Source: a virus
IMG/VR virus record: IMGVR_UViG_3300002520_000024
Span: 1-64,000 of that record
Length of the DNA: 64,000 nucleotides
Direction: 5' to 3' (one strand)
Below, piece after piece: positions 1 through 64,000 of the stretch. The notes under the pieces were generated by a model. The model did no database searches and was not told where the DNA came from. It worked only from the letters and a program-made list of their open reading frames with translations. Made by a program: the position numbers and the translations under genes. The stretch's first letter is position 1; each line of letters begins with the position of its first letter.

Positions 1-58
1 ACTCTGACTGGGTGGCCTTCCCTAAACACGTGCTGATTGAATTACTCGGGGGTGCAGA

Positions 59-988
59 TTGAACATCACATCGTTTAACCCACTGTCCCCAGTGATGGCA
101 AGACCCTCGCTGCTGGCGTATATCCACAGCACGATTTCTGGGTACAGCCCGGGGCGGTCATTCGACATCATCCATGCGTCCGATGTGACAAAGCCTGAGT
201 TTTGCGCGAGACGCCGGGCTCTGCAGATCATCGAGCAGGACAAGCCGAACGACGAGTTCCTTACCACCTGCCAGCGCAAAGTCTTCGACGAAGGCCGCCT
301 GTACGAGAGCCACCTGCGGGAGACTTGGTGCGGCGACATCGCCGTTGGTGACTGGATCTGTGGGTGGTGCAACTACGAGCATCTGGCAGTTCGCAAGCCT
401 GGCTCCTGCGCACACTGCCGGCGCAACGCCCCCATGGTTTATCGGGAGCTGCGTTTCCGGAGCCAGTTCACAGGGGTGAGCTGCGGAGTTGACACGCTGC
501 TTCTTCTGCCAGGCAAGAATCTACTGACAATGGTAGAGGTTAAGACCATCGCCGCCCACAGCCCGCAGAAGGACACCCCGATATTCAAGGAGCTGACCGC
601 GCCGCTCGCTGAGCATCGGGCCAGGTCGAGCTGGTATCTCAAGCTGATTCGTGACTCAGGTCACCCTTTGGCACAATTTGTGGATACACAGGAGGCCCTG
701 GTGTTCTATATTTCCAAGGGCTACGGGGAGACCACACCAGAGCTTTCCCTGCTGGGTGTCCTGGACAAGATGACCCCGTTCAAGGAGTTCTGGATCACCC
801 GTGATGATCAGTTGGCCGAGATCTACGACAAGAAGGCACAACCGCTAGGCGACTTCATGCGGACAGGGGTGGTACCAGGCCGGTGCTGCGAGACCAAGGA
901 AGACAGAATGGCGGCTAAGTGTCCGAAGAAAGATGCCTGCTTCAGCACCGTGTACCCAGCAGGTTCTATGCACCAGCGGAGACGATGA
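59..988 (+). CDS. Cas4/RecB-like PD-(D/E)XK exonuclease with Cys cluster
   Basis: 309-aa ORF. Nuclease core VDTLLL...MVEVKT (D...ExK). One N-terminal Cys plus C-terminal CCx10Cx5C, as in Cas4-type FeS nucleases. Extra CxxC...CxxC ribbon. Stop overlaps the next start (ATGA). Confidence 0.6.
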   Translation: MNITSFNPLSPVMARPSLLAYIHSTISGYSPGRSFDIIHASDVTKPEFCARRRALQIIEQDKPNDEFLTTCQRKVFDEGRLYESHLRETWCGDIAVGDWICGWCNYEHLAVRKPGSCAHCRRNAPMVYRELRFRSQFTGVSCGVDTLLLLPGKNLLTMVEVKTIAAHSPQKDTPIFKELTAPLAEHRARSSWYLKLIRDSGHPLAQFVDTQEALVFYISKGYGETTPELSLLGVLDKMTPFKEFWITRDDQLAEIYDKKAQPLGDFMRTGVVPGRCCETKEDRMAAKCPKKDACFSTVYPAGSMHQRRR

Positions 989-1632
989 CAATGTTCAATA
1001 TCGGTTTGGGGGCAGGTGGCCCCCTTCAGACAATCTGGGGCATAGACCCCTCCACCAACACTGGGGTGATAATCCTGGACAGCAAGGGTGGGTTGGTGTC
1101 GGAGAAGCAGCTGCAGCACGGCAACCGCGAAAACCCGACAAAGGAGCAGCGGGCTGCCAAGCAACAGGGTCGGCTCCGCCACCCCATAGACCGCTGCAAC
1201 CACTTTGGTACCGAGCTGGAGGCCCTGCGCCTGGAGTACGGGCTGCCCCACCTTGTGGTAATCGAGGACTTTGGCTTCGCCATGCGCCAGTCGATAGACA
1301 CGATCATCACCCAGTGCTGGGTTGGCTATGTGATCAGGGCCACACTTCGTGCATGGGGTGTGCCTTATATTGAGATCCCGCCCACAACTGGGAAAGCATT
1401 TTGTGGCGCCGCCAAAAAAGAGGCTGTTATGATGCAGGTTCTAAAAACCTGGGGGCATACGTCGAAAACCAATGACCAGGCAGACGCCTATGTCATGGCA
1501 CGTATCGGGTTGGCCGCGCTCGGCTTCGCCACAACCACGAAAGAACAAAGCAAGGCTCTTGCCAAGCTGAAAGACGATGAAGTGATTACCACGCATGTCC
1601 CGGCAGGGTTACTGCGCGGCCTGTTCAACTGA
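985..1632 (+). CDS. RuvC-like Holliday junction resolvase
   Basis: Motifs GIDPSTNTG, VVIEDFGF and NDQADAYVMA match the catalytic Asp/Glu/Asp-Asp pattern of RuvC-fold resolvases. ATG 985 overlaps the upstream stop. Confidence 0.7.
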   Translation: MTMFNIGLGAGGPLQTIWGIDPSTNTGVIILDSKGGLVSEKQLQHGNRENPTKEQRAAKQQGRLRHPIDRCNHFGTELEALRLEYGLPHLVVIEDFGFAMRQSIDTIITQCWVGYVIRATLRAWGVPYIEIPPTTGKAFCGAAKKEAVMMQVLKTWGHTSKTNDQADAYVMARIGLAALGFATTTKEQSKALAKLKDDEVITTHVPAGLLRGLFN

Positions 1633-1645
1633 AGGAGAGACTGTT

Positions 1646-2539
1646 ATGCAACTCAATTTGCCGGGTAGCAACCCGATCACCACCACTGCGACAGCAACCG
1701 CCCCGGCAGTAGGGTCGCAGACCACGGCGCCGACCGACGTTAAGGCCCACACTGTCAAGAAGGCCTCGCTGGTTGGTAACTGGCTTACCGATACCACCAC
1801 AGTGGTGGAGAACATGAATCAGGGCGAGTGCCTGGCCCAGTTGCCGGAGCTGGCCCAGAAATCCGACCGCAGCTGGTTTGCTATTGGCGGCATCCTGAAG
1901 CGTGTGCAGGAGCAGCAGTGGTGGTCGATCCGCGGCTACCAGTCATTCAGCAGCTTCATTGAAGAAGAATTGGGGATCCCCAAAGCTCGTGGTGAGCACT
2001 GGATGAAGGTCTACACCGGCATCGTTAACATGGGCATCACCAGCGAAGACCTCGACGGGATTGGCTGGACGAAGATCAAGGATGCTATCCCGTACATGCG
2101 CAAGGAAAACAAGGATGAACTCCTGGCCATGGCCCGCAGCATGACCGTGATCAACTTCCAGATCTACCTCAAGGGCCTCAGCGGTGCCACCAAGAAGGCT
2201 GGGTCTGGTGCAGCAGGTCGCGGCAACAATGACATCCACGCGCTGAAGATGCAGTTCCACTCTGACCAGTGGGATGTGGTGGAAGTGGCACTGGATCGCG
2301 CCAAGACTGCGCAAAACACGGAGTACGATGCTGTTGCATTCACCAGCATCTGTGAGCAGTACATGGCTGACGGCAGTACCGGGGGCCACGTCACTGAGGG
2401 TGCCCTTATCCTGGCACTGCAGACCATGGGCGACGAGGGGTTGAGCGGGATCCTCAACCGTGCCTTCCCGCACCTGACCATCACAATGAGCGAGGCTGAG
2501 GCGTTCGATCCGAACAGCATCGGCAAAGACCACCTCTAA
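1646..2539 (+). CDS. hypothetical protein (possibly DNA-binding)
   Basis: ATG 1646 is preceded by GGAGAG. Long ORF followed by an intrinsic terminator. No family recognised. Confidence 0.6.
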   Translation: MQLNLPGSNPITTTATATAPAVGSQTTAPTDVKAHTVKKASLVGNWLTDTTTVVENMNQGECLAQLPELAQKSDRSWFAIGGILKRVQEQQWWSIRGYQSFSSFIEEELGIPKARGEHWMKVYTGIVNMGITSEDLDGIGWTKIKDAIPYMRKENKDELLAMARSMTVINFQIYLKGLSGATKKAGSGAAGRGNNDIHALKMQFHSDQWDVVEVALDRAKTAQNTEYDAVAFTSICEQYMADGSTGGHVTEGALILALQTMGDEGLSGILNRAFPHLTITMSEAEAFDPNSIGKDHL

Positions 2540-2555
2540 TCGCAAGGTGGTGATG

Positions 2556-2583
2556 AAAGGGGCTTCGGCCCCTTTTTGTTTTT
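2556..2583 (+). terminator. rho-independent terminator
   Basis: GGGGC-ttcg-GCCCC hairpin followed by TTTTTGTTTTT. Confidence 0.8.
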
Positions 2584-2656
2584 GCGGGCCAGCGCACAGA
2601 TATCCAGGTTGAACTGTGGCATTCTTCATCGAAATCAGCAGAGCGAGGTTTCAGGT

Positions 2657-3073
2657 ATGGCCAGGTTTAAGGACGCATCTGACGTTGTGGACGAACTTAT
2701 GGGGCAGTCGTCCGCTGTGGAGGATTGGGGCGATTGCGGGGTGCTCTACACCCACCAGAACCACCCGGGCGTGCTGTACCGGATAGGGGAGGACGTAGGG
2801 TACACGCGCCGGCTTATCCTTGACTACGTAATGTCTGTAGATCGTTACCAGGGTAATGCCAGCCGGTTTATGCAGTACCTTTGCGAGCTGGCTGACGAGC
2901 ACTTTCTGCAGATAGACCTCCAAGCTGCGGCGTTCAGCACGCATGACGCGCTTTATGGCGAGAGCCTTGACCAGGGAGATCTGGTAGCTTGGTATGAGAG
3001 CTTCGACTTTGCCGAAGAGGTGAACGAGGAGCAGGGGCGCGGGTACTGGATGCGCCGTAATCCACAACAGTGA
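2657..3073 (+). CDS. hypothetical protein
   Basis: Internal ATG 2657 of ORF 2576..3073. The region upstream of it overlaps the terminator. Confidence 0.5.
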   Translation: MARFKDASDVVDELMGQSSAVEDWGDCGVLYTHQNHPGVLYRIGEDVGYTRRLILDYVMSVDRYQGNASRFMQYLCELADEHFLQIDLQAAAFSTHDALYGESLDQGDLVAWYESFDFAEEVNEEQGRGYWMRRNPQQ

Positions 3074-3083
3074 GGTAGGTCCC

Positions 3084-3503
3084 ATGAGCTATGACGTAGA
3101 CATCGAGAACCTGGATCCTGAGTCAAACATTACCGTAGACGACCTGGCTTCGCTGCCGGATGGTCTTTACGCCGTGGTCATTTACGCTCGCAGCCTCGAA
3201 CAGTACAGCGTGGAGGGTGGTGCAGACTACAAAAACGGTACCAGCCACGAAACCGATCTTCAGGATGCCATGACTGACGGCACTGCTATGGTCTTCAAGA
3301 ACGTGAAGCCGCGTGACTTGCCCAGCACCTACGAGACAGCCAAGAGCCTTATCGTCTACGGTTTCTGGTGCGGTGGTGGCGACGTTGAGGATTCAGACGT
3401 TCTTGCCAGCCTGTCAGCTTCCCACGGCTTCCACTGCATGACAATGGAGGATTACGTTGAGATGTATTGCGCAAGCGTAGGGGGCTCCAATGCCATCCAC
3501 TGA
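3084..3503 (+). CDS. hypothetical acidic protein
   Basis: 139-aa ORF, tightly packed in the operon. Confidence 0.55.
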   Translation: MSYDVDIENLDPESNITVDDLASLPDGLYAVVIYARSLEQYSVEGGADYKNGTSHETDLQDAMTDGTAMVFKNVKPRDLPSTYETAKSLIVYGFWCGGGDVEDSDVLASLSASHGFHCMTMEDYVEMYCASVGGSNAIH

Positions 3504-4077
3504 TCTTGTTATCGTAGCCGACGGCAGCTACAACGGCAGCAATGGCACCGGCGGGGTGGGTTTCCAGATCCACGGGGTAGGCTTCCACCTGGAGGGTGGC
3601 GCAGCGTTCAGCAAACACCTTTGCAGATCTAGCATCGACGCGGAGATAGCTGCCATTCTCAGAGGGATGATTGTGGCCTACCGGCTGATGGCCAAACACC
3701 CAGACCTAGCCGCCAGCTCACTGCTGGTTCGCTGCGACTGCCAGCACGCAGTGGACATCATGGCAGGCAAGCGGCCGAAGGGGATAGCGCCATGGCTTAT
3801 CGTGCTGCGGGCCAGGGTGCTTGGGTGGTACGGCGACGATGGCTACGCCGTTAAATTCAAGAGAATAGCCAAACCGGAAGACCGGCCACGTGGTCAGCTG
3901 GCCCCCCTGCACCAGGCGCTCAAGGCTTGCGATCAGCTGTCGAAGTCATTTTGTGGCTTCGGTTACAGTACGGGGTTTGGCCTTGAACTATCCTCCATTG
4001 AAGAGGTTGGGCAGATCACCGGATTACAGCGTGGTGGTTCGTGGGACTTGAAAAATATCAGGGGGCTTTGTGAATAA
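3490..4077 (+). CDS. RNase H-like (RNase HI fold) protein
   Basis: VIVADGSY..GGVGF, DAEIAAIL and RCDCQHAVD resemble the D-E-D pattern of type 1 RNase H domains. Confidence 0.5.
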   Translation: MPSTDLVIVADGSYNGSNGTGGVGFQIHGVGFHLEGGAAFSKHLCRSSIDAEIAAILRGMIVAYRLMAKHPDLAASSLLVRCDCQHAVDIMAGKRPKGIAPWLIVLRARVLGWYGDDGYAVKFKRIAKPEDRPRGQLAPLHQALKACDQLSKSFCGFGYSTGFGLELSSIEEVGQITGLQRGGSWDLKNIRGLCE

Positions 4078-4468
4078 TAGCATAGTTATTTTGACAGGTG
4101 CCGCATCAGAACACGCAGCATTTATACGGAGAAGCCTGCTCAGTGTAGGAGTAACCTGTGTGCTTGCTGGCTCTGGGCAGAGTAAAGCATCGCCATTGCC
4201 TCAAGAATACTCCATTGATACCAACCTGTTTGGCGACGTTATTTTTGGTGACTCGATCCGACTGATTAACCACGTCGGGGTGTGGCCGAGCAATGTCGAA
4301 CCATTGTGGGAAGGCCGTATCCCCGAGGTGTTCGTTGAGATCGGCAGCTACTACAAGCCTGAGTATCTGCGGTTGGATATGGCCAGCAGAAAGTACCAGG
4401 CGACAGAACGCAACTGGAGACAGTACCAGGGGCACAAGCGCAAGAAAAACAAGAAGAAGGTGAAATGA
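4070..4468 (+). CDS. hypothetical protein, Lys-rich C-terminus
   Basis: GTG start preceded by AGGGGG. Overlaps neighbouring genes at both ends. Confidence 0.5.
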   Translation: MNNSIVILTGAASEHAAFIRRSLLSVGVTCVLAGSGQSKASPLPQEYSIDTNLFGDVIFGDSIRLINHVGVWPSNVEPLWEGRIPEVFVEIGSYYKPEYLRLDMASRKYQATERNWRQYQGHKRKKNKKKVK

Positions 4469-5235
4469 TTATGGACTTGACCAAGATGTTTAACGTGACG
4501 CTTTCTCAGCCTACTGAGGCCGGGACAGTAAACACCGTAGCCCTGGGTGTTGGTACCAACCTGCATATCGGGGTGGACCCAGCTACCAATGCCGGCGACA
4601 AAGCCGTGGTGCTGTCTGCAGGCAGTAATGCGCTTGGGTTGTCGATCGGCGTGTCTGTCGATCTGCCGGCTGCGGAAGCCCCAGCTATTGAGCCAGACGA
4701 GCTTGCTGCCGATGCAGCCGCCAAGCTGGCTGGTTGTGACACCAGTCCGATAGGCAGCAGCGAGGTGTTGGCCCAGCACCAGCAGCTGTCCAAGTATGGG
4801 TCCAGCTTCAGCCCTGGCAAGGCCAGAGAAATGGGGCTGTACTTTGGGTATCCGCGCTGCTGCGTGGAGGAGTTCGTCACCAAGGTTGAGGAGGGTTTGT
4901 TGCCAGGTAGCGGGGCCAGTTACCCGGGTGGTTTCATCCCTTGTGCCAAGTGCGCCGGCGTACTGTCAGCGAATGGGAAAGACAATTCCAGCCTGATCAC
5001 CAATCGTGTAGCCCCCACGAAGTTCCCCCATAGCAACTTCGACGAGGACATGAAGGTGCTGATGCGTGGGCGCCCCTCAGCCACGATGATCAAGATCCTC
5101 AGACTGTCCATGAAACTCGACAGCACCAGCCCGGTTGAGCCGGCCACGACGTTGAAATGGGAAGACCAGATCAGCCGGATGCCGAAGGTGGCCTATGAAA
5201 ATGCTATGGAGTATCTGCGCACGGTCAAGGAATGA
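4465..5235 (+). CDS. hypothetical protein with Cys motifs (PRCC..., CAKC)
   Basis: 256-aa ORF. ATGA overlap with the upstream stop. Confidence 0.55.
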   Translation: MIMDLTKMFNVTLSQPTEAGTVNTVALGVGTNLHIGVDPATNAGDKAVVLSAGSNALGLSIGVSVDLPAAEAPAIEPDELAADAAAKLAGCDTSPIGSSEVLAQHQQLSKYGSSFSPGKAREMGLYFGYPRCCVEEFVTKVEEGLLPGSGASYPGGFIPCAKCAGVLSANGKDNSSLITNRVAPTKFPHSNFDEDMKVLMRGRPSATMIKILRLSMKLDSTSPVEPATTLKWEDQISRMPKVAYENAMEYLRTVKE

Positions 5236-5279
5236 TACACTGTAGACCCGATTAGGGTTGACAACACGAGGATATTGCC

Positions 5280-5807
5280 ATGCCGCTCTACCCAGATATT
5301 GCCAAAAAAATCCGCGCTGTGCGGGATTTGGCGTACACACCCGCAAGCACTGTAAAGTCGCTCGCGCACACATCACTGTCGCATATCGCAAACTGCTTTG
5401 AATGGGGCGCGTTGATGAACCCAGCCCCCCCGCTCGCCCAGCCACCGGTAACGGCTGCTGAGTGGAAAATCTACAACGAGTTTATGGCTAAACTCGGGGA
5501 TGCCAATCTTCGTATGGGGGCTGAGTTCCAACCCATGATGGAGAACTTGCGCAAGGGTTCAACAGGGCCGATCAGTAACAGAGCCCCTGCCATGGATTAT
5601 TTCTTGGAGAACAGAAAAAAAGGCGTGGCCATTCTCCTGGCTCGGATCTCCTATGATCTCACGACTATGCGCACCCAAGTTGGCTACATAGAAGGTTGCG
5701 AGGAGGCATTGGATGCTGCAGCTGCTTTGGTGAAAGGCACCAACATGGAAATTGTACTGCGCGAGCTGCGTAAGCACATTGCGCTCATTGGCACCCTTCC
5801 GTTGTAA
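5280..5807 (+). CDS. hypothetical protein
   Basis: 175-aa ORF. Confidence 0.55.
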   Translation: MPLYPDIAKKIRAVRDLAYTPASTVKSLAHTSLSHIANCFEWGALMNPAPPLAQPPVTAAEWKIYNEFMAKLGDANLRMGAEFQPMMENLRKGSTGPISNRAPAMDYFLENRKKGVAILLARISYDLTTMRTQVGYIEGCEEALDAAAALVKGTNMEIVLRELRKHIALIGTLPL

Positions 5808-5819
5808 GGCACAAGAAAA

Positions 5820-6572
5820 ATGGCAACTGCAAACACCAGACGAAACGACGACGCAAACGAGGCAGACCTCTACATCACCCAACCGGAAGATGTGGCCTGC
5901 CTCTTTGTCATGCTTGAGAAGCACGGGATAAGCCTGCCACATGGGACAATCCGTGAGCCGTTTGCCGGTCGCGGCGATATTGCCAAGTACCTTGAGCGCC
6001 GCGGGTATACCGTGGTGAGTACAGATCTGAACGATTATGGCGATTGGGGTTACGGGAAAAGCGGGGAGGACTTCTTCAAGCAGGACTTCACCCAATGCGC
6101 CGCCATTGTAACCAACCCACCGTACTCTGAGATCAATGATGTGGTGCGCTACCTCGGCGACGAGATGCCAGAGCAGTCCATGGTTTGCATGCTGGTGCGC
6201 CAGCAGTTTCTGGAGAGCGCCGATCGCGTGTCGATCTTGCAGCAATACGGTGGCCTGAATTGGGTATTCCAGTACGCCTATCGCACCCTCTGCCCGCGGA
6301 TAGACCACACCACCGGTGAAGCCATCTACCATACTGAGAAGGTTGTTGGTGGCAAGACCAAGAAGACACCTGAGCCGCGAGCTGTGGCCTACTGCTGGGT
6401 GGTCTTCGATTACAGCTACACCGGCCCAGTAATGCTGGATTGGATCACCAAGGATGTGCAGGCTGCAGCCCGGGCCGAGATGGTCAAGTTGCCAATCCAC
6501 CCGGAGGATGCCAAGCGTGCCGATCAGCGGGTGGCAGCAAAAACTGGCGGGTTTAAAATCGGGGTGTTTTAA
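5820..6572 (+). CDS. DNA N6-adenine methyltransferase
   Basis: SAM-binding motif EPFAGRGDI and catalytic motif IV IVTNPPYSE. Confidence 0.8.
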   Translation: MATANTRRNDDANEADLYITQPEDVACLFVMLEKHGISLPHGTIREPFAGRGDIAKYLERRGYTVVSTDLNDYGDWGYGKSGEDFFKQDFTQCAAIVTNPPYSEINDVVRYLGDEMPEQSMVCMLVRQQFLESADRVSILQQYGGLNWVFQYAYRTLCPRIDHTTGEAIYHTEKVVGGKTKKTPEPRAVAYCWVVFDYSYTGPVMLDWITKDVQAAARAEMVKLPIHPEDAKRADQRVAAKTGGFKIGVF

Positions 6573-6629
6573 TTTCAAAAATCCTGCAAAAATAAAAGCC
6601 TGCAGGATCTAGCAATCAGAGGAAACACC

Positions 6630-7520
6630 ATGTTCAAGATAGGCGGCAGTCAGCCAGCGCCCCAGGCCAGAGAGCCTGAGCACCTGGAGGTAATACCGGC
6701 TGAGACCAGGCCAGCAGTTGCGCTTATCGACGAGCTGGTTACCAGGGTTGGCGGCATTGACCCTGGAACTGACATCGACGACCAGGGGCTGGCCGAGCGC
6801 GATGCTGGTATGGCCAGCTTCGCCACGCTGCCGGCTGACGAAAAGCACGCAGTGCTGCAGCTTATCCAGATGGAGGAGTCGGATCTGTTGCGCATGGTTC
6901 AAAACTCTGGGGCTATGCTCGGGCAGTCCCGCGAGAGCCGACTGGCGAGAGAGGCCCGCCTAGCCCTGGTGCACCGCATGACACTGCGCGGCGACACACT
7001 GGAGAGAATGTCTATCCGTCTTGGCATCAGTATCAGCCGGGTTGCCCAGCTGAAGAAGGTGGTTAACGAGCGGATCCGTAACCAGATCTCCAGGGTGGAT
7101 TTCGGCTTGTACGCTGGGCAGCAAATGTCCTTCTACCAGCAGGTAAAGTACACCGCCCTCAGCCTCTCCGAGGACAAGAGCATGCCAGCCACCGCCAAGA
7201 TGTCAGCCCTGGTGCTGGCGCTACGGGCAGCAAAGGACGAGCAGGGTTTCCTGCGGCACTGTGGGGTGTTCAAGCAGTTCACCCATGGCGATGACCTGAT
7301 CAAGCGCCTGCAGACCGAGGACAATGGCACCGGCGGCTCAGCCAACACCATGACCGACATAGCGATGGCCTTCAAGAAGATGGCTGTCATCGCGGCCAAG
7401 GGTGGGAACCTGGAGGAGGCTGTCGACGCCGTGCTGGTCGAGGAGAACAAGCTGTGGGAAGAGTCTGATGTTTTCGACGCTGACGACGAGGACGGATCCC
7501 CGCTCAACATTGGCCAATAA
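6630..7520 (+). CDS. DNA-binding protein with sigma-70 region-4-like HTH
   Basis: REARLALVHRMTLRGDTLERMSIRLGISISRVAQLKKVVNERIRN resembles the sigma region 4.2 / LuxR-type HTH. RBS GAGGAA. Confidence 0.6.
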   Translation: MFKIGGSQPAPQAREPEHLEVIPAETRPAVALIDELVTRVGGIDPGTDIDDQGLAERDAGMASFATLPADEKHAVLQLIQMEESDLLRMVQNSGAMLGQSRESRLAREARLALVHRMTLRGDTLERMSIRLGISISRVAQLKKVVNERIRNQISRVDFGLYAGQQMSFYQQVKYTALSLSEDKSMPATAKMSALVLALRAAKDEQGFLRHCGVFKQFTHGDDLIKRLQTEDNGTGGSANTMTDIAMAFKKMAVIAAKGGNLEEAVDAVLVEENKLWEESDVFDADDEDGSPLNIGQ

Positions 7521-7542
7521 AAGTTGAGAATTTCCACAAAAT

Positions 7543-7579
7543 AAAAAGCCTGGTGAAAATAGCATCAGGCTTTTTTTTC
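7543..7579 (+). terminator. rho-independent terminator
   Basis: AGCCTG-13 nt-CAGGCT followed by T8. Confidence 0.6.
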
Positions 7580-7613
7580 TGGAAAAAACCTGGAAATTTC
7601 CACAAATAAAAAA
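7567..7613. repeat. left copy of a ~45-bp imperfect direct repeat flanking the early cluster
   Basis: AGGC-T8-CTGG-A6-CCTGGAAATTTCCACAAATAAAAAA aligns with 16396-16440. Contains a TTTCCACA DnaA-box-like 9-mer and a T/A palindrome. Confidence 0.5.
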
Positions 7614-7752
7614 GCCTGTAGAAACTAGCAATTCCAGAGATCCGGGAGGGCGCCGTCGCGCCTCTCCTCGCCAGGCGGCAGGCAGGGGCGGGCGCCAGGC
7701 TGAGCGGGCGGTTGCGTTATGGGGCAGGCGGGGGACTGGTCTGATCTCACTA

Positions 7753-7768
7753 TGGCACGCGGCTTGCA
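7753..7768 (+). promoter_or_regulatory. sigma54-type -24/-12 element
   Basis: TGGCACGCGGCTTGCA is a full match to TGGCACG-N4-TTGCW. Confidence 0.45.
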
Positions 7769-7778
7769 TAACGGTGCT

Positions 7779-8070
7779 GCCAGGACGCCACAGGTAAGGC
7801 CCTGCCCTTGATGGCAGGCCGCGCCAGTAGCAGCAGGCGGGGCGCTGTTGGTTCGGTCAATGCCAAGGTGGCGGGGTAGGTTGGCGGTTCGCCACAGGGC
7901 CGCACAATCGCCAACAAGGCGGGGGCCAATGATGCTGTTTCGGGTTTGCGTGGTGTTGTTGCAGTGGATCGGGGTATCGTTGCGAATCCGGCCCCTACTG
8001 TTGCAGGATGGGGGCCTAGTGTCACGGCGGCCAGGCAATAGAAAAGGGGGCCACCAGCGGCCCCCTTTTT
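7779..8070 (+). ncRNA. candidate structured ncRNA (~290 nt)
   Basis: GC-rich stretch with no credible ORF, lying between the sigma54-like element and a strong terminator. Many local hairpins, e.g. GTGGCG...CGCCAC and GGCCCC...GGGGGCC. Confidence 0.3.
8042..8070. terminator. bidirectional rho-independent terminator
   Basis: AAAA-GGGGGCC-accagc-GGCCCCC-TTTTT. Confidence 0.75.
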
Positions 8071-8071
8071 G

Positions 8072-8197
8072 CTACATCAGGATCAAGATCTTCCAGTCAA
8101 CCGCCAGATACAGCAGGACGGCGACCACTATCAAAAAACCCTTGTAAATGACTTTCCATTGCTTTCTGTGATCATCCCATTTCTGGGGGCTACTCAT
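8072..8197 (-). CDS. small membrane protein (41 aa)
   Basis: ATG overlaps the upstream stop (TAATG). Sequence MSSPQKWDDHRKQWKVIYKGFLIVVAVLLYLAVDWKILILM has one TM segment. Below the ORF-track length cutoff. Confidence 0.4.
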   Translation of the reverse strand: MSSPQKWDDHRKQWKVIYKGFLIVVAVLLYLAVDWKILILM

Positions 8198-8508
8198 TAG
8201 CCCGCCACGATATGCCCAAGGCCATCAAACAGCCTGACCGATTGCTTGACCTCTTGCCCCATCAGGTAAACGCGCTCGCTTACCTCTACGCCGGATCCGG
8301 TCACAATCGCCACCATGGTGACAGTGACCCCGCTCGGCTTGGTGTTGTTGCAGGACAGACAGATCGGGCCGCCTTGCTCTTTCTGGTGCACCAGGATCGG
8401 CCCGTGCTGCTTGTGCGGTTGCAGGGCGTCCAGGATGGCAGGGGTAACAGACACCAGCCCGAACGGGCCGGAGATCTTGCGCTGGTTGCGTCTTTTTTTC
8501 GTGCTCAT
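8197..8508 (-). CDS. hypothetical protein
   Basis: 103-aa ORF. ATGA coupling to the upstream gene. Confidence 0.6.
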   Translation of the reverse strand: MSTKKRRNQRKISGPFGLVSVTPAILDALQPHKQHGPILVHQKEQGGPICLSCNNTKPSGVTVTMVAIVTGSGVEVSERVYLMGQEVKQSVRLFDGLGHIVAG

Positions 8509-8846
8509 GGTTTCACCGCCTTGATGTAGTAGGACAGGATCGCACCGTAGGCGGCCCGCTGGCCCTCCAGGTAGCGATCAAAGGATCCCCGCGCTCTGGT
8601 AGCCCAAGCCGCTTGATTGTGCAGCTCCAGGGCCAGGCGCGGGCATGCTTGCACACTCTCGCCCAGGTCAAACAAGCGGCGGGCCACGTCCAGCCGGACA
8701 GATACGGCCAGGGGTTGCCCTTTATGGTCACGGATAACCGACCCCCGCGCAATAGCAGCGGCGATCACCCCATCCCGATAGGTGGCGGCTTGGTGATTCT
8801 GGGACGTGAAGCGGCGGTACTGGCTCACAACTGATTCTAAGCTCAT
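8505..8846 (-). CDS. hypothetical protein
   Basis: 113-aa ORF. RBS GAGGG. Confidence 0.6.
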   Translation of the reverse strand: MSLESVVSQYRRFTSQNHQAATYRDGVIAAAIARGSVIRDHKGQPLAVSVRLDVARRLFDLGESVQACPRLALELHNQAAWATRARGSFDRYLEGQRAAYGAILSYYIKAVKP

Positions 8847-8856
8847 GGGCTGGCCC

Positions 8857-9207
8857 TCAATGGTGGCGGCTGGGGTTGAATCCGTGGGCGGCTTGGTGCA
8901 GGTATCCGCTGACCAGGATCTTGATCGGGGCGGTAAGGTTCGATCCCTCCAGGTTCAACAGTGAGCGGGCAGCCACCAGGGCAGCACGGCAGCGGCGGCC
9001 ACTACTGCGAGCCACGGCAGGCAGCAGGGCGGCCACTCTCCAGCAACCTCTAACACTGAGGCGGCGGGCTTGTGCCCAGCCTGCCCGCAATGTATCCGCC
9101 CAGGTGGCGAACAAGGGGCGGCCACCAGCGGCCACCACGGCGCGATCCTTCTTCCAGATCGCTTGTGCAATGCGCATTGCATCAGGGCCGTAATTGTGTT
9201 TTTTCAT
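8857..9207 (-). CDS. hypothetical protein
   Basis: Internal ATG 9207 (MKKHNYG) preceded by AAGGAAA. The longer ORF version would run through the promoter. Confidence 0.6.
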   Translation of the reverse strand: MKKHNYGPDAMRIAQAIWKKDRAVVAAGGRPLFATWADTLRAGWAQARRLSVRGCWRVAALLPAVARSSGRRCRAALVAARSLLNLEGSNLTAPIKILVSGYLHQAAHGFNPSRHH

Positions 9208-9258
9208 GGTCTGATTTCCTTTTCTGCTTGGCATTATTGCCGGGTTACTACCGGGTAA

Positions 9259-9301
9259 ATAGTAGGTGACAAGGAATAAAAAAACCGTGAGCAGGGTCAC
9301 G
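9259..9301 (-). promoter_or_regulatory. class-II-type promoter with CRP-like dyad
   Basis: Dyad CGTGAGCAGGGTCACG at 9286-9301. -10 TACTAT (minus strand) at 9259-9264, 29 nt from the dyad centre. Confidence 0.6.
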
Positions 9302-9325
9302 GTTTTGATTATTACTGTTTAGGTG

Positions 9326-9787
9326 CTATACGCCGCTTTTTTGCAGCATAGACCGCGCTTTAAGCAAGGCCGCAATAATTGCCTCCTGCTCTGCGATATA
9401 TTCCATTATCCAGCCATCAAGGGCGCGGCATGCTTCATCAGCAAAGGCCGTTATTGCAGCCTTGCCAGCGTCCTCTAATATGTAGCCATGGCAAGAGGCA
9501 GCAGCCCCCAGGCTAGAAACCTCGAACTTGTCGAAGTGCAACCCTTTAATTGAGGTTGTCGGAATAGATGATCCGGCGTCAATATACCAATCATCCTTTA
9601 GGCTTTGTTTCATCTTGTAGGGGTATTTGTTCAGGCTACCATAAATAGCCAAGCCCCCTTTCTCCGCGCTCACTGTTACCGTGGGGTGTCCGTGTGATAG
9701 TCTGACCCGTGCGGTAACAGTAACCAGGCTTTTGCCATTGTTCGCAGCGATAAAGTCAATCGCCTCTTGCTTGCGTGAATCACTCAT
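9326..9787 (-). CDS. hypothetical protein
   Basis: 153-aa ORF. Conserved leader CAAGGAAAGAGGG. Confidence 0.7.
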   Translation of the reverse strand: MSDSRKQEAIDFIAANNGKSLVTVTARVRLSHGHPTVTVSAEKGGLAIYGSLNKYPYKMKQSLKDDWYIDAGSSIPTTSIKGLHFDKFEVSSLGAAASCHGYILEDAGKAAITAFADEACRALDGWIMEYIAEQEAIIAALLKARSMLQKSGV

Positions 9788-9823
9788 TTAATAACCCTCT
9801 TTCCTTGCGCTGTTGATAGGGTA

Positions 9824-9866
9824 AATATAGCCAAGGTCCAAATAAAAAACCGTGAGCAGTGTCACG
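9824..9866 (-). promoter_or_regulatory. class-II-type promoter with CRP-like dyad
   Basis: Dyad CGTGAGCAGTGTCACG at 9851-9866. -10 TATATT at 9824-9829, 29 nt from the centre. Confidence 0.65.
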
Positions 9867-9887
9867 GTTTTAATAAAGGCTTTTTAT

Positions 9888-10148
9888 TTAGGAGATCTGT
9901 TGGACTGTTATTTTAACAGTGCGTGATCCGCCCCAGCGCCCGACTACGTTAGCCGAAAATTCGACACCATCAGCAACGGGGGCCATGTTGCTAATACTGT
10001 AATTTTTGCCAAAGTTGGTACGGATTGCGCTATTGGCGGCGGCCAGGTGATCCAGGGGCTCCCCCTTCTCTTTGACGCTGACGGAAGCAGATCCACGGGG
10101 CGCACCGGATGCGGACAGATTCACGATCTTGACTACAAATTTTTTCAT
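9888..10148 (-). CDS. hypothetical protein
   Basis: 86-aa ORF. RBS AAGGAAG. Confidence 0.65.
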   Translation of the reverse strand: MKKFVVKIVNLSASGAPRGSASVSVKEKGEPLDHLAAANSAIRTNFGKNYSISNMAPVADGVEFSANVVGRWGGSRTVKITVQQIS

Positions 10149-10163
10149 TTTGCGGACTTCCTT

Positions 10164-10328
10164 TTATTGGGTAATTACGGCCACCAGGGCGGCGGCTTTG
10201 ACGTTCAACCAGTGCCCCAAAATCGGGGCACTCTTCCAGATTATCAGACCATAGGCGGCAATCAGTCCCACTTTCTTTGATCCGGTGATCAGCTTGGCCG
10301 CCTTGGTTGCCTTTTCATCTACAAACAC
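10164..10328 (-). CDS. possible small membrane protein (54 aa, GTG start)
   Basis: AGGTGG lies 5 nt before the GTG. Hydrophobic segment GLIAAYGLIIW...AAALVAVI. Fills the gap between two genes. Confidence 0.3.
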   Translation of the reverse strand: MFVDEKATKAAKLITGSKKVGLIAAYGLIIWKSAPILGHWLNVKAAALVAVITQ

Positions 10329-10338
10329 GGCTGCCACC

Positions 10339-11241
10339 TTAGAAAGTAAATGCCCAGTCTTTGGCCTTGGCGAACTTCTCCAGCTCTGCCCGCATATCCG
10401 CCACCAGGGCGGGGACGCGCTCGATCAACCCGTCTACGTCTTGCAGTTGTTCAAGGGTTGCATCAGGCCAGGCGGCACAACTACGGGCAGCGTCAAGATC
10501 CGGCGCCTTGCCCTTGCTGTAGTCGCTGGGGATCTTGGCAACCACTACCCCCCAGCGTTTAGCAGCGGCGGCGAACTCCCGCGCCTTGCTTTCTGAGTTA
10601 AAGGGCGCTTTGTGCCAGTCATACGGCGGCAAGGGATAGCCCTCGAAAGTGTAGCGGGTATAATCTCGCCCTTCTGATTTATGGGTTACCGGAACAACGG
10701 CCAGGCTAGGCCACTGATCAACAGGCTTATCATGCCAGGTCAAGACCCAGGCGCGAAAGCCATCAGATTCAGCGGACATTGTGATCGGGCAATCGTCAAA
10801 CACGAAGAAATGATCCCAGCTTGACGGCTCGCCAGCGCGGCGGCCCCAGCAATCCCGATCACCAGCGTGATAGATGGCATTGCCTACGGCGTGAGAGAAG
10901 ATAGAGCCCAAGCCGATAAGGTGGAACCGGATCAGCGGCGTAACCTCTGGGAACACTTTCATCAGAATTTCATGGATACAGCCACAAGTATCAGGATCGC
11001 TTTCCTTCATCATCTTGCCAGCAAGCCAGGCGCTACCCGTAATCCCCATTGAGTTATAGCCGTTTTTACAGTGGTCGTCCCAGCGGATAGTACAATCAAC
11101 GCGGCGGAAGGTTTCGCCTTTTACTTTAAAATGGCCGTCCTTGCGCAGAGTCAGGCTTTGGCTATTGGTGCGGGTGGACATAGCCAAAATATCAGCCTTG
11201 ATTTGATCAGCGCGGGCTTGCTGCTCTTGGGTAAATGCCAT
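10339..11241 (-). CDS. hypothetical protein (300 aa)
   Basis: Long ORF. Leader CAAGGAAAGAG. Confidence 0.75.
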   Translation of the reverse strand: MAFTQEQQARADQIKADILAMSTRTNSQSLTLRKDGHFKVKGETFRRVDCTIRWDDHCKNGYNSMGITGSAWLAGKMMKESDPDTCGCIHEILMKVFPEVTPLIRFHLIGLGSIFSHAVGNAIYHAGDRDCWGRRAGEPSSWDHFFVFDDCPITMSAESDGFRAWVLTWHDKPVDQWPSLAVVPVTHKSEGRDYTRYTFEGYPLPPYDWHKAPFNSESKAREFAAAAKRWGVVVAKIPSDYSKGKAPDLDAARSCAAWPDATLEQLQDVDGLIERVPALVADMRAELEKFAKAKDWAFTF

Positions 11242-11289
11242 GATATCTCTTTCCTTGTGTTAGCTGGGGCGGCTGCCCCAGTGGTTTAA

Positions 11290-11331
11290 ATATTACTCGA
11301 ACCAGGATTAAAAACAGTGATCAATGTCTCA
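11290..11331 (-). promoter_or_regulatory. class-II-type promoter with CRP-like dyad
   Basis: Dyad AGTGATCAATGTCTCA at 11316-11331. -10 TAATAT at 11290-11295, 28 nt from the centre. Confidence 0.55.
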
Positions 11332-11712
11332 CTCTTTGACTCTGGCTGTTACATAGATTTCTACAGTCTCAGGCAAATTATCAGCGCGGCCCTTGCGAAA
11401 GTTGTTAGCGTCATACTGAAAAGTAAATTCCAGGTCTTCGGCTGCCACTGGTGCATATTTACCAGATCCCAACTTCTGGACAAATAAACCCTTGTAATCC
11501 TCCAGTGGATAGCAGCGGCGTTTAATAAGGCTTTCACTGGGCACACCTTCCAGATAATAGGATCCATCGCCTGTGCCAAAATTGCTCGGGAAAATACCAT
11601 CTTGATCCCGTGCAAGGTATTCAAGGCTTACAGGTTCACCGACCAGTAACCGCCCCTCCCCTTCTATTGCCTGAAAAACCGCGTAAACTATTGCGCCTTT
11701 GTAAAGTTCCAT
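11329..11712 (-). CDS. hypothetical protein
   Basis: 127-aa ORF. Leader ACGGAAAGAGGG. Confidence 0.7.
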   Translation of the reverse strand: MELYKGAIVYAVFQAIEGEGRLLVGEPVSLEYLARDQDGIFPSNFGTGDGSYYLEGVPSESLIKRRCYPLEDYKGLFVQKLGSGKYAPVAAEDLEFTFQYDANNFRKGRADNLPETVEIYVTARVKE

Positions 11713-11750
11713 TGCTTGACCCTCTTTCCGTGTGGTGTATTGATACTTGC

Positions 11751-11792
11751 AGTATAGCGACCACTATTTAAATAACAGTGATCGCCGTCACA
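11751..11792 (-). promoter_or_regulatory. class-II-type promoter with CRP-like dyad
   Basis: Dyad AGTGATCGCCGTCACA at 11777-11792. -10 TATACT at 11751-11756, 28 nt from the centre. Confidence 0.6.
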
Positions 11793-11794
11793 AA

Positions 11795-12373
11795 TTAAAT
11801 AATCAGATCATGCTTGGTGCAGAAAGCCAAAATATCGGGGTTTTCGTGCAGGTATGCGCGGATCTGTTTGTAATAGTCGCCCTTCTTATATTGCGGGCTT
11901 TCTTCGGTTACAGCGAAATCACAGTATATCAGGTAAAGCAGGCTTGATATAACTTTCGGGTGCATATCATCAAAGCACTCGACAGATTCGCGGACTTGAT
12001 CCCACAGCTCCAGGGCAACGGCTTGCCGATCTGCCCCGACCATGACCGGATCCCATGGGGTATAATGGGCACGGTCGCCACAGGCGCCAGGCAGGCGGCT
12101 TGTGTTGAATTGCTGGACGGCGTGATCCGGTGCATAGTCGCACACATTAACCAGGATAGGCCTTGCCCCTTTTGCGTACAGCTCGCGGCCCAGGTGTTGC
12201 CCAATCACGCTGATAGCTTCAACGTGAGCCCCAAGGCCCGCCGCCTTGTCTTCTGCCCAGGCGGACGCTTGCCCAAGGCTATAGGCCAAGGCAATATAAA
12301 CCTCTGCCCGCCCGTTGCTATCGTGGCGGTGGACGGTCTTGTAATACTGGGGGATCTGGTATTCGGTTTTCAT
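11795..12373 (-). CDS. hypothetical protein
   Basis: ATG 12373 (MKTEYQ) preceded by CAAGGAAAGAGGG. Confidence 0.7.
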   Translation of the reverse strand: MKTEYQIPQYYKTVHRHDSNGRAEVYIALAYSLGQASAWAEDKAAGLGAHVEAISVIGQHLGRELYAKGARPILVNVCDYAPDHAVQQFNTSRLPGACGDRAHYTPWDPVMVGADRQAVALELWDQVRESVECFDDMHPKVISSLLYLIYCDFAVTEESPQYKKGDYYKQIRAYLHENPDILAFCTKHDLII

Positions 12374-12394
12374 GGTGTTGCCCTCTTTCCTTGC

Positions 12395-12423
12395 GGCGGC
12401 CCCGCCGGATATCGGGGGGCCTA
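12395..12423 (-). repeat. 29-nt GC-rich hairpin at the 5' end of a transcript (copy 1)
   Basis: GGCGGCCCCGCCGGATATCGGGGGGCCTA is identical to 14178-14206. It starts a few nt after the predicted TSS. Confidence 0.6.
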
Positions 12424-12432
12424 CTGGTGTTG

Positions 12433-12475
12433 ATACTGGCACAAGCCAGGGAATAAAACAGTGATCACTGTCTCA
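12433..12475 (-). promoter_or_regulatory. class-II-type promoter with CRP-like dyad
   Basis: Dyad AGTGATCACTGTCTCA at 12460-12475. -10 CAGTAT at 12433-12438, 29 nt from the centre. Confidence 0.5.
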
Positions 12476-12718
12476 CTTTTCAGCCTTGAAGTGATTCAGC
12501 GCGGATTCGAGCAGATCGGCCGCCTCCTGCTCTGTGCACACCAAGCGGTGATCCCATGCAAGGTGCAACAGGTCGGTGATCAGATCTTTGGTAGCATCGA
12601 TCTGGTCTTGGCGCGGCATGCTATCGGGCCAGCCCTTGGGGTTGCGCTTGGCATAGTGCATTTTCAAGGCTTCACGTGCCGCACGGGCGCGGGCTTGATT
12701 CTCGGTTTCGGTTGTCAT
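12473..12718 (-). CDS. hypothetical protein
   Basis: 81-aa ORF. Leader CAAGGAAAGAGG. Confidence 0.65.
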   Translation of the reverse strand: MTTETENQARARAAREALKMHYAKRNPKGWPDSMPRQDQIDATKDLITDLLHLAWDHRLVCTEQEAADLLESALNHFKAEK

Positions 12719-12752
12719 GTGGTGCCTCTTTCCTTGTGTTGTTGACGGGTTA

Positions 12753-12795
12753 AATGTAGCCCACGCCGTAGAAAATAACCGTGACGCCGGTCACA
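12753..12795 (-). promoter_or_regulatory. class-II-type promoter with CRP-like dyad
   Basis: Dyad CGTGACGCCGGTCACA at 12780-12795. -10 TACATT at 12753-12758, 29 nt from the centre. Confidence 0.65.
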
Positions 12796-13114
12796 TATTC
12801 AAAAGGTCGATTGCTTGTTTTTTCAGGTCAAGGCGGTGGCTGTGGCATACCCGCCCGATCTGCTTAATAGCCAACAGCTGGGCGGGGCAGCGTACCCCCA
12901 GGCACAAGGCCAGCAGAGCGGGGGAGCGCCACCATAAACGGGGGGCGGCCCCGTAGACCATAGACCCCCAGCGATCGCCTATCGGGTCGAAAACAATCGC
13001 ATTGCAGCCAAGGGGGGAAACCTGCCCGCTACTGTCAATAGACAGGTAACCCAGGGCAGGCCCCCCGCTTGGGGTGATATCGGGGATCACCATTGGCCCC
13101 CGCTTGGCTACCAT
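12791..13114 (-). CDS. hypothetical protein
   Basis: 107-aa ORF. Start uncertain: ATG 13114 or ATG 13093. Confidence 0.5.
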   Translation of the reverse strand: MVAKRGPMVIPDITPSGGPALGYLSIDSSGQVSPLGCNAIVFDPIGDRWGSMVYGAAPRLWWRSPALLALCLGVRCPAQLLAIKQIGRVCHSHRLDLKKQAIDLLNM

Positions 13115-13410
13115 CCCGTGTGCATGCCGTAAGCTGCCCAGGATGGCAGGCTATCCGGTAATGTGGCATTCTCCAGCCATTGGATCATGGCGGCCTTGGT
13201 GCGCTGCTCCCGTGGGATATTGCGGGGGGTTCGCCAGTAGGGGTAATCTTCATCCTGTCGCCAGTCGCCTGATTTTGGGGCAGCGACTACCATAAATTCG
13301 GCGCTGGCCTGTGATACGCTAAAATCAATGTCATCGTACTTTTCCCAAAGGCCGGACGTGTCCACGTCTTTGATCTGCTCTAATGCCTTCTCAAAATCAA
13401 CACAGCACAA
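13108..13410 (-). CDS. hypothetical protein
   Basis: 100-aa ORF with a TTG start. Overlaps the upstream gene. Confidence 0.5.
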   Translation of the reverse strand: MCCVDFEKALEQIKDVDTSGLWEKYDDIDFSVSQASAEFMVVAAPKSGDWRQDEDYPYWRTPRNIPREQRTKAAMIQWLENATLPDSLPSWAAYGMHTGW

Positions 13411-13903
13411 AAGGCGCCCGCCAGGCAGAGAAGGGGATAACCACTAACCCGATCAGGTACTCCAGCGGCGGGGCGCCGTTAAAGCAGATTGCGCCGTTTT
13501 GATCAGACCCATCATATGATTCGTCATACTCCCAGCCGCCGGATTCATCACCGATTATCTCGGATGGCACGTCAAAAATTAATACTACCTTGTGGCAGTC
13601 GCTCATAGAGTAGGCCGCCGCGATATCAGCGGATCCGAAAGCCTGCTTGATTGTATGGGCTAGGCTTTCGGCTCGCTGCTCTTCGGGGAGGTCATCTAGA
13701 TCCGCGTCCTCCTCTTCCCAGTCTGACGTATCAATGTGCCCGAACCGGATCAGCTCTTCTTCGCTCCAGGCGTAGAAATAACCATCATTATCGGGGCAGA
13801 GCCAGGGCGAGCCGCTGATCACGCTGCGCTTGTCTGCATCAGCCTTGGCGCTTGCGATGATAGCGGGGATCAGTTTGCTGGTGGTGCCATGAGTCAAGAT
13901 CAT
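13397..13903 (-). CDS. hypothetical acidic protein
   Basis: 168-aa ORF. Leader CAAGGAAAGAGAAA. Acidic run DWEEEDADLDDLPEE. Confidence 0.7.
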   Translation of the reverse strand: MILTHGTTSKLIPAIIASAKADADKRSVISGSPWLCPDNDGYFYAWSEEELIRFGHIDTSDWEEEDADLDDLPEEQRAESLAHTIKQAFGSADIAAAYSMSDCHKVVLIFDVPSEIIGDESGGWEYDESYDGSDQNGAICFNGAPPLEYLIGLVVIPFSAWRAPFVLC

Positions 13904-13930
13904 TTTCTCTTTCCTTGTGATCGTGGGTGA

Positions 13931-14161
13931 TTAGGGTTGTTCGGTGTGGGTTTTGCTTTCGGTGATCAGCATACCGATCACCCCAACCAGCAGGCAGAAG
14001 ATCGCTGTCGCGCCAGTCAGCGCCGCTTCCCCTGTGGTGATAAGCCCGAGATTGTTACCAAAGATAACCATCAGGGCAGCCACAGAGCCAACGGCAGCAC
14101 ATACGGCGCAAAATACAAACAGGGCATTGGTTGCGGGGTGGTTGTTGTTCGGCTTTTCCAT
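13931..14161 (-). CDS. small membrane protein (2 TM)
   Basis: ATG 14161 preceded by GGAGAA. Hydrophobic segments FVFCAVCAAVGSVAALMVIF and ATAIFCLLVGVIGMLI. Confidence 0.6.
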   Translation of the reverse strand: MEKPNNNHPATNALFVFCAVCAAVGSVAALMVIFGNNLGLITTGEAALTGATAIFCLLVGVIGMLITESKTHTEQP

Positions 14162-14177
14162 CTGTCTATTCTCCATT

Positions 14178-14206
14178 GGCGGCCCCGCCGGATATCGGGG
14201 GGCCTA
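14178..14206 (-). repeat. 29-nt GC-rich hairpin at the 5' end of a transcript (copy 2)
   Basis: Identical to 12395-12423. Confidence 0.6.
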
Positions 14207-14218
14207 GTTGATGGGGTA

Positions 14219-14261
14219 ACTATCGCACAGGTTTTACAGGTTGTCCGTGACAGCGATTACA
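14219..14261 (-). promoter_or_regulatory. class-II-type promoter with CRP-like dyad (inside the 3' end of the upstream gene)
   Basis: Dyad CGTGACAGCGATTACA at 14246-14261. -10 GATAGT at 14219-14224, 29 nt from the centre. Confidence 0.5.
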
Positions 14262-14884
14262 GAACTGTTTGGAGTGTTGACAGAGATTACCCCCCAGGTA
14301 TTGAGGCAACCAGCATCAGCCAGGGCCTTAGAGAAGGCGGCGGGGGTAAACAGTCTAGCCCGCCCGTTAGGCCCCTCTGTAGCCTCAATCTCTGCCAGGG
14401 CGTAGGAACTGGGGAAATTGACAGTCACACAGACTAGGCCATAAGGGCGGATAATCCGGCGGTCACTAGCCACCAAGAGATCGGATCCGCAATCGCTGAT
14501 ATCGTAGAGGTTTTCTAACAGCCGATTGAAGATGTCCTGTTTGCATTCTGCAAAGCAGAACCAGCAATCGATCGGCTTGCTACGGGCGCCAAGCTCCCGA
14601 TCCGCATAGACGGCCATCACTCCAACCTGACGGGCCATTGTGTAATATGTTTCTGCCAGCAATTCCAGGCAGTGGGCGGGCAGGTGCGCCAGCGGAAAGC
14701 CCTTTTCACCCTCAACCAGGGCGGAGATCTCCATGCCGTCCAGCTGGTTTTTCTTGATAGCGTCGAGGTTACGGTAAGCCAGGGCTTTGATGCGCTCGAT
14801 CATCAAAATGTGATCTTGCAGCTGGTCGATCGGCATGTTAGCCAGAATGTTAAAATGCGCTTGAGTATCTTTGATTTCGATCAT
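14234..14884 (-). CDS. hypothetical protein
   Basis: 216-aa ORF. Leader CAAGGAAAGAGG. Confidence 0.7.
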   Translation of the reverse strand: MIEIKDTQAHFNILANMPIDQLQDHILMIERIKALAYRNLDAIKKNQLDGMEISALVEGEKGFPLAHLPAHCLELLAETYYTMARQVGVMAVYADRELGARSKPIDCWFCFAECKQDIFNRLLENLYDISDCGSDLLVASDRRIIRPYGLVCVTVNFPSSYALAEIEATEGPNGRARLFTPAAFSKALADAGCLNTWGVISVNTPNSSVIAVTDNL

Positions 14885-14954
14885 GATAGTCGCCTCTTTC
14901 CTTGTGTTGAATCCCCGCCCAGTAGCGGGGGAGTTGTCTTATTCGTCTTCGCTT

Positions 14955-15458
14955 TTAGCTGTGGCGGGGGTACGCATCATTGAGAAAACCGATCATTGCC
15001 TCTTCGGCCTCCTCGTTATTCAGATCCATAGCGTCCAGCTCTTCCGGCGTATAGATGGCAATGGCGTAGCCCTGTTTTCTGATCTCACGGCTAAGGGCGA
15101 TCAGCGCATCGTACAAGGTAGGGTGATCATCAGCGCCACTTTCTGGGGCCTCATTGCTGGGGCAGTCGTCAGCAGGGCACTTGTCCAGGTATTCACCGGA
15201 GAAGACACGACCACACTGATCACAGTGGCAACCGTCAAAGCGGATCCAGCCCTTGGCGGTGATCTCTTTCAAAGCAGAAGTGAAACCGTTCACCCGCCAA
15301 AACTTGTTAACCTGCATCACCCCATCAGCATCAACCAGGGCCAGCGCCAGGGCTACGGGCTTTTCGCCCGCTTCGGTTTTTGGCGTGACGTGGCCCAGGT
15401 ATGCAACCTTCCCGTTTTTGATAAATCCGGTTTGCTCATTCTTAGGCTTGATGATCAT
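14955..15458 (-). CDS. hypothetical protein with Cys-rich ribbon
   Basis: ATG 15458 (MIIKPK) preceded by CAAGGAAAGAGAAA. CHCDQC...CPADDC motif. Confidence 0.7.
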   Translation of the reverse strand: MIIKPKNEQTGFIKNGKVAYLGHVTPKTEAGEKPVALALALVDADGVMQVNKFWRVNGFTSALKEITAKGWIRFDGCHCDQCGRVFSGEYLDKCPADDCPSNEAPESGADDHPTLYDALIALSREIRKQGYAIAIYTPEELDAMDLNNEEAEEAMIGFLNDAYPRHS

Positions 15459-15507
15459 TTTCTCTTTCCTTGGGTTAGGGGCTCGCCTCATTGCGGGCCA
15501 TGGTTAG

Positions 15508-15549
15508 ATAATAGCGGGGTCACAGAATAAAACAGCGACCCCGATCACA
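15508..15549 (-). promoter_or_regulatory. class-II-type promoter with CRP-like dyad
   Basis: Dyad AGCGACCCCGATCACA at 15534-15549. -10 TATTAT at 15508-15513, 28 nt from the centre. Confidence 0.6.
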
Positions 15550-15552
15550 CTT

Positions 15553-15912
15553 TTAAATATTCGCCAGGGCTTGGGCTAATGCCTTGCGCTGGTAGTCCGG
15601 CACAGCGGCGACAGCCTCCCCCATCGCATCAAGGAAATCATCAGGCAGGCCGTAGCCTGTTTCTGTCTTGTGCAGATAGGCCCAGGATCGGCAGAGCACA
15701 GAGCCAAAGTGATCCAGCACGTCCCGAACCAGGGCGGGGCGGGTGTGTTTATGCTCACTGGCAAAACCCAGCTCGCCCAGGTGTTGGAGCATAGCCCCCG
15801 CCGTTTGGTACTGGTAGGATTCGACAATATCCAGGTCAGCCGTCAGGCTCTCCAAAACCGAGCCCTCTACAACCTCGATCACCCAGTCGTAAACAATGCG
15901 CTTGGCCATCAT
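15553..15912 (-). CDS. hypothetical protein
   Basis: ATG 15912 overlaps the upstream stop (ATGA). Confidence 0.6.
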   Translation of the reverse strand: MMAKRIVYDWVIEVVEGSVLESLTADLDIVESYQYQTAGAMLQHLGELGFASEHKHTRPALVRDVLDHFGSVLCRSWAYLHKTETGYGLPDDFLDAMGEAVAAVPDYQRKALAQALANI

Positions 15913-16310
15913 TCGCCCCCTTGAGCCCGATAGTGATCCCCCAGGGTTTGAAGCATAGCGCGGGCGCCTGCTTTCCACTCCTCGCACTCTTGCTCATAGG
16001 GCACAGCCTCAACCTTGAAATAAACCTCTGCCCCCCTGTGGTTGTAGAGCGACACTAAATCAGCCGCTTCCTGTGCACCATAGCGGCGGGCTTTCATTGG
16101 CACGGGGTCGAAAGTGGTAGTGCCCCGCAACTTGACAAGGTAGCCGGATCGGTAGGCTTGCCCGACTGCATCGCTTGAGGTGTCAGGGTTCGCTATTACG
16201 CGGATCAAGTAACCGCGATCACCCTCGCCTAGCTCTTGATAGTGGTGCAGGGTAACGGCGGCTTGCAGGTTTTGCATGAGATCCGCCAAATACAGATCAA
16301 AGGCTTTCAT
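15909..16310 (-). CDS. hypothetical protein
   Basis: 133-aa ORF. Leader CAAGGAAAGAGAAG. First gene of the leftward cluster. Confidence 0.7.
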   Translation of the reverse strand: MKAFDLYLADLMQNLQAAVTLHHYQELGEGDRGYLIRVIANPDTSSDAVGQAYRSGYLVKLRGTTTFDPVPMKARRYGAQEAADLVSLYNHRGAEVYFKVEAVPYEQECEEWKAGARAMLQTLGDHYRAQGGE

Positions 16311-16341
16311 CTTCTCTTTCCTTGTTGGTTACTGTTGGGCC

Positions 16342-16384
16342 ACTATAGCGGCCATCTTTTAAAAAAACCGTGCTGGTTGTCACA
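16342..16384 (-). promoter_or_regulatory. class-II-type promoter with CRP-like dyad
   Basis: Dyad CGTGCTGGTTGTCACA at 16369-16384. -10 TATAGT at 16342-16347, 29 nt from the centre. Confidence 0.65.
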
Positions 16385-16395
16385 CTTTTCGATAA

Positions 16396-16440
16396 AGGCC
16401 TTTTTTTCAGAAAAAGAGCTGGTTTTTTCCACAAAAAAAA
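16396..16440. repeat. right copy of the ~45-bp imperfect direct repeat flanking the early cluster
   Basis: AGGCC-T7-CAG-A5-GAGCTGGTTTTTTCCACAAAAAAAA aligns with 7567-7613. Confidence 0.5.
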
Positions 16441-16581
16441 TTGCATGGCGGATCTAGGGATTCTCTCCTCTCCTCCCCCTCCCCCCATCCCCTGGCGCCC
16501 CCTCCCTGGCGTGGATTCGGGGGACTACCCAAGACAGGGGGCCAGCATCACCAGGATCGGCGAACTGGTCGGATCTCTGTT

Positions 16582-17368
16582 TGGCATGGCGCTTGCATGG
16601 GTCGGGGGGCGACAGGCAAGAGCTGTGCCAAGTTCGCGCCATGCAAAAGGAAAGGCGAGCCAGAAAATCGGTATGCAAAGCCCGTGCCAAAATGGCGGGC
16701 TACCCCTCGCAGAAAAAACGGGGGCATGCAAGAGACGTGCCAACATAGGCGGATCCCTCCCTAGACATTTTAGGGACACAAACCCAAGCAAGGGCCGTGC
16801 CAGTTTTTTACTTTTCTTGCCAGGTAGCCAAAAAAACCGCCAGCCCAGCAAAAAGCGTGCCAAGACGCAACGCCGAAAAAAGGGCGAGCATCCACAGCAA
16901 ATAACATGCCAAGATCACCATGATCCGGCCTCCATTAGATCGGTTTCCTAGTGCCGATAACCCTAGCCCAATGGCAAGAAAAAACCAGTGATCGGCGTCA
17001 CATTTTCACCCTGTAAAGGCTAAAAACTTTTGCCGTCAAAAACCGTGCCAACAATGCACCGTTTTTGTGATTCACGTCAAATACTTAACACACAAGGAAA
17101 AACGGGGGCCGTACCATGCAAAAACGGGGCCAGATCACCCCCTATAGAGCAGGATCTCCAACGTATGCAAACCCCGTGCCAACCCATGCCGAAAATCGGG
17201 GCCGACTGGCCGATCATAGTAGTGCATCTAGTAAGAGATCTGATCCCTTTGCGGTAGCAAATTACGTGCCACAAATAAAACTTTCCTCCTCCAGATCGCT
17301 TGTCCCGTGCGCCGCTTCCTTGCACCATGAAAATAATAACGCGCCTTCTCCATGCAAGGCCCGTGCCA
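16582..17368. repeat. tandem array of sigma54 -24/-12 consensus-like elements (iteron-like)
   Basis: Eleven minus-strand copies start at 16615, 16674, 16727, 16787, 16847, 16896, 17035, 17117, 17166, 17256 and 17353 (16 nt each). One plus-strand copy lies at 16582-16597. No credible ORF in the region. Confidence 0.7.
16960..17002 (-). promoter_or_regulatory. possible class-II-type promoter inside the repeat array
   Basis: Dyad AGTGATCGGCGTCACA at 16987-17002. Weak -10 TAGGGT at 16960-16965, 29 nt from the centre. Confidence 0.4.
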
Positions 17369-17399
17369 CGTCACGGATTTTCTACGCCGTGAAAAACTT

Positions 17400-17461
17400 T
17401 GTGACGCCGCTCACACTTTTTTACTTTGTCGCCTTGCGCCTTCTTTTTTCTTGCCTATAGT
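17400..17461 (+). promoter_or_regulatory. sigma70-like promoter with upstream CRP-like dyad (class-I-like position)
   Basis: Dyad TGTGACGCCGCTCACA at 17400-17415. TTGCGC (17434-17439), 16-nt spacer, TATAGT (17456-17461). Dyad centre is at about -60. Confidence 0.45.
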
Positions 17462-17511
17462 CAAAGGGCACTAAGGCGAACCCGCCACAACCACGAAAAG
17501 GAAATCTGACC

Positions 17512-17772
17512 ATGAAAGCAAAAGAAGTTATCCAGACCTTGGGCCGCCAAACCCGCAACGCCGCTTTTGTCGAGTGCCTGCCCGTGTCCCTTCTTTTTGG
17601 TGACACCTCCACCACTTATCTCGGTGGCGAGGCCGTACCGCCCAGCGCCAAATATCCGACCCGCGCACAATTCAAAATCCGTGCCAAGGTTGCGGCGCTG
17701 GTCGGTTGCTCCACGGGCGACTTTGAGGCCATCGATCGCCACCTCAACAACGCCGCCAGTTACCGCGCATAA
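17512..17772 (+). CDS. hypothetical protein
   Basis: 86-aa ORF. RBS AAAGGAAA. Confidence 0.55.
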   Translation: MKAKEVIQTLGRQTRNAAFVECLPVSLLFGDTSTTYLGGEAVPPSAKYPTRAQFKIRAKVAALVGCSTGDFEAIDRHLNNAASYRA

Positions 17773-17789
17773 GCAAAGGATGTGCCAAA

Positions 17790-17999
17790 ATGAAAAGCCT
17801 TGTTCAAGCCGTAGATCTGGGGACGGCTCCCCGTATGTTTGATCTCTACATTGGGCTGATCCGTGTCGGGTATGTCGGGCAGGTTGGCGAGTGCCGTTGG
17901 CGGGGCTGGTTCAACGGGCACGGGCAGATCGTGGGCGATACCCTTTTGCAAGTTTTGGGCCAAGCCGAAACCATCGCCCAAGAGGGGGACAAGGCATGA
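17790..17999 (+). CDS. hypothetical protein
   Basis: 69-aa ORF. Confidence 0.5.
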   Translation: MKSLVQAVDLGTAPRMFDLYIGLIRVGYVGQVGECRWRGWFNGHGQIVGDTLLQVLGQAETIAQEGDKA

Positions 18000-18112
18000 T
18001 CGACAGTCTGGTTTTTCTGGCCCTCTTTGTGGGGTCGGTGATCGGGGCCGCTGTGACGGGCGGCCTAGTTCCGGCTCTGGTTGTGCTCGTGCTTTTCTCC
18101 ATCGCCGCCTAG
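17996..18112 (+). CDS. small membrane protein (38 aa)
   Basis: ATGA overlap with the upstream stop. Sequence MIDSLVFLALFVGSVIGAAVTGGLVPALVVLVLFSIAA. Confidence 0.4.
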   Translation: MIDSLVFLALFVGSVIGAAVTGGLVPALVVLVLFSIAA

Positions 18113-18340
18113 CAAAACCCGTGCCATCTTTTTATGCGCCGATCTGACTAGATCGCGCTATTCAATAGTTGAGAGGGGGCCTTTATGGTTATGGCGCAAC
18201 GGGGGGCCGATCGCTGTAATCGCGTCCTGCGCGTTTTGGCGAGGGCCGTTTTTGCCGATCGGGCCGTTTTTGGCCTGGCAACCTGGCACGGTTTTTGATC
18301 ACTGCTTATCCATTCATTTGGTTGCATAGACAAAAAACTA

Positions 18341-18401
18341 TGTGATCAACGTCACATTTTCTTTCTTTTCCCCGCGCAAGTTTTCGGGGCTTGGCTATAC
18401 T
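18341..18401 (+). promoter_or_regulatory. promoter with perfect CRP-type dyad upstream
   Basis: Dyad TGTGATCAACGTCACA at 18341-18356. -10 TATACT at 18396-18401. Dyad centre is at about -60. Confidence 0.4.
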
Positions 18402-18455
18402 TATCACATCAGGTAGGGAATGACTCCCCGCCGCACGTGAGAAGGAATGCCAGCC

Positions 18456-18680
18456 ATGAAAACCGTTCACACTATCTTGTCAGGCCTGCTAAACCCGTCA
18501 GTCTGCGAACTGGAGGAGGCCGCCTATCAGGTCGGTCGTTTCGAGCAGTCCGCTATTATGGATCCCGAGCTGGAGCGCCTGATCAGTGAGACTTATCCCG
18601 ACAGCGATCTGATCTGGTCTCGTTGCTATGACGCGCACCAGCAGGGCCGCGCTGACCAAGACGCCCAAGAAGCCGCCTAA
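18456..18680 (+). CDS. hypothetical protein
   Basis: ATG 18456 lies 9 nt after GAAGGA. Confidence 0.55.
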   Translation: MKTVHTILSGLLNPSVCELEEAAYQVGRFEQSAIMDPELERLISETYPDSDLIWSRCYDAHQQGRADQDAQEAA

Positions 18681-18721
18681 TCCGAATCAAAAACCGTACC
18701 AACTTTTAAGGAATCGATATC

Positions 18722-19483
18722 ATGAAAATGCCCGCCCTTGTCGAACTGAAAACCGCTGCCCCGTCCTTTGACCGTTGCGCCGAGATTGCAAGAGTCGTGC
18801 CACTTCAAGAAGGTTGCGAGCTGGTGATCACCGACACCATGATCCGCCTGATTGCCCAGAATGGGGCCGAGTTCACATTCTATCGGGGCGACTGTGCCCG
18901 CGCTGTGACTGAGGGCATGTTTACTTGCCTGATGGCTCTTCGTGCCGCGCCTGCTCCCCACTATGTCGAGATGGGGCGCAAGGGCGACAAGGTGAACACT
19001 CACAAGGTGATCGGCATTGACCACCGTCCGATCCTCCAGACTGAGGATGACTGCGAACTGTGCGACCCCGAGCAGGCGAACCTGTTTAGTGTCTATGTCG
19101 TGCTCGCCGTTGATGGCTGGGAACTTTCCTACCACTACGCCGATCACCAGACCCTTGACGCGGCAAAAGAGCAGGCCGATCTGTTGGCACAGGTTTTGAA
19201 TGTGGTTCACACCTACACCACCGAGAGCGAGGGGGAGCAAGTCCAGAGCGAGCCGGACGCTGACGGATTCGGGGCCGAGCATGATCGCGCCGTAGTCGAG
19301 GCCCTGATGCACATTGCCGAACACGGGGCGCAGGATCTGTCTATCCTGTCTCACGTGCTGGAGTACGATCTCACGTCTGCCGAGTGCAGCCTGATCGGGC
19401 GGTTCCGCCGTGGTGCCAACGTAGACGGGGATCACGCTGCCCTTGCCGCACTGGCCCAAGCCATCCAGAATGGCGAACGGTAA
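18722..19483 (+). CDS. hypothetical acidic protein
   Basis: 253-aa ORF. RBS AAGGAA. The antisense ORF 18677..19501 looks non-protein-like. Confidence 0.65.
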   Translation: MKMPALVELKTAAPSFDRCAEIARVVPLQEGCELVITDTMIRLIAQNGAEFTFYRGDCARAVTEGMFTCLMALRAAPAPHYVEMGRKGDKVNTHKVIGIDHRPILQTEDDCELCDPEQANLFSVYVVLAVDGWELSYHYADHQTLDAAKEQADLLAQVLNVVHTYTTESEGEQVQSEPDADGFGAEHDRAVVEALMHIAEHGAQDLSILSHVLEYDLTSAECSLIGRFRRGANVDGDHAALAALAQAIQNGER

Positions 19484-19504
19484 AAGCAAACCCCATGCCA
19501 ACTT

Positions 19505-19527
19505 GCCCGCCCTGTGCGGGCTTTTTT
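19505..19527 (+). terminator. rho-independent terminator
   Basis: GCCCGC-cctgt-GCGGGC followed by T6. Confidence 0.7.
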
Positions 19528-19654
19528 ACGTCCGGATTTTTCGGGGCTACCCTGGCCCGTTGGCATGATACTTGCTAGGCGCAATCACAGAAGAGTTGGC
19601 ATGCTTTTTGCGGGCCTACCCCCTCTCTCACAGATCTATGACAAAAGTTTTTTT

Positions 19655-19815
19655 GGGCGTGCGGGCGACGACGAAAAAATTATGGAAAATATTTTTAGGG
19701 GGCGTTGGGGTGTGTGAGGCGTGAAAAGATGTGGGGCGTGATGGCGTGGGGCGTGAAAAAACTATGGTCGTGACGGGGGCTCTGGGCGTGATAAATATTT
19801 TTGTGGCGGGCGTGG
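19655..19815. repeat. cluster of direct GGCGTGA-type repeats flanked by AT-rich tracts
   Basis: At least 8 copies of G(G)CGTG(A/G) in about 160 bp, e.g. GAGGCGTGAAAAG, GGGGCGTGATGG, GGGGCGTGAAAAA, GGTCGTGACGG and GGGCGTGATAAA. AT-rich tracts at 19671-19697 and 19791-19804. Confidence 0.5.
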
Positions 19816-19861
19816 GGCGGCGAGGGTCGATAAAAAGAGAGGCCAAACGAAAAACTGGTAA

Positions 19862-19891
19862 AAAATTTCGCTTGGCCATTGGCCAATAGGT
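19862..19891 (-). promoter_or_regulatory. conserved 30-nt element with TTGGCC/GGCCAA palindrome (terminator-like), copy 1
   Basis: AAAATTTCGCTTGGCCATTGGCCAATAGGT. Lies downstream of gene 19928..20401 on the minus strand. Confidence 0.4.
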
Positions 19892-19927
19892 AGGGACGAC
19901 TGGCCTACGGCCGTGACCAGCCAGCGG

Positions 19928-20401
19928 TTACTGCCTTGTAACCACACGGAGCAAGAAACGGTTATCTCCTTCGATGCAGAAGTTTTCTGTCACCATGTCC
20001 ACGTAGGCGCCAAAGGCGTGGTCGTATTTGAAACCGGTGCTCGCCATCCTGGAGAACGGTTGCAGATTTATCACGCTGCTACGCACGTTGCCAAACACCT
20101 CGTAGGGGTCGAAGCCACGACGACGCAGCAGGATGAAAGCCAGGTCCATAAGCATGCCGCGCAGCTGGTCTTCAGTGACATGCTCAGTGGCAGGCACGAC
20201 CAGCGACAGTTCTTCCAGGAACGGCTTAGTGTTTGCTGACGGCTCAAACTGCTTGCGGTAGCTCATGCGCAGGCCTGGATCACCATGTTCCAGCGCATAC
20301 TGCGTGAGGTGCGGTGGGCGCAGCGCCAGGCTCTTACCTTCAAAGAAGGCAAACGGGGCCATGTTCATTGCGATGTTGATGCTACTGCGGATAGTGCTCA
20401 T
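19928..20401 (-). CDS. hypothetical protein
   Basis: 157-aa ORF. RBS GGAG. Confidence 0.65.
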   Translation of the reverse strand: MSTIRSSINIAMNMAPFAFFEGKSLALRPPHLTQYALEHGDPGLRMSYRKQFEPSANTKPFLEELSLVVPATEHVTEDQLRGMLMDLAFILLRRRGFDPYEVFGNVRSSVINLQPFSRMASTGFKYDHAFGAYVDMVTENFCIEGDNRFLLRVVTRQ

Positions 20402-20403
20402 GG

Positions 20404-20877
20404 CTACGCTCCATTGACATTGCGCAGGCCATCACCCAGGTTGCTCAGGCGGTACTGCAGCTCCTCCTGGGTCACCTTGACGATATCGGTCTTCAGGATG
20501 TTGTAGACGGCGGTGCGGGCTGCGCTACCGGCAATCTCACCCAGGCGGGCAGACTGCTCAGCGACTGCGGTGTCTACAGCGGCGCGACCTTCCTTCTTGA
20601 TGGTATCGGCCACTGCTAATCGCCCACCTCGAATGGCTGAGCCTGCGCCGAAGTGCTTTTCCAGCTCGTCGCGCAGCATGCGGTTGGTGGCGTTGTTCTC
20701 CTCCTGCACGACCTGGCGCAGGAAAGCCTTGGCCTCGTCGCCCAAGGCATGCTTGACGAACTGCTTGGCGGCCATGGCGAGGGCAGCACGCTGGAGTTCG
20801 ACCCGGGCTTGGCTGCCCTCGGGGAACAGGACGTTGAGTGCTTCAGGTGTCAGCGCGATTACGGCGTTGGTGGACAT
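20404..20877 (-). CDS. hypothetical protein
   Basis: ATG 20877 (MSTNAV) preceded by AGAAGG. The longer version would run through the promoter. Confidence 0.65.
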   Translation of the reverse strand: MSTNAVIALTPEALNVLFPEGSQARVELQRAALAMAAKQFVKHALGDEAKAFLRQVVQEENNATNRMLRDELEKHFGAGSAIRGGRLAVADTIKKEGRAAVDTAVAEQSARLGEIAGSAARTAVYNILKTDIVKVTQEELQYRLSNLGDGLRNVNGA

Positions 20878-20915
20878 ACGGCGTACCTTCTGTTGGTGGT
20901 GTTTTCGATAGGGGG

Positions 20916-20958
20916 AGCATAGCAGCGGCCGGTGCCGGGATCTGCGAGGTGCGTCACA
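20916..20958 (-). promoter_or_regulatory. class-II-type promoter with CRP-like dyad
   Basis: Dyad TGCGAGGTGCGTCACA at 20943-20958. -10 TATGCT at 20916-20921, 29 nt from the centre. Confidence 0.55.
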
Positions 20959-20976
20959 GTCCTGGAAACCGGCCGG

Positions 20977-21005
20977 AAAATTTCGCTTGGCTGGCGCCAA
21001 TAGGT
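20977..21005 (-). promoter_or_regulatory. conserved element with TTGGC...GCCAA palindrome, copy 2
   Basis: AAAATTTCGCTTGGCTGGCGCCAATAGGT. Lies directly after the stop of 21008..21433. Confidence 0.4.
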
Positions 21006-21007
21006 GG

Positions 21008-21433
21008 TTACTTCTTGGATCGGTGTTTAGCGGCCTGCTCTCGGGCCATGGAATCCAGCCACTTCACCTTGCAGTAGGAGACATAGAGTGTGGTGCTGCG
21101 CTTGAGCACCCATCCCTTGGCGTCCTTGTCGTAGACCGTCAGGTCTAGCTTGCACAGGTAGGCCATGATGGCGCTCGGGGTGCGCTGCAGTGTCTCGGAC
21201 AGCTGCTCCACCGTGGCGCCCTCCTTGAACATCCTGACCAGCGTCTTGACCTCGGGGGCCAGCCAGTCGGTGTAAGCGTTGGGGTAGGCCTGCTTGGTCT
21301 TCCGGCGGGCCAGGTCAGCCTTGCGCACCACGTAGCCATACTCTGCCAGCACCTCGCGCACCTGCTGCACGTAGGCGAAGACCTCTGCGCTGGACATGTC
21401 CGGCTTAGCCGGCGGCGGGGTTACCTTCTCCAT
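21008..21433 (-). CDS. hypothetical protein, possible HTH
   Basis: 141-aa ORF. GATVEQLSETLQRTPSAIMAYL is HTH-like. Confidence 0.6.
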   Translation of the reverse strand: MEKVTPPPAKPDMSSAEVFAYVQQVREVLAEYGYVVRKADLARRKTKQAYPNAYTDWLAPEVKTLVRMFKEGATVEQLSETLQRTPSAIMAYLCKLDLTVYDKDAKGWVLKRSTTLYVSYCKVKWLDSMAREQAAKHRSKK

Positions 21434-21783
21434 CAGCAGGCCTCCGTGTATCCGTTGGTGACGGTGAGCCCCATCCCCTGGTAGAACTTCGTCAGCTGCT
21501 CTCGGTTGGGGCCGCCAATGTGATAGGGGGTAGCGCCGATGTAAATCTCGCCGTCGTGGCCCTTATCGCGGATCTGGCGGATCGCCTCTTCGAGCAGCTG
21601 ACGGGCCACACCCTGGCGCCGGTACTTGCAGTCCACGAACAGCGAGTGGATCAGCCACTCGATCCGGCCTTCCATCTCGAAGCTGTAATAGCTGACCTTG
21701 GCAGACTTGGCGTTCTCCAACCCGGCACAGCAGATAGTCCAGTTGTCGAGTGACAGGTTCTCTGGTTTGGTAATGAAGTGCAT
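21433..21783 (-). CDS. GNAT-family N-acetyltransferase
   Basis: Acetyl-CoA motif A: VDCKYRRQGVARQLLEEAI. ATG 21783 overlaps the upstream stop. Confidence 0.6.
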   Translation of the reverse strand: MHFITKPENLSLDNWTICCAGLENAKSAKVSYYSFEMEGRIEWLIHSLFVDCKYRRQGVARQLLEEAIRQIRDKGHDGEIYIGATPYHIGGPNREQLTKFYQGMGLTVTNGYTEAC

Positions 21784-22160
21784 CAGTAGATCCTCCGCTC
21801 TTGCTGGTTGCGCAGGTGGCACCAGCGGACGCCACGCATCAACAGATCCCGCTCGACGTGGCTGGTGGCATAGTTCGGTTGGTGGAAGCGTGACGTCCAG
21901 CGTGGGCGGTCGCCTGCCCCCTGCAAGGACAGAACCGGCTTGCGTGAGCCCAAGGGCTTCTGCATGTGGTCCTCACTACGGGGCCGCCCCTCAGCACGGT
22001 TCTTGCGTGCACACCACTCTCTGGCGATAGACAGGATCCATTTATCCTGAAGCGACATGCGCCCAACCACCTGGGGGTTTGCCCTGGCCCACCAGAATGC
22101 ACCGTTGGCGGATGGGCACAGGAAGATTACCGGTTTCCAGGCCTCAATGGATTCAGCCAT
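21783..22160 (-). CDS. hypothetical basic protein
   Basis: ATG 22160 (MAESIEAW) overlaps the end of the upstream gene. Confidence 0.55.
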   Translation of the reverse strand: MAESIEAWKPVIFLCPSANGAFWWARANPQVVGRMSLQDKWILSIAREWCARKNRAEGRPRSEDHMQKPLGSRKPVLSLQGAGDRPRWTSRFHQPNYATSHVERDLLMRGVRWCHLRNQQERRIY

Positions 22161-22650
22161 GATGCGCCCCCCGTTGAGACCACTGCAGGTCGTCGTTTTT
22201 GTGGGTTGCCGCCCAGGCCAGCTCAACCTGAAGATCTACCGACAGGTCATCGCCAACGCTCTGCCATTTGACAGGGCTGTGCGGGTTGAGGCTCGGGATC
22301 ACATGGCGGCCGGTGGCAAGCTCCGGGCAGATCTGGATGGCCAGCTTGCAAATCAACCAGCGCAGCAGCTTTTGCCTGTTGGGGTTTTGCCAAACTGTCT
22401 GGGTCAGCTTGTCTACGTTGTAGCCCTTGATGGGGTACATACCGGCATGCCCAAGCTGGGCATTCAGCGGCCAGTCCTCCCAAAGGTGCTGCAGCAGGTT
22501 CTTGGATTGGGTCGTCATCAGATAGTGGTCCCGCATCTCCAGCGCGTCGTTGACGTTGCTGCAGATCCCGCTATAAGGGTCGGGTATCTCGTTGTTGACC
22601 AGCAGCAAGGCATTCAGTGTGGTGAACAGCAGCTCACTGGTCATGATCAT
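22153..22650 (-). CDS. hypothetical protein
   Basis: ORF 22153..22713. Start uncertain: ATG 22650, GTG 22671 or TTG 22713. Confidence 0.55.
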   Translation of the reverse strand: MIMTSELLFTTLNALLLVNNEIPDPYSGICSNVNDALEMRDHYLMTTQSKNLLQHLWEDWPLNAQLGHAGMYPIKGYNVDKLTQTVWQNPNRQKLLRWLICKLAIQICPELATGRHVIPSLNPHSPVKWQSVGDDLSVDLQVELAWAATHKNDDLQWSQRGAHHG

Positions 22651-22681
22651 TGTCTGGATAGGCTTTTCCACGGTGACCACC

Positions 22682-23044
22682 TCAGAAATGGCGCTTGGCT
22701 TTCGGGGCGACAAAGCGATTTATCGGCACCAGTTTGATCCGCACATCCGGCCGCATCAGTCTGGCCTTTTGGCTCTTGCTGAGTCGCAGCGGGGTGATCT
22801 CATGCCAGCGATTGAAGAACTCGGATCTGACCTGGCTAAGCACACTGCCACCAAGCCCTACGCTATCCAACGCCACATACGCCGATCCTGGACGTGAGAG
22901 TTCCACTGCCTTGAGTATCAAGGTGACGCCGCAGCGCGGCAGGGTGATTCTGTAGAACTCCTCAGTGCCGTGGCCAGGAGCGTGCTCAGTGACGATGGTG
23001 AAGCGGCGGCGGTGGCCGTGCACAGCCTTGATAAGTGCTTTCAT
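22682..23044 (-). CDS. hypothetical protein
   Basis: ATG 23044 overlaps the upstream stop (ATGA). Alternative start at 23053. Confidence 0.55.
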   Translation of the reverse strand: MKALIKAVHGHRRRFTIVTEHAPGHGTEEFYRITLPRCGVTLILKAVELSRPGSAYVALDSVGLGGSVLSQVRSEFFNRWHEITPLRLSKSQKARLMRPDVRIKLVPINRFVAPKAKRHF

Positions 23045-23298
23045 AGTTGACACCCCTTGTTAACTTGGTCCATCCAGCGCATTGCCTCGAACAGCTCGTC
23101 GTAGGTTGTAGGCTTAGGGCAGCCTGCCGCTGTTGGTACCATGATGGTGTAGGTCACCGGCACCTTGCGATGGCCCACCTCTATGGTTTCTGATTTGGCT
23201 ATACCGAGGCCGAGGCTACAGCGAGCACCCATCCCCTGGGCACCGGTGAACGCTCGGCAGCCATCGCAGGTTTTGGCTTTTTTCATCTTCACAGGCAT
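23041..23298 (-). CDS. hypothetical Cys-containing protein
   Basis: ATG 23298 preceded by GGAGG. Contains CDGC...C...C. Confidence 0.6.
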   Translation of the reverse strand: MPVKMKKAKTCDGCRAFTGAQGMGARCSLGLGIAKSETIEVGHRKVPVTYTIMVPTAAGCPKPTTYDELFEAMRWMDQVNKGCQL

Positions 23299-23330
23299 AG
23301 GAACCTCCGTTATCGATGTGGCCACTTTAC

Positions 23331-23360
23331 AAAGAAAAAGGGGCTCTGTCTGAGAGCCCC
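23331..23360 (-). terminator. rho-independent terminator
   Basis: Minus strand reads GGGGCTCT-cagac-AGAGCCCC followed by TTTTTCTTT. Confidence 0.75.
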
Positions 23361-23377
23361 ATCACATATCTAGAACG

Positions 23378-23638
23378 TCACACCTTATCGATGTACTCGG
23401 TCAGCTCATTCGTCTGGAACAGGTACTCGATATAGGACTTCGGCACCGGCACGATCGCGCTCTGGTTGCTGCCTACGCCAACGGCTATGCGGTTGGTATC
23501 CTTGGCCTCAACATGCTGGTAAATCCGGAAGGTTGGGATCTGCGTGTCCTTGAACTCCTCCATGATGCAGAAGTGCTTGCTGCCATAGCACGGGCCAGAA
23601 AACATGATGAAGGAGCGAGGGAAGTCTTCGCTGGGCAT
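23378..23638 (-). CDS. hypothetical protein, or C-terminal part of the upstream gene
   Basis: 86-aa ORF with protein-like composition. Its frame stays open upstream of the ATG and overlaps the 3' tail of 23508..24653. Confidence 0.5.
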   Translation of the reverse strand: MPSEDFPRSFIMFSGPCYGSKHFCIMEEFKDTQIPTFRIYQHVEAKDTNRIAVGVGSNQSAIVPVPKSYIEYLFQTNELTEYIDKV

Positions 23639-24653
23639 AGAACATGGTTCGGTTGCTACGGTCGTCGTTAACCCAGGCTTGGGTCTTCTGGAAATCCAGG
23701 TTTGCCCCTGGGATGTTCTTGCCGCGCCAGTTCAATACGGGGCGCAGGCCGCCTTCGTGGCGCTCCAGGTCGGCCAGGCTGATGGTGTAGTGCCCGAGTT
23801 GGCGCCCTGCTCTGGTATCCAGCTCTGCCAGGACGCGGTGGTCAAACTCCATGGTGCTTTGGCCAAATGACTTTGCCGCGTGCGCCGGGACGAACAGCTT
23901 GTAGCGATCCAGATCTACCTGCTGGACGAACAGCACCGTGAAACCGAGCAGCACCACCAAGATAACGTGGTCGGTGTAGGGGTGCTCAAATCGGGCGTCG
24001 ATGATCAGCGGATCGGAGCATTCACCAACCGTGCCGGAGAGAAAAACCCGCCCCGTTGGTTGGTGGTTGCCACTGAGGTGGTGCAGGCTGCTGAGGGTTG
24101 CCGCGTAGTTGCTGAGATCCATGCGAACAGTCGGGGCAGGGGCCGTGACTGTCTGGATCAAGCTGGGGTGAATGCTAAACTCAGGCCCACTGGTAACCAG
24201 GCTGACTTCAACCGAGCCGGGGCCAGAACCAACAGGCAAAGTGCCTGCCACACTGGCCTTTGAGGAGAAGCCATCGGGCTCAACAGTGACGAAGGTGGCG
24301 ATGCTGTCGGTGGTCTCGTTGAACCAGTTGCGCACGGTGTTGGCGTAATCCTCGGCCATGTCGCCGGAGACAGGGAGAGAGACCAGCTGGGTATCGTGGC
24401 CGCCGGGCTGATTGGACTGGCACAGGATATCGGCTCGCAGGTTGGTGCTGGCAAAGCCGCCTTGCACGACCCGGATGCCTTGGATCTTGAAGTTCGTGGT
24501 ATCAGGGAGGGTGGTGCGCGGGCGAGTGGTGATAGGGGAGAACAGCTGGGGGTGCATGTCCTCAAACTCCTTGATGGTTACCATCTCGCGGACGATGTAG
24601 GCCTGCAGGTTGCCAAGGTCTACCTGGAATTTCTTGATGTTTTCGACGTTCAT
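23508..24653 (-). CDS. hypothetical protein (about 380 aa), 3' end doubtful
   Basis: ATG 24653 (MNVENIKK) preceded by ACGGAG. The last ~45 codons (MFYAQRRLPSLLHHVFWP...) look out of frame. Confidence 0.6.
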   Translation of the reverse strand: MNVENIKKFQVDLGNLQAYIVREMVTIKEFEDMHPQLFSPITTRPRTTLPDTTNFKIQGIRVVQGGFASTNLRADILCQSNQPGGHDTQLVSLPVSGDMAEDYANTVRNWFNETTDSIATFVTVEPDGFSSKASVAGTLPVGSGPGSVEVSLVTSGPEFSIHPSLIQTVTAPAPTVRMDLSNYAATLSSLHHLSGNHQPTGRVFLSGTVGECSDPLIIDARFEHPYTDHVILVVLLGFTVLFVQQVDLDRYKLFVPAHAAKSFGQSTMEFDHRVLAELDTRAGRQLGHYTISLADLERHEGGLRPVLNWRGKNIPGANLDFQKTQAWVNDDRSNRTMFYAQRRLPSLLHHVFWPVLWQQALLHHGGVQGHADPNLPDLPAC

Positions 24654-24690
24654 GGGGTTGCTCCGTGGTGGTGTTCGGTTATTTGCAGGC

Positions 24691-24733
24691 ACTATAAATG
24701 AAAAAACCGGGCCATGTTGTGACCCGGGTCGCA
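24691..24733 (-). promoter_or_regulatory. class-II-type promoter with CRP-like dyad
   Basis: Dyad TGTGACCCGGGTCGCA at 24718-24733. -10 TATAGT at 24691-24696, 29 nt from the centre. Confidence 0.6.
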
Positions 24734-24747
24734 AAAATGCGAGGCTC

Positions 24748-25368
24748 CTACACCCCAAGAATAACGGGGGCCTGGCCTGCAGGTGGTGGCAGCTTACCTG
24801 CAAGCCGGGCGAGCAGCTGACGGGTGATATAGGCGTCACCGAGGCTGGAGTGGTTGTTGCGGTTGGGGTCGAACCCCTCCCGCACCAGCGCCTCAGAGAG
24901 CTTGATGTTCTTCGGCAGCATGCGCCACTCAGCGTAGAGCTTCATCAGGCAATGCACATCGAACAGCTGGCTCAGATCCATGTTGATGCCGTGGGCCTTG
25001 GCCGACTGCTTGATCATGCGCACGTCGAAGTCAGCGTTATAGGCGACTATCGGCCGGTCACCCAGCGAGCCGAGCAGGTAGAGGATCTGCTGCGACACCT
25101 CGGCGAATGTCGGAGCATTAACCAGCCGGTCTGGTGTGATGCCGTGCACCAGCTCTGCCTCGGGGCTACAGGGCTTGGTGGCCTTGATCAACGAATCGAA
25201 CAGCACGGCGCCGGTCTTGGCAGACACCAAGGTGATGGCCAGGATTTCGTCGTCCCCTTTGAAGCCGGTGGTTTCTGTGTCCAGCACCACGGCGTCCAGG
25301 TAGAATAGCTCGCGGGCGAACGGTATGTGCGGCGGGTAGTCAGCCGCTGGTTTCGTGGTGAAGTCCAT
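24748..25368 (-). CDS. DnaQ-like (DEDDh) 3'-5' exonuclease
   Basis: Exo motifs VLDTETTG, AYNADFDVRM and HSSLGDAYIT. Confidence 0.8.
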   Translation of the reverse strand: MDFTTKPAADYPPHIPFARELFYLDAVVLDTETTGFKGDDEILAITLVSAKTGAVLFDSLIKATKPCSPEAELVHGITPDRLVNAPTFAEVSQQILYLLGSLGDRPIVAYNADFDVRMIKQSAKAHGINMDLSQLFDVHCLMKLYAEWRMLPKNIKLSEALVREGFDPNRNNHSSLGDAYITRQLLARLAGKLPPPAGQAPVILGV

Positions 25369-25370
25369 GG

Positions 25371-25676
25371 TCAGTACACCGGATTGGGCAGATAGTCTGC
25401 GTTAGGATACTCCAGCATCATCTTGGTGCATGCCTGTGCCAGCTCTGTGTAGCGGTGGCGCTCCTCCAGCAGCAGCTTGTGCAGGTGCTTGAAGGCCTCC
25501 TCGCGGTCTTCGGTGCAGAGGCCACGCTGGTTATGGGTTTTCGGGTTGACGGTGAAGCTGCCGCCAAAGCGGTTTACCTTCCAGGTCTTCTCCGTCTTGG
25601 AGATTATTGAGTAGCAGCGGATCCCGGGGGTGCCTGTTTCTGGGGCGCTCGGGATAACGACGTAAAGGGTGCTCAT
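25371..25676 (-). CDS. hypothetical protein
   Basis: 101-aa ORF. Confidence 0.6.
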   Translation of the reverse strand: MSTLYVVIPSAPETGTPGIRCYSIISKTEKTWKVNRFGGSFTVNPKTHNQRGLCTEDREEAFKHLHKLLLEERHRYTELAQACTKMMLEYPNADYLPNPVY

Positions 25677-25984
25677 GCTAAATCCTCTTCAGGTAGTGGA
25701 TCGCCAGGTAGGCGGACGTTGGTGCCGCGAGGGTCGCCTGTGATAGATCGGTCGTAGTTGATAACCCCCATGGTCAGCAGCTTGAGGCCAGACCGCCGCA
25801 CCGACGCGGCGTAGAATCGGGTGATGCGGGTGCGTGGCCAGTCAGTGTAGCCAAAACCATCAATCCAATCGGCCATTGCCATCGCAGCCTCACCAGCCCC
25901 CAGCAGCGTGTTTGATCTGGCCTTGGCAGCACAAGCATCACCGGCGTGGCTACACGGGTATTTCATCTTCAGTGACATCATCAC
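25673..25984 (-). CDS. hypothetical protein
   Basis: 103-aa ORF. 4-nt overlap with its neighbour. Confidence 0.55.
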   Translation of the reverse strand: MMMSLKMKYPCSHAGDACAAKARSNTLLGAGEAAMAMADWIDGFGYTDWPRTRITRFYAASVRRSGLKLLTMGVINYDRSITGDPRGTNVRLPGDPLPEEDLA

Positions 25985-26348
25985 CCCCGAGTATCAGTTG
26001 CAGCATTTTCCAGTTGTAGCCGGCACAGTAGGCCAACGCCTCCTGGCCCCACGAGGAATAACGCTGTGCGCCATCGCCAAACTGGACAGCGGCGTAGCGC
26101 CGACCGTGGAAAACGATGCGCGGCTTAATTGCCTTGTGGAAGTTTTTAGCCTTCAGCTCAAGGTCAGGCAGCTCCTCAAACACAACCATCCATGATGACA
26201 ACTCACTTCGCTTGAAGCAGTGCTTGACGGTAAGGACGTCGCCCTCACTCTTCAGCAGATTGGCCGCCTTAGACCAGTTGATACCTGCGAGCCTCGGGTT
26301 GTTGATCCAGGGGCTGGGGAAATGGGGCGTACTGGGAAAGCAGCTCAT
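25950..26348 (-). CDS. hypothetical protein
   Basis: 132-aa ORF. Confidence 0.55.
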   Translation of the reverse strand: MSCFPSTPHFPSPWINNPRLAGINWSKAANLLKSEGDVLTVKHCFKRSELSSWMVVFEELPDLELKAKNFHKAIKPRIVFHGRRYAAVQFGDGAQRYSSWGQEALAYCAGYNWKMLQLILGGDDVTEDEIPV

Positions 26349-26372
26349 GCTCCAGGCCTTTGACTGCAGCTC

Positions 26373-26702
26373 TCATTTTGACTCCGCCCTTTCATGGTCA
26401 TGGACAACAGCCATGTACCCGAGGATGTACGAGGCGGAGAAGCTGCCAAGACGCGGCCGGAGGGTAGTGCTTGCCTCCAGGGTGCCGTAGCGGGCAATCA
26501 TCGTCTCGGCCGCGGTCTCCCCGGCAACAAACTCCTCGTCGTAGTTCATGACGAAATAGAGGGTGCGCAGCTCGGTATTGAGCCCTGACTGCACGATGGC
26601 CAACGGCGCGTTAATCTGCATATCTGCAGGCGGCGCCTTGTAACGATCATCGCGGCGAATGGCGTGCATCCGGTCGCGGATTGCTTCTTCGCTCAGGCGC
26701 AT
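26373..26702 (-). CDS. hypothetical protein
   Basis: 109-aa ORF. Confidence 0.6.
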   Translation of the reverse strand: MRLSEEAIRDRMHAIRRDDRYKAPPADMQINAPLAIVQSGLNTELRTLYFVMNYDEEFVAGETAAETMIARYGTLEASTTLRPRLGSFSASYILGYMAVVHDHERAESK

Positions 26703-27073
26703 GACTGGTCAACCTCGTTCTTGAATGGGCGGGCGTAGTAGCTGCGCAGGAAGGGGCAGTCAAGGGCAGTTTGCCAGCCGATCTTGAAGGCCTCGTCGTG
26801 GTCTTTCAGATCAGCGCGGGCTGCCGCCTTTTCGCCGTACTGGTCGATAAGCTCGAAACATGCACGGGCACCCTCTACTACGGTGGGCTTGCTGCCTAGC
26901 AGCAGGAGGCGATAGGCACGAACCTGAGCTTTCATCCCGGCTACCCGAGCGGTGTAGACACCGAACTCGTTGTTGATATCACCCTGGTCCTCCAGGCGCT
27001 TCAATTCAGCCTGAAAGGTCTCGTACAGATCGAGGATATGTTTTTCAGTGGCGTACATAATCTGGGTTTGCAT
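26693..27073 (-). CDS. hypothetical protein
   Basis: 126-aa ORF. RBS AGAAGGAG. Confidence 0.65.
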   Translation of the reverse strand: MQTQIMYATEKHILDLYETFQAELKRLEDQGDINNEFGVYTARVAGMKAQVRAYRLLLLGSKPTVVEGARACFELIDQYGEKAAARADLKDHDEAFKIGWQTALDCPFLRSYYARPFKNEVDQSCA

Positions 27074-27141
27074 ACGAAGGCTCCTTCTGATGAATAGGGC
27101 CAGCTTGCCACAACCGGCCCCACTTTACTGTGACCGGGGTC

Positions 27142-27297
27142 TCAATCCTGATCACCAACCTTCTTGCCGGGCACAGTGCCGATGTCCTTGCCGGTACCCT
27201 CGTCCACCAGATGCTGGGGGACATGCGGGGACCAGTCTTTGCCTGGCTCATAGCCGGTCAACTGAGGCATCGGCTCAATCTGTCTGGTTTGCGTCAT
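27142..27297 (-). CDS. small hypothetical protein (51 aa)
   Basis: ATG 27297 overlaps the upstream stop (ATGA). Confidence 0.4.
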   Translation of the reverse strand: MTQTRQIEPMPQLTGYEPGKDWSPHVPQHLVDEGTGKDIGTVPGKKVGDQD

Positions 27298-27539
27298 GGG
27301 CTGATCCCCTTGTCTTTGCCCCAGGCCTCTACCAGCGTCTCCCAGCCCCACAGGCATAGGCCGCCAATAAGCAGGACTATGGAGGTTGGCGCGAACACGG
27401 TGAAGGCTACGCCGCGGCAGAAGCCATCAAGGTGCGGGTGCGTGTCACCGAGCCACCACCAGTAAAAGGCACATGCGGCCAGCAGGTAGAGCACAACCAG
27501 CACCCAGTGCAGGTTGAGGTAGTTCCACAGGTCAGCCAT
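27294..27539 (-). CDS. membrane protein (2-3 TM)
   Basis: ATG 27539 (MADLWNY). Hydrophobic segments. Confidence 0.55.
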   Translation of the reverse strand: MADLWNYLNLHWVLVVLYLLAACAFYWWWLGDTHPHLDGFCRGVAFTVFAPTSIVLLIGGLCLWGWETLVEAWGKDKGISP

Positions 27540-27942
27540 GGCTGATACTCCAGCTGAGAACCAGGAGGGTGGCACTGCAGATCCACACGGAGTAAAGCAC
27601 CCAAGGCTTCACTCGATCAGGATGGGCCGATGTATTACGGTCTTCCACATAGCACATCAGGCCACCGATGCACGACATCAGGGTGAACACCTTCAGCATC
27701 GTCGCGTCAGTCTCAAGCACTGCCATCGTGATCCCCGTGACCATAAGGTAGACGAGAATCAGGACGTGCAGGTGCTTGGTCCGGACTTGGCGAGCGAAGA
27801 AACCAAAGTACCAGCCGACACCGGGGCTGTACCAGCGTTCCACCTTGCTTGAGTTGAGCAGTTTGCTCCCCAGCGCCATCACCACGATGGAAACCAGCAA
27901 GCCTGCAACTGCCAAGAGGAAAACCAGGGTAAATGTAGTCAT
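27532..27942 (-). CDS. membrane protein (about 4 TM)
   Basis: 136-aa ORF with several hydrophobic helices. Confidence 0.6.
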   Translation of the reverse strand: MTTFTLVFLLAVAGLLVSIVVMALGSKLLNSSKVERWYSPGVGWYFGFFARQVRTKHLHVLILVYLMVTGITMAVLETDATMLKVFTLMSCIGGLMCYVEDRNTSAHPDRVKPWVLYSVWICSATLLVLSWSISHG

Positions 27943-28433
27943 TTTTTGCCTCCTTGGGCACGTTTTTTGAGGGCCTGCTTTACTGTCAGGCCGGTATCCA
28001 CTTCCACCGGGTCAGGGCGGCCAAACTCCCGCTTGGTGGCTGCACAGGCCTTACTGCAAGACCTGCCCCAGCCACGCTCAAGGTCAGCCACCCTGGCATG
28101 GTACTTTGTGCCGCAATGGCACTGCAGCCACAGCTTGGCGCCACGGGTAGGTGCCGGCGGCGCGGTTCTTACTTTCCTGATTTCAGCAGGGCGCCGATCC
28201 AGCTCTTCGGTGAGCAGGTCCACCCAGTCACCCCACATGTCCATGTCCTCCTCAAAGCCAGCGCAGACCTGCATGCGCTTGGCTACTCGGATTGCATTGG
28301 TGAGGTGTCTGGTTGACATGCCCTTGACATTCACCGTGCCGTCCTGGGCCGGCCAATCACCGAAGGCCAGACCTTCCGCGAAAGGGCTATATTCCAGGTC
28401 GTAAGCACCGCAGCTTTCTGCACCTTGTCCCAT
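27939..28433 (-). CDS. hypothetical protein with C-terminal Cys ribbon
   Basis: 164-aa ORF. CHCGTKYH...CSKAC. Confidence 0.6.
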   Translation of the reverse strand: MGQGAESCGAYDLEYSPFAEGLAFGDWPAQDGTVNVKGMSTRHLTNAIRVAKRMQVCAGFEEDMDMWGDWVDLLTEELDRRPAEIRKVRTAPPAPTRGAKLWLQCHCGTKYHARVADLERGWGRSCSKACAATKREFGRPDPVEVDTGLTVKQALKKRAQGGKK

Positions 28434-28443
28434 GGCCTACCCC

Positions 28444-29310
28444 TTAGAGCTTGCAGCTATCGCCGCAATCATCAGCACCAGCCTCGCCACCATCAACAGC
28501 CGGCGGGGCAGCAATCGTAGCCTCGGCCTTTGCCAGCGCGTCCTCGAAATCGGCGTCGCTGAACGCAGCGAGTTCATCAATCTCACCCTGCGCCGCAGCT
28601 ATGGCACCGGCATGCACCGAGGCGTCGATGTACTCGACACTGGCAAGCATGAAGGCCGCTGCTCGCAGCAGGTTCTCGCGGGGGCTGCGGGGCTTGAAGG
28701 TTTCAGGCGCCCATGGCCACATGGCCCAGACGTCGTGGTCTGCCGGATTGCCCACCGCACCCTCCATGGCGTTGGCACTATAGGCGATACCAGCCATGAT
28801 CAGGTGCTCGATGCTGTTGTTTTGCAGGTCACCATCCAGGCTGTACTTGGTGCGCTGGTGGTGGAAGGCTGCCACTGCGGCCATAACCGCGGGGCTGCGA
28901 TAGAGCGTGGTGTGGCCATGGAACCACCCGGCGTCAGGCTGACAGGCGGAGATCAGGTCTTCCGGATCACACCCGTGGATCTGGGCCAGGCGGTTGATCA
29001 CGTCATAGGGGTCGGCGCCAAAGTTCTCACAGGCCTTGGCCGTGGTGCAGCGCCGGCTATGGACGGTGGAGGGCGAGGTACACCCAGGCGTGGTGCACGG
29101 CACGGGGGCCATGGTAGGTTCGTTCATGTTTTCCTCACTTGGTTGCAGTTCAGCCATGATGGCCAAGCACTCTTTCACGATTCGGCGGGTGTCGTCACGG
29201 CATTCCATACCGACACCACAGCAGGTGATCAAAGCCTTGTCCACCTGGCCGAGTCTCTTCTGCAACCCAGCCAGCAGGTCAGCCGGCAGGGCATTTTTCA
29301 GGGTAGGCAT
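28444..29310 (-). CDS. hypothetical protein, possibly all-alpha NTP pyrophosphohydrolase-like (DUF550-type) C-terminal half
   Basis: ATG 29310 (MPTLKN). IEHLIMAGIAYSANAMEG...NLLRAAAFMLASVEYID resembles phage dATP/dGTP pyrophosphohydrolase-like domains. Cys-rich N-terminal half. Confidence 0.35.
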   Translation of the reverse strand: MPTLKNALPADLLAGLQKRLGQVDKALITCCGVGMECRDDTRRIVKECLAIMAELQPSEENMNEPTMAPVPCTTPGCTSPSTVHSRRCTTAKACENFGADPYDVINRLAQIHGCDPEDLISACQPDAGWFHGHTTLYRSPAVMAAVAAFHHQRTKYSLDGDLQNNSIEHLIMAGIAYSANAMEGAVGNPADHDVWAMWPWAPETFKPRSPRENLLRAAAFMLASVEYIDASVHAGAIAAAQGEIDELAAFSDADFEDALAKAEATIAAPPAVDGGEAGADDCGDSCKL

Positions 29311-29314
29311 CTTG

Positions 29315-29704
29315 CTACTCTTGCTTGACGATGGCCACCTGGTTCTCGTGCAGGCTCTGTGCTGCGGCAGCTGCAAACCCGAAGCACAGCATCGCCTCAC
29401 CTTGCACATTGGCAGCCCCGCTGACGATGGCATTGTAGGAGGTTTGTGCCCGCATCTGGGCCAGGTCTTCATCGATCCCCAGCAGCGCGGCGTTGTAAAA
29501 ATTCTGTGCCGCCGACATGGCGCCATCAGCGGAGGCTGCATCCAGCTCGGCAACACCGGAGTAGACACCCGCACAAGAGGCATAGACCTCCGCCATGGCA
29601 GTGTCGATGACACCCTCAGTCTCGGGTTGCGGATTGGCCATGGCGCAGGCGCTGGATGTCAGGGTAATCAGGCTGAACAGAAAAGCGGCGATGTACTTTT
29701 TCAT
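29315..29704 (-). CDS. secreted protein (signal peptide)
   Basis: MKKYIAAFLFSLITLTSSACA followed by an Ala-rich mature part. Confidence 0.65.
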   Translation of the reverse strand: MKKYIAAFLFSLITLTSSACAMANPQPETEGVIDTAMAEVYASCAGVYSGVAELDAASADGAMSAAQNFYNAALLGIDEDLAQMRAQTSYNAIVSGAANVQGEAMLCFGFAAAAAQSLHENQVAIVKQE

Positions 29705-29755
29705 GGTGGTGTCTCTCTTGTTGGTGGTTGCTATCGAATCAGCTTCGACAGGGAG

Positions 29756-29825
29756 ACTGTAAAATATCTAGTGTTTTGATTCTGTGAGGTACGTCTCAGA
29801 ACAGAAAAGTGGGTTGTGAGATAGT
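29756..29825. promoter_or_regulatory. bidirectional promoter sharing one CRP-like dyad
   Basis: Dyad TGTGAGGTACGTCTCA at 29783-29798. Minus-strand -10 TACAGT at 29756-29761 and plus-strand -10 GATAGT at 29820-29825, each 29 nt from the dyad centre. Confidence 0.6.
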
Positions 29826-29859
29826 TCAGTTCTCCAATCGATTCGATAGGAATACCGAA

Positions 29860-30564
29860 ATGTTCAAGAGCTACATCAGATCCAAACACAAAAACCTGCC
29901 GATCGGTTTAAAGGTGACCCATGTGACCTGGATAGCCCCCAGCATGAAGAACGAGGTGACCGTGGTGCTCAGCCATGGGGGTTCTCGGGCTGGTTACGGC
30001 GAAGGCCATAAAGAGCTGCATGCTCTCACCTACACGGCTACTGTCACCGGCGCAAACAGCGGGCGGACCCTGGACGCTGCCCAGAATGAGCTGCTGATGC
30101 CGCAGGCACAGGCCAATGCCCAGCTGTGGAAATTCATTCGGGACTGTGAGCGACACCCTAGCACCGAAAGCCTTACCATCGAGCTGTACGGCCGTCCATA
30201 TGCCCTGCCTTTCTTCTACGTGCTGGAGCCGGCAGACCTGCAGGTTGGCGACGTCATCCAGCTGCGCAAGGGTGCACGGTACCGCATCAACTCCATGGAT
30301 CCTGATGGATGGCGCGTGACCTGGTACGCCTCTGCCAAGGATGTGCGGGAGGCCAGCAAATACCCCCAGCCATTCAAGACTGAAGCACCGCATTTCATCG
30401 CAAACCCGGGCCAGATGCTCCGTGCCACGATGGCCAAGCGCGTCATCAAAGCCCACATCGCAGGAGAAGACACCAATGATCAAGAGCACCTTTATTCGCA
30501 TGGAGATGGAGACTGTCGATGCGATAGCCGATATGGATGCAGAATTGGCCCAATTGCTTATTGA
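29860..30564 (+). CDS. hypothetical protein
   Basis: ATG 29860. The 3' end overlaps the next gene by 89 nt and looks low-quality. Confidence 0.55.
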   Translation: MFKSYIRSKHKNLPIGLKVTHVTWIAPSMKNEVTVVLSHGGSRAGYGEGHKELHALTYTATVTGANSGRTLDAAQNELLMPQAQANAQLWKFIRDCERHPSTESLTIELYGRPYALPFFYVLEPADLQVGDVIQLRKGARYRINSMDPDGWRVTWYASAKDVREASKYPQPFKTEAPHFIANPGQMLRATMAKRVIKAHIAGEDTNDQEHLYSHGDGDCRCDSRYGCRIGPIAY

Positions 30565-30814
30565 GCACAACGCCTTGGTAGCCAAGCTGTCGGTGAAGAT
30601 GGCAAAGCTGGCAGACCAGCAGCGCGGGGAAGCCGATCTGTTCAAGGCTGTTACCGATCTAACCGCACGGGCAGTGCTGGCACAAGCGTTATTCCGCGCC
30701 CGCGGTAGCGCCAGCGCAGCGGCTCGGCGCCTTGGCATGAATCGCGGCACCTTTCGCCGCTGGGCCAAGGAGCTGGGGTTGCACAAAGCCAATGACGCCG
30801 GTTGCCGGCTGTAG
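30476..30814 (+). CDS. Fis/NtrC-type HTH (HTH_8-like) DNA-binding protein
   Basis: ATG 30476 preceded by AGGAGAAG. C-terminus GSASAAARRLGMNRGTFRRWAKELGL matches the Fis-family HTH pattern. Confidence 0.6.
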   Translation: MIKSTFIRMEMETVDAIADMDAELAQLLIEHNALVAKLSVKMAKLADQQRGEADLFKAVTDLTARAVLAQALFRARGSASAAARRLGMNRGTFRRWAKELGLHKANDAGCRL

Positions 30815-30823
30815 GAGATTATC

Positions 30824-31468
30824 GTGAGCAAGACTAAAAAGATCCGCCGACTGCGCAAGCAGCTGGATCAGCAGAACAGCGCAGCCGAGCTGCAGGCCAT
30901 GCAAGACCAGCTGGATCATCTGAACGCCCAGCGCGAGCGCGAGCAAGCTGTATTGGAGCAGGCCAGCAAGGCTATTGATGACCTGGAACTCAACCGCATG
31001 CACTGGCGGTCTTTGGCCGATGTGTTCATTCGCACCTTGGGGCGCAATCACATGTTTAGCCGAATGGCTATTGTGGCCGGGGGCGATGTCTATCAGGAGC
31101 GACAACCCTACCACGTGGGCAACCAGGTGCATTACCAAGCGGTTCCCTCACCTGTACCTGGTAATTACCGCTGCGCCCCTGATGCGGCAACAGCCCGCTA
31201 TCGGGAACTGGAGCACTGCGGGATGCAGGTGGTCACCATGACCATGAGAAAGGACGCACAACTGTTCAAACCGGGGCACGAGTTCTTGCAGCGGGTTACT
31301 CTGGGTGACCGCTCCTTCGGCTTTGCCATCAACGTGACGCAAGCCGCGCTGATACCGAGATCCGTGCTGGAGAAAGAGGTGATAGACTACGCGCTGAGAG
31401 CTTTTGACGAGTTGCTTCAGGTGGCCCAACAGGACATTGAAGCTGGTTATGGTAAAGCACGACGGTGA
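30824..31468 (+). CDS. hypothetical protein with N-terminal coiled coil
   Basis: 214-aa ORF. Confidence 0.6.
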   Translation: MSKTKKIRRLRKQLDQQNSAAELQAMQDQLDHLNAQREREQAVLEQASKAIDDLELNRMHWRSLADVFIRTLGRNHMFSRMAIVAGGDVYQERQPYHVGNQVHYQAVPSPVPGNYRCAPDAATARYRELEHCGMQVVTMTMRKDAQLFKPGHEFLQRVTLGDRSFGFAINVTQAALIPRSVLEKEVIDYALRAFDELLQVAQQDIEAGYGKARR

Positions 31469-31480
31469 TCTGGGGGATCA

Positions 31481-31702
31481 ATGAGCAATTGGAAACGGGC
31501 GTATCTCCGGATGCGGAACAGAGCGACCATGGTGATGCTGGCTAAAGGCATGACCTCACTGGAGCTTTACGAGGTTTGCACAAAAGAAGAAGACCCGCTG
31601 ACCTTCATTCAGCGGTTGCCTGATGGGAGTGAGCGGGAAACCTCCGGGCTCCAGCTCTACCAGCAGTTTGTTTACCTCACGTTGGATGCGGCGCAGTCGT
31701 AG
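31481..31702 (+). CDS. hypothetical protein
   Basis: 73-aa ORF. Confidence 0.5.
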   Translation: MSNWKRAYLRMRNRATMVMLAKGMTSLELYEVCTKEEDPLTFIQRLPDGSERETSGLQLYQQFVYLTLDAAQS

Positions 31703-31723
31703 GCATAGGGGGAGAGGTATCGG

Positions 31724-31748
31724 TGGCCCTTCGGGGCCATTTTTGTTT
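31724..31748 (+). terminator. rho-independent terminator
   Basis: TGGCCC-ttcg-GGGCCA followed by TTTTTGTTT. Confidence 0.75.
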
Positions 31749-31749
31749 C

Positions 31750-31792
31750 TGTGAAGTGGCGCACAGTATCGACTGACAATCGGTGCTACAGT
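31750..31792 (+). promoter_or_regulatory. class-II-type promoter with CRP-like dyad
   Basis: Dyad TGTGAAGTGGCGCACA at 31750-31765. -10 TACAGT at 31787-31792, 29 nt from the centre. Confidence 0.6.
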
Positions 31793-31818
31793 CACCACAC
31801 ACTCAGAAGGAGAGCGTT

Positions 31819-32250
31819 ATGAAGCAATCAGTGGCTGGTAAGGTGTTCGTCGTTACGGGGGCCATCGGCACCATGCGCCGGATGCAAATCAAGGCCTTTG
31901 TTAATCGTCAAGGTGGCCGAGTCTGCGGTGCGGTGATGCCGGAAACCGATTACTTGATCACCGCCGGTAGCGATAGCACTGCCAAGCGCAAACGCGCCGA
32001 GGAGCTGGGTATCCAGATCATCAGCATTGATCAGTTCGTGACGGGGTTTCTGCCGGATGGTTTCATCCAGCTGTGTCCTCGTATGGACTTCATCAACGAC
32101 GCGCTGGTGCGTGCTGGGTTCCCGGCCTACGGTAATGCCGAGCTGGCGTTCAAGGCGTTAGCAGAAGCCGCCAAAGACACGGAGCGTCGCCTGCAAATTC
32201 TGATAGAGGCCATGAAACAACTGGGGGACATTCACGATGGCGAGTACTGA
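31819..32250 (+). CDS. BRCT-domain protein
   Basis: GKVFVVTGAIGTMRRMQIKAFVNRQGGRVCGAVMPETDYLITAGSDSTAKRKRAEELGIQIISIDQF follows the BRCT pattern seen at the C-terminus of NAD-dependent ligases. RBS GAAGGAGAG. Confidence 0.6.
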   Translation: MKQSVAGKVFVVTGAIGTMRRMQIKAFVNRQGGRVCGAVMPETDYLITAGSDSTAKRKRAEELGIQIISIDQFVTGFLPDGFIQLCPRMDFINDALVRAGFPAYGNAELAFKALAEAAKDTERRLQILIEAMKQLGDIHDGEY

Positions 32251-32704
32251 GTTCAAGGAAATGCTGGCGCTGCTTTTTCAGACCTGGCCGCTCAGCGAGT
32301 ACATCATCTGCGTGGCGTGGTTCACCTTGGTGGTGCTGATTGTGGCGCCGGCACGGTACAACCACCGGATCCGCGGCATAGTCCAGGGTGGTGCCTTCAA
32401 CAAACTCAGCATCACCGGCGACATGCTGCAGGAGATTGCGAAACACCGCCCAGCGATGCTTTGGCTGACCTGGGGGAGCGTCCTGCAGCTGGCGGTGGTT
32501 GGCATCGTGTACCAGGTTGTTGGGTGGCTAAACCCGAACCTCCCCATGCTGCTGATGCACGCCTGCTGGCTGGGGCTGGCTGTGTTCGAGCTGATCTGGG
32601 GCACTGAGCCACCGTCCAAATGGGCCAAGATTTACACCGGGGTCGTTATCCTTTACCTAGCGAACGGCGAAGCACTTATCAAACTGTTTGGAGTTGACCA
32701 ATGA
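32237..32704 (+). CDS. membrane protein (about 4 TM)
   Basis: 155-aa ORF with hydrophobic helices. Confidence 0.6.
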   Translation: MASTEFKEMLALLFQTWPLSEYIICVAWFTLVVLIVAPARYNHRIRGIVQGGAFNKLSITGDMLQEIAKHRPAMLWLTWGSVLQLAVVGIVYQVVGWLNPNLPMLLMHACWLGLAVFELIWGTEPPSKWAKIYTGVVILYLANGEALIKLFGVDQ

Positions 32705-33084
32705 GCGAACGTGTGAAAAACCTGCTGGAGGCAATGCTTGCCTGCACTGACGCACCCGAGCGTGACAGCGCCGGTTACTACACCAACCCGGCATTTTACG
32801 ACTACCTGGACAACCGCGAGCCGACCCTGGACCAGGTGATTGCCGAACTGGCCCAGGTAGACGGCGAAGTCTACACCCAGATGATGCAGGACGACGAGGA
32901 TGTCGAGATTCCGGAGATCGATTTCTCCTTCTACGACGAAGCTGTCAAAACCTGGCAGCCGAAGCCGCCGCCTATCGGTGAAGGCTGGGTACTGGTGTCG
33001 ATCCATGACACCGAGAGCGACGGCCCTATGGCCTTGTGGGTTAGCCGCAAGCGTGACAATTACAAGCTGAACGGGGGTTGGTGA
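32701..33084 (+). CDS. hypothetical acidic protein
   Basis: 127-aa ORF. ATGA overlap. Confidence 0.6.
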   Translation: MSERVKNLLEAMLACTDAPERDSAGYYTNPAFYDYLDNREPTLDQVIAELAQVDGEVYTQMMQDDEDVEIPEIDFSFYDEAVKTWQPKPPPIGEGWVLVSIHDTESDGPMALWVSRKRDNYKLNGGW

Positions 33085-33614
33085 TGTCTATCGTCGATCA
33101 TGGGATTGGCCGGGAATATGGCGGCCTTCGTTACCCTGCCCTGGCCACTGCCGGCAAGGTGTTCATCGTAGCTCTCGGGGCACCTGGCAAGATTGCCTAC
33201 GTGGACACCGGCCCTGCGGAGGCCGGCCCATCGCACATTTCCGTGTTTATCCCTGACACAGAGCAGCCGACAGGGCGGTGGCTTGACCTCCAGGAGGACC
33301 AGGTATATGTCAGCGTGGAGGCGGCGCTGCGTGCTGCTCAGGCTCAGGTGCAAAGCCTGTACCTCGAAGCTGAGCGGATCCTGGCCAGCCAGAAGCGGAC
33401 ACGGGCAGAACTGGAAGATCGCCTAGCCACCCTCGATAAGGAGATCAACGCACAGGACGTGGTTTGTGGTGGCCTCACCGAGCAGATAAAAAATATCGGG
33501 CTGGACGTGGCGCTGTATCGGCAGGCTGTGGAGCAAGCCAGCTGCAATGGCGAGAAGCCATGGCCACCTGGCCTGGTGACTGAAGCCGCCGGTGACGGCG
33601 TAGAGCTGGCATAA
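33084..33614 (+). CDS. hypothetical protein with coiled coil
   Basis: ATG 33084 overlaps the upstream stop. Confidence 0.6.
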   Translation: MSIVDHGIGREYGGLRYPALATAGKVFIVALGAPGKIAYVDTGPAEAGPSHISVFIPDTEQPTGRWLDLQEDQVYVSVEAALRAAQAQVQSLYLEAERILASQKRTRAELEDRLATLDKEINAQDVVCGGLTEQIKNIGLDVALYRQAVEQASCNGEKPWPPGLVTEAAGDGVELA

Positions 33615-33629
33615 CTGCAGGAGGTTGCC

Positions 33630-33830
33630 ATGAGCATAGGCGTTATCATCTTCTGCCCGGGGTGCAAGTTTGCCTGCTTTCCGCTGAAGGCAGAGCGTGT
33701 GCACGAAGGGCAGCACACCTGCCGCGGGTGCGGTGCCGTGGCTACCTTCCTGGAGGTGCGGCGCATCTACCCTAAACCAGAAGCTGTGCGTTTTGATATA
33801 GTGTGGGAGCTGCCACCACCGCTTGACTAG
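33630..33830 (+). CDS. zinc-ribbon protein
   Basis: CPGC...CRGC. RBS GGAGG. Confidence 0.55.
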   Translation: MSIGVIIFCPGCKFACFPLKAERVHEGQHTCRGCGAVATFLEVRRIYPKPEAVRFDIVWELPPPLD

Positions 33831-33891
33831 AGTTTAGCGTGCTGGTCAGTATGGTGGCTATGATAGCAACTTAACAACGAGGATTCACATT

Positions 33892-34236
33892 ATGAGTAAT
33901 TATCAACAGGTAGGGCCTACCGTGGTACCATTCACCTCTGATGGTGAGTTTATCACCATCCCTGTGCAAAAGGAGTACCCACATAACTTCATCGGGGTGG
34001 TATTTTGCAACGCTGCTGGTGAGTTGGTAGCGGCTCCTGCCGGGTTGAAGGCTAAGGTGTCCGGGGAGACGGTAAACACCCCTGGGTTTTACCAGGATCT
34101 GGCAATTAACACGATTGATCTTACAGCCCCGGTAACGCTGTCTGCTGAGGCCAATCTGGTTAAGCTGCGGATTCAAACACAAGGCGTTACTGCGCCAGGG
34201 CACCTGAAGATTTTGGTTACCCAGAATCTTGCATAA
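33892..34236 (+). CDS. hypothetical protein (possibly virion-associated)
   Basis: 114-aa ORF, beta-rich composition. Confidence 0.55.
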   Translation: MSNYQQVGPTVVPFTSDGEFITIPVQKEYPHNFIGVVFCNAAGELVAAPAGLKAKVSGETVNTPGFYQDLAINTIDLTAPVTLSAEANLVKLRIQTQGVTAPGHLKILVTQNLA

Positions 34237-34312
34237 CTGTGGCGCCGGTCACAACACGGTACACACGGACGTGATACCTTCTACCTATCGAAATGCCAAC
34301 GGGAAAGCCATC

Positions 34313-34957
34313 ATGTCAATCAACTACACCAAGCCGCCAATTCCACCACACTTCTACTTTGACAGCCTGGGATCCCATCCAAGGATGCACCACATTGACA
34401 CAGTTAAGGCCCTCAAGATTGCTGAAATCTACGGCATGGGCGCATTGCGCCGGGCCATGATGCGCGACTTGATGGGGTACCACCCGTTGCAGCTGCGAAC
34501 CTCAGTGGTGGAGATCCACCGCACCATTCATGGCAACACCGACAACATCCACAAGATTGTTGGCGAGATCCCCTTCGCGTTCCCGCCGCACTTCTGCCTA
34601 CCAGACCACAAGCCCACGCTGCTGAAGTGGGTTGCACCGAAACCGTCAGAGGGTCGGCAGGTTATCGGTGGCGCTCGACCAGGAAAGAACTCGCATTTTC
34701 TAATGTCTGCCTTGTACCAGCGCGGCCTCAACTATGAGGATCTGGAAAAGCGGGCCACCGCGCTCAGCACAAAGTTTGACCGCAGGATCGGTGACCGCGG
34801 GTTGTATGATGCCATGGATTTGGTGTTGTCCGACGAAAAACACATTTACCCTGGCACAGTTACGGGTAGAATCTCTATGAAACACTCCAACTTTGAATGC
34901 CCTGCCTGGGGCTCAGATTTACCCACGCAAGAGGAGGTGATCCACCCTAAGCCCTAA
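34313..34957 (+). CDS. hypothetical protein
   Basis: ATG 34313 within ORF 34229..34957. Confidence 0.55.
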   Translation: MSINYTKPPIPPHFYFDSLGSHPRMHHIDTVKALKIAEIYGMGALRRAMMRDLMGYHPLQLRTSVVEIHRTIHGNTDNIHKIVGEIPFAFPPHFCLPDHKPTLLKWVAPKPSEGRQVIGGARPGKNSHFLMSALYQRGLNYEDLEKRATALSTKFDRRIGDRGLYDAMDLVLSDEKHIYPGTVTGRISMKHSNFECPAWGSDLPTQEEVIHPKP

Positions 34958-35057
34958 AACCAGGTGCGCCTGGTTTAGTAAAGAGGTCGGGACTATCTCC
35001 GCACGGCCGGCAGCCGCCTGGTAGCTCTACCGTGAAGGTAGGTAAGCCAACTTTTCT

Positions 35058-35082
35058 AGGCCCTACCAAGGGCCTTCTTTTT
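35058..35082 (+). terminator. rho-independent terminator
   Basis: AGGCCCT-acca-AGGGCCT followed by TCTTTTT. Confidence 0.7.
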
Positions 35083-35115
35083 ACGACAAAGTTCTGATGC
35101 CTCCTGGAGGTTTCT

Positions 35116-35859
35116 ATGTTATCCCCAGCCTATGGGCGTAAAGTTGAACAGCCGACCCAAACTATAGCGCCACCGGTAGTAAGGCCTACACCATTGGTGC
35201 GTTACCGGCCAACTGATGTCGTGGCTGGTAGAATCGTGCGGTGCAGCGGGCTGCTAACTGCGCACCCTGCTGCGGCAATGGATACCACCAAGTTGGAGGT
35301 TAGATCTGAGGGGCCTGGACCTGGCTTGCCAAAGTGCTGGCACAGCAAGTCAACTACCTCCATCACGCTACCATCCATAACAGGTTCGGTGTGGTCGCCG
35401 TCAAGACAAAACAACACGTTGTCCTTATCTCTATGGTTCCGCACGAACATGGTAAACCCCGGGGCTGCGCATTGCGGTTTTGCTGGGCAAGGCGCGTCTG
35501 GTAAATCATGGTATGTTCGGGTTGACAAGGATTCTGGTAAACTGTGCATAGGCCAAACCACGTCGGCCGGCGTAGATGCTAGGCTCTATACCTCGGCTGG
35601 TAAAATGAACGACAACGTGTGGCGACATCTATACGTTTACATGGCAGATAATCGGCTTGAGGTTTATATCAACGCAGAGCTGGTGCACACTGATACCGCC
35701 ACCATAAGCACCTGGAACAAGACCAGTACAGCAGCCGTTGGTTGCGGTGGGGTACCGAGCGACTATGGGATGACCAATGGGCAGCTTGGCGCCATTGAGT
35801 TGTTTTTTGCCAAGCTGACGCAGGCAGAGGTAAGCCTTCTATACGACGAACGGTTGTGA
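35116..35859 (+). CDS. LamG/concanavalin-A-like lectin domain protein (fibre or receptor-binding candidate)
   Basis: C-terminal pattern WRHLYVYMADNRLEVYINAELV...GAIELFFAKLTQAEVSLLY is typical of Laminin_G_3-type domains. RBS GGAGG. Confidence 0.55.
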   Translation: MLSPAYGRKVEQPTQTIAPPVVRPTPLVRYRPTDVVAGRIVRCSGLLTAHPAAAMDTTKLEVRSEGPGPGLPKCWHSKSTTSITLPSITGSVWSPSRQNNTLSLSLWFRTNMVNPGAAHCGFAGQGASGKSWYVRVDKDSGKLCIGQTTSAGVDARLYTSAGKMNDNVWRHLYVYMADNRLEVYINAELVHTDTATISTWNKTSTAAVGCGGVPSDYGMTNGQLGAIELFFAKLTQAEVSLLYDERL

Positions 35860-35884
35860 CACTTTCACTTAGAGGTAACAAGCT

Positions 35885-36253
35885 ATGATTAACCCGGCAT
35901 ACAGTGGATCTCAATCGGGCGGTTCTTCCGGAGCAGGCGGGGCGGTGCCCAAGGTTGGCGATATTGTCACCACGTTTGCAACTGAATTGGTTGCAGGGGG
36001 CGCCACCGCGAAGCTGACGCCACTGGCGGCACTGGCTAACACTATTGTAGCAAAGAACGTCAACGAAGCTCTCTACGACGTGATCCCTTACCCCAGCACC
36101 ATGCTCGTACCTTCTGCTGTTGGTGGGGGCGCGGTGGATGTCACCGTGGGACTGGAAACATTCCAGGTGGTAGACACCTACGGGTCGATGGCGCCGGCCT
36201 ATCTAAACAAATTAACCAGCAAGGCTGGTAAATGCGTTCTGGTTGGCGACTAG
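35885..36253 (+). CDS. hypothetical Gly/Ala-rich protein (fibre-associated?)
   Basis: 122-aa ORF. RBS AGAGG. Confidence 0.55.
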   Translation: MINPAYSGSQSGGSSGAGGAVPKVGDIVTTFATELVAGGATAKLTPLAALANTIVAKNVNEALYDVIPYPSTMLVPSAVGGGAVDVTVGLETFQVVDTYGSMAPAYLNKLTSKAGKCVLVGD

Positions 36254-36259
36254 ATCAGA

Positions 36260-37354
36260 TTGACCCCGGATGCAAGCATGGCTGCTGTTGCTTGCGTTGA
36301 TTTTGCCAGAACTGGTGCGGTGATGACTTGCACCAATGATAGCTCCTGGCCAAGAAAAACTTTTGGCTTCACTTCAGGGAATAACGTTGCAGGTGAGGAT
36401 ATGGTGTTTTCCTTAACCGTACCAGCTGACCCATCAGGTGGGGTGGTGTCCACTGTGATAGCCACCAACGGTGGTGTTGGTGACGACCCTACCTCAGTGG
36501 AGATCCTCCTTGGTTGGTATTGCAGTAACGGATCTAAAGTGGCGTGGCTTGCACGCGACAGATTCTCAAAAAACTTGATACTGCACTACAGGGATACTGC
36601 CAACGGGGCAATGCGCCGGATTCTCCTTCTGGATGTTATCCCTTGGTCGGCAGTTAATGAAGTCACAAATGGGCATACTTCGCTGGCCATGGCAATGAGC
36701 ACTGACAGTGTTTATATCGTGGTTATTGGTTACGGGTTGATTCGCCTGCGCATTTCATACCTTCTTGGGTTTTCCGCGACTGATATCGTGGCTGCGCCAG
36801 CAGGTGACCCAGAGTTCAACCCAGTGACATTACCGTTCCTTGGTAACTACACTGGCGAGGGCTCAACACCACCACCGTCGATTTTCGGGATGGGTATTGA
36901 CGGGTATACCAATGAGCTGATGATCGTAACAGCTGCTGGCTTCCACCGCTGTCGGGTTTGGGATTATGCTCAACCGTCGAAATATGCAACAGCCCCGTAC
37001 CCCGACCTGGAGCTGTTGTTGCCTTGGGGTGCTACGCCTAAGTGGATCACCTCACGCGGTTGTGTGATTGCCTTGCAGGATCGGGTGCTTTACGCGGCAT
37101 ACCCTCTCAAACCTGACGAGGCCCCCATAATTTCCGAGATTTTCCCTGCGGGGTTTTCTGCTCTGCAAGGGATCTGCGTCTCCAGGACTTATGGATCAGA
37201 TCCATGGGAGGGGGTGCTTGGCTACGCCAAAGTTACCGGTGGGGACTATGGCTTATTTGCTGTTGGGTATTTGGGGGGTAATACCAAACCGTTCCCAGTA
37301 GTAACTGGGCTGCAGCCGTTCGACAAGATTGTTACCAGCGTATCAACGCAATAA
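36260..37354 (+). CDS. hypothetical protein (364 aa, structural candidate)
   Basis: Long ORF. Start uncertain: TTG 36260 or ATG 36278. Confidence 0.6.
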   Translation: MTPDASMAAVACVDFARTGAVMTCTNDSSWPRKTFGFTSGNNVAGEDMVFSLTVPADPSGGVVSTVIATNGGVGDDPTSVEILLGWYCSNGSKVAWLARDRFSKNLILHYRDTANGAMRRILLLDVIPWSAVNEVTNGHTSLAMAMSTDSVYIVVIGYGLIRLRISYLLGFSATDIVAAPAGDPEFNPVTLPFLGNYTGEGSTPPPSIFGMGIDGYTNELMIVTAAGFHRCRVWDYAQPSKYATAPYPDLELLLPWGATPKWITSRGCVIALQDRVLYAAYPLKPDEAPIISEIFPAGFSALQGICVSRTYGSDPWEGVLGYAKVTGGDYGLFAVGYLGGNTKPFPVVTGLQPFDKIVTSVSTQ

Positions 37355-37398
37355 CCATGTAAAATGTACTAAGGTAGGACCTTTATGAAAATACAACC

Positions 37399-38220
37399 GT
37401 GGCCTGCGGTGCCCAGCGCCTCCACCTGATACCGCCGAAAGACCAACAGGGTGACCCCGCAGCATGGGACGCTTTTCATCAGGCTTGCGACGGCGATACG
37501 CCTATCCAGGACGTGATTGACATGCTGCAGGCGTTAACCCACAAATACCGGCTGTGCTGGGTAACCTACCGCGGCGAGAGTACCCGGCAGAAGACCGTAG
37601 ACTTTCTGGTTGCGCAAGGGTTTGACGTCCCGCAGGAGCAGGATCTGATCATGCGCCAGGACGCGCACGGCCCGAACGCTGGCTTCTTCAAGCTGGACGC
37701 TATCAAGGCGTGGGAGAACGCCACCGGCTGCAAGATTGCGTTCGCTATTGAAGACTCGGCCGACGTTATCGATGTGCTCCGGCAGCACAACATCCCCACC
37801 TATCAGGTGCGGGACTGGAAAAAGCCGATGCCGTGCGAGGCAGTGGAGCTGCCGCAGATGGTGAAAGAGACCGTGAAGGTTTTCCATGACAAGCAGGATC
37901 GCCGCGTGCCGGTGCGCACTGCTCAACACATCGGGGTGCAGCTGAGAATCCCACTGGATGGCCAGGATTACGCCCTGGTGCTCAGCGACGATGTGGTCGG
38001 GCCGTTTGATCTGCGGTTGGATGGGCCAGGCCAGCTTCTGCGCTTCGAGTCTGCACTGGAGCGCAAGGTTGGTGGTGTGAAAATGGTCCACCCTCACCTG
38101 GCCGCCCAGCTGTCGGCCAGCCCTGAGAATCTGATCGCAATAGGGGTGCTGCACGTGGAGGGCCTGCCGGGTAGCCTCTACGATGTGATGACGCCAAAGG
38201 ATATCGTGGTTTACGTTTAA
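37399..38220 (+). CDS. HAD-phosphatase-like protein lacking the DxDxT nucleophile motif, with an extra C-terminal domain
   Basis: Paralogous to 51497..52078 (RLHLIP.., WVTYRGESTRQKT, FAIEDSADVIDVLRQ). Starts at a GTG with no RBS. An out-of-frame ATG at 37385 has a strong RBS. Confidence 0.5.
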   Translation: MACGAQRLHLIPPKDQQGDPAAWDAFHQACDGDTPIQDVIDMLQALTHKYRLCWVTYRGESTRQKTVDFLVAQGFDVPQEQDLIMRQDAHGPNAGFFKLDAIKAWENATGCKIAFAIEDSADVIDVLRQHNIPTYQVRDWKKPMPCEAVELPQMVKETVKVFHDKQDRRVPVRTAQHIGVQLRIPLDGQDYALVLSDDVVGPFDLRLDGPGQLLRFESALERKVGGVKMVHPHLAAQLSASPENLIAIGVLHVEGLPGSLYDVMTPKDIVVYV

Positions 38221-38241
38221 CCGGCAGCAGCTGGTTTCTAA

Positions 38242-38267
38242 GGGGCTTCGGCCCCTTTTCTTTTTTT
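38242..38267 (+). terminator. rho-independent terminator
   Basis: GGGGC-ttcg-GCCCC followed by TTTTCTTTTTTT. Confidence 0.8.
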
Positions 38268-38308
38268 GTGACCAACGGCACAGACACCACACCGCAATGG
38301 TGCTAATT
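38266..38308 (+). promoter_or_regulatory. class-II-type promoter with CRP-like dyad
   Basis: Dyad TGTGACCAACGGCACA at 38266-38281. -10 TAATTT at 38303-38308, 29 nt from the centre. Confidence 0.55.
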
Positions 38309-38334
38309 TTCTGGCATCACAAACAGGAGGTCAC

Positions 38335-38811
38335 ATGGGACGAAGAGTTGGTAATGCCAAGCAGCCTTGTGAGTTGCTGGCCGAGTTTCTGGTTGGTCGT
38401 GGGAAGGTGACCTGTGCTGATCTGGTTGCTCTTGGGGCGCACGAGACCTGCGGGTACACCAGCAGAAAGAACAACATCACGCAAGCCCTTCGTGTCGGGC
38501 TCTCGCTGCTGGTGGCTGAGCGGGTCGTGCTCTCTGCAAACGACGGTGTTGCTGAGCAGCCTGTGGCCGACACCAGCAACCTGTGGCGGCGCAAGTGCAT
38601 GACCTACCAGCTCAACCCTGCACTGGCCGGCTACACCGATGGCCGCCTGATGCGCGAGGCAATGGCAGCCGGGCTGGTGACCAAGGCGGATACGCAGGCC
38701 GATAACAAAAAGGCCCCTGCCGGGTGGAGCCAGATGTTCAAGGTGGCCATGACCAGCAAGGACGCAGACCTGGCCAGGATTGGTAAGCATTACGCCGTGG
38801 AAAACGATTGA
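38335..38811 (+). CDS. hypothetical protein (possible winged-helix)
   Basis: 158-aa ORF. RBS AGGAGG. Confidence 0.6.
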   Translation: MGRRVGNAKQPCELLAEFLVGRGKVTCADLVALGAHETCGYTSRKNNITQALRVGLSLLVAERVVLSANDGVAEQPVADTSNLWRRKCMTYQLNPALAGYTDGRLMREAMAAGLVTKADTQADNKKAPAGWSQMFKVAMTSKDADLARIGKHYAVEND

Positions 38812-38880
38812 GTACCATTCTAGTCTTGATCAGGGTAACCTACGGATCGTCAGCAATACTGCGGCCTCCGGAGGTGTGCA

Positions 38881-40032
38881 ATGGGTTCCCCGAACAAGAT
38901 TGACGACGAGCAGTTCAAGCAGCTGCTGATGGAAAAGAAAACCATGGCGGAGATCGCCAAGATCTTTGGTTGCTCAGAGCGGCGCCTCTATATCAGAAAG
39001 TCGCACCTCACTCGATCTGGGTGGGCGCCGGAGCATGGCCTGACCACCCAGTATGACCTCGGGTTCATGCTGGGGAAGGTGACCATCCAGCGCGATGCCG
39101 AGGGTAACGTTGAGCGTACCTGGGAACGGATGGTGCAGGACAACGACAAGTTCAGCCAGTTGCTTGCCGAGAGCATGCAGGCCATGGTTGAGGACTTGCC
39201 CAGGTTCAAGCCGGTTCCGGCCACCCTTGGGGCTGCAGCTGACCTGATGACGGTGATCCCGCTGGGTGACCCGCATATCGGCATGCTCTCGTGGGGCGAG
39301 GAAACGGGGCAGGACTGGGATCTGAAGATTGCAGAGCGGTATTTCTGCAAGGCATTTTCAGAGATCGTGATGTCGGCGCCGCGTTCAAAGGAGTGCGTCA
39401 TCCTCAACCTTGGGGACTTCTTCCACTCTGACAACATGGAAGGCCTCACATCCAGATCCAAGCACGCGCTCGATATGGACAGCCGCTACGGCAAGATGAT
39501 CCGGGTTGGGGTGAAGATTATCCGCCAGATGATTGAGTCTGGTTTGCGGCACCATGACGTGGTTCGCGTGGTGAACTGCATTGGCAACCATGATGACATC
39601 GGCAGCCAGTGGCTAAACGTCCTGCTGCACCATGCCTATGAGAACGAGCCTCGGGTGATCATTGACCGCACCGTTGGCCCGTTCAACTACGTGGTGTGGG
39701 GCGACGTGTTGTGGGGTGCACACCACGGGCACAGCTGCAAGGCCAGCCAGCTCGCCGGCGCGATGGCTTGCGATATGGCGAAGGAGTGGGGCAAGGCCAA
39801 GTGGCGCTACTGGTACACCGGCCACATCCACAACGACTCAGCCAAGGAGTTTCCGGGGGTGAAGTGGGAGAGCTTCCGAACCCTCGCAGCCAAGGACGCC
39901 TATGCCACCTGGGGTGGGTACCGAGCTGGGCAGGACATCAAGGCTATCGTTCTCCACCGGAAGCGCGGCGAGATTGCGCGGTTCCAGTTCAACATCCAAC
40001 ACCTCAAAGAGGCGACGGGGTATTACCTATGA
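38881..40032 (+). CDS. calcineurin-like metallophosphoesterase with N-terminal HTH
   Basis: Motifs GDPHIG, LGDFFHSD, GNHD, HHGH and GHIH. N-terminal MAEIAKIFGCSERRLYIRK is HTH-like. Confidence 0.75.
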   Translation: MGSPNKIDDEQFKQLLMEKKTMAEIAKIFGCSERRLYIRKSHLTRSGWAPEHGLTTQYDLGFMLGKVTIQRDAEGNVERTWERMVQDNDKFSQLLAESMQAMVEDLPRFKPVPATLGAAADLMTVIPLGDPHIGMLSWGEETGQDWDLKIAERYFCKAFSEIVMSAPRSKECVILNLGDFFHSDNMEGLTSRSKHALDMDSRYGKMIRVGVKIIRQMIESGLRHHDVVRVVNCIGNHDDIGSQWLNVLLHHAYENEPRVIIDRTVGPFNYVVWGDVLWGAHHGHSCKASQLAGAMACDMAKEWGKAKWRYWYTGHIHNDSAKEFPGVKWESFRTLAAKDAYATWGGYRAGQDIKAIVLHRKRGEIARFQFNIQHLKEATGYYL

Positions 40033-40523
40033 GAATCCTGATTCTTGGCCACGGGGAGCACGGCAAGGACGCTGCTGCAGAAATCCTCACCAAGCTGACC
40101 GGCCTGCCGGCCATCGCCAGCTCGCGCTTTGCCTGCCAGCATTTCCTTCGCAAAAAGCTGGAAACCTACGGGCTGCATTACCCCAGCCTGGAGGCCTGCT
40201 ACGAAGACCGCCGAAATCACCGTGAGCTGTGGAAGGCCTTGATCTGCAGTTACGTGCGGGAGGATAAGACCCGTCTGGCCGTAGAGCTGACCGCAGAGTA
40301 CCCCATCTATGTCGGGATGCGTGACATTGAGGAGTTTGATGCCACGGAGGATCTGTTTGATCACATCCTCTACGTGGTGGCGCCTCAGCGGGTACCACGG
40401 GTAGACCCCACCATGGAAATACCGGTGGAGCGGGCTTCCATCATCATTGACAACAACGGCACACTGGCTGACCTGGAGGAGCTGCTTGGGCGCTTTGTCC
40501 GAGATTTCGACCTGGCCAAATAA
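40029..40523 (+). CDS. putative nucleotide kinase-like protein (degenerate P-loop)
   Basis: ATGA overlap. N-terminus MRILILGHGEHGKD resembles phage dNMP-kinase-type P-loops. Confidence 0.35.
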   Translation: MRILILGHGEHGKDAAAEILTKLTGLPAIASSRFACQHFLRKKLETYGLHYPSLEACYEDRRNHRELWKALICSYVREDKTRLAVELTAEYPIYVGMRDIEEFDATEDLFDHILYVVAPQRVPRVDPTMEIPVERASIIIDNNGTLADLEELLGRFVRDFDLAK

Positions 40524-40535
40524 GGTTTCCTCTTT

Positions 40536-41204
40536 GTGATCGAGCCCCCAGTTTCGGGGGCTTTTTTATTGATCAGTTTTTTCAACAACAAGCAGCGTTT
40601 CCCCAAGGTGGCTGCGGTTCTCCTGCACAACGAGCTGGCGCCGACCACTCGAAGTGACCAGGACTACCTCCGCTGGGCCTTGACCACACTGCCGAATGGT
40701 TGCCTTGATGGGCGTAACCCGCTCTACGTGATAAGCGGTGAGTTCCTGAGCGGTAGCAATCGCATGGCAATCTGCAACGCCATGGAGACCCTGGGGTACC
40801 GCCGCGCCAAGCAGCTCAATCGGAATGTGCGCGTGGTCATCTACAGCTCCAGCCCCACTGCAGAGTTGGGTAACAAGCTGGACGAGGCCGCCGAGATGCA
40901 AATCCCAATCCAGATGAATGAGGCGGCTGCCTGCGCAGTGCTCGGGGTGCCCTTCTCTGCCCCAGCCAAGCCGGTGGCCCAGGACCATGGGCGCAAGCGT
41001 GGTAAGAGCAGCCGGGCTGCCATGGGTTACCTTCTGGAAGCCTGGTGCAATGAGGGTCGCGTGGTTCACATCACTGATCACTTCCCCACCCCTGCTGCTG
41101 ACCGGATGTGTGCTGGCATCGTCCAGGACATGATCTCCACCCTCAACCTCAAGGGGTTCGTGGTCGACAGCATAGCGAAAACGGTGGTGTTCAATGGCTA
41201 CTAA
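40536..41204 (+). CDS. hypothetical protein, start uncertain
   Basis: The ORF-track start lies inside the terminator. The true start is probably downstream: TTG 40569, GTG 40608 or ATG 40764. Confidence 0.45.
   Translation: MIEPPVSGAFLLISFFNNKQRFPKVAAVLLHNELAPTTRSDQDYLRWALTTLPNGCLDGRNPLYVISGEFLSGSNRMAICNAMETLGYRRAKQLNRNVRVVIYSSSPTAELGNKLDEAAEMQIPIQMNEAAACAVLGVPFSAPAKPVAQDHGRKRGKSSRAAMGYLLEAWCNEGRVVHITDHFPTPAADRMCAGIVQDMISTLNLKGFVVDSIAKTVVFNGY
40543..40567 (+). terminator. rho-independent terminator
   Basis: AGCCCCC-agtttc-GGGGGCT followed by T6. Confidence 0.75.
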
Positions 41205-41622
41205 ACTGGCTGTCGGGGATCGAGTGTTCATCCAACCCGATCACCGTAGTGACATGAAGGGTTGTATCGGCACGGTAGTACGATCTGCTGCTGGGTCCAC
41301 AGAGGAGATGCCAGCCTGGGCGCTCGCCATCCCCGCCAAGGGGCTTGACGCGTTCATCGTGTTTGAGAAGTACCTGGTGCCTGTCCCGTTCCTCGACAAT
41401 GGCGACCCGGCCTACAGCATTATCGGGGCAAATAGCCCGTTCGTGATGAAGGTGCGCACGCATGCTGGCAGCCCGCGGCACATCACCAGTATCAAGAAGA
41501 TGACGGTGCTGGCGGTGTGCCCGCACCAGAGCGATTACCGGCGCGACACCATCCTCGTGAAAGCCTGGGGATGGCACAGCGACCTTGAGTTCCAACGCTG
41601 GGAACTTGAACCAGCAAACTGA
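41194..41622 (+). CDS. hypothetical protein
   Basis: 142-aa ORF. Confidence 0.6.
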   Translation: MATKLAVGDRVFIQPDHRSDMKGCIGTVVRSAAGSTEEMPAWALAIPAKGLDAFIVFEKYLVPVPFLDNGDPAYSIIGANSPFVMKVRTHAGSPRHITSIKKMTVLAVCPHQSDYRRDTILVKAWGWHSDLEFQRWELEPAN

Positions 41623-41634
41623 GACGGAGAAACC

Positions 41635-42207
41635 ATGAAGATTTCAATGGGCAAGCATTTTGAAGTTCCGAAGGCAGCTGTGCTGGAGGCCATCTGGTAC
41701 AAACGTGATCAGATCCATGACGCGGCATGGTTGGCCGGTATCCCAGGGCGAAAGGTGCCTGCGAGCGCGTTGATCCGCAACGCTGGGCCTACAGGATTCT
41801 GGTTGGTGATGGCGCACCTGATGCGCTGCACCTCGGTCGGCAAGGAGCTGGCGTCGCATCTACACGCCAGCATGGTGGGGCACACCGAGGAACTGCTGCA
41901 GGAGATTAAGGCAGATCTGTTCCCGGGGGACGACAGCCGTGACATCACTGAAAAGGAAATAGAGCGGCTGGTTACCGGGGCCGACCCGTTGACCCTGAAC
42001 TCCCTGGTGTGCCTGCTGCACTTGACCCGTGCCCAGCATTACCTGCAGGTGCCTAACCACATGGGTTACAAGGCTGCTGCGCAGGCTGCTAAGGCCTTGG
42101 CCCTTTGCTGGGGGAGCAACGAACTGGCCTACCGGATGTACGCCTCGCCGGTAATCTGCAACCCCGAGCACAAGTACGTAATCCACACCCTGGAGATTGT
42201 TGCTTAA
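41635..42207 (+). CDS. hypothetical protein
   Basis: 190-aa ORF. RBS GGAGAAA. Confidence 0.6.
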   Translation: MKISMGKHFEVPKAAVLEAIWYKRDQIHDAAWLAGIPGRKVPASALIRNAGPTGFWLVMAHLMRCTSVGKELASHLHASMVGHTEELLQEIKADLFPGDDSRDITEKEIERLVTGADPLTLNSLVCLLHLTRAQHYLQVPNHMGYKAAAQAAKALALCWGSNELAYRMYASPVICNPEHKYVIHTLEIVA

Positions 42208-42210
42208 ATC

Positions 42211-42253
42211 TGCGGGGTAGCTCACAGCAATGCGCCGCGGTAATGGGTAGTAT
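42211..42253 (+). promoter_or_regulatory. class-II-type promoter with CRP-like dyad
   Basis: Dyad TGCGGGGTAGCTCACA at 42211-42226. -10 TAGTAT at 42248-42253, 29 nt from the centre. Confidence 0.5.
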
Positions 42254-42280
42254 CTATTCATCAACAAGAGGAGACGCGAC

Positions 42281-42626
42281 ATGTTAGAGAAAAGCATTCT
42301 GGCCATAGTGCTTGGCTATGTGGTGTTGACTTTCAGCGGCAATGCCGACGCCAGCCAGAACACCCACTGCCGATACCGGCGTGCGCAGCAAAACGGTAGT
42401 GAGCAGCGCCGGCAGCAACTCCACCTGGGTGATTACCACTGACAGTACAGGGTATCGCACCAAGGAGCTGAAGGTGGTCTCGGGTCGCGTCTCAGTAGTT
42501 TCAGGGTCTGACAACAATGGCGGCCGGTGGTCGAGCACCACGATAGCCACCGGCATCGATATTTCCGATACTGTCAGCATCGCCGATACAACCGGCATCG
42601 CTGATGAAATGTCCATCCAACGATAA
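42281..42626 (+). pseudogene. secreted Ser/Thr-rich protein gene with a frame change after the signal peptide
   Basis: ATG 42281 has a strong RBS (AGAGGAG) and encodes the signal peptide MLEKSILAIVLGYVVLTFSGNADA, then runs into an Arg-rich tail and stops at 42442. The protein-like mature part is in another frame (42342..42626), which has no RBS. Confidence 0.5.
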
Positions 42627-42637
42627 AGAGAGACAAG

Positions 42638-42955
42638 ATGAATTTGCCACCGCACAAGATTATTTTTAAGGACGAGCGCAGTATCCTGGTCGAGTTTGAG
42701 ATTGGCGATGGCCTCAAGCCGCTTCGCCAGCTCTACACCAACGAGGAGCATGCTACCATGCAGGAGCTGGAAGTTGATGCGCACCTCCTCCTTAACGAGG
42801 TTGGTGACGTGACCGGTGTGGTGCCGCATGACCTGCTGGAGATGCACGGCGGACTCGAAAACTACAAAGAGTTCATCGCCGAGCAGATCGGGGCGACTGT
42901 GGTGCCTTGCGTAATCGTACCTTGGGGGTATTCACATGTTGATGGATCTGCTTAA
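42638..42955 (+). CDS. hypothetical protein
   Basis: 105-aa ORF. RBS AGAGAGA. Confidence 0.6.
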   Translation: MNLPPHKIIFKDERSILVEFEIGDGLKPLRQLYTNEEHATMQELEVDAHLLLNEVGDVTGVVPHDLLEMHGGLENYKEFIAEQIGATVVPCVIVPWGYSHVDGSA

Positions 42956-43304
42956 CCTGCTGCTCGATATCGTCAAGGGTTACTTGACGGTTGGCCTGCT
43001 GCTGGCGATTGGTGTGTGCTGCCGCTGGCTCTACAGCGAACGCAAGCACTACGGCAGCATGGAGAACGTTAACTGGCTCCTGCTGATGGGCTGTGGCTTT
43101 GGCCTCTTGGTGTTCTGGCTGCCGGTGGCTGCGAGTATCGGGGACTTCCTTTACCGGCGTCACCTGAACAGGGTGGCCCGCAAGAAGCAGGCGGAGAAGC
43201 CGGTGATGCGCATGTCACCTGGCCCGGCTCTGCGGAAGCACCACAGCCAGATCCTGCGAGAAACCCTACCGGTTGACGAGCACGAGGAGAGCGGCGGGGT
43301 ATGA
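42936..43304 (+). CDS. membrane protein (2 TM) with basic tail
   Basis: 122-aa ORF. Confidence 0.55.
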   Translation: MLMDLLNLLLDIVKGYLTVGLLLAIGVCCRWLYSERKHYGSMENVNWLLLMGCGFGLLVFWLPVAASIGDFLYRRHLNRVARKKQAEKPVMRMSPGPALRKHHSQILRETLPVDEHEESGGV

Positions 43305-43921
43305 TCCAGATCGGTCAATCCGGCGTCCAGCTTAAAACCAGCAGCCGCATTGCAGAGGCCATCGCGTTCGACCTAATGGCGTGGTGGCATCTGCGCAGCC
43401 GCTCGGTGAAGTGGATAGTGCCGAACATCTACGTGTTGAACTGGTTTGAGGCTGATGTGTGCGCCATCAGGACACCTGGCCTTATCGACGAGTTCGAGAT
43501 CAAGATCAGCAGATCTGACTTTCTCGCCGACGCCAAGAAGCGGGATAAGTTCGGGGACAATCGAAAGACCAAGCACGAGCGCCTTGCAGCTGGGGTGGAC
43601 GAGCACCCTCTTGCAGCCTTCTGGTTTGTAACGCCGCCGGGGATAATCAAGCCAGGCGAGCTGCCAGAGTTCGCTGGCCACATTGAGGTTGAGTTCCCCA
43701 GACCTGGTGAAAAGGTTCGCTGCCTCTTGAGCCATAAGATGAAAGTCGACATGGCCTCCTTCACCATTGTGAAGCATGCCCCAAAGCTGCGTAGGCAATC
43801 AGATGAAGCAGGCGTCGCAGCCGTAAACTCCGCACTCGCCATCATGGCCTATCGATATCTTGACCAGTTGAAGAAAGGCTACCACCTGCACAAGCCGGTG
43901 AGTCGCTACACCGAGGAGTGA
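43301..43921 (+). CDS. PD-(D/E)XK-fold protein (MmcB-like)
   Basis: FEADVCAIRTPGLIDEFEIKISRSDFLADAKK fits the D...ExK core of MmcB-type nuclease-fold proteins. Confidence 0.5.
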   Translation: MIQIGQSGVQLKTSSRIAEAIAFDLMAWWHLRSRSVKWIVPNIYVLNWFEADVCAIRTPGLIDEFEIKISRSDFLADAKKRDKFGDNRKTKHERLAAGVDEHPLAAFWFVTPPGIIKPGELPEFAGHIEVEFPRPGEKVRCLLSHKMKVDMASFTIVKHAPKLRRQSDEAGVAAVNSALAIMAYRYLDQLKKGYHLHKPVSRYTEE

Positions 43922-43925
43922 TCGC

Positions 43926-44426
43926 ATGTGGTGCCCTATCGACAAAGAGAGCAACGTTGAACGGCTGGCGCGGTGGGCCTTGGCCAAAGGTGACTGGGTG
44001 TGCTCTGGTGATGTGCCTGCTGAGTTTGGCAAGACTGCAAGGCTTCGAGCCTGCGCATTCAATAACCTTTGCCGAAATAAGCGTTTCGTGAAAGAGGTTG
44101 AGATTCGTGACTCAGTGGTGGTTCGTGGGGCCAGGAACACCAGGGTGAAGTCGAAGTTTGTTAAGGTGACGCAGGTCAACGATCGGCGAGACATCCCACG
44201 ACCTATCATGGGGGTCAATGCGAAGACGGGGCAGGTGGCGGAGTTCGCCAGCCTGCATGAGGTTGAGAAGAAAGGTGGTTTCGATCTACCAGATGTGAGG
44301 CTTGCGCTTTCAGGATTGTCTAGGGTTCAAGGCAATGGCTTCTCTCGTGATAAGCACCCTGACAAGGTGATGCCCTGTTACAGCCAGGGCTACATCTGGC
44401 TCGACCTGACTAAAATAACACCATAG
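43926..44426 (+). CDS. hypothetical DNA-binding-like protein
   Basis: 166-aa ORF. C-terminal VAEFASLHEVEKKGGFDLPDVRLAL resembles NUMOD/IENR-type motifs. Confidence 0.45.
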   Translation: MWCPIDKESNVERLARWALAKGDWVCSGDVPAEFGKTARLRACAFNNLCRNKRFVKEVEIRDSVVVRGARNTRVKSKFVKVTQVNDRRDIPRPIMGVNAKTGQVAEFASLHEVEKKGGFDLPDVRLALSGLSRVQGNGFSRDKHPDKVMPCYSQGYIWLDLTKITP

Positions 44427-44450
44427 GCCGCTACCCGCGGCCTTTTCTTT
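44426..44450 (+). terminator. rho-independent terminator
   Basis: GGCCGC-taccc-GCGGCC followed by TTTTCTTT. Confidence 0.75.
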
Positions 44451-44504
44451 GCCTGCTGTCCGGCGGTACACTACCCAAGCACAAACATCAGAGGAGTGCA
44501 TGCC

Positions 44505-44765
44505 GTGGATCTACTCAGTATTCTAGCCGGGTACAGCCCGGTGCTCATTGGCTGGCTGTTCAACCTGCTCTATATGGTGACAGCTGTCGTTACAGTTTTC
44601 TGGGTGCTGCGCCACCTGGACAAAAGGCTTGGGGTGAACTTCCGTGATACTTTACTTCCTATCCTTACCTCTAACCCAATCGCTTTGGCGATATATCGTG
44701 GCGCTTGGATTTTTGGTTGCTGCCTGCTGGCCGGCCTCATGCTCGGCGGCGGTGGAGTCGGTTAA
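44505..44765 (+). CDS. holin candidate (3 TM)
   Basis: GTG 44505 lies 8 nt after GAGGAG. Three hydrophobic helices. Immediately upstream of the endolysin. Confidence 0.55.
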   Translation: MDLLSILAGYSPVLIGWLFNLLYMVTAVVTVFWVLRHLDKRLGVNFRDTLLPILTSNPIALAIYRGAWIFGCCLLAGLMLGGGGVG

Positions 44766-45279
44766 GCCGTCGATCTCGGCCAGCATTCGGCAGGCCTGGG
44801 CCAGGTCGCTCCCTGAGTATCGCTGGGAGCTTGGGTTGGGGCAGGCCTACCAGGAGTCACGGTACCGGCTTGATGCCGTGTCACCTGTAGGCGCCCAAGG
44901 GTTGTTCCAGTTCATGCCTGGCACTTGGCGAGACATGCAAAAGCGTGGGGTAGTGCCGTTCGACGTATCGGCGTTCGATCCTAAATGGGCGACCATAGCC
45001 GGTGCGGTCTATATGGCCCAGCTGGTTAAAAGCTGGAGCAGCCCACGCCCTTTGCGGGATCGCTACCTGCTGGCGCTGGCCTCGTACAACGCCGGGCTTG
45101 GAAACATCCTGGCAGCACAGAAGCGGTGCCGTGGTGCGGTGCTGTATGAGGAAATCATGACCTGCCTGCCGATGGTAACAGGTCACCACTCGAAGGAGAC
45201 AATAGGCTATGGGCGCTCAATTGAAGGTCATGTTGCTCGTTATCTCGCTGTGTCTGGTGGTCGCCGCTTGGATTGGTAG
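44644..45279 (+). CDS. SLT-domain lytic transglycosylase (endolysin), possibly signal-anchored
   Basis: YQESRY (catalytic Glu), GLFQFMPGTW and ASYNAGLGN. Start uncertain: GTG 44644 would give the hydrophobic N-terminus IVALGFLVAACWPASCSAA, or GTG 44752. Confidence 0.75.
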   Translation: MILYFLSLPLTQSLWRYIVALGFLVAACWPASCSAAVESVKPSISASIRQAWARSLPEYRWELGLGQAYQESRYRLDAVSPVGAQGLFQFMPGTWRDMQKRGVVPFDVSAFDPKWATIAGAVYMAQLVKSWSSPRPLRDRYLLALASYNAGLGNILAAQKRCRGAVLYEEIMTCLPMVTGHHSKETIGYGRSIEGHVARYLAVSGGRRLDW

Positions 45280-45643
45280 CCTTTACCTGGCTTTCGATTA
45301 CGGAGGAACCCTGTGCAGGGCTGACGTTGCTGAGGCCAACGCCGAGAAGGTGGTAGAGAAAGATCAGCTGCAGGGGGACCTGGCTGGCGTGGAGAACAAG
45401 ACTGCAAAGGAGCTTGCCGAGGTAGGGAAGAACAGGCCACAGCTGACACGCGAGGTGGTTCGATATGAAACGGTTTATGTTAATCGCTCTCGTGATTGTG
45501 CAGACGCTAATGCTGAGCGCCTGCGCATCCTCAACGAAGCAGCCGGGGCACAACCTGGACCCGGACAGTTACCCAGCGCAGCTGATGACACCACCGGAGC
45601 CAACGATCTACGTGGACCCAAAGGCAGAGGCAACGCTGATTGA
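45209..45643 (+). CDS. i-spanin (Rz-like)
   Basis: N-terminal TM segment, coiled-coil periplasmic part, and position after the endolysin. Confidence 0.65.
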   Translation: MGAQLKVMLLVISLCLVVAAWIGSLYLAFDYGGTLCRADVAEANAEKVVEKDQLQGDLAGVENKTAKELAEVGKNRPQLTREVVRYETVYVNRSRDCADANAERLRILNEAAGAQPGPGQLPSAADDTTGANDLRGPKGRGNAD

Positions 45644-45749
45644 CGAGGTTGCCCGCATGGAGCAGTTGAGAACCTGGAGGCTGCAGCTTATCGGGTTGCA
45701 GGAATGGGTTAACGAACTCTACCGGAAGAATAAGGAAAAGCCCCAGTGA
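45465..45749 (+). CDS. o-spanin lipoprotein (Rz1-like), overlapping the Rz gene in another frame
   Basis: Signal peptide with lipobox LSAC. Pro-rich mature N-terminus. Confidence 0.65.
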   Translation: MKRFMLIALVIVQTLMLSACASSTKQPGHNLDPDSYPAQLMTPPEPTIYVDPKAEATLIDEVARMEQLRTWRLQLIGLQEWVNELYRKNKEKPQ

Positions 45750-45764
45750 TGGGGCTTTTTGTTT
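45739..45764 (+). terminator. rho-independent terminator
   Basis: AGCCCC-agtgat-GGGGCT followed by TTTTTGTTT. Confidence 0.75.
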
Positions 45765-45765
45765 A

Positions 45766-46353
45766 TCATTGGCTGCGCGGCTGCAGCGACCAGCCCCAGT
45801 TGCTGATCGGGCAGATTATAAGCGCCCCACCAGGAGCAGCCGCCTTCTGGTAGTCATAACCGGTAAGAATCATTGTCAGGCGGGTGTGCAGGGCCTCTAC
45901 ATCCTTCTGGCTGTATCTGACCACCCGGCTACCGCTGTTATTGGCAGTGACCACCGTCAGCTCAAAGGCTGCCAGCAGTACCTCGGTGATGGTGTGCTGC
46001 GACAGCTTGGATGCGTCCAGTGTCCCGAGGTCTGACCCCTTCGCCAGGATCTGGCCTGCAGCGTCGAACAGTTCAAGGTCATTGCGTCCAATGTAGAAGG
46101 ATACGACCTCCCCCTTGGATGTAGCCCCCCACGGGTAGCAATATCTCAGGCTCAGGGTTATCAGGGTCTGGTCCTCCCCCACCCGGCGACTGAAGCCAGC
46201 CTCCCAGGTGTACCCAGCATTCATACGACCGTCCTGGGTGAGGTACAGGCCCACAATCTTGGCGTCGGCCTCTTTCAACCCGGGGGCTATGGCGTGCAGC
46301 GGGATGTGTTTGAGCATGTCGCTATTGGAGCGCAGGATATTAATGTTGACCAT
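45766..46353 (-). CDS. hypothetical protein; lone reverse-oriented gene (moron-like)
   Basis: ATG 46353 (MVNINILR) preceded by AAGGAGGA. Has its own promoter. No family recognised. Confidence 0.7.
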   Translation of the reverse strand: MVNINILRSNSDMLKHIPLHAIAPGLKEADAKIVGLYLTQDGRMNAGYTWEAGFSRRVGEDQTLITLSLRYCYPWGATSKGEVVSFYIGRNDLELFDAAGQILAKGSDLGTLDASKLSQHTITEVLLAAFELTVVTANNSGSRVVRYSQKDVEALHTRLTMILTGYDYQKAAAPGGALIICPISNWGWSLQPRSQ

Positions 46354-46377
46354 ATGGTCCTCCTTAGTGGTGAGCCA

Positions 46378-46447
46378 ACTATACCAGCAGGCTTGCGCAA
46401 TTACTGTGAGGTGGCGCACAGTAATAACCCGCTGGCTTTGGTACTCT
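46378..46447. promoter_or_regulatory. bidirectional promoter sharing one CRP-like dyad
   Basis: Dyad TGTGAGGTGGCGCACA at 46405-46420. Minus-strand -10 TATAGT at 46378-46383 and plus-strand -10 TACTCT at 46442-46447, each 29 nt from the centre. Confidence 0.6.
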
Positions 46448-46477
46448 GCCACGGTATTGCATCACCAGGAGACGATC

Positions 46478-46678
46478 ATGACTGAATATCTTTGCGAGGC
46501 AAACGCCCCGCTGCTATGGCCCACGGTGTATCTGATGACCATGGCTGGGGTGGTGATTGCTGCCACTTTTGCCGTGCTCGCCGCCCTGCTGGACAAGGCA
46601 AACAACCGCCTGCCTGTGGCAATGCTGCAAACGTGGCTCTTGTGCTGCTGGCTGCCATTTATGTCTGGGTGTCGATAG
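46478..46678 (+). CDS. small membrane protein
   Basis: ATG 46478 preceded by GGAG. One clear TM segment. The C-terminal part may continue in the overlapping frame (46492..46749). Confidence 0.45.
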   Translation: MTEYLCEANAPLLWPTVYLMTMAGVVIAATFAVLAALLDKANNRLPVAMLQTWLLCCWLPFMSGCR

Positions 46679-46739
46679 CCGCTATCCTCCTTGCGCCTAC
46701 CCTGTGGCGGGAGATGGCCACACTCATTGGAGGTGCCAT

Positions 46740-47492
46740 ATGTTCGTGATAGGCAAACCTGCGGCGCCTAAGTCTTTCCAGCTCGGCCTTGGCTTTGTCG
46801 AGTCGGCCCCTGTGCCGGAAGGCCTCAACCTCAGCGCCATTGCAGAGGAGCAGCGGCTGGCGGTAGACCAAGCCAACGAGGCTATCCAGGAGCTGATTGA
46901 CGAGCGCGAGGCTGAGGCTATTGCCAAGGTCAGGGCTGCCGAGTACAGCGAGTGGCAAGACCAGCAGGCTGAGGTAGCAAAGATAAAGCCGGCGGAGCGC
47001 CGCTACAGTTACCCTGGCGTGGGCACCACTGACGTCTGCGTGGATCTGATCCAGGTTGACAGCTTCACCCGGTCAATGCCAAACCCCGAGTACCATCGCG
47101 GCGCCGGTGCGGCAGAGACGATCGAGGAGCTGGTGTGCCATTACGCCTGCAATCTGCAACAGCCGGCAGAAGACTGGGCTGAGGACTACACCATGTGCAC
47201 TGTCCGCGCCTTGTTGAAGGTGAAGACGGTGAACGGCACGGCCAGCGTCTATACCATTGAGGTGTACCTCGGGGAAAAATACATCGGCTACACCTCGCAA
47301 TTTTGCCCGAATAATTGGGGTGTCCACATGGCTTGGCCGGGGCAGGGACGTAGCGACGAGCCGCACCCCGTACCTGCCAAGAGCACCAGCTGGGTGGTTG
47401 GCGTCAACTGCGCGAAAATGCCGGAAGCAGCAGATCCGCTGTACCCGTGGCCGATCATCAAGTCGATGGTCAACTACCATCTAAACAACTAG
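46740..47492 (+). CDS. hypothetical protein
   Basis: ATG 46740 preceded by GGAGGT. Confidence 0.65.
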   Translation: MFVIGKPAAPKSFQLGLGFVESAPVPEGLNLSAIAEEQRLAVDQANEAIQELIDEREAEAIAKVRAAEYSEWQDQQAEVAKIKPAERRYSYPGVGTTDVCVDLIQVDSFTRSMPNPEYHRGAGAAETIEELVCHYACNLQQPAEDWAEDYTMCTVRALLKVKTVNGTASVYTIEVYLGEKYIGYTSQFCPNNWGVHMAWPGQGRSDEPHPVPAKSTSWVVGVNCAKMPEAADPLYPWPIIKSMVNYHLNN

Positions 47493-47503
47493 GAGACGAT
47501 GAC

Positions 47504-48040
47504 ATGTCGAAAATGATAATGGCGCTCAAGAATCTTTTCAGTGCAGAGCCGGAGTTCGACTACGAGAAGATCCTGCGCGAGAAGGTTGATGCCTTTCTGG
47601 TAAAGCGGACTGCGCAGCGTCGGGTTGAAGGCAAGCTAGTCCCGGTTGGTACCAACGCAATTTTGCGGGTTGCGATCTTGCGGGCAGCGGTGCGGGCTTT
47701 CGAGCTGGCAAACGAGGTCTATGATCCGCAGGTAAACGGCACAGTTTATCTGGCGGTACCGTTCGATATTGATTTCCAGGACGACCGCTGGCCGTGGTTG
47801 GTGCAGTTTCCAGCATTGACAGATGGCATGTATCTGGCGCACATGAAGGCTATCCGAGATGTTTGCGCACAGGTGCAAGATAATAACCAGGGTCTGAAAG
47901 AAATTGCTGGGTCAGCTTTCGTCATCATGGAGCCGAAGGAATTAGCCATGGCTACCAAGGTGCTTATTCGTCGGATGGTCAAGGAATCTGAGGACAATAA
48001 ATTACCGATGCGAGTTTTTAGCGTAAAAATCAGAGAGTGA
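47504..48040 (+). CDS. hypothetical protein
   Basis: ATG 47504 preceded by AGGAGA. Confidence 0.65.
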   Translation: MSKMIMALKNLFSAEPEFDYEKILREKVDAFLVKRTAQRRVEGKLVPVGTNAILRVAILRAAVRAFELANEVYDPQVNGTVYLAVPFDIDFQDDRWPWLVQFPALTDGMYLAHMKAIRDVCAQVQDNNQGLKEIAGSAFVIMEPKELAMATKVLIRRMVKESEDNKLPMRVFSVKIRE

Positions 48041-48157
48041 TCACAAAAATAAAATATGGGGCTTGGCCACAAAAAATAAAAGCTGTAATGTGGGGGCCTC
48101 TGATAGCGAAGAAGTTTTTCACCGAAGCAAAAAACCCCTGAAGGAAAGGAGAGTACC

Positions 48158-49132
48158 ATGTCTCAACAAGAACCCTCCATCAAGATTGCCATCCAGCTCG
48201 CCCCTGCTTACCAGCTGGACGTGCTCACCGTAGGCACCTCTGACCAGGCAGTATCTGACAAGCTGGCCCAAACCATGGCGCCGCTGTATCAGGCTGCTAC
48301 GGCAAACCAGGACTACAGTGCCATGGCTCCGGCAGTCTTCGATGCAATCGTCGACAGCCTCAAGTCGGCGTTCGCTGTAAGCAACCTGCCGTATACCGAC
48401 CACCTGGCCGGTGCTCAGGCGATGATCAGCCAGTTGCAGGACAAGCTGGCAAGTTTCGAGGCCCAAGCTCAAGCCGCGGTAAACGCCGCCTATGAGAAAG
48501 GCCGTTCCGAAGCTGTAGCAGCTGCCACGCAAGGCGGCCAGGTTTCCGGTGGTGGTTTGACCATCCATCTGGACACTGACGCCGTGGCTCGCCAGCTCCT
48601 GCTGGCCATGGGCAGCCAACCGGCAGCCGCACAGGCTCAGGCCAACGCTGGCCAAGCCCAGGCCAATGCCGCGCAGAACCAGGGTGGTTTGTCCCTGGGC
48701 AGCGGAGTAATGCTGGGAAAGCATGAGGCGGTACAGGAGTCTAGTGCACAACCTGTAACCGCGTCCGGTGCAACAACCAGCCAGGCCCTTGCCGCAGCTT
48801 CCCAAGAAGCATCGCTCTATGCCATTAACCCTGCGACCATCGGTTCAGGTGAAGGCTCGGGTGGCGGCATTGTGAATACCTCCAATGCTGCTGGTAAAAC
48901 CGTGGCCCAAGTCCGCGGCGATACCAACCTGGAGAAAGTAGGCTTGCCGACAGCCAAGAAGAAGTACGCTGCTGGTTCTATCATCTACATCCTGCCGTCC
49001 AGTGACAGCGCCCAATGGGACGAGAAGCTGGCAGTAATCGCAGACCCGAAAGAGGGTGGTGATCTGGAGCAGGTTGCTGAGGGTGCCAAGGTGGTGCTGA
49101 TGAAGACCCTGCACTACTACGCTGAGCTGTAA
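48158..49132 (+). CDS. hypothetical Ala/Gln-rich protein
   Basis: 324-aa ORF. RBS AAGGAGAG. Low-complexity centre. Confidence 0.65.
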   Translation: MSQQEPSIKIAIQLAPAYQLDVLTVGTSDQAVSDKLAQTMAPLYQAATANQDYSAMAPAVFDAIVDSLKSAFAVSNLPYTDHLAGAQAMISQLQDKLASFEAQAQAAVNAAYEKGRSEAVAAATQGGQVSGGGLTIHLDTDAVARQLLLAMGSQPAAAQAQANAGQAQANAAQNQGGLSLGSGVMLGKHEAVQESSAQPVTASGATTSQALAAASQEASLYAINPATIGSGEGSGGGIVNTSNAAGKTVAQVRGDTNLEKVGLPTAKKKYAAGSIIYILPSSDSAQWDEKLAVIADPKEGGDLEQVAEGAKVVLMKTLHYYAEL

Positions 49133-49153
49133 GGCCCGGATGACTGCTAAACT

Positions 49154-49180
49154 AAATGGGGCCGTGTGCCCCATTTTCAT
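49154..49180 (+). terminator. rho-independent terminator (weak T-run)
   Basis: TGGGGC-cgtgt-GCCCCA followed by TTTT. Confidence 0.55.
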
Positions 49181-49192
49181 TTGGAGGTTCCC

Positions 49193-49546
49193 ATGGAACG
49201 CCCGCATTTCAATGAGTACCCTGACACCGGCGCCATCGCGCTGATCGTAGACGCTGACCTGTTGCGTGGGCCTAGCGAGATGTCGCCGAATACCCTTGAG
49301 GTTGGCACTGAGGTTGTTGTGATTTTCAACGACCTGATCGAGGACGGGCTGGCCAGCATCCATGACAATCTGGTGCCATGCCTCCCCCGCCAATACCTCG
49401 GGGATCTCGACCCTCGCAGCAATGACCTTGCCACTAGGACAGCGATTTTGGATCTGTTCAACCGCTTTGGCGATTATATGCGCTGGAAAAAAGAGGGGCC
49501 TGATTCCCTCCTGCCTGCAAATATTGTGCCATTGCCGGAGGGTTAA
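49193..49546 (+). CDS. hypothetical protein (small-terminase position)
   Basis: ATG 49193 preceded by GGAGG. Directly upstream of the large terminase. No motif support. Confidence 0.5.
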   Translation: MERPHFNEYPDTGAIALIVDADLLRGPSEMSPNTLEVGTEVVVIFNDLIEDGLASIHDNLVPCLPRQYLGDLDPRSNDLATRTAILDLFNRFGDYMRWKKEGPDSLLPANIVPLPEG

Positions 49547-49593
49547 TAGCCGGTGTACCATTGGGCCAGACTCGCCTTTATAGGATCTGGCCC

Positions 49594-51429
49594 ATGTTTG
49601 ACAATCTCAATCACGCTCAGCTCTGCAGCCTGGCAGAGCAGGCCATAGAAATAACCCCGCCCGGGGAATGGCGGGAAGACCTCAAACTCAGCCTTGAGAT
49701 GTATAAGGCCGGTACTAACCGGATGCGCATCTTCTATTTGCTGATGCTTGAGAAATACCCTGTCGATATTGAAACCTTCCTGTTCGACCCTCAATACATG
49801 AATGCCAAGCGCCACCTGTGGCCAGAGATGGTGCCATTCATCAAAGAGGTTAATAATCCCGATGGTGACAGGCTGGGGATGCGGTACCACGAGGTTGTGC
49901 TTACCGGCGGTATCGGTACTGCCAAAACCACACAGGCGCTCTACGGCCTGGCCTACCAGCTCTACCTGCTATCCTGCTATCGGGAGCCACATCTGGTACT
50001 GGGCCAAGACCCCAGTGCGGAGATCCTGTTTATCTTCCAGTCCATCAACACCAAGGTGGCAAAGAACGATTACCTGCGCTTCCGGAGGATGATTGAACGG
50101 TCGCCGTATTTCCGTGACAACTTCAATTTTCGTCGAGACATTGAGACGGTGATGCTGTTTCCGCACTCGATCGAGGTTCAACCTGTTACCGGTGAGGTGA
50201 CGGCTACTATCGGTACGAACGTGCTCGGCGGCCTGATTGACGAAGTGAACTTCATGATCAGGACGAAGAAGTCCAAGAAATCCTCTGGTGGCAGCGGCGA
50301 CTTTGACCAGGCATCAGAACTCTACAACTCCATCGACTCCCGGCGGAAATCACGATTCATGGAATTGGGTTGTGTACCTGGACTCCTGTTTATCGCCAGC
50401 TCGAAGAACTACCCTGGTCAGTTCACCGACCTGAAAGAAAAGGAGGCTCTGACCAACCCCGGGATCTACTACTGGGACAAGCGGATCTGGGATGTTCGAC
50501 CAAACAAGTTCGGCAAGGAGCGGTTCCCAGTATTCGTCGGTGACATCAGCACCCAGCCTTTCATTGTTGACGAGCGCCACCCAGCGCCGAAGGGGGCGCA
50601 GGCCAAGGGTCTGATTGACTGGATCCCCATGGACTACCTTGACCGGTTCAAGGCAGACATCTACAACTCGTTGCGGGAGATTGCAGGGCGGTCCACCTTG
50701 AGCACCTGCCCATACATGCCAAATGCCAGAGCTGTCAGTGCCGCATTCAGACCTGCTGTGCAGTCAGTGGTGCTGCCAACCCTGGTGGACTTCGACCAGA
50801 TTTTCCCGATGGCCTACCCGCAGTACATCTTCAACAGGCACCTGCCGCGGGCGGTGCACGTTGACTTGGCAATTAACGGGGACATTGCCGGTATCAGCTG
50901 CGGCTACGTCGAGAAATTTGTATCGGTGCAGGATGAAGGCGAGAGCTATATGATGCCGTTCATCCGCTACGACTTTGTGATGGGTGTGCGGGCGCCGTCA
51001 GGTGACGATATCCAGTTCAGCAAGATCCGATTGCTGATTGTGCAGCTATTCAACATGGGCGTGCCGATAAAATGGATCTCCTTCGATACCTTCCAGTCCA
51101 AGGACTCCCAGCAGATCCTCAAACAGAAAGGCTTCATCACAGGTGAGGTATCGGTCGACGTTACCCCGCTGCCCTACGACTGCTTCAAGACTGCTATCAA
51201 CCAAGGCCGAGTGGCTGCACCACCAAACGAAGATGCGATGATTGAGTGCATCCGGCTGGAGCGTGGTGCTGACGGCAAGGTTGACCACCCTGCTGATGGT
51301 AGCAAGGATATGTCGGACTCCATGGCAGGGGTTTGTTACGTGCTGACCATGCGCCGGGAGAACTGGATGCTCCACGGGGTGCAGCCTAAATTCCCTGTTC
51401 GTGACGTGTCTCGCAAAATCGGGGACTGA
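49594..51429 (+). CDS. terminase large subunit
   Basis: Walker A-like LTGGIGTAKTT, Walker B LGGLIDEVNF, and a C-terminal nuclease-like acidic motif (VHVDLAINGD). Size about 610 aa. Confidence 0.75.
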   Translation: MFDNLNHAQLCSLAEQAIEITPPGEWREDLKLSLEMYKAGTNRMRIFYLLMLEKYPVDIETFLFDPQYMNAKRHLWPEMVPFIKEVNNPDGDRLGMRYHEVVLTGGIGTAKTTQALYGLAYQLYLLSCYREPHLVLGQDPSAEILFIFQSINTKVAKNDYLRFRRMIERSPYFRDNFNFRRDIETVMLFPHSIEVQPVTGEVTATIGTNVLGGLIDEVNFMIRTKKSKKSSGGSGDFDQASELYNSIDSRRKSRFMELGCVPGLLFIASSKNYPGQFTDLKEKEALTNPGIYYWDKRIWDVRPNKFGKERFPVFVGDISTQPFIVDERHPAPKGAQAKGLIDWIPMDYLDRFKADIYNSLREIAGRSTLSTCPYMPNARAVSAAFRPAVQSVVLPTLVDFDQIFPMAYPQYIFNRHLPRAVHVDLAINGDIAGISCGYVEKFVSVQDEGESYMMPFIRYDFVMGVRAPSGDDIQFSKIRLLIVQLFNMGVPIKWISFDTFQSKDSQQILKQKGFITGEVSVDVTPLPYDCFKTAINQGRVAAPPNEDAMIECIRLERGADGKVDHPADGSKDMSDSMAGVCYVLTMRRENWMLHGVQPKFPVRDVSRKIGD

Positions 51430-51496
51430 TCATTGCTTTACCGGCCAGCGAGCTTATAGTTGGCTGGCTATTCCAACAACCAGAAAGGATCTGAGT

Positions 51497-52078
51497 ATGA
51501 CAAAGACTACCAACCAGGCAGCCGAAGAGGTTGTGTTTGGACGTGACACCTATATCTTCGATATCGATGACACGTTGACCGACACCCGCCATCGCGCCGC
51601 CCTCAAGCCGCCGGCTGGGACTACCGCGGCGTCAGCCTATCGTGAGTTCACCGCGCAGTGCTGGAAGGACACGCCGTTGTTCGACGTCATCTGCACCCTG
51701 ATGATGCTCAATGCTGCCGGCTTCCGGATCATCCTGAAGACCGGTCGGGCCGAAGAGTTTCGCAGCATGACCGAGAACTATCTGGCTTACTGCGGCATCC
51801 CGTACAGCGACCTGATCATGTTGCCCGATGACTTTGACGGCGACTATGGTGAGTGGAAAGCAAGCCAGCTAGACAACGACATCATCGGCGGCAAAGACCG
51901 GGTGGTGGCGGTGTTCGATGATCACCCGCAGAGCGTAGCCGCCTACCGCGCTGCAGGGGTCACGGTGATGCAGGTGCACCATCGTTCCGATGACGGCGAT
52001 CAGCCGAGCCCGCTCATGGACTCTGGCCTGTATGCGCCGGTTGACCTTGATGATGACGCAGAGGAGGATCTGCAATGA
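51497..52078 (+). CDS. HAD-superfamily phosphatase
   Basis: Nucleophile motif IFDIDDTLTD, then KTGR and VAVFDDHPQ. RBS AAAGGA. Confidence 0.7.
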   Translation: MTKTTNQAAEEVVFGRDTYIFDIDDTLTDTRHRAALKPPAGTTAASAYREFTAQCWKDTPLFDVICTLMMLNAAGFRIILKTGRAEEFRSMTENYLAYCGIPYSDLIMLPDDFDGDYGEWKASQLDNDIIGGKDRVVAVFDDHPQSVAAYRAAGVTVMQVHHRSDDGDQPSPLMDSGLYAPVDLDDDAEEDLQ

Positions 52079-52863
52079 ACCTTACCCCCGCACGCCTCGG
52101 CGAAGATGTCGCAGGCAAAGCCGTAGCACTCGTTGATTTCGAGGGTATCGACGGAGCTGGCAAGAGTTCGCTTATCTCGGCCGTTGCCGGGATCTTGGAG
52201 CAGGTCTTCAGCTTGCCCAAGCAGGTTATCGGCGAGGCAGCCAATACCATTGAAGTGGTCACCCACAGCCTGCCTGACATGGAGGTACCTCTTGGCCGGG
52301 ATATTCGCTGGCTGGTGAAGCAGCAAGAGCTGACTGTCATGGAGGAGATTGCTGCCTTGACATTCAACCGTAGCCTCTGCGCTCGCCGCTTGCGCGAGAT
52401 GTACGGCGCAGGTGAAGGGGAGCAGATCAAGCATCTGGTGCTGATGGATCGTTGGCTGCCAACCTGCATCGCCTACCAGGGGGCTGATCTCGGAAACGAC
52501 CTTAGCCGGCGTTCTCTTATCGTCGACATGCACGAAAAGCTCGTGGGGCTGGATCCCATGCTTGTGGTTTACGTGGACACCGGGCCTGCAGACGCCCGCG
52601 AGCGTATGCTTGCTGCCCGGCCCAACCTCGACAACAACGAGCAAAGCCTGGAGCGCCAGAAGCAGATCCACGAAAACTACGAAGTGCAGTACCGGCACAG
52701 CATTGCTGCGCATGGGCGCTCCTGGTTGCGCGTCTGCTCACACTGGCCGATCGAGCGGGCAGCGATGTACGTGGCCAACGAAATCCTGGAGGTGCTGTCG
52801 TATCAGTTCGGCACCGAACAGACTACTGTAGAGTTTCAAAAACAAGGTGACAATCATGAGTAA
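52075..52863 (+). CDS. tmk: thymidylate (dNMP) kinase-like protein
   Basis: P-loop VDFEGIDGAGKSSLI, typical of dTMP kinases. ATGA overlap. Confidence 0.6.
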   Translation: MNLTPARLGEDVAGKAVALVDFEGIDGAGKSSLISAVAGILEQVFSLPKQVIGEAANTIEVVTHSLPDMEVPLGRDIRWLVKQQELTVMEEIAALTFNRSLCARRLREMYGAGEGEQIKHLVLMDRWLPTCIAYQGADLGNDLSRRSLIVDMHEKLVGLDPMLVVYVDTGPADARERMLAARPNLDNNEQSLERQKQIHENYEVQYRHSIAAHGRSWLRVCSHWPIERAAMYVANEILEVLSYQFGTEQTTVEFQKQGDNHE

Positions 52864-53617
52864 GTTTCTGGGTTCGTTTTTGACCATCGCCCTCTCCGTG
52901 GTGATCACTGGCGGGGCACTGCTGGGTATCGCCACTCTCAACGGTGATCCGGCTATCCTCGCCGCCTCCAATGTGGCCCCCGTAATATCGGTGATCTTGA
53001 TCTCGGCCTGGTGCCTGTGCCTGATTGTCGGGGTGGCTGCCACCTTTAAACCTGAATGGCTCTGGAGCTTCTGCCAGGTCGCGGTGAAACTGAAGAAGAT
53101 GCAGGACGATTATGACTCGCTGCTCTCCAGAACCTCGGCCCAGTACGCCAGCTTGGAAGACCAGTGCAATCGCCATAAGGCATTGCGCCTTGAGGCCGAG
53201 GCCAGCCGCAACGCTATTGAGGCTAAGCTGCGAGACGCTGAAGAATCGCTGTATCTGCTGCAGGCCCCTAAGAAAACTTTTGATGCACCGCAGAAAGCTG
53301 AGCCCGTTAATCAGCACGACCAGGTGGTTCGTGGCTTGGGTTACACGCTGGAGTCGCTGCTTTGGTCTGCCCGTGGCGGTAACGAGAATAAGGCTCCTAT
53401 CGAGATCCATGTGATCTGCCGCGGGGCTGGGCACAGTATCTACCTGGGTCAACCAATGCTCTCCAGTGCACTGCAGGAGCTGCAGGACGGTTTGGTTGCG
53501 GCTCAGCAAACATTCGACGCCTGCAACTTTGCCCAGCACGTCACCAACTGTGTGACCACCGCCAAGAACGCCGGTGACCTTGCCGAGCGGATTGCCAAAG
53601 CCACAGTAGAGGAGTGA
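52856..53617 (+). CDS. membrane-anchored coiled-coil protein
   Basis: Two N-terminal TM segments, then a coiled coil. Confidence 0.6.
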   Translation: MSKFLGSFLTIALSVVITGGALLGIATLNGDPAILAASNVAPVISVILISAWCLCLIVGVAATFKPEWLWSFCQVAVKLKKMQDDYDSLLSRTSAQYASLEDQCNRHKALRLEAEASRNAIEAKLRDAEESLYLLQAPKKTFDAPQKAEPVNQHDQVVRGLGYTLESLLWSARGGNENKAPIEIHVICRGAGHSIYLGQPMLSSALQELQDGLVAAQQTFDACNFAQHVTNCVTTAKNAGDLAERIAKATVEE

Positions 53618-53622
53618 TCGCC

Positions 53623-54138
53623 ATGGCTAAAATCAACACCAATGTAATTTACACCAGCAAGATCCTGAAGAACGTCCACGGTGGTCTGCAGTACATGCGC
53701 CCTGGTGATGCCGGGTTCGACATCCGTGCGGTGTTCGACTTGGATACAAAGGGCGTCCCAGCCGTACAGGTAACCGAGGGGCGCCAGGTTCACGCTGTGA
53801 CCTGCACCATCGAGCCTGGGGAGCAGGTGACTTTCCCTACCGGCTTCAAGATCGAGGTGCCCGAGGGTTACATGCTTGCGGTTTACCCACGTGGTGGGAA
53901 AGGTTGCGAGGGTCTGGTGCTCGGTAATCTGGTGGGCGTCATTGACCATCAGTACCAGGGGGAGGTGTTTGTCTGCCTCTGGAACCGCAGCTTCAACCCG
54001 ATCACCATCACGGCGTTTGACCGTGTGGCGCAGGGTGTGCTGCAGCCGGTAACCCAGGCTGTGTTCAAAGAGGTGGAGAAATTCACCGCACCGTCTGCCC
54101 GTGGCGAAGGCAAGCTCAACAGCAGCGGTGAGGCATAA
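53623..54138 (+). CDS. dut: dUTPase (trimeric type)
   Basis: Motifs GDAGFDIRA and GVIDHQYQGEV, plus a C-terminal RGEG motif. RBS GAGGAG. Confidence 0.85.
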   Translation: MAKINTNVIYTSKILKNVHGGLQYMRPGDAGFDIRAVFDLDTKGVPAVQVTEGRQVHAVTCTIEPGEQVTFPTGFKIEVPEGYMLAVYPRGGKGCEGLVLGNLVGVIDHQYQGEVFVCLWNRSFNPITITAFDRVAQGVLQPVTQAVFKEVEKFTAPSARGEGKLNSSGEA

Positions 54139-54413
54139 TGTCGGCCCGTAAACCGGCGCCATTTTGGGGCACCTGCTATGGAGGGCGGGTGCATCTCATT
54201 ATGTCGCGCAGCACTGATAACCGGGTGGTGGCCCACGTCACAGGGTGTGGGGCAACTGTGTTCGGGTCTGGGCGGCACCCCAACGTAGTGCCAGCAAGCG
54301 GCAACCAGGAAAACGGGGCAATCTGTCCGGAGTGCGTGGCCAAGGCCAGAGAGCTGGGGCTGACTGTCATAGGCCGGGTGAACGTCCATGGGGCAAGCGG
54401 CTACCCCTATTGA
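54138..54413 (+). CDS. zinc-ribbon protein
   Basis: 91-aa ORF. GTCYGG...CG...CPEC. Confidence 0.5.
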   Translation: MSARKPAPFWGTCYGGRVHLIMSRSTDNRVVAHVTGCGATVFGSGRHPNVVPASGNQENGAICPECVAKARELGLTVIGRVNVHGASGYPY

Positions 54414-54458
54414 GGCCGGTGTTGTATGCTACGGTGAAAACCCTGGGGGGCCGACGCC

Positions 54459-54923
54459 ATGGCACTGAATGTACGGATACCGGTAGGCGGTGATTTATTC
54501 ATCGGGCCACACCATTTCACGATAGAGCACGGCGGTGATGACTGCTTCTTATTGATGGAGCGCGACGCCCTCAATAGCAGTGTCAACCTGGCCGTTACCC
54601 AGAACAGATCAGCACACCTTCAAATAGGCGATGATGTCGCCGTCATCACTCTTGCCAATGGCAGCAACTCCTACCGCGTAGCCCTCAGTATCGACGCCCC
54701 AAAAAGCATCTCTATTCTGAGAGGTGATCTGTATCGCAAAACCGGTGGGATTTTTGTTGTATCCTCGGCAACACGAGAAAGTATCTCCAGTGGACACAAG
54801 GTAGTCAAAAGCGTCGAGCAGCTGATCGAGCTGGCCAGCCCCTATCGCGGGCGCAATGGCTGGGTCGCGTTGGATGGCTTGATGATCGAGATTGCCGGTA
54901 CCGAGATCGTCAGCATCAAGTAA
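54459..54923 (+). CDS. CsrA/RsmA-like RNA-binding domain protein (possible tandem repeat)
   Basis: LAVTQNRSAHLQIGDDVAVITLANGSNSYRVALSIDAPKSISILRGDLYRK aligns by eye with E. coli CsrA [49 protein letters not shown]. The N-terminal ~40 aa form a weaker second copy. Confidence 0.6.
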   Translation: MALNVRIPVGGDLFIGPHHFTIEHGGDDCFLLMERDALNSSVNLAVTQNRSAHLQIGDDVAVITLANGSNSYRVALSIDAPKSISILRGDLYRKTGGIFVVSSATRESISSGHKVVKSVEQLIELASPYRGRNGWVALDGLMIEIAGTEIVSIK

Positions 54924-54933
54924 GGAGTTCGAC

Positions 54934-56058
54934 ATGATAAGAATCGGGGAAGGCCCCGCGATTCAAGCGTCGCCCGTAGACCCACTGACAGCCCTGGGCC
55001 TACAGCCGATCAGCACAGTTGCGGCAGCTGCACCAGCGGTTGAACCAGTTGAACCAGAAGGCCCCCTGCAAGGGTTGGCTATCGGTGGTATCCCTCTGCC
55101 GCCGCTTAAAAAGAAACGTGCACCCGCGAAGCGCAAGCCCAAGGAGAAAGCTGAGGAGGTCTATACCGGCCCGCCCCTGCTGACTGAGGAGCTTAACGAC
55201 CCGCATGCTCGGCGAGTGCCTGAGATACCGGTGGCGCCGGCAACACCTCCTACGCAGCGAATCCTCATGCCACATAACCACCAACTGGTTATCGTGACAG
55301 ACGCCCGCACCAACGAGATTATGGACACCATTGGCAATATCATGGGGGCCGCGGTGCGCGACGGGCTGCAGGTGTTTACCCACCACCTCGACGCCAAAGG
55401 GGAAAAGCCGCTACCCCAGTTTTTCCCAGGCGTCACCTATCTGATCATGGGCAAAACAGCCTATGACCGGATCAGTCGTGAGTGTGGGGCGCTGGCAAAG
55501 AACAAGTCGATCTCTGCATACCGGCACACTGAGGTGGCCTTCAACGGTGCCGTGCTGCTGACCACCCATAGCCCCTATGGTGGCACCAAGGATTACCCGA
55601 CCCTGGTAGATATCCAGCTCGATACCCAAGCAGCCGTGCGCCGGGCCTTCACCGGTACCATAGCCCCAGGTGGCCTTGGCCAGTACGAGTGGGTCGACGA
55701 TTTTGCCCCGCTCTGCCACGCCATTCACCATGAGTACCTGCGCACCGGCCAACCTGTTCGCGTGTCATGGGACTTGGAGTGCGTGGGCTTGGACGAGCAC
55801 GACCCATTGGCCTGGATTGTCTCCATCTTCTTCTCGATGAAGGTTGGCTTCTCCACCGGCATGGCGTTTAAGTGGCACCTCGACCAACCGTGCCGAGCAG
55901 ACACCGCGATGTTCCAGGGTGGCAAAGCTGCGACATGGGACAAGCTGGTGCTGATCTGGGAACAGATAAACTGGATCCTAAACACGCCAATGGTTTGGTC
56001 TGTCGGTGCCAACCTGAAATGGAGTGCACCAACCACAGGTTCGACACCACGCTGGTAG
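54934..56058 (+). CDS. family-A DNA polymerase, N-terminal part (UDG-like region plus Exo I)
   Basis: RBS AAGGAG. VSWDLECVGLDEHD is the Exo I DxE motif. The ORF ends in an out-of-frame tail after VGANLKW. Confidence 0.7.
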   Translation: MIRIGEGPAIQASPVDPLTALGLQPISTVAAAAPAVEPVEPEGPLQGLAIGGIPLPPLKKKRAPAKRKPKEKAEEVYTGPPLLTEELNDPHARRVPEIPVAPATPPTQRILMPHNHQLVIVTDARTNEIMDTIGNIMGAAVRDGLQVFTHHLDAKGEKPLPQFFPGVTYLIMGKTAYDRISRECGALAKNKSISAYRHTEVAFNGAVLLTTHSPYGGTKDYPTLVDIQLDTQAAVRRAFTGTIAPGGLGQYEWVDDFAPLCHAIHHEYLRTGQPVRVSWDLECVGLDEHDPLAWIVSIFFSMKVGFSTGMAFKWHLDQPCRADTAMFQGGKAATWDKLVLIWEQINWILNTPMVWSVGANLKWSAPTTGSTPRW

Positions 56059-57749
56059 GCGGCCTGCTGGACGAGAACAGATCCAACAGCCTGAACAACC
56101 ACGCGAAGATCTACGCGCCGGAGATAGGTGGCTACGACGACTACTTCAACAACACCGTGGATAAGGGCCGCATGGATTTGGCGCTCGCCGCCAACCCAGA
56201 CGAGTTCAAGATTTACGCCGGAGGCGATACGGATGCGGCGCTGAGGATTTATTACCCACTGCGCGACCAGCTCTCCTACAACGAGCGGTTGACCAACCTC
56301 TACATCAACCTGGTTCACCCTGCGTCGGATTTCTTCTGCCGGCTGGAGCAGGTTGGTGTGCTGGTTGATCAGGACGAGTACGCCCGGCTCGGTGTCGAGC
56401 TGCAGGAGGAGATTGCAAGATTGCAGTCTGAGGCGGACGCGCTGTTCCCGATGCGACTGAGGGCCAAGCATAAGGGTGACACCAAGCTGACAAAAAGCGC
56501 GGTGATCGCCGATTACATGTTCAGTCAGCTGGGGCTTGGCCTGAGACCGTTGGAGTTCACGGCGAAGACCAAGAACACACCGGTACCCAAGCCGAGCACC
56601 GAGTACACGCACCTGGTCAAGTTCAAGGGGGTGCACCCTGACGTCGCCAAGTTCTTGGAGATCTACAAGGCCTATAACTCCGCGTCGAAGACATTGACCA
56701 CCTACGTCACCGGTTTCCTTTCGCACCTTCGTAGCGACGGGCGGTTCCACGCCACCTATCTGCTGCACAAGTCGGACAAGGGGGGTGACACTGGTGAGAC
56801 GGGGGGCGGTACCGTAACAGGGCGCCTGGCCTGTACTGGTCCTGCCATGCAGACCGTGCCGAGCAAGACCACGTGGGCCAAGAAGTTGCGTAAGTGCTTC
56901 CCGGCGCCGCCTGGCTACAAGGCAGTCGAGATCGACTACTCCCAAGGTGAGCTTCGTGTTGCTGCGGTGGTGGCTGGTGTCCGCGCCATGATCGACAGCT
57001 ACAACAACAACGAGGACCTGCACGTCTTGGCGGGGGCTCTCGCTGCAGGGATGAACCCCGAGGAAGTGCGCAGCTGGAAAGATTGCGGCAACCCAGAGCT
57101 GGAGAAGAAGTACAAGTTCGTGCGACAGAACGGCAAGGCTGCAAACTTCGGCCTGCTGTACGGCATGAGCGCCGAAGGCTACATGAACTACGCCCGCGAC
57201 TCCTATGGTGTGGAGATGACGCTGGACGAGGCCATCTACGCCCGCCAGGCATTCTTCGACTTGTACCCAGAGCTGCTGGACTGGCACGCCGAGTACCAGG
57301 CGAAGGCCGCCCGCGATGGCGTGATCGTCAGCCCGCTGGGCCGTGTCCGCCACCTGCCTTTCATCAACTCGCGGGATAACTCGCTGCGCAGCCAGTCCGA
57401 GCGCCAGGCTATCAACTCGCCGATCCAGGCCACGCTGTCCGACATGACCGTGCTTTCTGGTATCGAGTTTGAGAATAACTACGGGCGGTTCGGGCGGGAT
57501 AACCCGGTGCAGTTCTTCATGATGGTGCACGACGCGCTCTATGCGTACATCAAAGAGGATGACATCGATATCTGGGTACCGCGCATTGTGGAGATCATGG
57601 AGAATTTACCGTTGGCTGAGAAGTTCGGTTGGTACAATATCCCCTTGAAATTTGCAGCCGAGCCAGAGGCCGGGTCAAATCTGGCGGACAAGCACGAGCT
57701 GCACTTCACGCCGGAGCACCTGCGCACTGTCCTGAAATGGGCGGCTTAA
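56019..57749 (+). CDS. family-A DNA polymerase, C-terminal part (rest of exo domain plus polymerase)
   Basis: RFDTTLVGGLLDE (Exo II region), DYSQGELRV (motif A), RQNGKAANFGLLYGMS (motif B) and MMVHDALY (motif C). This frame is open from 55872. Confidence 0.8.
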   Translation: MECTNHRFDTTLVGGLLDENRSNSLNNHAKIYAPEIGGYDDYFNNTVDKGRMDLALAANPDEFKIYAGGDTDAALRIYYPLRDQLSYNERLTNLYINLVHPASDFFCRLEQVGVLVDQDEYARLGVELQEEIARLQSEADALFPMRLRAKHKGDTKLTKSAVIADYMFSQLGLGLRPLEFTAKTKNTPVPKPSTEYTHLVKFKGVHPDVAKFLEIYKAYNSASKTLTTYVTGFLSHLRSDGRFHATYLLHKSDKGGDTGETGGGTVTGRLACTGPAMQTVPSKTTWAKKLRKCFPAPPGYKAVEIDYSQGELRVAAVVAGVRAMIDSYNNNEDLHVLAGALAAGMNPEEVRSWKDCGNPELEKKYKFVRQNGKAANFGLLYGMSAEGYMNYARDSYGVEMTLDEAIYARQAFFDLYPELLDWHAEYQAKAARDGVIVSPLGRVRHLPFINSRDNSLRSQSERQAINSPIQATLSDMTVLSGIEFENNYGRFGRDNPVQFFMMVHDALYAYIKEDDIDIWVPRIVEIMENLPLAEKFGWYNIPLKFAAEPEAGSNLADKHELHFTPEHLRTVLKWAA

Positions 57750-57818
57750 ACTTTACCGGTGGCGGGTTTGCGCGGATAATCCAGCAATACCCGCCTCTTA
57801 GCATCTGAGGATTTACCC

Positions 57819-59660
57819 ATGAGTGACCAGAAAAACAACGTCGTATCCACCGTGGTTACGCAGCAGCGATCCAACGTGCTGGTGCAGAAAGCGGAGATCG
57901 TGGGTGACAGTACCCAGCATGCCGAGATCACCAACGAGCAACTTAGCCAGGGGCTCACCGGCGGCCAACTGCTGCACCCCCAGTACAGCTACGCCACCCT
58001 GAGATCGATAATCTCGGAGAGCAGCACCCTGCCTGTCTGCTTCGAGGCAGTGGAAACCAACGTCGCCTCCACCGGTTTCATGGTGCTGGAGTCTGACAAG
58101 GAGACCGAGGACGAGGGCACATCCGTAGACAAAATGAGCCCTGAGCAGAAGAAGGCCTATGGGTTCTTCGGGGAGCTGTGGCCCGGGGTTGACCTTGTTG
58201 ACTTGCTCCGCGCCACGGTGAACGAGGTGGAGAGCGTTGGCCTCTATTACTGGGAAGTGTTCCGCAACGCCAATAAAGAGATCGCTTTTTGTCGTGGTGT
58301 TTCGGCCGACAATCTTCGCCCTCTCCGCTTCGGCCCAGCAGACAAGGTAGTGAAAGAGGTTACCCTGAACCGCCTTGACACGGATTTCAAAATTGACAAC
58401 TTCGAGACCTTTGAGCGCCGCTACGTCAAGACCACTCGCCTGGCCGTCGGCACCAAGGACACCACCAGTGACCGCGTTTACTATCGGGAGTTTGGTAGCA
58501 GCCGGGATCTTGATCGTCTGACAGGTGAATGGGCCACCGCCGCCAAACCTGTGGCTGTGGAAAACCTGGCCACCGAGCTTATCGAGTTCAAGCGTAACAA
58601 GGCTGGTTCCCCCGTCTGGATAACCGACCTTCAGTTTGTCCTCGGGGAGCGCGAGGCTGGTTCCATGAACCTGGAGTTCTTCGGCAATGGTGGCGTACCG
58701 CCGGCGATCATCGCGCTGATTGGCGGCCAGCTCACCAATGACTCGCGTGACAGGTTCAATGCTGTGCTCACTGGTAAGGCCAAGGACAAACTCGCCGTTG
58801 CCCTGGTTGAGGTGTTCAGCACTGGTGGTTCCCTGGATGGTAAGGACGTGCCGGCAAAACTGGAGGTGCATAAATTCGGGGCAGAGTCGGCCAACGACGT
58901 CATGTTCGAGAAATACCTGAAGCTGTGCTCAGAGCGCATTCGCCGCCGCTGGCGTCTGCCGGCAATCCTCACGGGCGATGCCAGCGACATGAGCTATGCG
59001 ACCGCGTTTGTCAGCTACATGGTGGCTGAGGAGCAGGTGTTCGCCCCAATGCGCAAGACCTACTACTCCATCATCAACAGCACCTTGATGAAGGACAAGA
59101 GCCTTGGTGGCGGTGCCCTCAAGCTCTCCCCTAAAGCACTCACGATCAAGGACTCGAAGCAGTTGCAAACAGCCCTTGACAATGCCCTGGCCAAGGGCGC
59201 CATCGACAAGACCGAGTACCGTCGCCAGCTTAACCTGCTGCTTAACCTTAATCTGGTTGAGCCGAAAGAGGTCGATGCTGTGCCAGGCGAGGCAGGTGAA
59301 GTCGACGAGGATGGTAACCCTGTGAATACCGATGACCCGGCTGGTGCAGATAACAGCCGCACTGACGTCGGCACACTGAATCAGCAGGGTACCAACACCG
59401 AAGCGCCGCGCAATTCGCAGAAGGCAGACTCCACCACGGTCGACTTTGTGCTCACCTTGGCCGAGGACGTGGCGAAGTGCTTGCTGTCTGGGGCGCCAGT
59501 AACAGAAGAGGTTGTCCAGAAGATGGAGGAACTTTCCTCTATTGACGGGGCCACCGCAGTGTTCAAACGCTGCTTGGTTTCTGCAGTGCTGACCCGGGAC
59601 ACTGGCACTGGTGCTGCTGACCTGGTGGCGGAGGTGTCTAATGGCTGCTGTGGCAACTGA
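57819..59660 (+). CDS. portal protein
   Basis: 613 aa. Lies immediately upstream of the Mu-F-like, protease, scaffold and capsid genes. Acidic C-terminus. Confidence 0.65.
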   Translation: MSDQKNNVVSTVVTQQRSNVLVQKAEIVGDSTQHAEITNEQLSQGLTGGQLLHPQYSYATLRSIISESSTLPVCFEAVETNVASTGFMVLESDKETEDEGTSVDKMSPEQKKAYGFFGELWPGVDLVDLLRATVNEVESVGLYYWEVFRNANKEIAFCRGVSADNLRPLRFGPADKVVKEVTLNRLDTDFKIDNFETFERRYVKTTRLAVGTKDTTSDRVYYREFGSSRDLDRLTGEWATAAKPVAVENLATELIEFKRNKAGSPVWITDLQFVLGEREAGSMNLEFFGNGGVPPAIIALIGGQLTNDSRDRFNAVLTGKAKDKLAVALVEVFSTGGSLDGKDVPAKLEVHKFGAESANDVMFEKYLKLCSERIRRRWRLPAILTGDASDMSYATAFVSYMVAEEQVFAPMRKTYYSIINSTLMKDKSLGGGALKLSPKALTIKDSKQLQTALDNALAKGAIDKTEYRRQLNLLLNLNLVEPKEVDAVPGEAGEVDEDGNPVNTDDPAGADNSRTDVGTLNQQGTNTEAPRNSQKADSTTVDFVLTLAEDVAKCLLSGAPVTEEVVQKMEELSSIDGATAVFKRCLVSAVLTRDTGTGAADLVAEVSNGCCGN

Positions 59661-60756
59661 GGCCTACCTGGATCTTGAAGGATCCACCATTGATAAATCA
59701 GTGGCTGCGATCGACAAGGTAGCATCAAGCTGGGCGACAGATTTCGGGGCTGCCATGGAAGGCGGCGATCTGAACCTCGCTGCCACGATGGTAGAGAATC
59801 TGGATCTCAGCGGTGCTGCGGTGACCCTGAAGAAGCCAGTCCTCCTCCTCAGCAATGGCCTGGCTACCTACGGTGCCACACAGGTTGTTGGCGGGGACAC
59901 CAAGGACGTGACCATCGAGCCACTGGCTGACCCGATCATTATCCTGGCCCAGCAGTTTGTCGCGTCCTCCCTGGTGACAGCGCAGAACGTGGCCCAGGCC
60001 TCAGCCTCCCAGATGATTGCCAACGCTGCGAGTGGGTTGGTGCAGAAGGCCGAGGGGGATCCACTCAAGCCGCTCAAGGCCGCCATGAACTCCATGGCCA
60101 TCAACATGAGCCAGCTCTCCAGCCGGTTGGCCAGCTACGGGTTCCTGTTGCAGGCGACTACGGTTGGTGAGGTGATCTATGAGCTGTCAGCAGTCCTGGA
60201 TGACCGCACCTCTGATTTTTGCCGAGCCATCCATGGGAAGATCATACCGGTAGAGGTTGGCCTGGAGCGGGCAATCACCGTGCTGGGTGCCACCACCCCG
60301 GAAGAGGCCGCTGCTTTGGCGCCATGGCCGAAGATTGACAGCAGCCTTATCACTCAGATCCAGGACGCTGGGTATAAAGAGCTTGTGGCCATGGGGTTGT
60401 ACCTGCCTCCGTTCCACCCATACTGCCGAACCATCCTGCAGTTCGTCACCAGCTCTGTGAAGAATCAGGTGATAACCGAGGTCACCAGCACTGGCCTCAC
60501 CGGCGGCACAACAGCAAGCACCGTCGCCACCAGCAGCAACGGCCTGACCAACCTGCTCGGGCTTGGCCTCGGGGTAGCCGCTATCGCTGCGCTGGTTGGT
60601 GAGGACAACACCTCAGCCCTGCTGCCAGGGGTTAGCGTTGACGTTGTGCAGGACGCCATAGAGGACATAAAAAACGGGGCAACCATCCTGGAGATAATGC
60701 AGAGGTACAACCTGACCATGCTGGAAGTCCTACGGCTACGGGAGCTAGTGGGTTGA
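59641..60756 (+). CDS. head morphogenesis protein (Mu gpF / SPP1 gp7-like)
   Basis: LDDRTSDFCRAIHGKIIPV matches the conserved D-x-R-T...C...G-K motif of Mu-F-like proteins. Confidence 0.6.
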   Translation: MAAVATEAYLDLEGSTIDKSVAAIDKVASSWATDFGAAMEGGDLNLAATMVENLDLSGAAVTLKKPVLLLSNGLATYGATQVVGGDTKDVTIEPLADPIIILAQQFVASSLVTAQNVAQASASQMIANAASGLVQKAEGDPLKPLKAAMNSMAINMSQLSSRLASYGFLLQATTVGEVIYELSAVLDDRTSDFCRAIHGKIIPVEVGLERAITVLGATTPEEAAALAPWPKIDSSLITQIQDAGYKELVAMGLYLPPFHPYCRTILQFVTSSVKNQVITEVTSTGLTGGTTASTVATSSNGLTNLLGLGLGVAAIAALVGEDNTSALLPGVSVDVVQDAIEDIKNGATILEIMQRYNLTMLEVLRLRELVG

Positions 60757-60783
60757 ATAAAGTGGGCCTAGCCCACTTTTTTA
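60757..60783 (+). terminator. rho-independent terminator
   Basis: AGTGGGC-cta-GCCCACT followed by T6. Confidence 0.75.
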
Positions 60784-60847
60784 TTGCCTTCTGCAGAAAA
60801 AATCTGTGACAATAGCCACACAATTTTAGACGTAGCGGTTTCTCCTC

Positions 60848-61438
60848 ATGAAAGTTTTTGCGTCAGTGAAAAAATCAGACGAGTACGAGCAGATTGTTAT
60901 GGGGGAAGTCTATATCCCCATGGCGCTCGACTCCGATGGTGCCTTCATGACCGCAGAGGAGATTAAGAAGCTGGCCTATCTGTTCCTTGGCAAGCGCCTT
61001 CAACTGAACGTCGATACCAACCACGATAACGAAATGAACGGCGCCATCGTCGTCGAGTCATTCATAGCACGAGAAGGTGACCCCATCTTCATACCCGGGG
61101 CATGGGTGGTTGCTGTGTGGTTGCCTATCGAGGTTTTTGAGAAGGTCCTATCCAATGAGCTGAACGGCTTCTCCATCGAAATGGCTGTCCTGATGGAGAA
61201 GAAGCAGATCGCTTACAACATGCCCTCGGTTCTGTACGGTGAGACCTCGGATAACTCTGGGCATAAGCACCCCTTCAAAATCTACATCTCCGAGGCGAGC
61301 GACGGTGATCAGCACTACCACCTGATCTCGCATGGTACTGTCACCAACCCGGCGGGTGCAGATCAACACGTGCACACCTTCGAGTTTGTGCAGCTGTATC
61401 TCGACGGCGAACCTATGGTGATTGAAGATGGCCAGTGA
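60848..61438 (+). CDS. prohead protease (XkdF-like)
   Basis: VMGEVYIPMALDSDGAFMTAEEI...VDTNHD...VVESFI...GAWVVAVW...NGFSIE follows the XkdF-type pattern. Lies upstream of the scaffold gene. Confidence 0.55.
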   Translation: MKVFASVKKSDEYEQIVMGEVYIPMALDSDGAFMTAEEIKKLAYLFLGKRLQLNVDTNHDNEMNGAIVVESFIAREGDPIFIPGAWVVAVWLPIEVFEKVLSNELNGFSIEMAVLMEKKQIAYNMPSVLYGETSDNSGHKHPFKIYISEASDGDQHYHLISHGTVTNPAGADQHVHTFEFVQLYLDGEPMVIEDGQ

Positions 61439-62609
61439 ATCAGATAAAACTGTGATTACTGTCACAGCTGACGAGATGACGAACGCCGATCCGAAGTGGC
61501 TGTCAATTGTGACGAAAGCCTCTAACCGCCGGCCGTTTCAAGTTATTAAAAGTGAGGGTGATCTTATGTCTCTTAAACTGGAAAGCACGCAGGCCAAGCT
61601 GGACGTTAGCGCCCTGGTAACAGCCATGCACAACATTAAAAAGAGCGAGGCAGATAAAGCCGCTGTTGCTCCAGTAGCTGCATTGCAGGCTGTGTCTGTC
61701 CCTGCTGGCCAGGGTGAAGCCCTCAAAGCGGTGCTGGATGGCATGACTGACTCTGGTCTCCCGGCCGTGCAGGTGGTCAAGCAGGAAGGTGAGGTTGACG
61801 TTCTGTTGTTCACTGAACAGCTGGATGGTGACGCCACCGTACTGCTCTCCGGCGAAGCTGGCCTGGCAGTAACCAACGTCAAGAAATGGGTTCAGACCTG
61901 GCCGCAAGGCGAGAGCTTCCTGGAGAACCTTTCTGCCGGCACGCTGTACTCCAACATCTGGGGCGCACTGACCACTGCAGACTCCACTATCTACAACATC
62001 CTGGAGAACACCAGCGAAGGTGAGCAGGCCGAGGCTGTTGCCAAGGTTCGTCAGCTTTTCGTTGAGCTGGCTGCCCACGTGGAAGGCCTGATTACCGCGC
62101 TGCCGGTAACCGTGTTCAAGATGGAAAAGACCGTCACTGCATTCCTCACTGAAGCCGCCGCGAAAGCCGCTGCTGAAGCTGTGGAAGGTGAGTTGGTTAC
62201 CAAATCCGATGAAAGCGGCACCACCCCTGCAACCGATACCACCGCAGTAGTTGATACCGCCGCGGTTGTTGATCCGGCTGTTGCGCCTGCTGAAGCTACT
62301 GCACCCGCAGGTTTCGACATGCAAGCCATGATCGACGCGGTTAGCGCCGGTGTGATGAAGGTGGTGGACGAGCGTTTCAACGTGATGAAGCAAGAGCACC
62401 AGCAAGCAATCACCACCGTTACCGAAGAAGTGGTAAAAGATGCCACCGTTGTTGTATCCAAAGCCGAGGAAGCGTTCCGCAAGCTGGGTACCACCGTGGT
62501 TGGCAGCACTGCTGATAATCCGGACGCCGTAGTGGCCCCTGTCACCGCGGAAACCACCGTAACCAAATCTGATGACACTATCGAGCCCCTGGGCTTCGAG
62601 CGTGCCTGA
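61428..62609 (+). CDS. scaffolding protein
   Basis: Ala/Glu/Val-rich helical protein directly upstream of the major capsid gene. Confidence 0.6.
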   Translation: MASESDKTVITVTADEMTNADPKWLSIVTKASNRRPFQVIKSEGDLMSLKLESTQAKLDVSALVTAMHNIKKSEADKAAVAPVAALQAVSVPAGQGEALKAVLDGMTDSGLPAVQVVKQEGEVDVLLFTEQLDGDATVLLSGEAGLAVTNVKKWVQTWPQGESFLENLSAGTLYSNIWGALTTADSTIYNILENTSEGEQAEAVAKVRQLFVELAAHVEGLITALPVTVFKMEKTVTAFLTEAAAKAAAEAVEGELVTKSDESGTTPATDTTAVVDTAAVVDPAVAPAEATAPAGFDMQAMIDAVSAGVMKVVDERFNVMKQEHQQAITTVTEEVVKDATVVVSKAEEAFRKLGTTVVGSTADNPDAVVAPVTAETTVTKSDDTIEPLGFERA

Positions 62610-62651
62610 TGGTCGGCCTACAGCCAAACACATAGTAGAGGGTAAATAACC

Positions 62652-63632
62652 ATGTCCAATATCACTAAAGAGTTGCTGGTGCAGAAGGCCGACCAGACGG
62701 TAGCCTCTTTCCAGGCAAATGGTGGCCTGCTCAACGCTGAGCAAGGTGACCGCTTCCTCAAGACCCTGCTGAAAGGCGTGACCATGCTGAACCGCGTTCG
62801 CGTTGTTCAGATGACCAAGCCCGAAGTAGAGATCGCCAAGATCGGTTTCGGCAAGCGCATCATGCGTGCTGCTGTGGAAAGCGAAGGCCTGAGCCTGGCT
62901 GAGCGTTCCACTCTGACCACTTCCAAGCTGGTGCTGACCAGTAAAGAAGCGATCGCCGAAATCCGCGTCCCGTACCAGCTGATGGAAGATGCTATCGAGC
63001 AAGCTGCCATTCAGTTTGGTGCTGACGCGCCGGCCGGTGTTTTCATCAACACCATTCTGGATCTGGTGGCCGAGCGTGCCCAGGTGGACATCGAAGATGC
63101 CATGCTGAACGGCGACACCGCTCGTACCAAACTGGCAGAAGAAACCAACGGCGAGCACGCCTTCATGGCTCAGCACGACGGTTGGCTGAAGCTCGCCATG
63201 TCCGGTAACGTGGTCGACTTCAGCAACGCCAAGATCTCCCGTACCCTGCTGAAGAAAGCCATGCAGGTTCTCCCGGGTCAGTATCTGCGCGACCGCTCCA
63301 ACATGATGTTCCTGGTCTCCAACAACCAGGAAATCGAGTACCAGGACACTCTGGCTGGTCGTGAGACCGCGCTGGGTGACTCCAAGCACAACGAGAACAA
63401 CCCGGCTCGCGCCGCTGGTGCTCTGGTTGTGCCGGTACCGATGATGCCGGACAACAAGGGTATCTTCGCTAACCCGAAGAACTTCATTTTCGGTATCCGC
63501 CGCGACGTGAGCATGGAGTTCGAGAAATTGATCTCCGAGCGCCAGTACAAGATCGTGCTGACCGTCCGCATGTGCCCGCGTGTTGAATGGGCCGACGCCG
63601 TAGTCGGTCTGGATAACATCGGCGCAGTCTGA
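62652..63632 (+). CDS. major capsid protein (HK97-fold type)
   Basis: 326 aa. Position after the scaffold gene. Strongly biased codon usage. VDIEDAMLNGD-type motif. Followed by a terminator. Confidence 0.75.
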   Translation: MSNITKELLVQKADQTVASFQANGGLLNAEQGDRFLKTLLKGVTMLNRVRVVQMTKPEVEIAKIGFGKRIMRAAVESEGLSLAERSTLTTSKLVLTSKEAIAEIRVPYQLMEDAIEQAAIQFGADAPAGVFINTILDLVAERAQVDIEDAMLNGDTARTKLAEETNGEHAFMAQHDGWLKLAMSGNVVDFSNAKISRTLLKKAMQVLPGQYLRDRSNMMFLVSNNQEIEYQDTLAGRETALGDSKHNENNPARAAGALVVPVPMMPDNKGIFANPKNFIFGIRRDVSMEFEKLISERQYKIVLTVRMCPRVEWADAVVGLDNIGAV

Positions 63633-63648
63633 TACATATAGAGCAAGG

Positions 63649-63672
63649 CAGGGGGTTTCGGCCCCCTGTTTC
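63649..63672 (+). terminator. rho-independent terminator
   Basis: CAGGGGG-tttcgg-CCCCCTG followed by TTTCTCT. Confidence 0.65.
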
Positions 63673-63706
63673 TCTATGACCCCTGTTAAAACTGAAGGAG
63701 CTAATC

Positions 63707-64000
63707 ATGGCTACTCAAAAGAAAGACGCTTCCCGCATCACCCTGTACCTCGTTGGCGCAACCACCTACAACATCGTGAACGGTGCTGAGGATGGCGGCA
63801 TGCTGCGCGTCAAGCGCGGTCAAGGCGCATCTTTCGATGCCAGCAAAGCTGCTGAGCTGCTGAAGAAGAAAGGCTCTGTAACCACCAACGGCCATATCAC
63901 CCCGGCACCCATGTTCACCAAGGAAGCTGCCGTGGCCTCTGAATACCTCGGCTACGACGTGACCAAGAAGGTCAAGGTGGGCGACGAGGTGGAGGAGTTC
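63707..64000 (+). CDS. hypothetical head-associated protein (partial, runs off the window)
   Basis: ATG 63707 preceded by GGAG. Open to the end of the window. Highly expressed-like codon usage. Confidence 0.6.
   Translation, partial: MATQKKDASRITLYLVGATTYNIVNGAEDGGMLRVKRGQGASFDASKAAELLKKKGSVTTNGHITPAPMFTKEAAVASEYLGYDVTKKVKVGDEVEEF

Follow-up and report, generated by a model that had tools for sequence, protein, structure and literature searches.

The gap between two converging gene blocks at positions 7521-8071 of the window (the whole 64,000-nt stretch of DNA analysed here) is, on good evidence, occupied by a stand-alone non-coding unit that has a conserved promoter-like element at one end and a bidirectional terminator at the other and is found in all known relatives. 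With somewhat less than even confidence, we propose that the G-rich block in this gap is the body of a stand-alone, probably transcribed non-coding unit, whose position and architecture are conserved and which would function through its base composition and a short conserved core.

Phage and genomic context

The source phage is uncultured and has a genome of ~94 kb. The window is recognizable as phage DNA from its gene content, which includes a family A DNA polymerase, a portal protein, a Mu-F-like head protein, an XkdF-type protease and an exonuclease. A CsrA homologue is also encoded, and ARAGORN found no tRNA and no tmRNA. The large terminase (TerL; 622 aa) shares 46% identity with the annotated large terminase of Stenotrophomonas phage DLP5, and the closest known DNA polymerases (45-49% identity) are those of Vibrio siphophages of the SIO-2/VHS1 type and of DLP5. 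These two proteins suggest that the Vibrio SIO-2/VHS1-like phages and DLP5 are the nearest to this family of uncultured tailed phages of ~90 kb. When the block region and its 20-kb surroundings were compared by BLAST with the DNA of 50,697 phage records, no matches were obtained.

The gap is 551 nt long and contains no credible gene. To its left lies the final gene of the rightward block (6630..7520) and to its right the final gene of the leftward block (8072..8197), which is preceded by 8197..8508 and onward. A homologue search with the 103-residue neighbour protein returned the protein itself as the sole match. The product of 6630..7520 was modelled as a helix-turn-helix (HTH) followed by long helices, with low confidence (pLDDT 54); a fold search was uninformative and a profile search against PDB sequences gave no matches. 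Among known phages, its only homologue is in Aeromonas phage HJ05, where it sits between a methyltransferase and a TerL homologue and overlaps the latter. From its weak HTH matches, the low-confidence model and the position upstream of the TerL homologue in HJ05, we infer that the protein is terS-like and refer to it as such; it could alternatively be the factor that recognizes motif A, the promoter-like element described below.

The features of the locus are as follows.

6571..6618, + strand: motif A copy 1, ~18 nt before the ATG of the terS-like gene (…GGATCTAGCAATCAGAGGAAACACCATG)
6630..7520, + strand: terS-like HTH gene, 296 aa, with weak Sigma70_r4 and HTH_23 matches
7526..7569, + strand: motif A copy 2, embedded in the T1 hairpin; direct repeat D1, 80% identity over 46 nt
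7537..7581, unstranded: T1, intrinsic terminator of the terS-like gene (AAAAAGCCTG…CAGGCTTTTTTTT); inverted repeat I2, flanked by an A-run and a T-run
7592..7635, + strand: motif A copy 3, which opens the G-rich unit; predicted start near CTAGCA, 7625-7630
7636..8040, + strand: G-rich body, 40% G and 26% C; non-coding and fast-drifting; 250-410 nt in relatives
7753..7768, + strand: sigma54-type -24/-12 element TGGCACGCGGCTTGCA, exact consensus; predicted start near 7779
7855..7879, + strand: conserved core GGTCAATGCCAAGGTGGCGGGGTAG; 21-nt core at 7855-7875, ~25 nt with flank; family pattern GGTYAATGCNNNGGTRGCSGG
8001..8007, + strand: TTGCAGG element, ahead of the terminator in most lineages in the alignment
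8042..8069, unstranded: T2, bidirectional intrinsic terminator; inverted repeat I5, common to the converging minus-strand operon
16423..16464, + strand: motif A copy 4, followed by a C-rich leader and an array of sigma54 sites on the opposite strand

Conservation of the gap in related phages

The 296-residue protein has six homologues among 5.8 billion proteins. The contigs that carry them, together with two contigs reached later through other proteins of the window, define six lineages: the window with L002, L269 and L271; L003 with L004 and L011; L005; L006 with L007 and L008; L009; and L010, which is the most divergent. Protein-anchored scans of viral, metagenome and genome collections yielded one further locus only, L011. 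The convergent gene layout recurs in all six lineages, each with a gap of 380-680 nt free of called genes in this position. In each the gap opens with a duplicated motif A, continues with the G-rich body and ends in a hairpin terminator, and the distance from motif A to the core varies between 187 and 229 nt. The contigs of two independent assemblies (L001 and L002) stop within the block, which fits local heterogeneity of the phage populations.

Coding potential

An earlier note on this DNA, made by inspection of the letters and a list of open reading frames, had described the block as non-coding, and this description holds. The three listed ORFs show no periodicity of GC content across codon positions, have no Pfam match and are not conserved as ORFs in relatives; in the ORF at 7625..8038 on the minus strand, GC at the three codon positions is 0.64/0.64/0.70, compared with about 0.6/0.4/0.7 in real genes. 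A degenerate or frameshifted gene, or a small protein with the motif VNAxVAG, might be argued from the core, which reads V-N-A-x-V-A-G in one plus-strand frame with several of its variable positions at third codon positions, is apparently short by exactly three bases in L010 and belongs to a 21-nt pattern that is mostly coding in bacterial genomes (e.g. in ParA); moreover, an 89-codon frame is open through the core in L005 and the five differences between L006 and L007 all fall in one phase. However, the core is immediately preceded by a stop codon in L009 and L003 and immediately followed by one in the window, the lineages have no start, stop or flanking residues in common, and L003 and L005 are separated by many indels with lengths that are not multiples of three. 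The period-3 pattern of variation in the core is not significant (p ~0.1 by our own estimate from the variable positions), and long open frames are to be expected by chance in sequence so poor in A (15%) and T (18%). Protein-like substitutions, which the earlier note had named as the sign of a frameshifted gene, were thus looked for and not found. The coding reading is rejected, and we would leave it only a very slight chance.

Composition and divergence of the body

The block had also been called GC-rich, which is correct as far as it goes: its GC content is 64-66%, a modest excess over the window mean of 57%, and certain coding stretches reach 65%. The real anomaly is the strand-specific richness in G. 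The plus strand contains 40.5% G over 400 nt, which is the maximum of the window and lies 3.9 s.d. above the mean. The G fraction of the body is 39-42% in five lineages and 35% in L010, with a G skew of ~0.2 in the five and ~0.05 in L010. No tandem repeats were found, and the window contains no second copy of the block such as would occur in the template/variable repeat pair of a diversity-generating retroelement.

The sequence of the block, in contrast to its composition, drifts rapidly. The window and L269 are 97% identical over 16 kb, and their blocks diverge by 8.9% overall (12.6% in the 5' part and 6.1% in the 3' part), compared with 1.1-3.7% in the flanking genes, 0.7-10.4% at the third codon positions of these genes and 1.7% over T1 and motif A. 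Between L006 and L008 the block differs by 9.7% and one 21-nt indel against 0.5-1.2% in the flanks; the flanks of L006 and L007 are themselves unequal, with divergences of 0.6% and 3.9%. Block divergence is therefore near the synonymous rate or higher, and in one pair (L006 and L008) it exceeds the local synonymous level. The substitutions between close relatives have a random-like spread (p = 0.16 for the longest substitution-free runs), none of the substitution-free islands, that containing the sigma54 site included, is significant, and an excess of exchanges between G and T is marginal (p = 0.04) and expected from the composition. Across lineages the bodies cannot be aligned, even with short-word BLAST, apart from the core and the ends. 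Purifying selection at the sequence level is not detectable in the body, yet its composition and length class are kept. The conserved items of the unit are its G-richness, the core and both ends, and nothing else.

Core, 3' element and terminators

The pattern GGTYAATGCNNNGGTRGCSGG occurs once in the window, and it takes distant comparisons, across just five or six lineages, to see constraint on the core. Scanning metagenome, viral and genome collections for this pattern gave more than 250 loci, all but one of which lack motif A; the exception, L135, is the same contig as L011. The matches in genomes were rejected as homologues, being unrelated coding sequences for VNAxVAG (for example ParA and aldehyde dehydrogenase; Comamonadaceae). 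As a candidate attachment site in a host genome, the core pattern led to no attB, host or new homologue, and a host search of genome contigs with the exact L009 string gave no matches. Further downstream, the hexamer TTGCAG, contained in the 3' element, is enriched (five occurrences against 0.9 expected).

Both ends of the gap are marked by hairpins. The position of T1, which gave terminator-like Rfam matches in E-value mode, is conserved in relatives. The strong terminator placed at 8042-8070 by the earlier note is upheld: T2 has a perfect 11-bp stem (the inverted repeat AAAAGGGGGCC/GGCCCCCTTTT) closed by a 6-nt loop, and a hairpin occupies its place in every relative, with differing stem sequences. 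It is moreover bidirectional, since the A-run and the T-run at its two sides allow it to terminate transcription in both directions, and it also ends the minus-strand operon. T2 was missed by a simple terminator scan, probably owing to pairing of the A/T runs within the stem.

Motif A

The first conserved part of the aligned gaps is a 45-nt element, motif A (approximate consensus TGGAAATTTCTACAAAATAAAAAGCMTGNNGGATCTAGCAA), copies of which were located with nhmmer using a profile built from ten copies. Its two conserved halves are separated by a fixed internal spacing of 25 nt, and its CCACA part is not conserved in relatives. All four positions at which it occurs in the window are filled in L003, L005 and L009, and the L006 and L008 loci end short of the fourth. 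The position of copy 1 is also occupied in L003, L005, L006 and L009, and equivalents of copy 4 are found in L003 (12531), L005 (11391), L009 (12351) and L010 (10387). In three lineages 17-20 nt separate the motif from the terS-like start codon downstream of it, and in L003 and L005 the distance is greater. L010 carries its own version at three of the four equivalent places, that before its terS-like gene being the one missing; the presence of an L010-specific version at equivalent places indicates that the motif co-evolves within each genome. Motif A is absent from DLP5 and HJ05.

Comparison by eye with the consensus sequences of sigma70, ECF and sigma28 promoters and of the DnaA box gave no fit, the spacing being wrong for sigma70. 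Given its placement before a ribosome-binding site and start codon, motif A is most simply read as a promoter that a phage-specific factor would recognize. Copy 3 would then be the promoter or a cis-element of the G-rich unit, one that matches no known promoter class. Alternatively, the motif could be bound by a protein, such as the neighbouring HTH/terS-like one.

The sigma54-type element

A full sigma54 consensus (TGGCACGCGGCTTGCA) is present at 7753-7768 on the plus strand, exactly as the earlier note had claimed. It fits TGGCAC-N5-TTGCW, with GG and GC one helical turn apart. The window contains ten exact TGGCACG-N4-TTGCW sites against 0.02 expected from shuffles, and 27 against 4.2 expected if one mismatch is allowed, and this enrichment identifies the site at 7753 as a member of a real family rather than a chance match. 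Nine of the ten exact sites are clustered at 16.6-18.8 kb. About 20 sites in all, mostly on the minus strand, occur at 16.58-19.58 kb, and six run head to tail with 49-60-nt spacing at 16630-16911.

The array at 16.6-19.6 kb, which is outside the G-rich unit, is the more striking feature of this genome. The array is, at least in part, a family trait, since a minus-strand sigma54 array begins beside the fourth copy of motif A in L009. No sigma54 sites were found in DLP5 or in the 8-kb HJ05 locus.

The site at 7753 is identical in the near-identical genomes L002, L269 and L271; an unchanged 16-nt site in such close relatives is weak evidence of constraint (p ~0.12 at the local rate). In the homologous gaps of L003, L005, L009 and L010 a sigma54 site is absent, and in the gap of L006 and L008 a strong site is present on the opposite strand, directed back at motif A. 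An element that is missing from four of the six lineages and inverted in one cannot be the defining promoter of the unit, the role in which the earlier note had cast it; the conserved upstream part is motif A. The 110 nt upstream of the element, where enhancer sites had been suggested, are not conserved and belong to the part of the block that diverges fastest. Sigma54 requires an ATP-dependent activator protein (bEBP). Neither a bEBP (Sigma54_activat) nor a sigma54 gene was found among the 137 ORFs of the window, beyond which lie ~30 kb of the genome that were covered in part, and a host-encoded activator is possible.

Is the product a structured RNA?

The proposal of a structured RNA in the earlier note came with suggestions to search Rfam with Infernal, to look for covariation and to compare folding energies with those of shuffled controls. 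At the Rfam gathering score, the window and five relatives gave no matches to any family, including Qrr, GlmY/Z, GOLLD, ROOL, 6S and tmRNA, and in E-value mode only terminator-like noise was returned. The description of the interval as full of GC hairpins does not translate into unusual stability: with the terminator excluded, the minimum free energy z-score against dinucleotide shuffles is -0.13 for 7630-8040 and -1.18 for 7779-8040, and the behaviour of six related sequences is the same, the plus-strand values for all seven ranging from -1.24 to +1.26. The segment 7775-8075 reaches z = -2.9 with the terminator included, and this value is attributable to the terminator.

Covariation was equally unconvincing. 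The covariation terms of the RNAalifold alignments are, overall, positive or close to zero, with many of the predicted pairs broken; for L006, L007 and L008 the term is positive, with 17 broken pairs and one compensatory pair. The two-sequence alignments, with one double change each, are without power to show covariation, and virtually no consensus structure emerges from 70 nt aligned around the core (-0.5 kcal/mol). Two candidate local helices were picked out by eye, one pairing CCUGCC with the GGCGGG of the core and the other pairing 7880-7889 with 7906-7915 (with one U-A to G-C switch relative to L269), but their register is inconsistent across lineages and such pairings are cheap at 40% G. 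A conserved RNA fold in the body is not supported by the comparison of the six lineages, the bodies of which cannot be aligned.

Two other RNA functions were considered. A CsrA sponge of the CsrB/RsmZ type, of interest because the phage encodes a CsrA homologue, was rejected, since GGA is depleted (23 against 31.7 expected, z = -2.1) and ANGGA occurs once against six expected. Pairing of the G-rich RNA with the C-rich leader at 16.46 kb was no better than that of shuffles.

Possible function and alternative explanations

If motif A is a promoter, a plus-strand RNA of ~440 nt (~7628-8070) would be made from it. In the lineage of the window only, the sigma54 element may provide a second, internal start near 7779 that depends on an activator and would yield an RNA of ~290 nt. 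Alternatively, 7753-7768 may serve as a binding site at which the sigma54 holoenzyme sits as a closed complex; a site of this kind would be indifferent to orientation and would fit the inverted site of L006 and L008. Least certain is the suggestion that the unit acts through its composition and a short site and not through an elaborate fold, although its pattern of conservation argues for a composition-dependent device. Being G-rich and C-poor, the plus-strand RNA would be a poor substrate for Rho and could persist untranslated and reach the terminator, and the core may be the site at which it contacts a protein or another RNA. A minus-strand read of the block would be C-rich, G-poor, untranslated and located just past the leftward operon, all of which would suit Rho, so that read-through from the converging operon might be halted before antisense entry into the terS-like gene.

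A rather unlikely alternative is a cis-acting R-loop element, in which transcription from motif A through the G-rich non-template strand would leave a stable RNA:DNA hybrid that primes or licenses replication or marks the start of packaging beside the terS-like gene. Such an element would need conservation only of its composition, its promoter and one short site, and in all lineages a promoter-like motif is indeed followed by a stretch with 40% G and clusters of G, the sequence of which is free to drift. The excess divergence of the block between L006 and L008 relative to their flanks, above the local synonymous level, the contigs that break inside the block in two independent assemblies, the phage-encoded family A DNA polymerase and the adjoining terS-like gene are all in keeping with it. 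On the other hand, the unit, unlike ColE1, is closed by a strong terminator; a downstream AT-rich unwinding element or primosome site is absent; and the cumulative GC skew of the window has no origin-like turn beyond the effect of the gene-strand switch. The exchanges between G and T are in no greater excess than the composition predicts, and mosaic recombination, as suggested by the unequal flanks of L006 and L007, may account for the high divergence. The reading put forward in the earlier note, a sigma54-driven structured regulatory RNA of ~290 nt (~7779-8070) with upstream enhancers, similar to Qrr or GlmY/GlmZ, appears to us improbable. Its non-coding character, its terminator 290 nt downstream and its perfect -24/-12 consensus, drawn from a strongly enriched family, are all real, the z-score of 7775-8075 is low while the terminator is included, and the conserved core falls within the 3' part. 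What is not supported is the defining promoter, missing or inverted in five lineages, together with the fold, for which z falls to -1.18 without the terminator and neither an Rfam match nor convincing covariation was obtained, and the enhancers, since the upstream stretch diverges fastest and a bEBP was not found in the window.

It might also be supposed that the block is mostly a functionless spacer, in which real signals (T1, the motif A copies, T2 and the sigma54 site) are set in neutrally drifting DNA and the G skew arises from strand-biased mutation under transcription. Divergence at the synonymous level, the random-like placement of substitutions, the variable length and the absence of structural signals are what this would predict. 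Nevertheless, every lineage of these otherwise tightly packed genomes keeps a gap of 380-680 nt, the distance between motif A and the core is similar in all of them, and a skew of ~0.2 in five lineages together with a common 21-nt core would be hard to keep without selection; we therefore think a spacer quite unlikely. A broader proposal, to which we attach only a small probability, is that the family is tied to host sigma54 to an extent new for phages, with an array of ~10-20 sites facing a phage-specific promoter and satellites such as that at 7753 gating a composition-dependent G-rich unit. The unit might then be an R-loop primer, a packaging signal or a directional Rho insulator, the activity of which would be controlled by holoenzyme bound or firing inside it, and gating of this kind could explain a site that works in either orientation across lineages. 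To our knowledge, use of host sigma54 at the scale of such an array has not been described for phages.

Comparison with known systems

The composition-dependent unit that we favour shares individual features with several known systems. Qrr1-5 of Vibrio and GlmY/GlmZ of enterobacteria likewise have a perfect -24/-12 element upstream of a non-coding stretch with an intrinsic terminator, but the present locus does not match their Rfam models, its predicted RNA would be 290-440 nt long rather than about 100-200 nt, its sigma54 element is not conserved with the unit, and neither an activator gene (among the window ORFs) nor a conserved upstream site accompanies it. GOLLD and ROOL are also long non-coding units in phage genomes with terminators of their own, from which the present unit differs in the absence of an Rfam match and of detectable conserved structure or covariation and in its far lower sequence conservation.

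ColE1 RNA II and T4 oriF/oriG resemble the unit in having a promoter followed by a G-rich non-template strand, with possible dependence on composition, and a family A DNA polymerase is present here; however, our unit ends at a strong terminator, shows no homology to these systems and has no conserved antisense regulator. As in Rho rut regions, the minus-strand read is untranslated, C-rich and G-poor and lies just past the end of an operon, but the block follows an intrinsic terminator and possesses an opposed promoter-like element and a conserved core, neither of which a rut region needs.

A precedent for sigma54-dependent promotion in a phage is Pseudomonas phage YuA, which also has a conserved promoter motif of its own (Ceyssens et al. 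2008, as cited in PMC10914365). The likeness lies in a tailed phage that apparently uses host sigma54 beside a phage-specific conserved promoter motif. The two phages have no DNA match in the BLAST search of the phage collection, and the dense array of about 20 sigma54 sites found here compares with one promoter with a sigma54-like region in the account of YuA given in PMC10914365.

Implications

The locus is a candidate for a new non-coding unit of an unusual kind, one conserved in composition. If it is transcribed, it would represent a new phage non-coding locus in which base composition, and not sequence or fold, is what has been conserved; elements of this type escape homology and covariation searches by design. 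More broadly, the genomes point to an environmental phage group that may combine heavy use of sigma54-type promoters with a private, co-evolving motif and CRP-like sites. Since sigma54 needs an ATP-dependent activator, such promoters would tie phage expression to a specific host signal, and sigma54 dependence, if true, would offer a testable route to conditional phage development.

Sigma54-type array and neighbouring elements

A dense set of sigma54-type −24/−12 elements occupies a non-coding leader of about 1 kb, which has the fourth copy of the 45 nt promoter-like motif A on one side and small plus-strand genes on the other.

16582–19597, mostly minus strand: dense array of about 20 sigma54-type −24/−12 elements, with peak density at 16630–17368
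6571–6618, 7526–7569, 7592–7635 and 16423–16464, plus strand: motif A, copies 1–4
16464–16540, plus strand: extreme C/T-rich tract (CTCTCCTCTCCTCCCCCTCCCCCCATCCCCTGGCGCCCCCTCCC), immediately 3′ of motif A copy 4

Nine of the roughly 20 elements in the array read exactly TGGCACG-N4-TTGCW. Six lie in tandem at a spacing of 49–60 nt (16630, 16689, 16742, 16802, 16862 and 16911), and the first of these (16630, minus strand) forms a face-to-face pair with 16582 on the plus strand. The array points towards a leftward operon that starts at 16310. The beginning of a similar array is found on the minus strand of the related phage locus L009 (12507–12666).

Motif A is family-specific and has a fixed internal spacing, and its copies co-evolve inside each genome; it was absent from both Stenotrophomonas phage DLP5 and Aeromonas phage HJ05 when looked for there. 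To our knowledge, it matches no known promoter consensus. The place equivalent to the C/T-rich tract is also C-rich in relatives (from 12566 in L003, 11426 in L005 and 12386 in L009). As plus-strand RNA the tract would be a good Rho substrate, and its minus-strand reading is a G-rich leader for the predicted sigma54 transcripts.

A second stretch of strong G skew lies on the plus strand at 19627–19903, where the sigma54 cluster has its distal margin (G reaches 42%, and the skew as much as 0.6 in a 200 nt span).

CRP/FNR-like palindromes

The palindrome TGTGA-N6-TCACA occurs 18 times in the window with at most one mismatch, compared with 1.8 expected, and several copies look intergenic.

11777, 12780, 16987, 17066, 17400, 18341, 24718, 27129, 29783, 31750, 38267, 46405, 60805, 61451 and others: CRP/FNR-like palindromes

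Three copies are perfect (17400, 18341 and 61451). In those inspected in sequence (16987, 17400 and 18341), a T run follows 3′ on the strand read.

Gene content and variation among relatives

The terS-like HTH gene (6630–7520) is separated from the TerL gene (49561–51429) by 42 kb, whereas in HJ05 their homologues adjoin and overlap; a methyltransferase gene ahead of the HTH gene is common to both phages. No tRNA genes were found in the window, whereas L009 carries two, upstream of the syntenic gene block.

54459–54923, plus strand: phage-encoded CsrA-family protein
L009 1284–1357 and 1367–1440: two tRNA genes

The CsrA-family protein scores 28.2 bits with Pfam CsrA (E = 1.9e-6; cut-off 27 bits) and shares 33% identity with Escherichia coli CsrA over 51 residues. 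Its gene lies just upstream of that for DNA polymerase, and the protein is also found in close relatives (L266–L268).

Two independent metagenome assemblies end within the G-rich non-coding block, L001 at the equivalent of about 7652 and L002 at about 7800, suggesting strain-level heterogeneity or low coverage there. The 97%-identical relative L269 carries additional DNA at two points of the sigma54/regulatory region, with about 350 and 420 nt between aligned segments at 16325–16398 and about 430 nt at about 19504. Close relatives thus differ in structure across the array region.

Follow-up and report, generated by a model that had tools for sequence, protein, structure and literature searches.

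An 8.3-kb cluster of small leftward genes (8072-16384) in the 64,000-nucleotide stretch of phage DNA analysed here (the window) is punctuated by a repeated regulatory unit. Genome comparison shows that in relatives these units, above all the string from the ribosome-binding site (RBS) to ATG, are the points at which open reading frames (ORFs) are inserted, deleted or replaced. The palindrome that heads each unit behaves like a putative protein-binding site, not like a generic terminator stem. The best explanation, which we consider moderately probable as a whole, is that an uncultured phage, siphovirus-like and about 95 kb in size, carries the cluster as a terminal-repeat early module, in which activator-bound palindrome units head cassettes that are shuffled. 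The original prediction for this region is partly confirmed as an observation and partly supported as an interpretation.

Gene content and boundaries of the leftward cluster

The cluster comprises 19 ORFs of 41-300 aa, all on the minus strand, which agrees with the predicted set of about 20 small leftward proteins without a recognised family. None has a Pfam hit on record, only three match PHROGs families (all three annotated as of unknown function), and neither an HTH nor any other DNA-binding domain was detected among them. Several tiny membrane proteins had also been expected; g5, with two predicted transmembrane segments, and g19, with one, are clearly of this kind, but no others are.

The first gene, g1 (15909-16310; 133 aa), belongs to no known family, and its stop codon is overlapped by the start of g2 (15553-15912; 119 aa; phrog_15581, unknown function). 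The C-terminal part of g3 (14955-15458; 167 aa) is homologous to 63-65-aa genes of the related lineages L004 and L058. It is followed by g4 (14234-14884; 216 aa), also without a known family, and g5 (13931-14161; 76 aa), whose homologues in L004, L042 and L058 occupy a position different from that in the window. The starts of g6 (13397-13903; 168 aa; phrog_3303), g7 (13108-13410; 100 aa) and g8 (12791-13114; 107 aa) overlap within 12791-13903, and in lineage L001 a single 279-aa gene corresponds to g6 and g7 fused. Further along lie g9 (12473-12718; 81 aa), a homologue of which is the first cluster gene in L004, g10 (11795-12373; 192 aa) and g11 (11329-11712; 127 aa), which a 30-nt insertion in L001-L003 extends to 137 aa.

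The largest cluster gene, g12 (10339-11241; 300 aa), encodes a phage protein of unknown function that is widespread in phages, with 59 homologues, conserved Asp/Cys/His motifs and representatives in KASIA, Lana, JWF and Stilesk. Its fold is predicted with confidence (pLDDT 95.6) and has no match in the PDB at E<=0.001; the matches of g12 are uncharacterised viral proteins only. Two conserved core genes follow, g13 (10164-10337; 57 aa, GTG start), which is nevertheless absent from L004, and g14 (9888-10148; 86 aa), and then g15 (9326-9787; 153 aa). The conserved distal block of basic proteins (8072-9207) consists of g16 (8857-9207; 116 aa; absent from L058), g17 (8505-8846; 113 aa), g18 (8197-8508; 103 aa) and g19 (8072-8197; 41 aa); the products of g14 and g16-g18 are small and basic, with pI values of 9.8-11.8. 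A strong intrinsic terminator, AAAAAGGGGGCCGCTGGTGGCCCCCTTTTC (8041-8070, minus strand; -21.9 kcal/mol), marks the cluster end.

On the minus strand just upstream of the cluster, the G-rich run GGGGATGGGGGGAGGGGGAGGAGAGGAGAG (16463-16492) is a candidate terminal-repeat boundary. In KASIA, similar runs mark both the physical end and the internal boundary of its terminal repeat, and another lies upstream of the cluster in L004. A 68-nt boundary element (repeat family D2), with conserved columns in a four-way alignment with L004, brackets the cluster both there and in the window. Its upstream copy, with CTAG and CATGCAATTTTTTTTGTGGAAAAAACCAGCTCTTTTTCTGAAAAAAAGGC, is found at 16396-16463 and two tandem downstream copies at 7501-7634, preceded by GAGGAGAGG (7661-7669), all on the minus strand. 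Moreover, several metagenomic contigs stop or switch sequence at the cluster boundary. In KASIA, the g12 homologue belongs to the early region inside a 6912-bp terminal repeat, and an annotated small DNA-binding protein adjoins it. Because of this placement and of the bracketing element, the cluster most probably resides in a long direct terminal repeat as an early module. Its predicted early status is likewise plausible by analogy with region I of the Shewanella phage KASIA.

Architecture of the repeated unit

The full unit runs from an A-tract through GTGA-N6-TCAC, a T-tract, 21-22 nt, TAnnnT and a leader to CAAGGAAAGAG and ATG. Eight such promoter units lie within 8072-16384, upstream of g1, g3, g9, g10, g11, g12, g15 and g16; the predicted repeats are real, but their number, ten, is reached only with outside copies (16988, 17401, 18342). 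The ribosome site CAAGGAAAGAG stands without a promoter at two further junctions, before g4 and before g6, and the promoter unit is absent from the junctions of g4, g5, g6, g13, g14 and g17-g19. The start of most units coincides with the preceding gene's stop codon or falls inside it.

All eight units are on the minus strand. U1 (16308-16389) joins a palindrome (16370-16383), the -10 box TATAGT (16342-16347) and the RBS (16314-16324) to the g1 ATG, and U2 (15456-15554) does the same for g3 with the palindrome GTGATCGGGGTCGC (15535-15548), TATTAT (15508-15513) and an RBS at 15462-15472. The promoterless junction before g4 (14882-14933) has a GC hairpin (14912-14933), CAAGGAAAGAG (14894-14904) and ATG, while the one before g6 (13904-13917) has the RBS only (13907-13917). 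A 29-nt GC leader hairpin, TAGGCCCCCCGATATCCGGCGGGGCCGCC, precedes g5 (copy 1, 14178-14206) and recurs in U6 (copy 2, 12395-12423). In U5 (12716-12800), the palindrome (12781-12794) contains the g8 stop codon TGA, followed by TACATT (12753-12758), the RBS (12726-12736) and the g9 ATG. U6 (12371-12480) leads to g10 through GAGACAGTGATCAC (12461-12474), CAGTAT (12433-12438) and an RBS at 12383-12393, and U7 (11710-11797) to g11 through a palindrome at 11778-11791, TATACT (11751-11756) and the RBS CACGGAAAGAG (11722-11732). Before the g12 ATG, U8 (11239-11336) carries GAGACATTGATCAC (11317-11330), TAATAT (11290-11295), a further GC hairpin (11264-11281) and the RBS (11247-11257). U9 (AAAACCGTGACACTGCTCACGGTTTTTT; 9785-9871) comprises a palindrome (9852-9865), TATATT (9824-9829), the RBS (9797-9807) and the g15 ATG; U10 (AAAACCGTGACCCTGCTCACGGTTTTTTT; 9205-9306) has its palindrome at 9287-9300, TACTAT at 9259-9264 and a divergent RBS, AAAAGGAAA, before the g16 ATG. 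The predicted consensus AAAAnC-GTGA-N6-TCAC-GGTTTTTT is exact for U9 and U10, with the other copies looser.

The claim that a repeated regulatory unit punctuates the cluster is borne out by copy number and statistics. The 30-nt palindrome repeat family D1 has 11 copies in 7000-20000, eight of them inside the cluster; the pattern GTGAS-N5-KCRCKGTTDTT gives nine matches against 0.06 expected; and CAAGGAAAGAG occurs nine times (eight exact) against 1.1 expected, always on the minus strand between 9797 and 16324, with none found elsewhere in the 64 kb. GTG-N8-CAC with TAnnnT 21-22 nt further on occurs 12 times, compared with 0.7 +/- 0.8 in Markov simulations, and the histogram of palindrome-to-TAnnnT distances has one sharp peak, at 22. 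An alignment of 13 units, drawn from three lineages, is gap-free between palindrome and -10 box. Its invariant positions are G.G, C.C, TT.T and, within TAnnnT, the A and T; the spacer from the T-tract to the -10 box varies in sequence. Left half-sites read GTGA or GAGA (U6, U8) and right half-sites TCAC, GCAC or TCGC (the latter two in U1 and U2), with CAC changed to CCC in two L004/L058 units. They also vary by lineage, from GTGAC…TCAC in the window to GTGGC…GTCAC in L004, L042 and L058. No sigma-70 -35/-10 match was found at any unit, the -35 hexamer being absent.

Palindromes of this kind also occur outside the cluster. A ninth leftward unit (16988-17001, minus strand) has a palindrome, 22 nt and TAGGGT before a 36-aa hydrophobic ORF (about 16811-16921). 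On the plus strand, the palindrome at 17401-17414 belongs to the promoter of the divergent rightward operon, where TATAGT follows 41 nt downstream in a class I-like arrangement, a spacing also found in L004 and L058 (range 40-42 nt); another (18342-18355, plus strand) lies 40 nt upstream of TATACT, before a plus-strand gene starting at 18447. Two spacing classes, 22 nt in the cluster versus 40-42 nt at the divergent operon, are kept in the window, L004 and L058, and differ by about two helical turns. A single palindrome, TGTGA-N6-GCACA (46406-46419), has TAnnnT 22 nt off on each strand and serves two divergent genes, each with TAnnnT, then SD and ATG. The same class is represented without A/T tracts on the plus strand at 31751-31764, 34239-34252 and 38268-38281, the first and last of these downstream of separate GC-rich terminators.

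Function of the palindrome and rival explanations

The palindrome is read as a putative protein-binding site because its GTG and CAC are invariant, covariation is lacking and it keeps a rigid distance from the -10 box, and because it is also present at other promoters, without A/T tracts and beside GC-rich terminators. Across the 13 units, pairing holds for 80.8% of cells, and column shuffles give a mean of 80.1%; two G-C pairs of the stem are invariant and the T-A pair is broken in five units. These values speak against the earlier idea that the palindrome is a generic terminator stem. From its spacing to the -10 box, its centre would fall at about -41.5, as in class II promoters that depend on activators of the CRP/NtcA family, and it is from this geometry that we infer both the -10 assignment and the activator. 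Canonical promoters of NtcA, a CRP-family protein, are class II, with GTA-N8-TAC centred at -41.5 and a TAN3T box 22 nt away (PMC3898017). Of the phage ORFs tested, none was found to encode a CRP-family protein; about 31 kb of the genome lies outside the window. To our knowledge, the T-tract conserved here at -34 to -27 is not a feature of CRP-dependent promoters.

According to the explanation favoured here, each cassette would open with a compact regulatory unit in which the 14-bp palindrome, between A-tract and T-tract, and a 21-22-nt spacer precede a TAnnnT -10 box without -35, a short leader, the extended cluster-specific RBS CAAGGAAAGAG and the start codon. A dimeric activator of the CRP/FNR-family type would bind the palindrome at about -41.5 and recruit host RNA polymerase in a class II-like manner; it would most likely be a host protein, already there at injection. 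At the divergent operon, a palindrome at about -60.5 would act as a class I site. In U9 and U10, with perfect A-tract/stem/T-tract symmetry, the palindrome transcript may also form a weak terminator that would partly insulate adjacent cassettes, and the early array would evolve by exchange of ORFs at the units, chiefly at RBS-ATG.

A site at -41.5 could equally be a repressor operator. It is possible, though rather unlikely, that the palindrome is the operator of a phage-encoded dimeric regulator that switches all early cassettes off or on together. This could be a repressor or a shut-off factor encoded in the cluster or in the divergent operon; parallels would be Cro-type proteins, A1-mediated pre-early shut-off in T5 or mycobacteriophage stoperators. 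The presence of the palindrome at every promoter of the early region and divergent operon suggests a phage-specific regulon, and half-sites that co-vary with lineage suit a co-evolving phage protein. The basic products of g14 and g16-g18 and the DNA-binding protein annotated beside the KASIA g12 homologue also favour this reading. Against it, the cluster ORFs showed no HTH or other DNA-binding domain, promoters without -35 need an activator, the first genes cannot await a protein that is still unmade unless it is packaged in the virion, and a repressor is not expected to act from about 60 nt upstream. A smaller probability attaches to the reading in which each unit is chiefly an intrinsic terminator serving the preceding gene, with an ordinary host sigma-70 promoter after it and the palindrome acting as an RNA hairpin, not as a protein-binding site. 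Each unit had indeed been proposed to form a hairpin with a U-run and to serve as both terminator and promoter. Terminator quality is present in U9 and U10, scored as bidirectional terminator-like at -12 kcal/mol with 6-7 U, and a dual role as weak terminators is plausible for these two of the eight units. The other six reach only -6 to -10 kcal/mol, A-U pairs included, compared with the true terminator at the cluster end. The hairpins of L004 u3 and u4 (-13 to -15 kcal/mol), the stem change from A-T in the window to G-T in L004 and L042, tolerable in RNA as G-U, the upstream stop codon at or overlapping the start of most units and the description of PeSLs as terminator/promoter composites (PMC4122927) are consistent with an RNA role. 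Against it stand the invariant GTG and CAC without covariation, the often broken middle pair, the rigid -10 spacing without a -35 box, the palindrome at 17401, where there is nothing upstream to terminate, the divergent pair at 46406 and the palindromes beside separate GC-rich terminators.

Very improbable is the proposal that the units are passive leftovers of recent tandem duplication or gene conversion without a regulatory role, in a single operon read from an upstream start such as the sigma-54-like array at 16616-17368. Dense sigma-54 consensus sites do face the cluster, and the junctions listed above do lack a promoter unit, but conservation is limited to functional positions while spacers differ, the units are orthologously placed despite protein identity of about 40% and better conserved than coding DNA, and L004 and L058 keep them without the sigma-54 sites.

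Cassette exchange in relatives and comparison with known systems

Comparison with four metagenomic lineages (L001, L004, L042 and L058) revealed seven or more cases in which a gene was gained, lost or replaced and the junction lies at a unit edge or at RBS-ATG. In L001 there are two additional genes, with ends in the boundary element, unit and RBS, and U1 is the breakpoint of this two-gene indel. The U9-U10 slot holds g15 in the window, g15, g5, g8 and an AT-rich ORF in L004, and in L042 and L058 an unrelated 224-225-aa gene X in place of g15, together with g5; homology is lost directly after the ATG and regained at the A-tract. L058 lacks a g10-like ORF with u2, and also g16, with an RBS-ATG fusion at both junctions, and its o90 replaces the g9-like gene. 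Between lineages, units are 70-90% identical, versus 35-62% for neighbouring coding DNA; the U9 orthologues in L004, L042 and L058 are better conserved than their flanking coding DNA, and the orthologous placement of units persists between lineages at about 40% protein identity.

The predicted breakpoints at the repeats were therefore found in all four lineages, at the A-tract edge or RBS-ATG, and the view of modular promoter-leader-RBS cassettes around unrelated small ORFs is supported. Since the units are sites of ORF gain, loss and replacement, the array appears to evolve by cassette shuffling, as PeSLs do in T4-type phages; the suggested PeSL analogy holds functionally, from the junctions in relatives. 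The intergenic position of junctions is partly expected through survivorship, because only ORF-sparing indels are seen, and the boundaries of SNP-mosaic patches between the window and L001 do not fall systematically at units.

PeSL (promoter-early stem-loop) elements are known from T4-type myoviruses (Arbiol et al. 2010, PMC2839356; Comeau et al. 2014, PMC4122927), with a stem-loop of the form A3-4G3-loop-C3T3-4 in phage nt-1 (PMC2839356, PMC4122927). Both they and the present units are short composites that recur between functionally uncharacterised small ORFs; an AT-rich or stem-loop segment directly precedes an early promoter, which SD and start codon follow. Both concentrate in the most variable region, where indel and replacement junctions between related genomes fall at units. 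In contrast, PeSLs have sigma-70 -35/-10 boxes with an N17 spacer and a stem-loop upstream of -35, whereas here there is no -35, a palindrome with invariant GTG/CAC lies at -48 to -35, and the RBS is an 11-nt cluster-specific string. The phage, too, is unlike the T4-type myoviruses, with a siphovirus-type portal, a genome of about 95 kb and a probable long terminal repeat, and its shuffling is known from genome comparison.

The E. coli CRP site is TGTGA-N6-TCACA, and promoters dependent on CRP/FNR-family activators have the activator site at -41.5 (class II) or -61.5 (class I). The units resemble CRP/FNR/NtcA promoters in their 14-16-bp palindrome with conserved G.G/C.C, the 21-22 nt to TAN3T, the missing -35, an additional class of sites about 20 bp farther upstream and one site common to divergent promoters. 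The likeness is one of sequence geometry, and the A-tract/T-tract flanks are shifted by 2 nt relative to those of the CRP consensus. We know of no described phage with CRP-type architecture across a whole early-gene array. Stoperators of cluster A mycobacteriophages, asymmetric 13-14-bp sites at which the repressor blocks elongation, resemble the units as short conserved protein-binding sites repeated in many intergenic regions of one transcription direction, but are neither palindromic nor at a fixed distance from a -10 box.

Early modules in long terminal repeats, namely the T5 pre-early, SPO1 host-takeover and KASIA region I genes (PMC8541194), are comparable in their many functionally uncharacterised small genes, one direction toward the genome end and multiple promoters. 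No homologues of T5 A1/A2 or of SPO1 proteins were detected here, and KASIA differs in its TTGACA-type promoters, and the terminal repeat of the present phage is a candidate from analogy and contig ends. Parallels with KASIA are the g12 homologue within its 6.9-kb terminal repeat and the G-rich run at the repeat boundary.

Gene content and the repeated unit

The leftward early-gene cluster at 8072–16384 contains 19 minus-strand ORFs, g1 to g19, of 41–300 aa, lying between 16310 and 8072. No cluster ORF has a Pfam match on record, and PHROGs matches are limited to g2, g6 and g12, all in families of unknown function, in agreement with the original prediction, in which no family was recognised for any of them. 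The same prediction described several tiny membrane proteins; only g5 and g19 are clearly of this kind. The products of g1–g11 are mostly acidic, with g8 as the basic exception. Basic products are also encoded by g13, g14 and g16–g19, and a nearly neutral one by g15. Searching for homologues of g16 gave g16 itself only.

The only widely distributed gene of the cluster is g12 (10339–11241), with 59 homologues, several of them in cultured phages; its relatives are uncharacterised viral proteins only. Its AlphaFold model is very confident (pLDDT 95.6), and the PDB provided neither a sequence match to its profile nor a fold match to the model. The conserved motifs DDxCGNGHNSF, CGCIHD and HYxANTxYHAGDRD, rich in Asp, Cys and His, allow the guess that g12 might be a metal-dependent enzyme.

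A repeat search of 7000–20000 recovered 11 copies of a 30-nt palindrome-containing unit, eight of them inside 8072–16384. Each full unit consists of an A-tract, the palindrome GTGA-N6-TCAC, a T-tract, a TAnnnT box, a leader, a ribosome-binding site (RBS) and an ATG. The eight full units (U1, U2 and U5–U10) stand upstream of g1, g3, g9, g10, g11, g12, g15 and g16; g4 and g6 have the RBS string without the promoter, and the remaining genes rely on translational coupling or short spacers. The promoter array proposed from the sequence is thus real as a repeated unit, but the count of ten was too high for this range, and the proposed consensus is exact in U9 and U10 and in no other unit.

Chance does not account for this repetition. 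The palindrome/T-tract pattern occurs nine times against 0.06 expected, GTG-N8-CAC followed by TAnnnT at 21–22 nt occurs 12 times against 0.7, and the RBS string CAAGGAAAGAG occurs nine times against 1.1, always on the minus strand and confined to the cluster. This string lies 3–9 nt 5′ of the ATG in seven of the eight units; U7 carries the one-mismatch variant CACGGAAAGAG and U10 the divergent AAGGAAA. GTG-N8-CAC is exact in five of the eight in-range units and in three copies just upstream. An alignment of 13 units from the window and two related contigs, L001 and L004, is almost free of gaps from the palindrome to the −10 box. No variation is seen in G.G and C.C of the palindrome, in TT.T of the T-tract, or in the A and T of TAnnnT, while the stretch from the T-tract to the −10 box is unconserved. 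Invariant motifs around an unconserved spacer therefore indicate constraint on motifs and spacing rather than recent duplication. An Rfam search of 6500–20500 gave nothing significant.

Other structures are present in the leaders of the cluster. An identical 29-nt GC-rich hairpin (TAGGCCCCCCGATATCCGGCGGGGCCGCC) is found on the minus strand in the leaders of g5 (14178–14206) and g10 (12395–12423), and GC hairpins without U-runs lie just 5′ of the RBS of g4 (14912–14933) and g12 (11264–11281). These leader hairpins may be mRNA-stabilising or processing structures.

The palindrome as a probable promoter element

The original prediction read each unit as a possible terminator for the upstream gene combined with a promoter for the next; as an intrinsic terminator with an ordinary promoter, this reading is unlikely. 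A sigma-70 consensus scan recovered none of the units because they lack a −35 hexamer, the −10-like TAnnnT being present. Reading GTGACA as a −35 box was rejected, as the spacer would be 30 nt. The proposed hairpin is paired in 80.8% of alignment cells against 80.1% in column shuffles, with 219 of 500 shuffles equalling or exceeding the observed value; two G-C pairs are constant, and between them lies a T-A pair that is disrupted in five of the 13 units. Since pairing stays at the shuffle level, the palindrome is kept for its sequence, as a dimeric DNA-binding protein would require, rather than for a stem. Intrinsic terminators are marked by a stable GC-rich stem, a U-run and covariation. The units do not show this combination: no covariation was found among them, and their hairpins have energies of −6 to −12 kcal/mol, whereas the terminator of the cluster at 8041–8070 reaches −21.9. 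A terminator scan was passed by U9 and U10, marginally by U5 and by no other unit. An N4-type hairpin promoter was also considered and rejected, given the wrong position of the hairpin and the lack of any virion RNA polymerase seen. The reading as terminator plus ordinary promoter should be replaced by that of a putative activator-type class II promoter, whose predicted binding palindrome would also form a weak terminator in a minority of copies.

The palindrome overlaps the −35 position and lies 21–22 nt from TAnnnT in all units; if TAnnnT is assumed to occupy −12 to −7, the 14-mer covers −48 to −35, with its dyad at −41.5. The E. coli CRP consensus is TGTGA-N6-TCACA, and a palindromic site of this type, a feature of CRP/FNR class II promoters, is present in the units. 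In canonical NtcA promoters, GTA-N8-TAC has its centre at −41.5, with a TAN3T box 22 nt away (PMC3898017).

The same palindrome is also found outside the cluster. GTG-N8-CAC has 86 strand-sites in the window, and their distances to the following TAnnnT show a sharp maximum at 22 nt. The divergent rightward operon is faced by two copies, at 17401–17414 and 18342–18355, which stand 41 and 40 nt from their TAnnnT boxes. The related contigs L004 and L058 likewise have 22 nt at the cluster units and 41–42 nt at the two promoters of the divergent operon, so that two spacing classes about two helical turns apart can be distinguished. Furthermore, a single palindrome at 46406–46419 is accompanied on both strands by a TAnnnT box at 22 nt, and behind each box come a Shine–Dalgarno (SD) sequence and ATG. 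Intergenic palindromes without A/T tracts occur at 31751, 34239 and 38268, and two of them follow separate GC-rich terminators. Judged by spacing, the predicted geometry matches promoters of class II and class I that depend on activators of the CRP/FNR family.

No CRP-family or other regulator was detected in the window by Pfam scans of 20 ORFs and stored Pfam annotations of neighbouring gene calls. Because the cluster genes are probably the first to be expressed, the most economical candidate for the activator is a host protein. A tentative and rather unlikely joint reading would have nearly all early and part of later transcription start handed to a host CRP-family global regulator, through a class II site in each early cassette, class I sites at the divergent operon and a shared site at the divergent pair, so that infection would be gated by a host metabolic signal. 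Within a terminal-repeat module, extension of the site by A/T tracts would yield a unit of about 90 nt that combines the roles of activator site, translation signal, recombination handle and weak terminator, so that the early cassettes would become plug-and-play. Promoter logic of this kind, with activator-type palindromes replacing −35 boxes, would be unusual for the early region of a phage; if confirmed, it would tie early phage expression to a global host regulator.

Related lineages and cassette exchange

The window, 64 kb in length, comes from an uncultured phage whose portal protein shares about 31% identity with its counterparts in siphoviruses of 80–100 kb (Stenotrophomonas phage DLP_3, Rhodobacter phage RcZahn and Vibrio phages). 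Genes for a family A DNA polymerase and an exonuclease are present; no T4-like gene content and no tRNA genes were found in the window. A portal-protein scan of a genome collection, made for host inference, returned no match. GATC occurs at about 444 sites in the whole window, about 1.85-fold the roughly 240 that base composition would predict. No notable enrichment in the window is seen for the cyanobacterial HIP1 palindrome GCGATCGC.

A megablast search of the cluster against 50,697 phage records gave no match, and scans of IMG/VR were likewise negative for g12 and for a strict unit pattern; a looser unit pattern in IMG/VR led to the L004 lineage only. Near-identical contigs are known from two metagenome sources: L001, a 95.5-kb Logan contig about 97% identical to the window, L002 (JGI 3300002513) and L003. 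More diverged are L004, an 84.5-kb JGI contig with proteins about 40% identical to those of the window, L058, a 21-kb ENA contig found through a g14 profile, and L042, a 1.8-kb fragment that was the only true relative among the 41 loci of a metagenome pattern scan, the others being chance matches. The unit is retained in all four lineages compared (L001, L004, L042 and L058). In the sequences inspected, it is carried neither by the more distant g12-bearing contigs L007 and L009–L011 nor by the Shewanella phage KASIA. L009 and L011 carry their own repeated promoters of the TTGACA type, no comparable repeated unit was found in L007, and nothing recognisable was seen in L010. Neither L007–L011 nor KASIA could be used for junction analysis.

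Comparison of the four lineages with the window revealed at least seven events with junctions at units, a positive outcome of the check proposed in the original prediction, namely whether breakpoints of ORF gain or loss fall at the repeats. The first two events are the two extra genes that L001 carries upstream of g1. One end of this segment falls at the 3′ edge of a 68-nt boundary element and in the palindrome, and the other in the RBS string CAAGGAA, so that U1 of the window combines the promoter of gene B with the RBS of g1. The third event concerns the slot between the U9-type and U10-type units, which holds g15 in the window, g15, g5, g8 and an AT-rich ORF in L004, and an unrelated gene X of 224–225 aa plus g5 in L042 and L058. 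Homology here spans the 3′ end of g14, the unit and the RBS, is lost immediately behind the ATG, and is restored from the A-tract of the following unit onward.

Two further events concern L058. The g10-like ORF is missing together with its unit u2, leaving CAAGGAAAGAGATC-ATGAAA fused to g12, and g16 is missing as well, with the RBS of unit u4 fused at the ATG to g17. In the sixth event, the first slot is occupied by a g9-like gene in L004 and by the unrelated o90 in L058. In the seventh, g13 is present in the window, L042 and L058 and missing from L004, and the positions of g5 and g8 differ between the window and L004. The units are more conserved than neighbouring coding DNA, at 70–74% against 35–48% and at 90% against 62%. 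Junctions in intergenic DNA are partly expected through survivorship, and the ends of SNP-mosaic patches between the window and L001 do not fall systematically at units.

Modular shuffling of the PeSL (promoter-early stem-loop) type, described only for T4-like myoviruses, is thereby extended to unrelated uncultured phages of about 95 kb, with junction-level support from four lineages. In practical terms, the unit offers a sequence handle by which metagenomes can be searched for the variable early genes of this phage group, which may act against the host or its defences, and the cassette boundaries are exact enough for cloning each ORF.

Flanks, boundaries and known systems

Upstream of the cluster, a dense single-orientation array of the sigma-54 consensus TGGCAC(G)-N4/5-TTGC(A/T) occupies 16616–17368 on the minus strand, with copies out to 18802. 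Thirteen exact sites occur in the window against 0.39 expected, 11 of them on the minus strand in 16616–18802, and there are about 17 with one mismatch; all point toward the early cluster. Some lie antisense inside plus-strand genes, and the motif is conserved while its flanks are not. The array is also present in L001 and is replaced by GGCCCCGTTTT repeats in L004 and L058. It could consist of real promoters, serve as a holoenzyme sink or roadblock, or represent iterons; a literature search found no phage precedent.

Several other features mark this flank. A 36-aa hydrophobic ORF (MVILACYLLWMLALFSALRLGTLFAGLAVFLATWQEK; 16808–16921, minus strand) lies downstream of a ninth palindrome unit and overlaps several sigma-54-like sites, and small hydrophobic ORFs occupy the equivalent place in L004 and L058. 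The stretch at 19560–19920 (minus strand) is non-coding, with repeated CACGCC(C/T)CAC-type motifs and A/T runs, between a plus-strand gene ending at 19483 and a minus-strand gene ending at 19928; L001 has an adjoining 456-nt insertion at window position 19484. In L004, positions 1–1191 upstream of the early region encode a BCS1_N/AAA protein and a 168-aa Fis-type HTH_8 protein, the latter without a homologue in the window by tblastn.

The 68-nt element, …CTAG…CA(T/G)GC-TTTTTTATTTGTGGAAATTTCCA…TTTTT…AAAAAA, brackets the whole cluster in three diverged lineages. It is located at 16396–16463, just upstream of U1, and in two copies at 7501–7634 downstream; in L004 it lies at about 8780–8830 and 14350–14470, and in L058 at about 4950–5010 and 9370–9440. 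When four copies from the window and L004 are aligned, many columns prove invariant. The element is a candidate for a terminal-repeat boundary or a packaging signal.

The direct terminal repeat of KASIA has been defined experimentally as 6912 bp (PMC8541194). The KASIA homologue of g12 lies inside this repeat, within early region I. A G-rich run precedes the upstream 68-nt copy and resembles the KASIA repeat boundaries, a similar run being found at both ends of that repeat. Most of the cluster is contained in an 8.3-kb JGI contig whose sequence switches within the 68-nt element, and two further contigs appear to stop near the G-rich run. The first 112 nt of L002 (JGI contig D14H1_10000851) are AT-rich and unrelated to the window, joining it exactly inside the 68-nt element at 16445; this join reflects either a chimeric assembly or a variant form of the junction at the element. 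The chances that the cluster represents a terminal repeat of about 8.85 kb, collapsed into one copy, are roughly balanced.

Compared with the PeSL cassettes of T4-type phages (PMC2839356, PMC4122927), the unit shares an ending formed by an SD sequence and the start codon of the downstream ORF, and indel or replacement junctions at units between related genomes. PeSLs are found in hyperplastic regions of T4-like myovirus genomes, whereas the region described here, itself hyperplastic, belongs to a phage with a siphovirus-like portal. Their stem-loop lies upstream of a sigma-70 −35/−10 pair about 17 nt apart, in contrast to the −10-like box without a −35 found here. The unit works like a PeSL but lacks two of its defining features, the T4-type genome and the −35/−10 pair. 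PeSLs are further characterised by mini-circles that recombination between tandem units cuts out. If the cluster is a terminal repeat, it would be a counterpart of the T5 pre-early region, the host-takeover module of SPO1 and region I of KASIA. Modules of this kind are unidirectional blocks of many small genes without assigned function and with several promoters, a layout that the 19 ORFs and eight units of the cluster reproduce.
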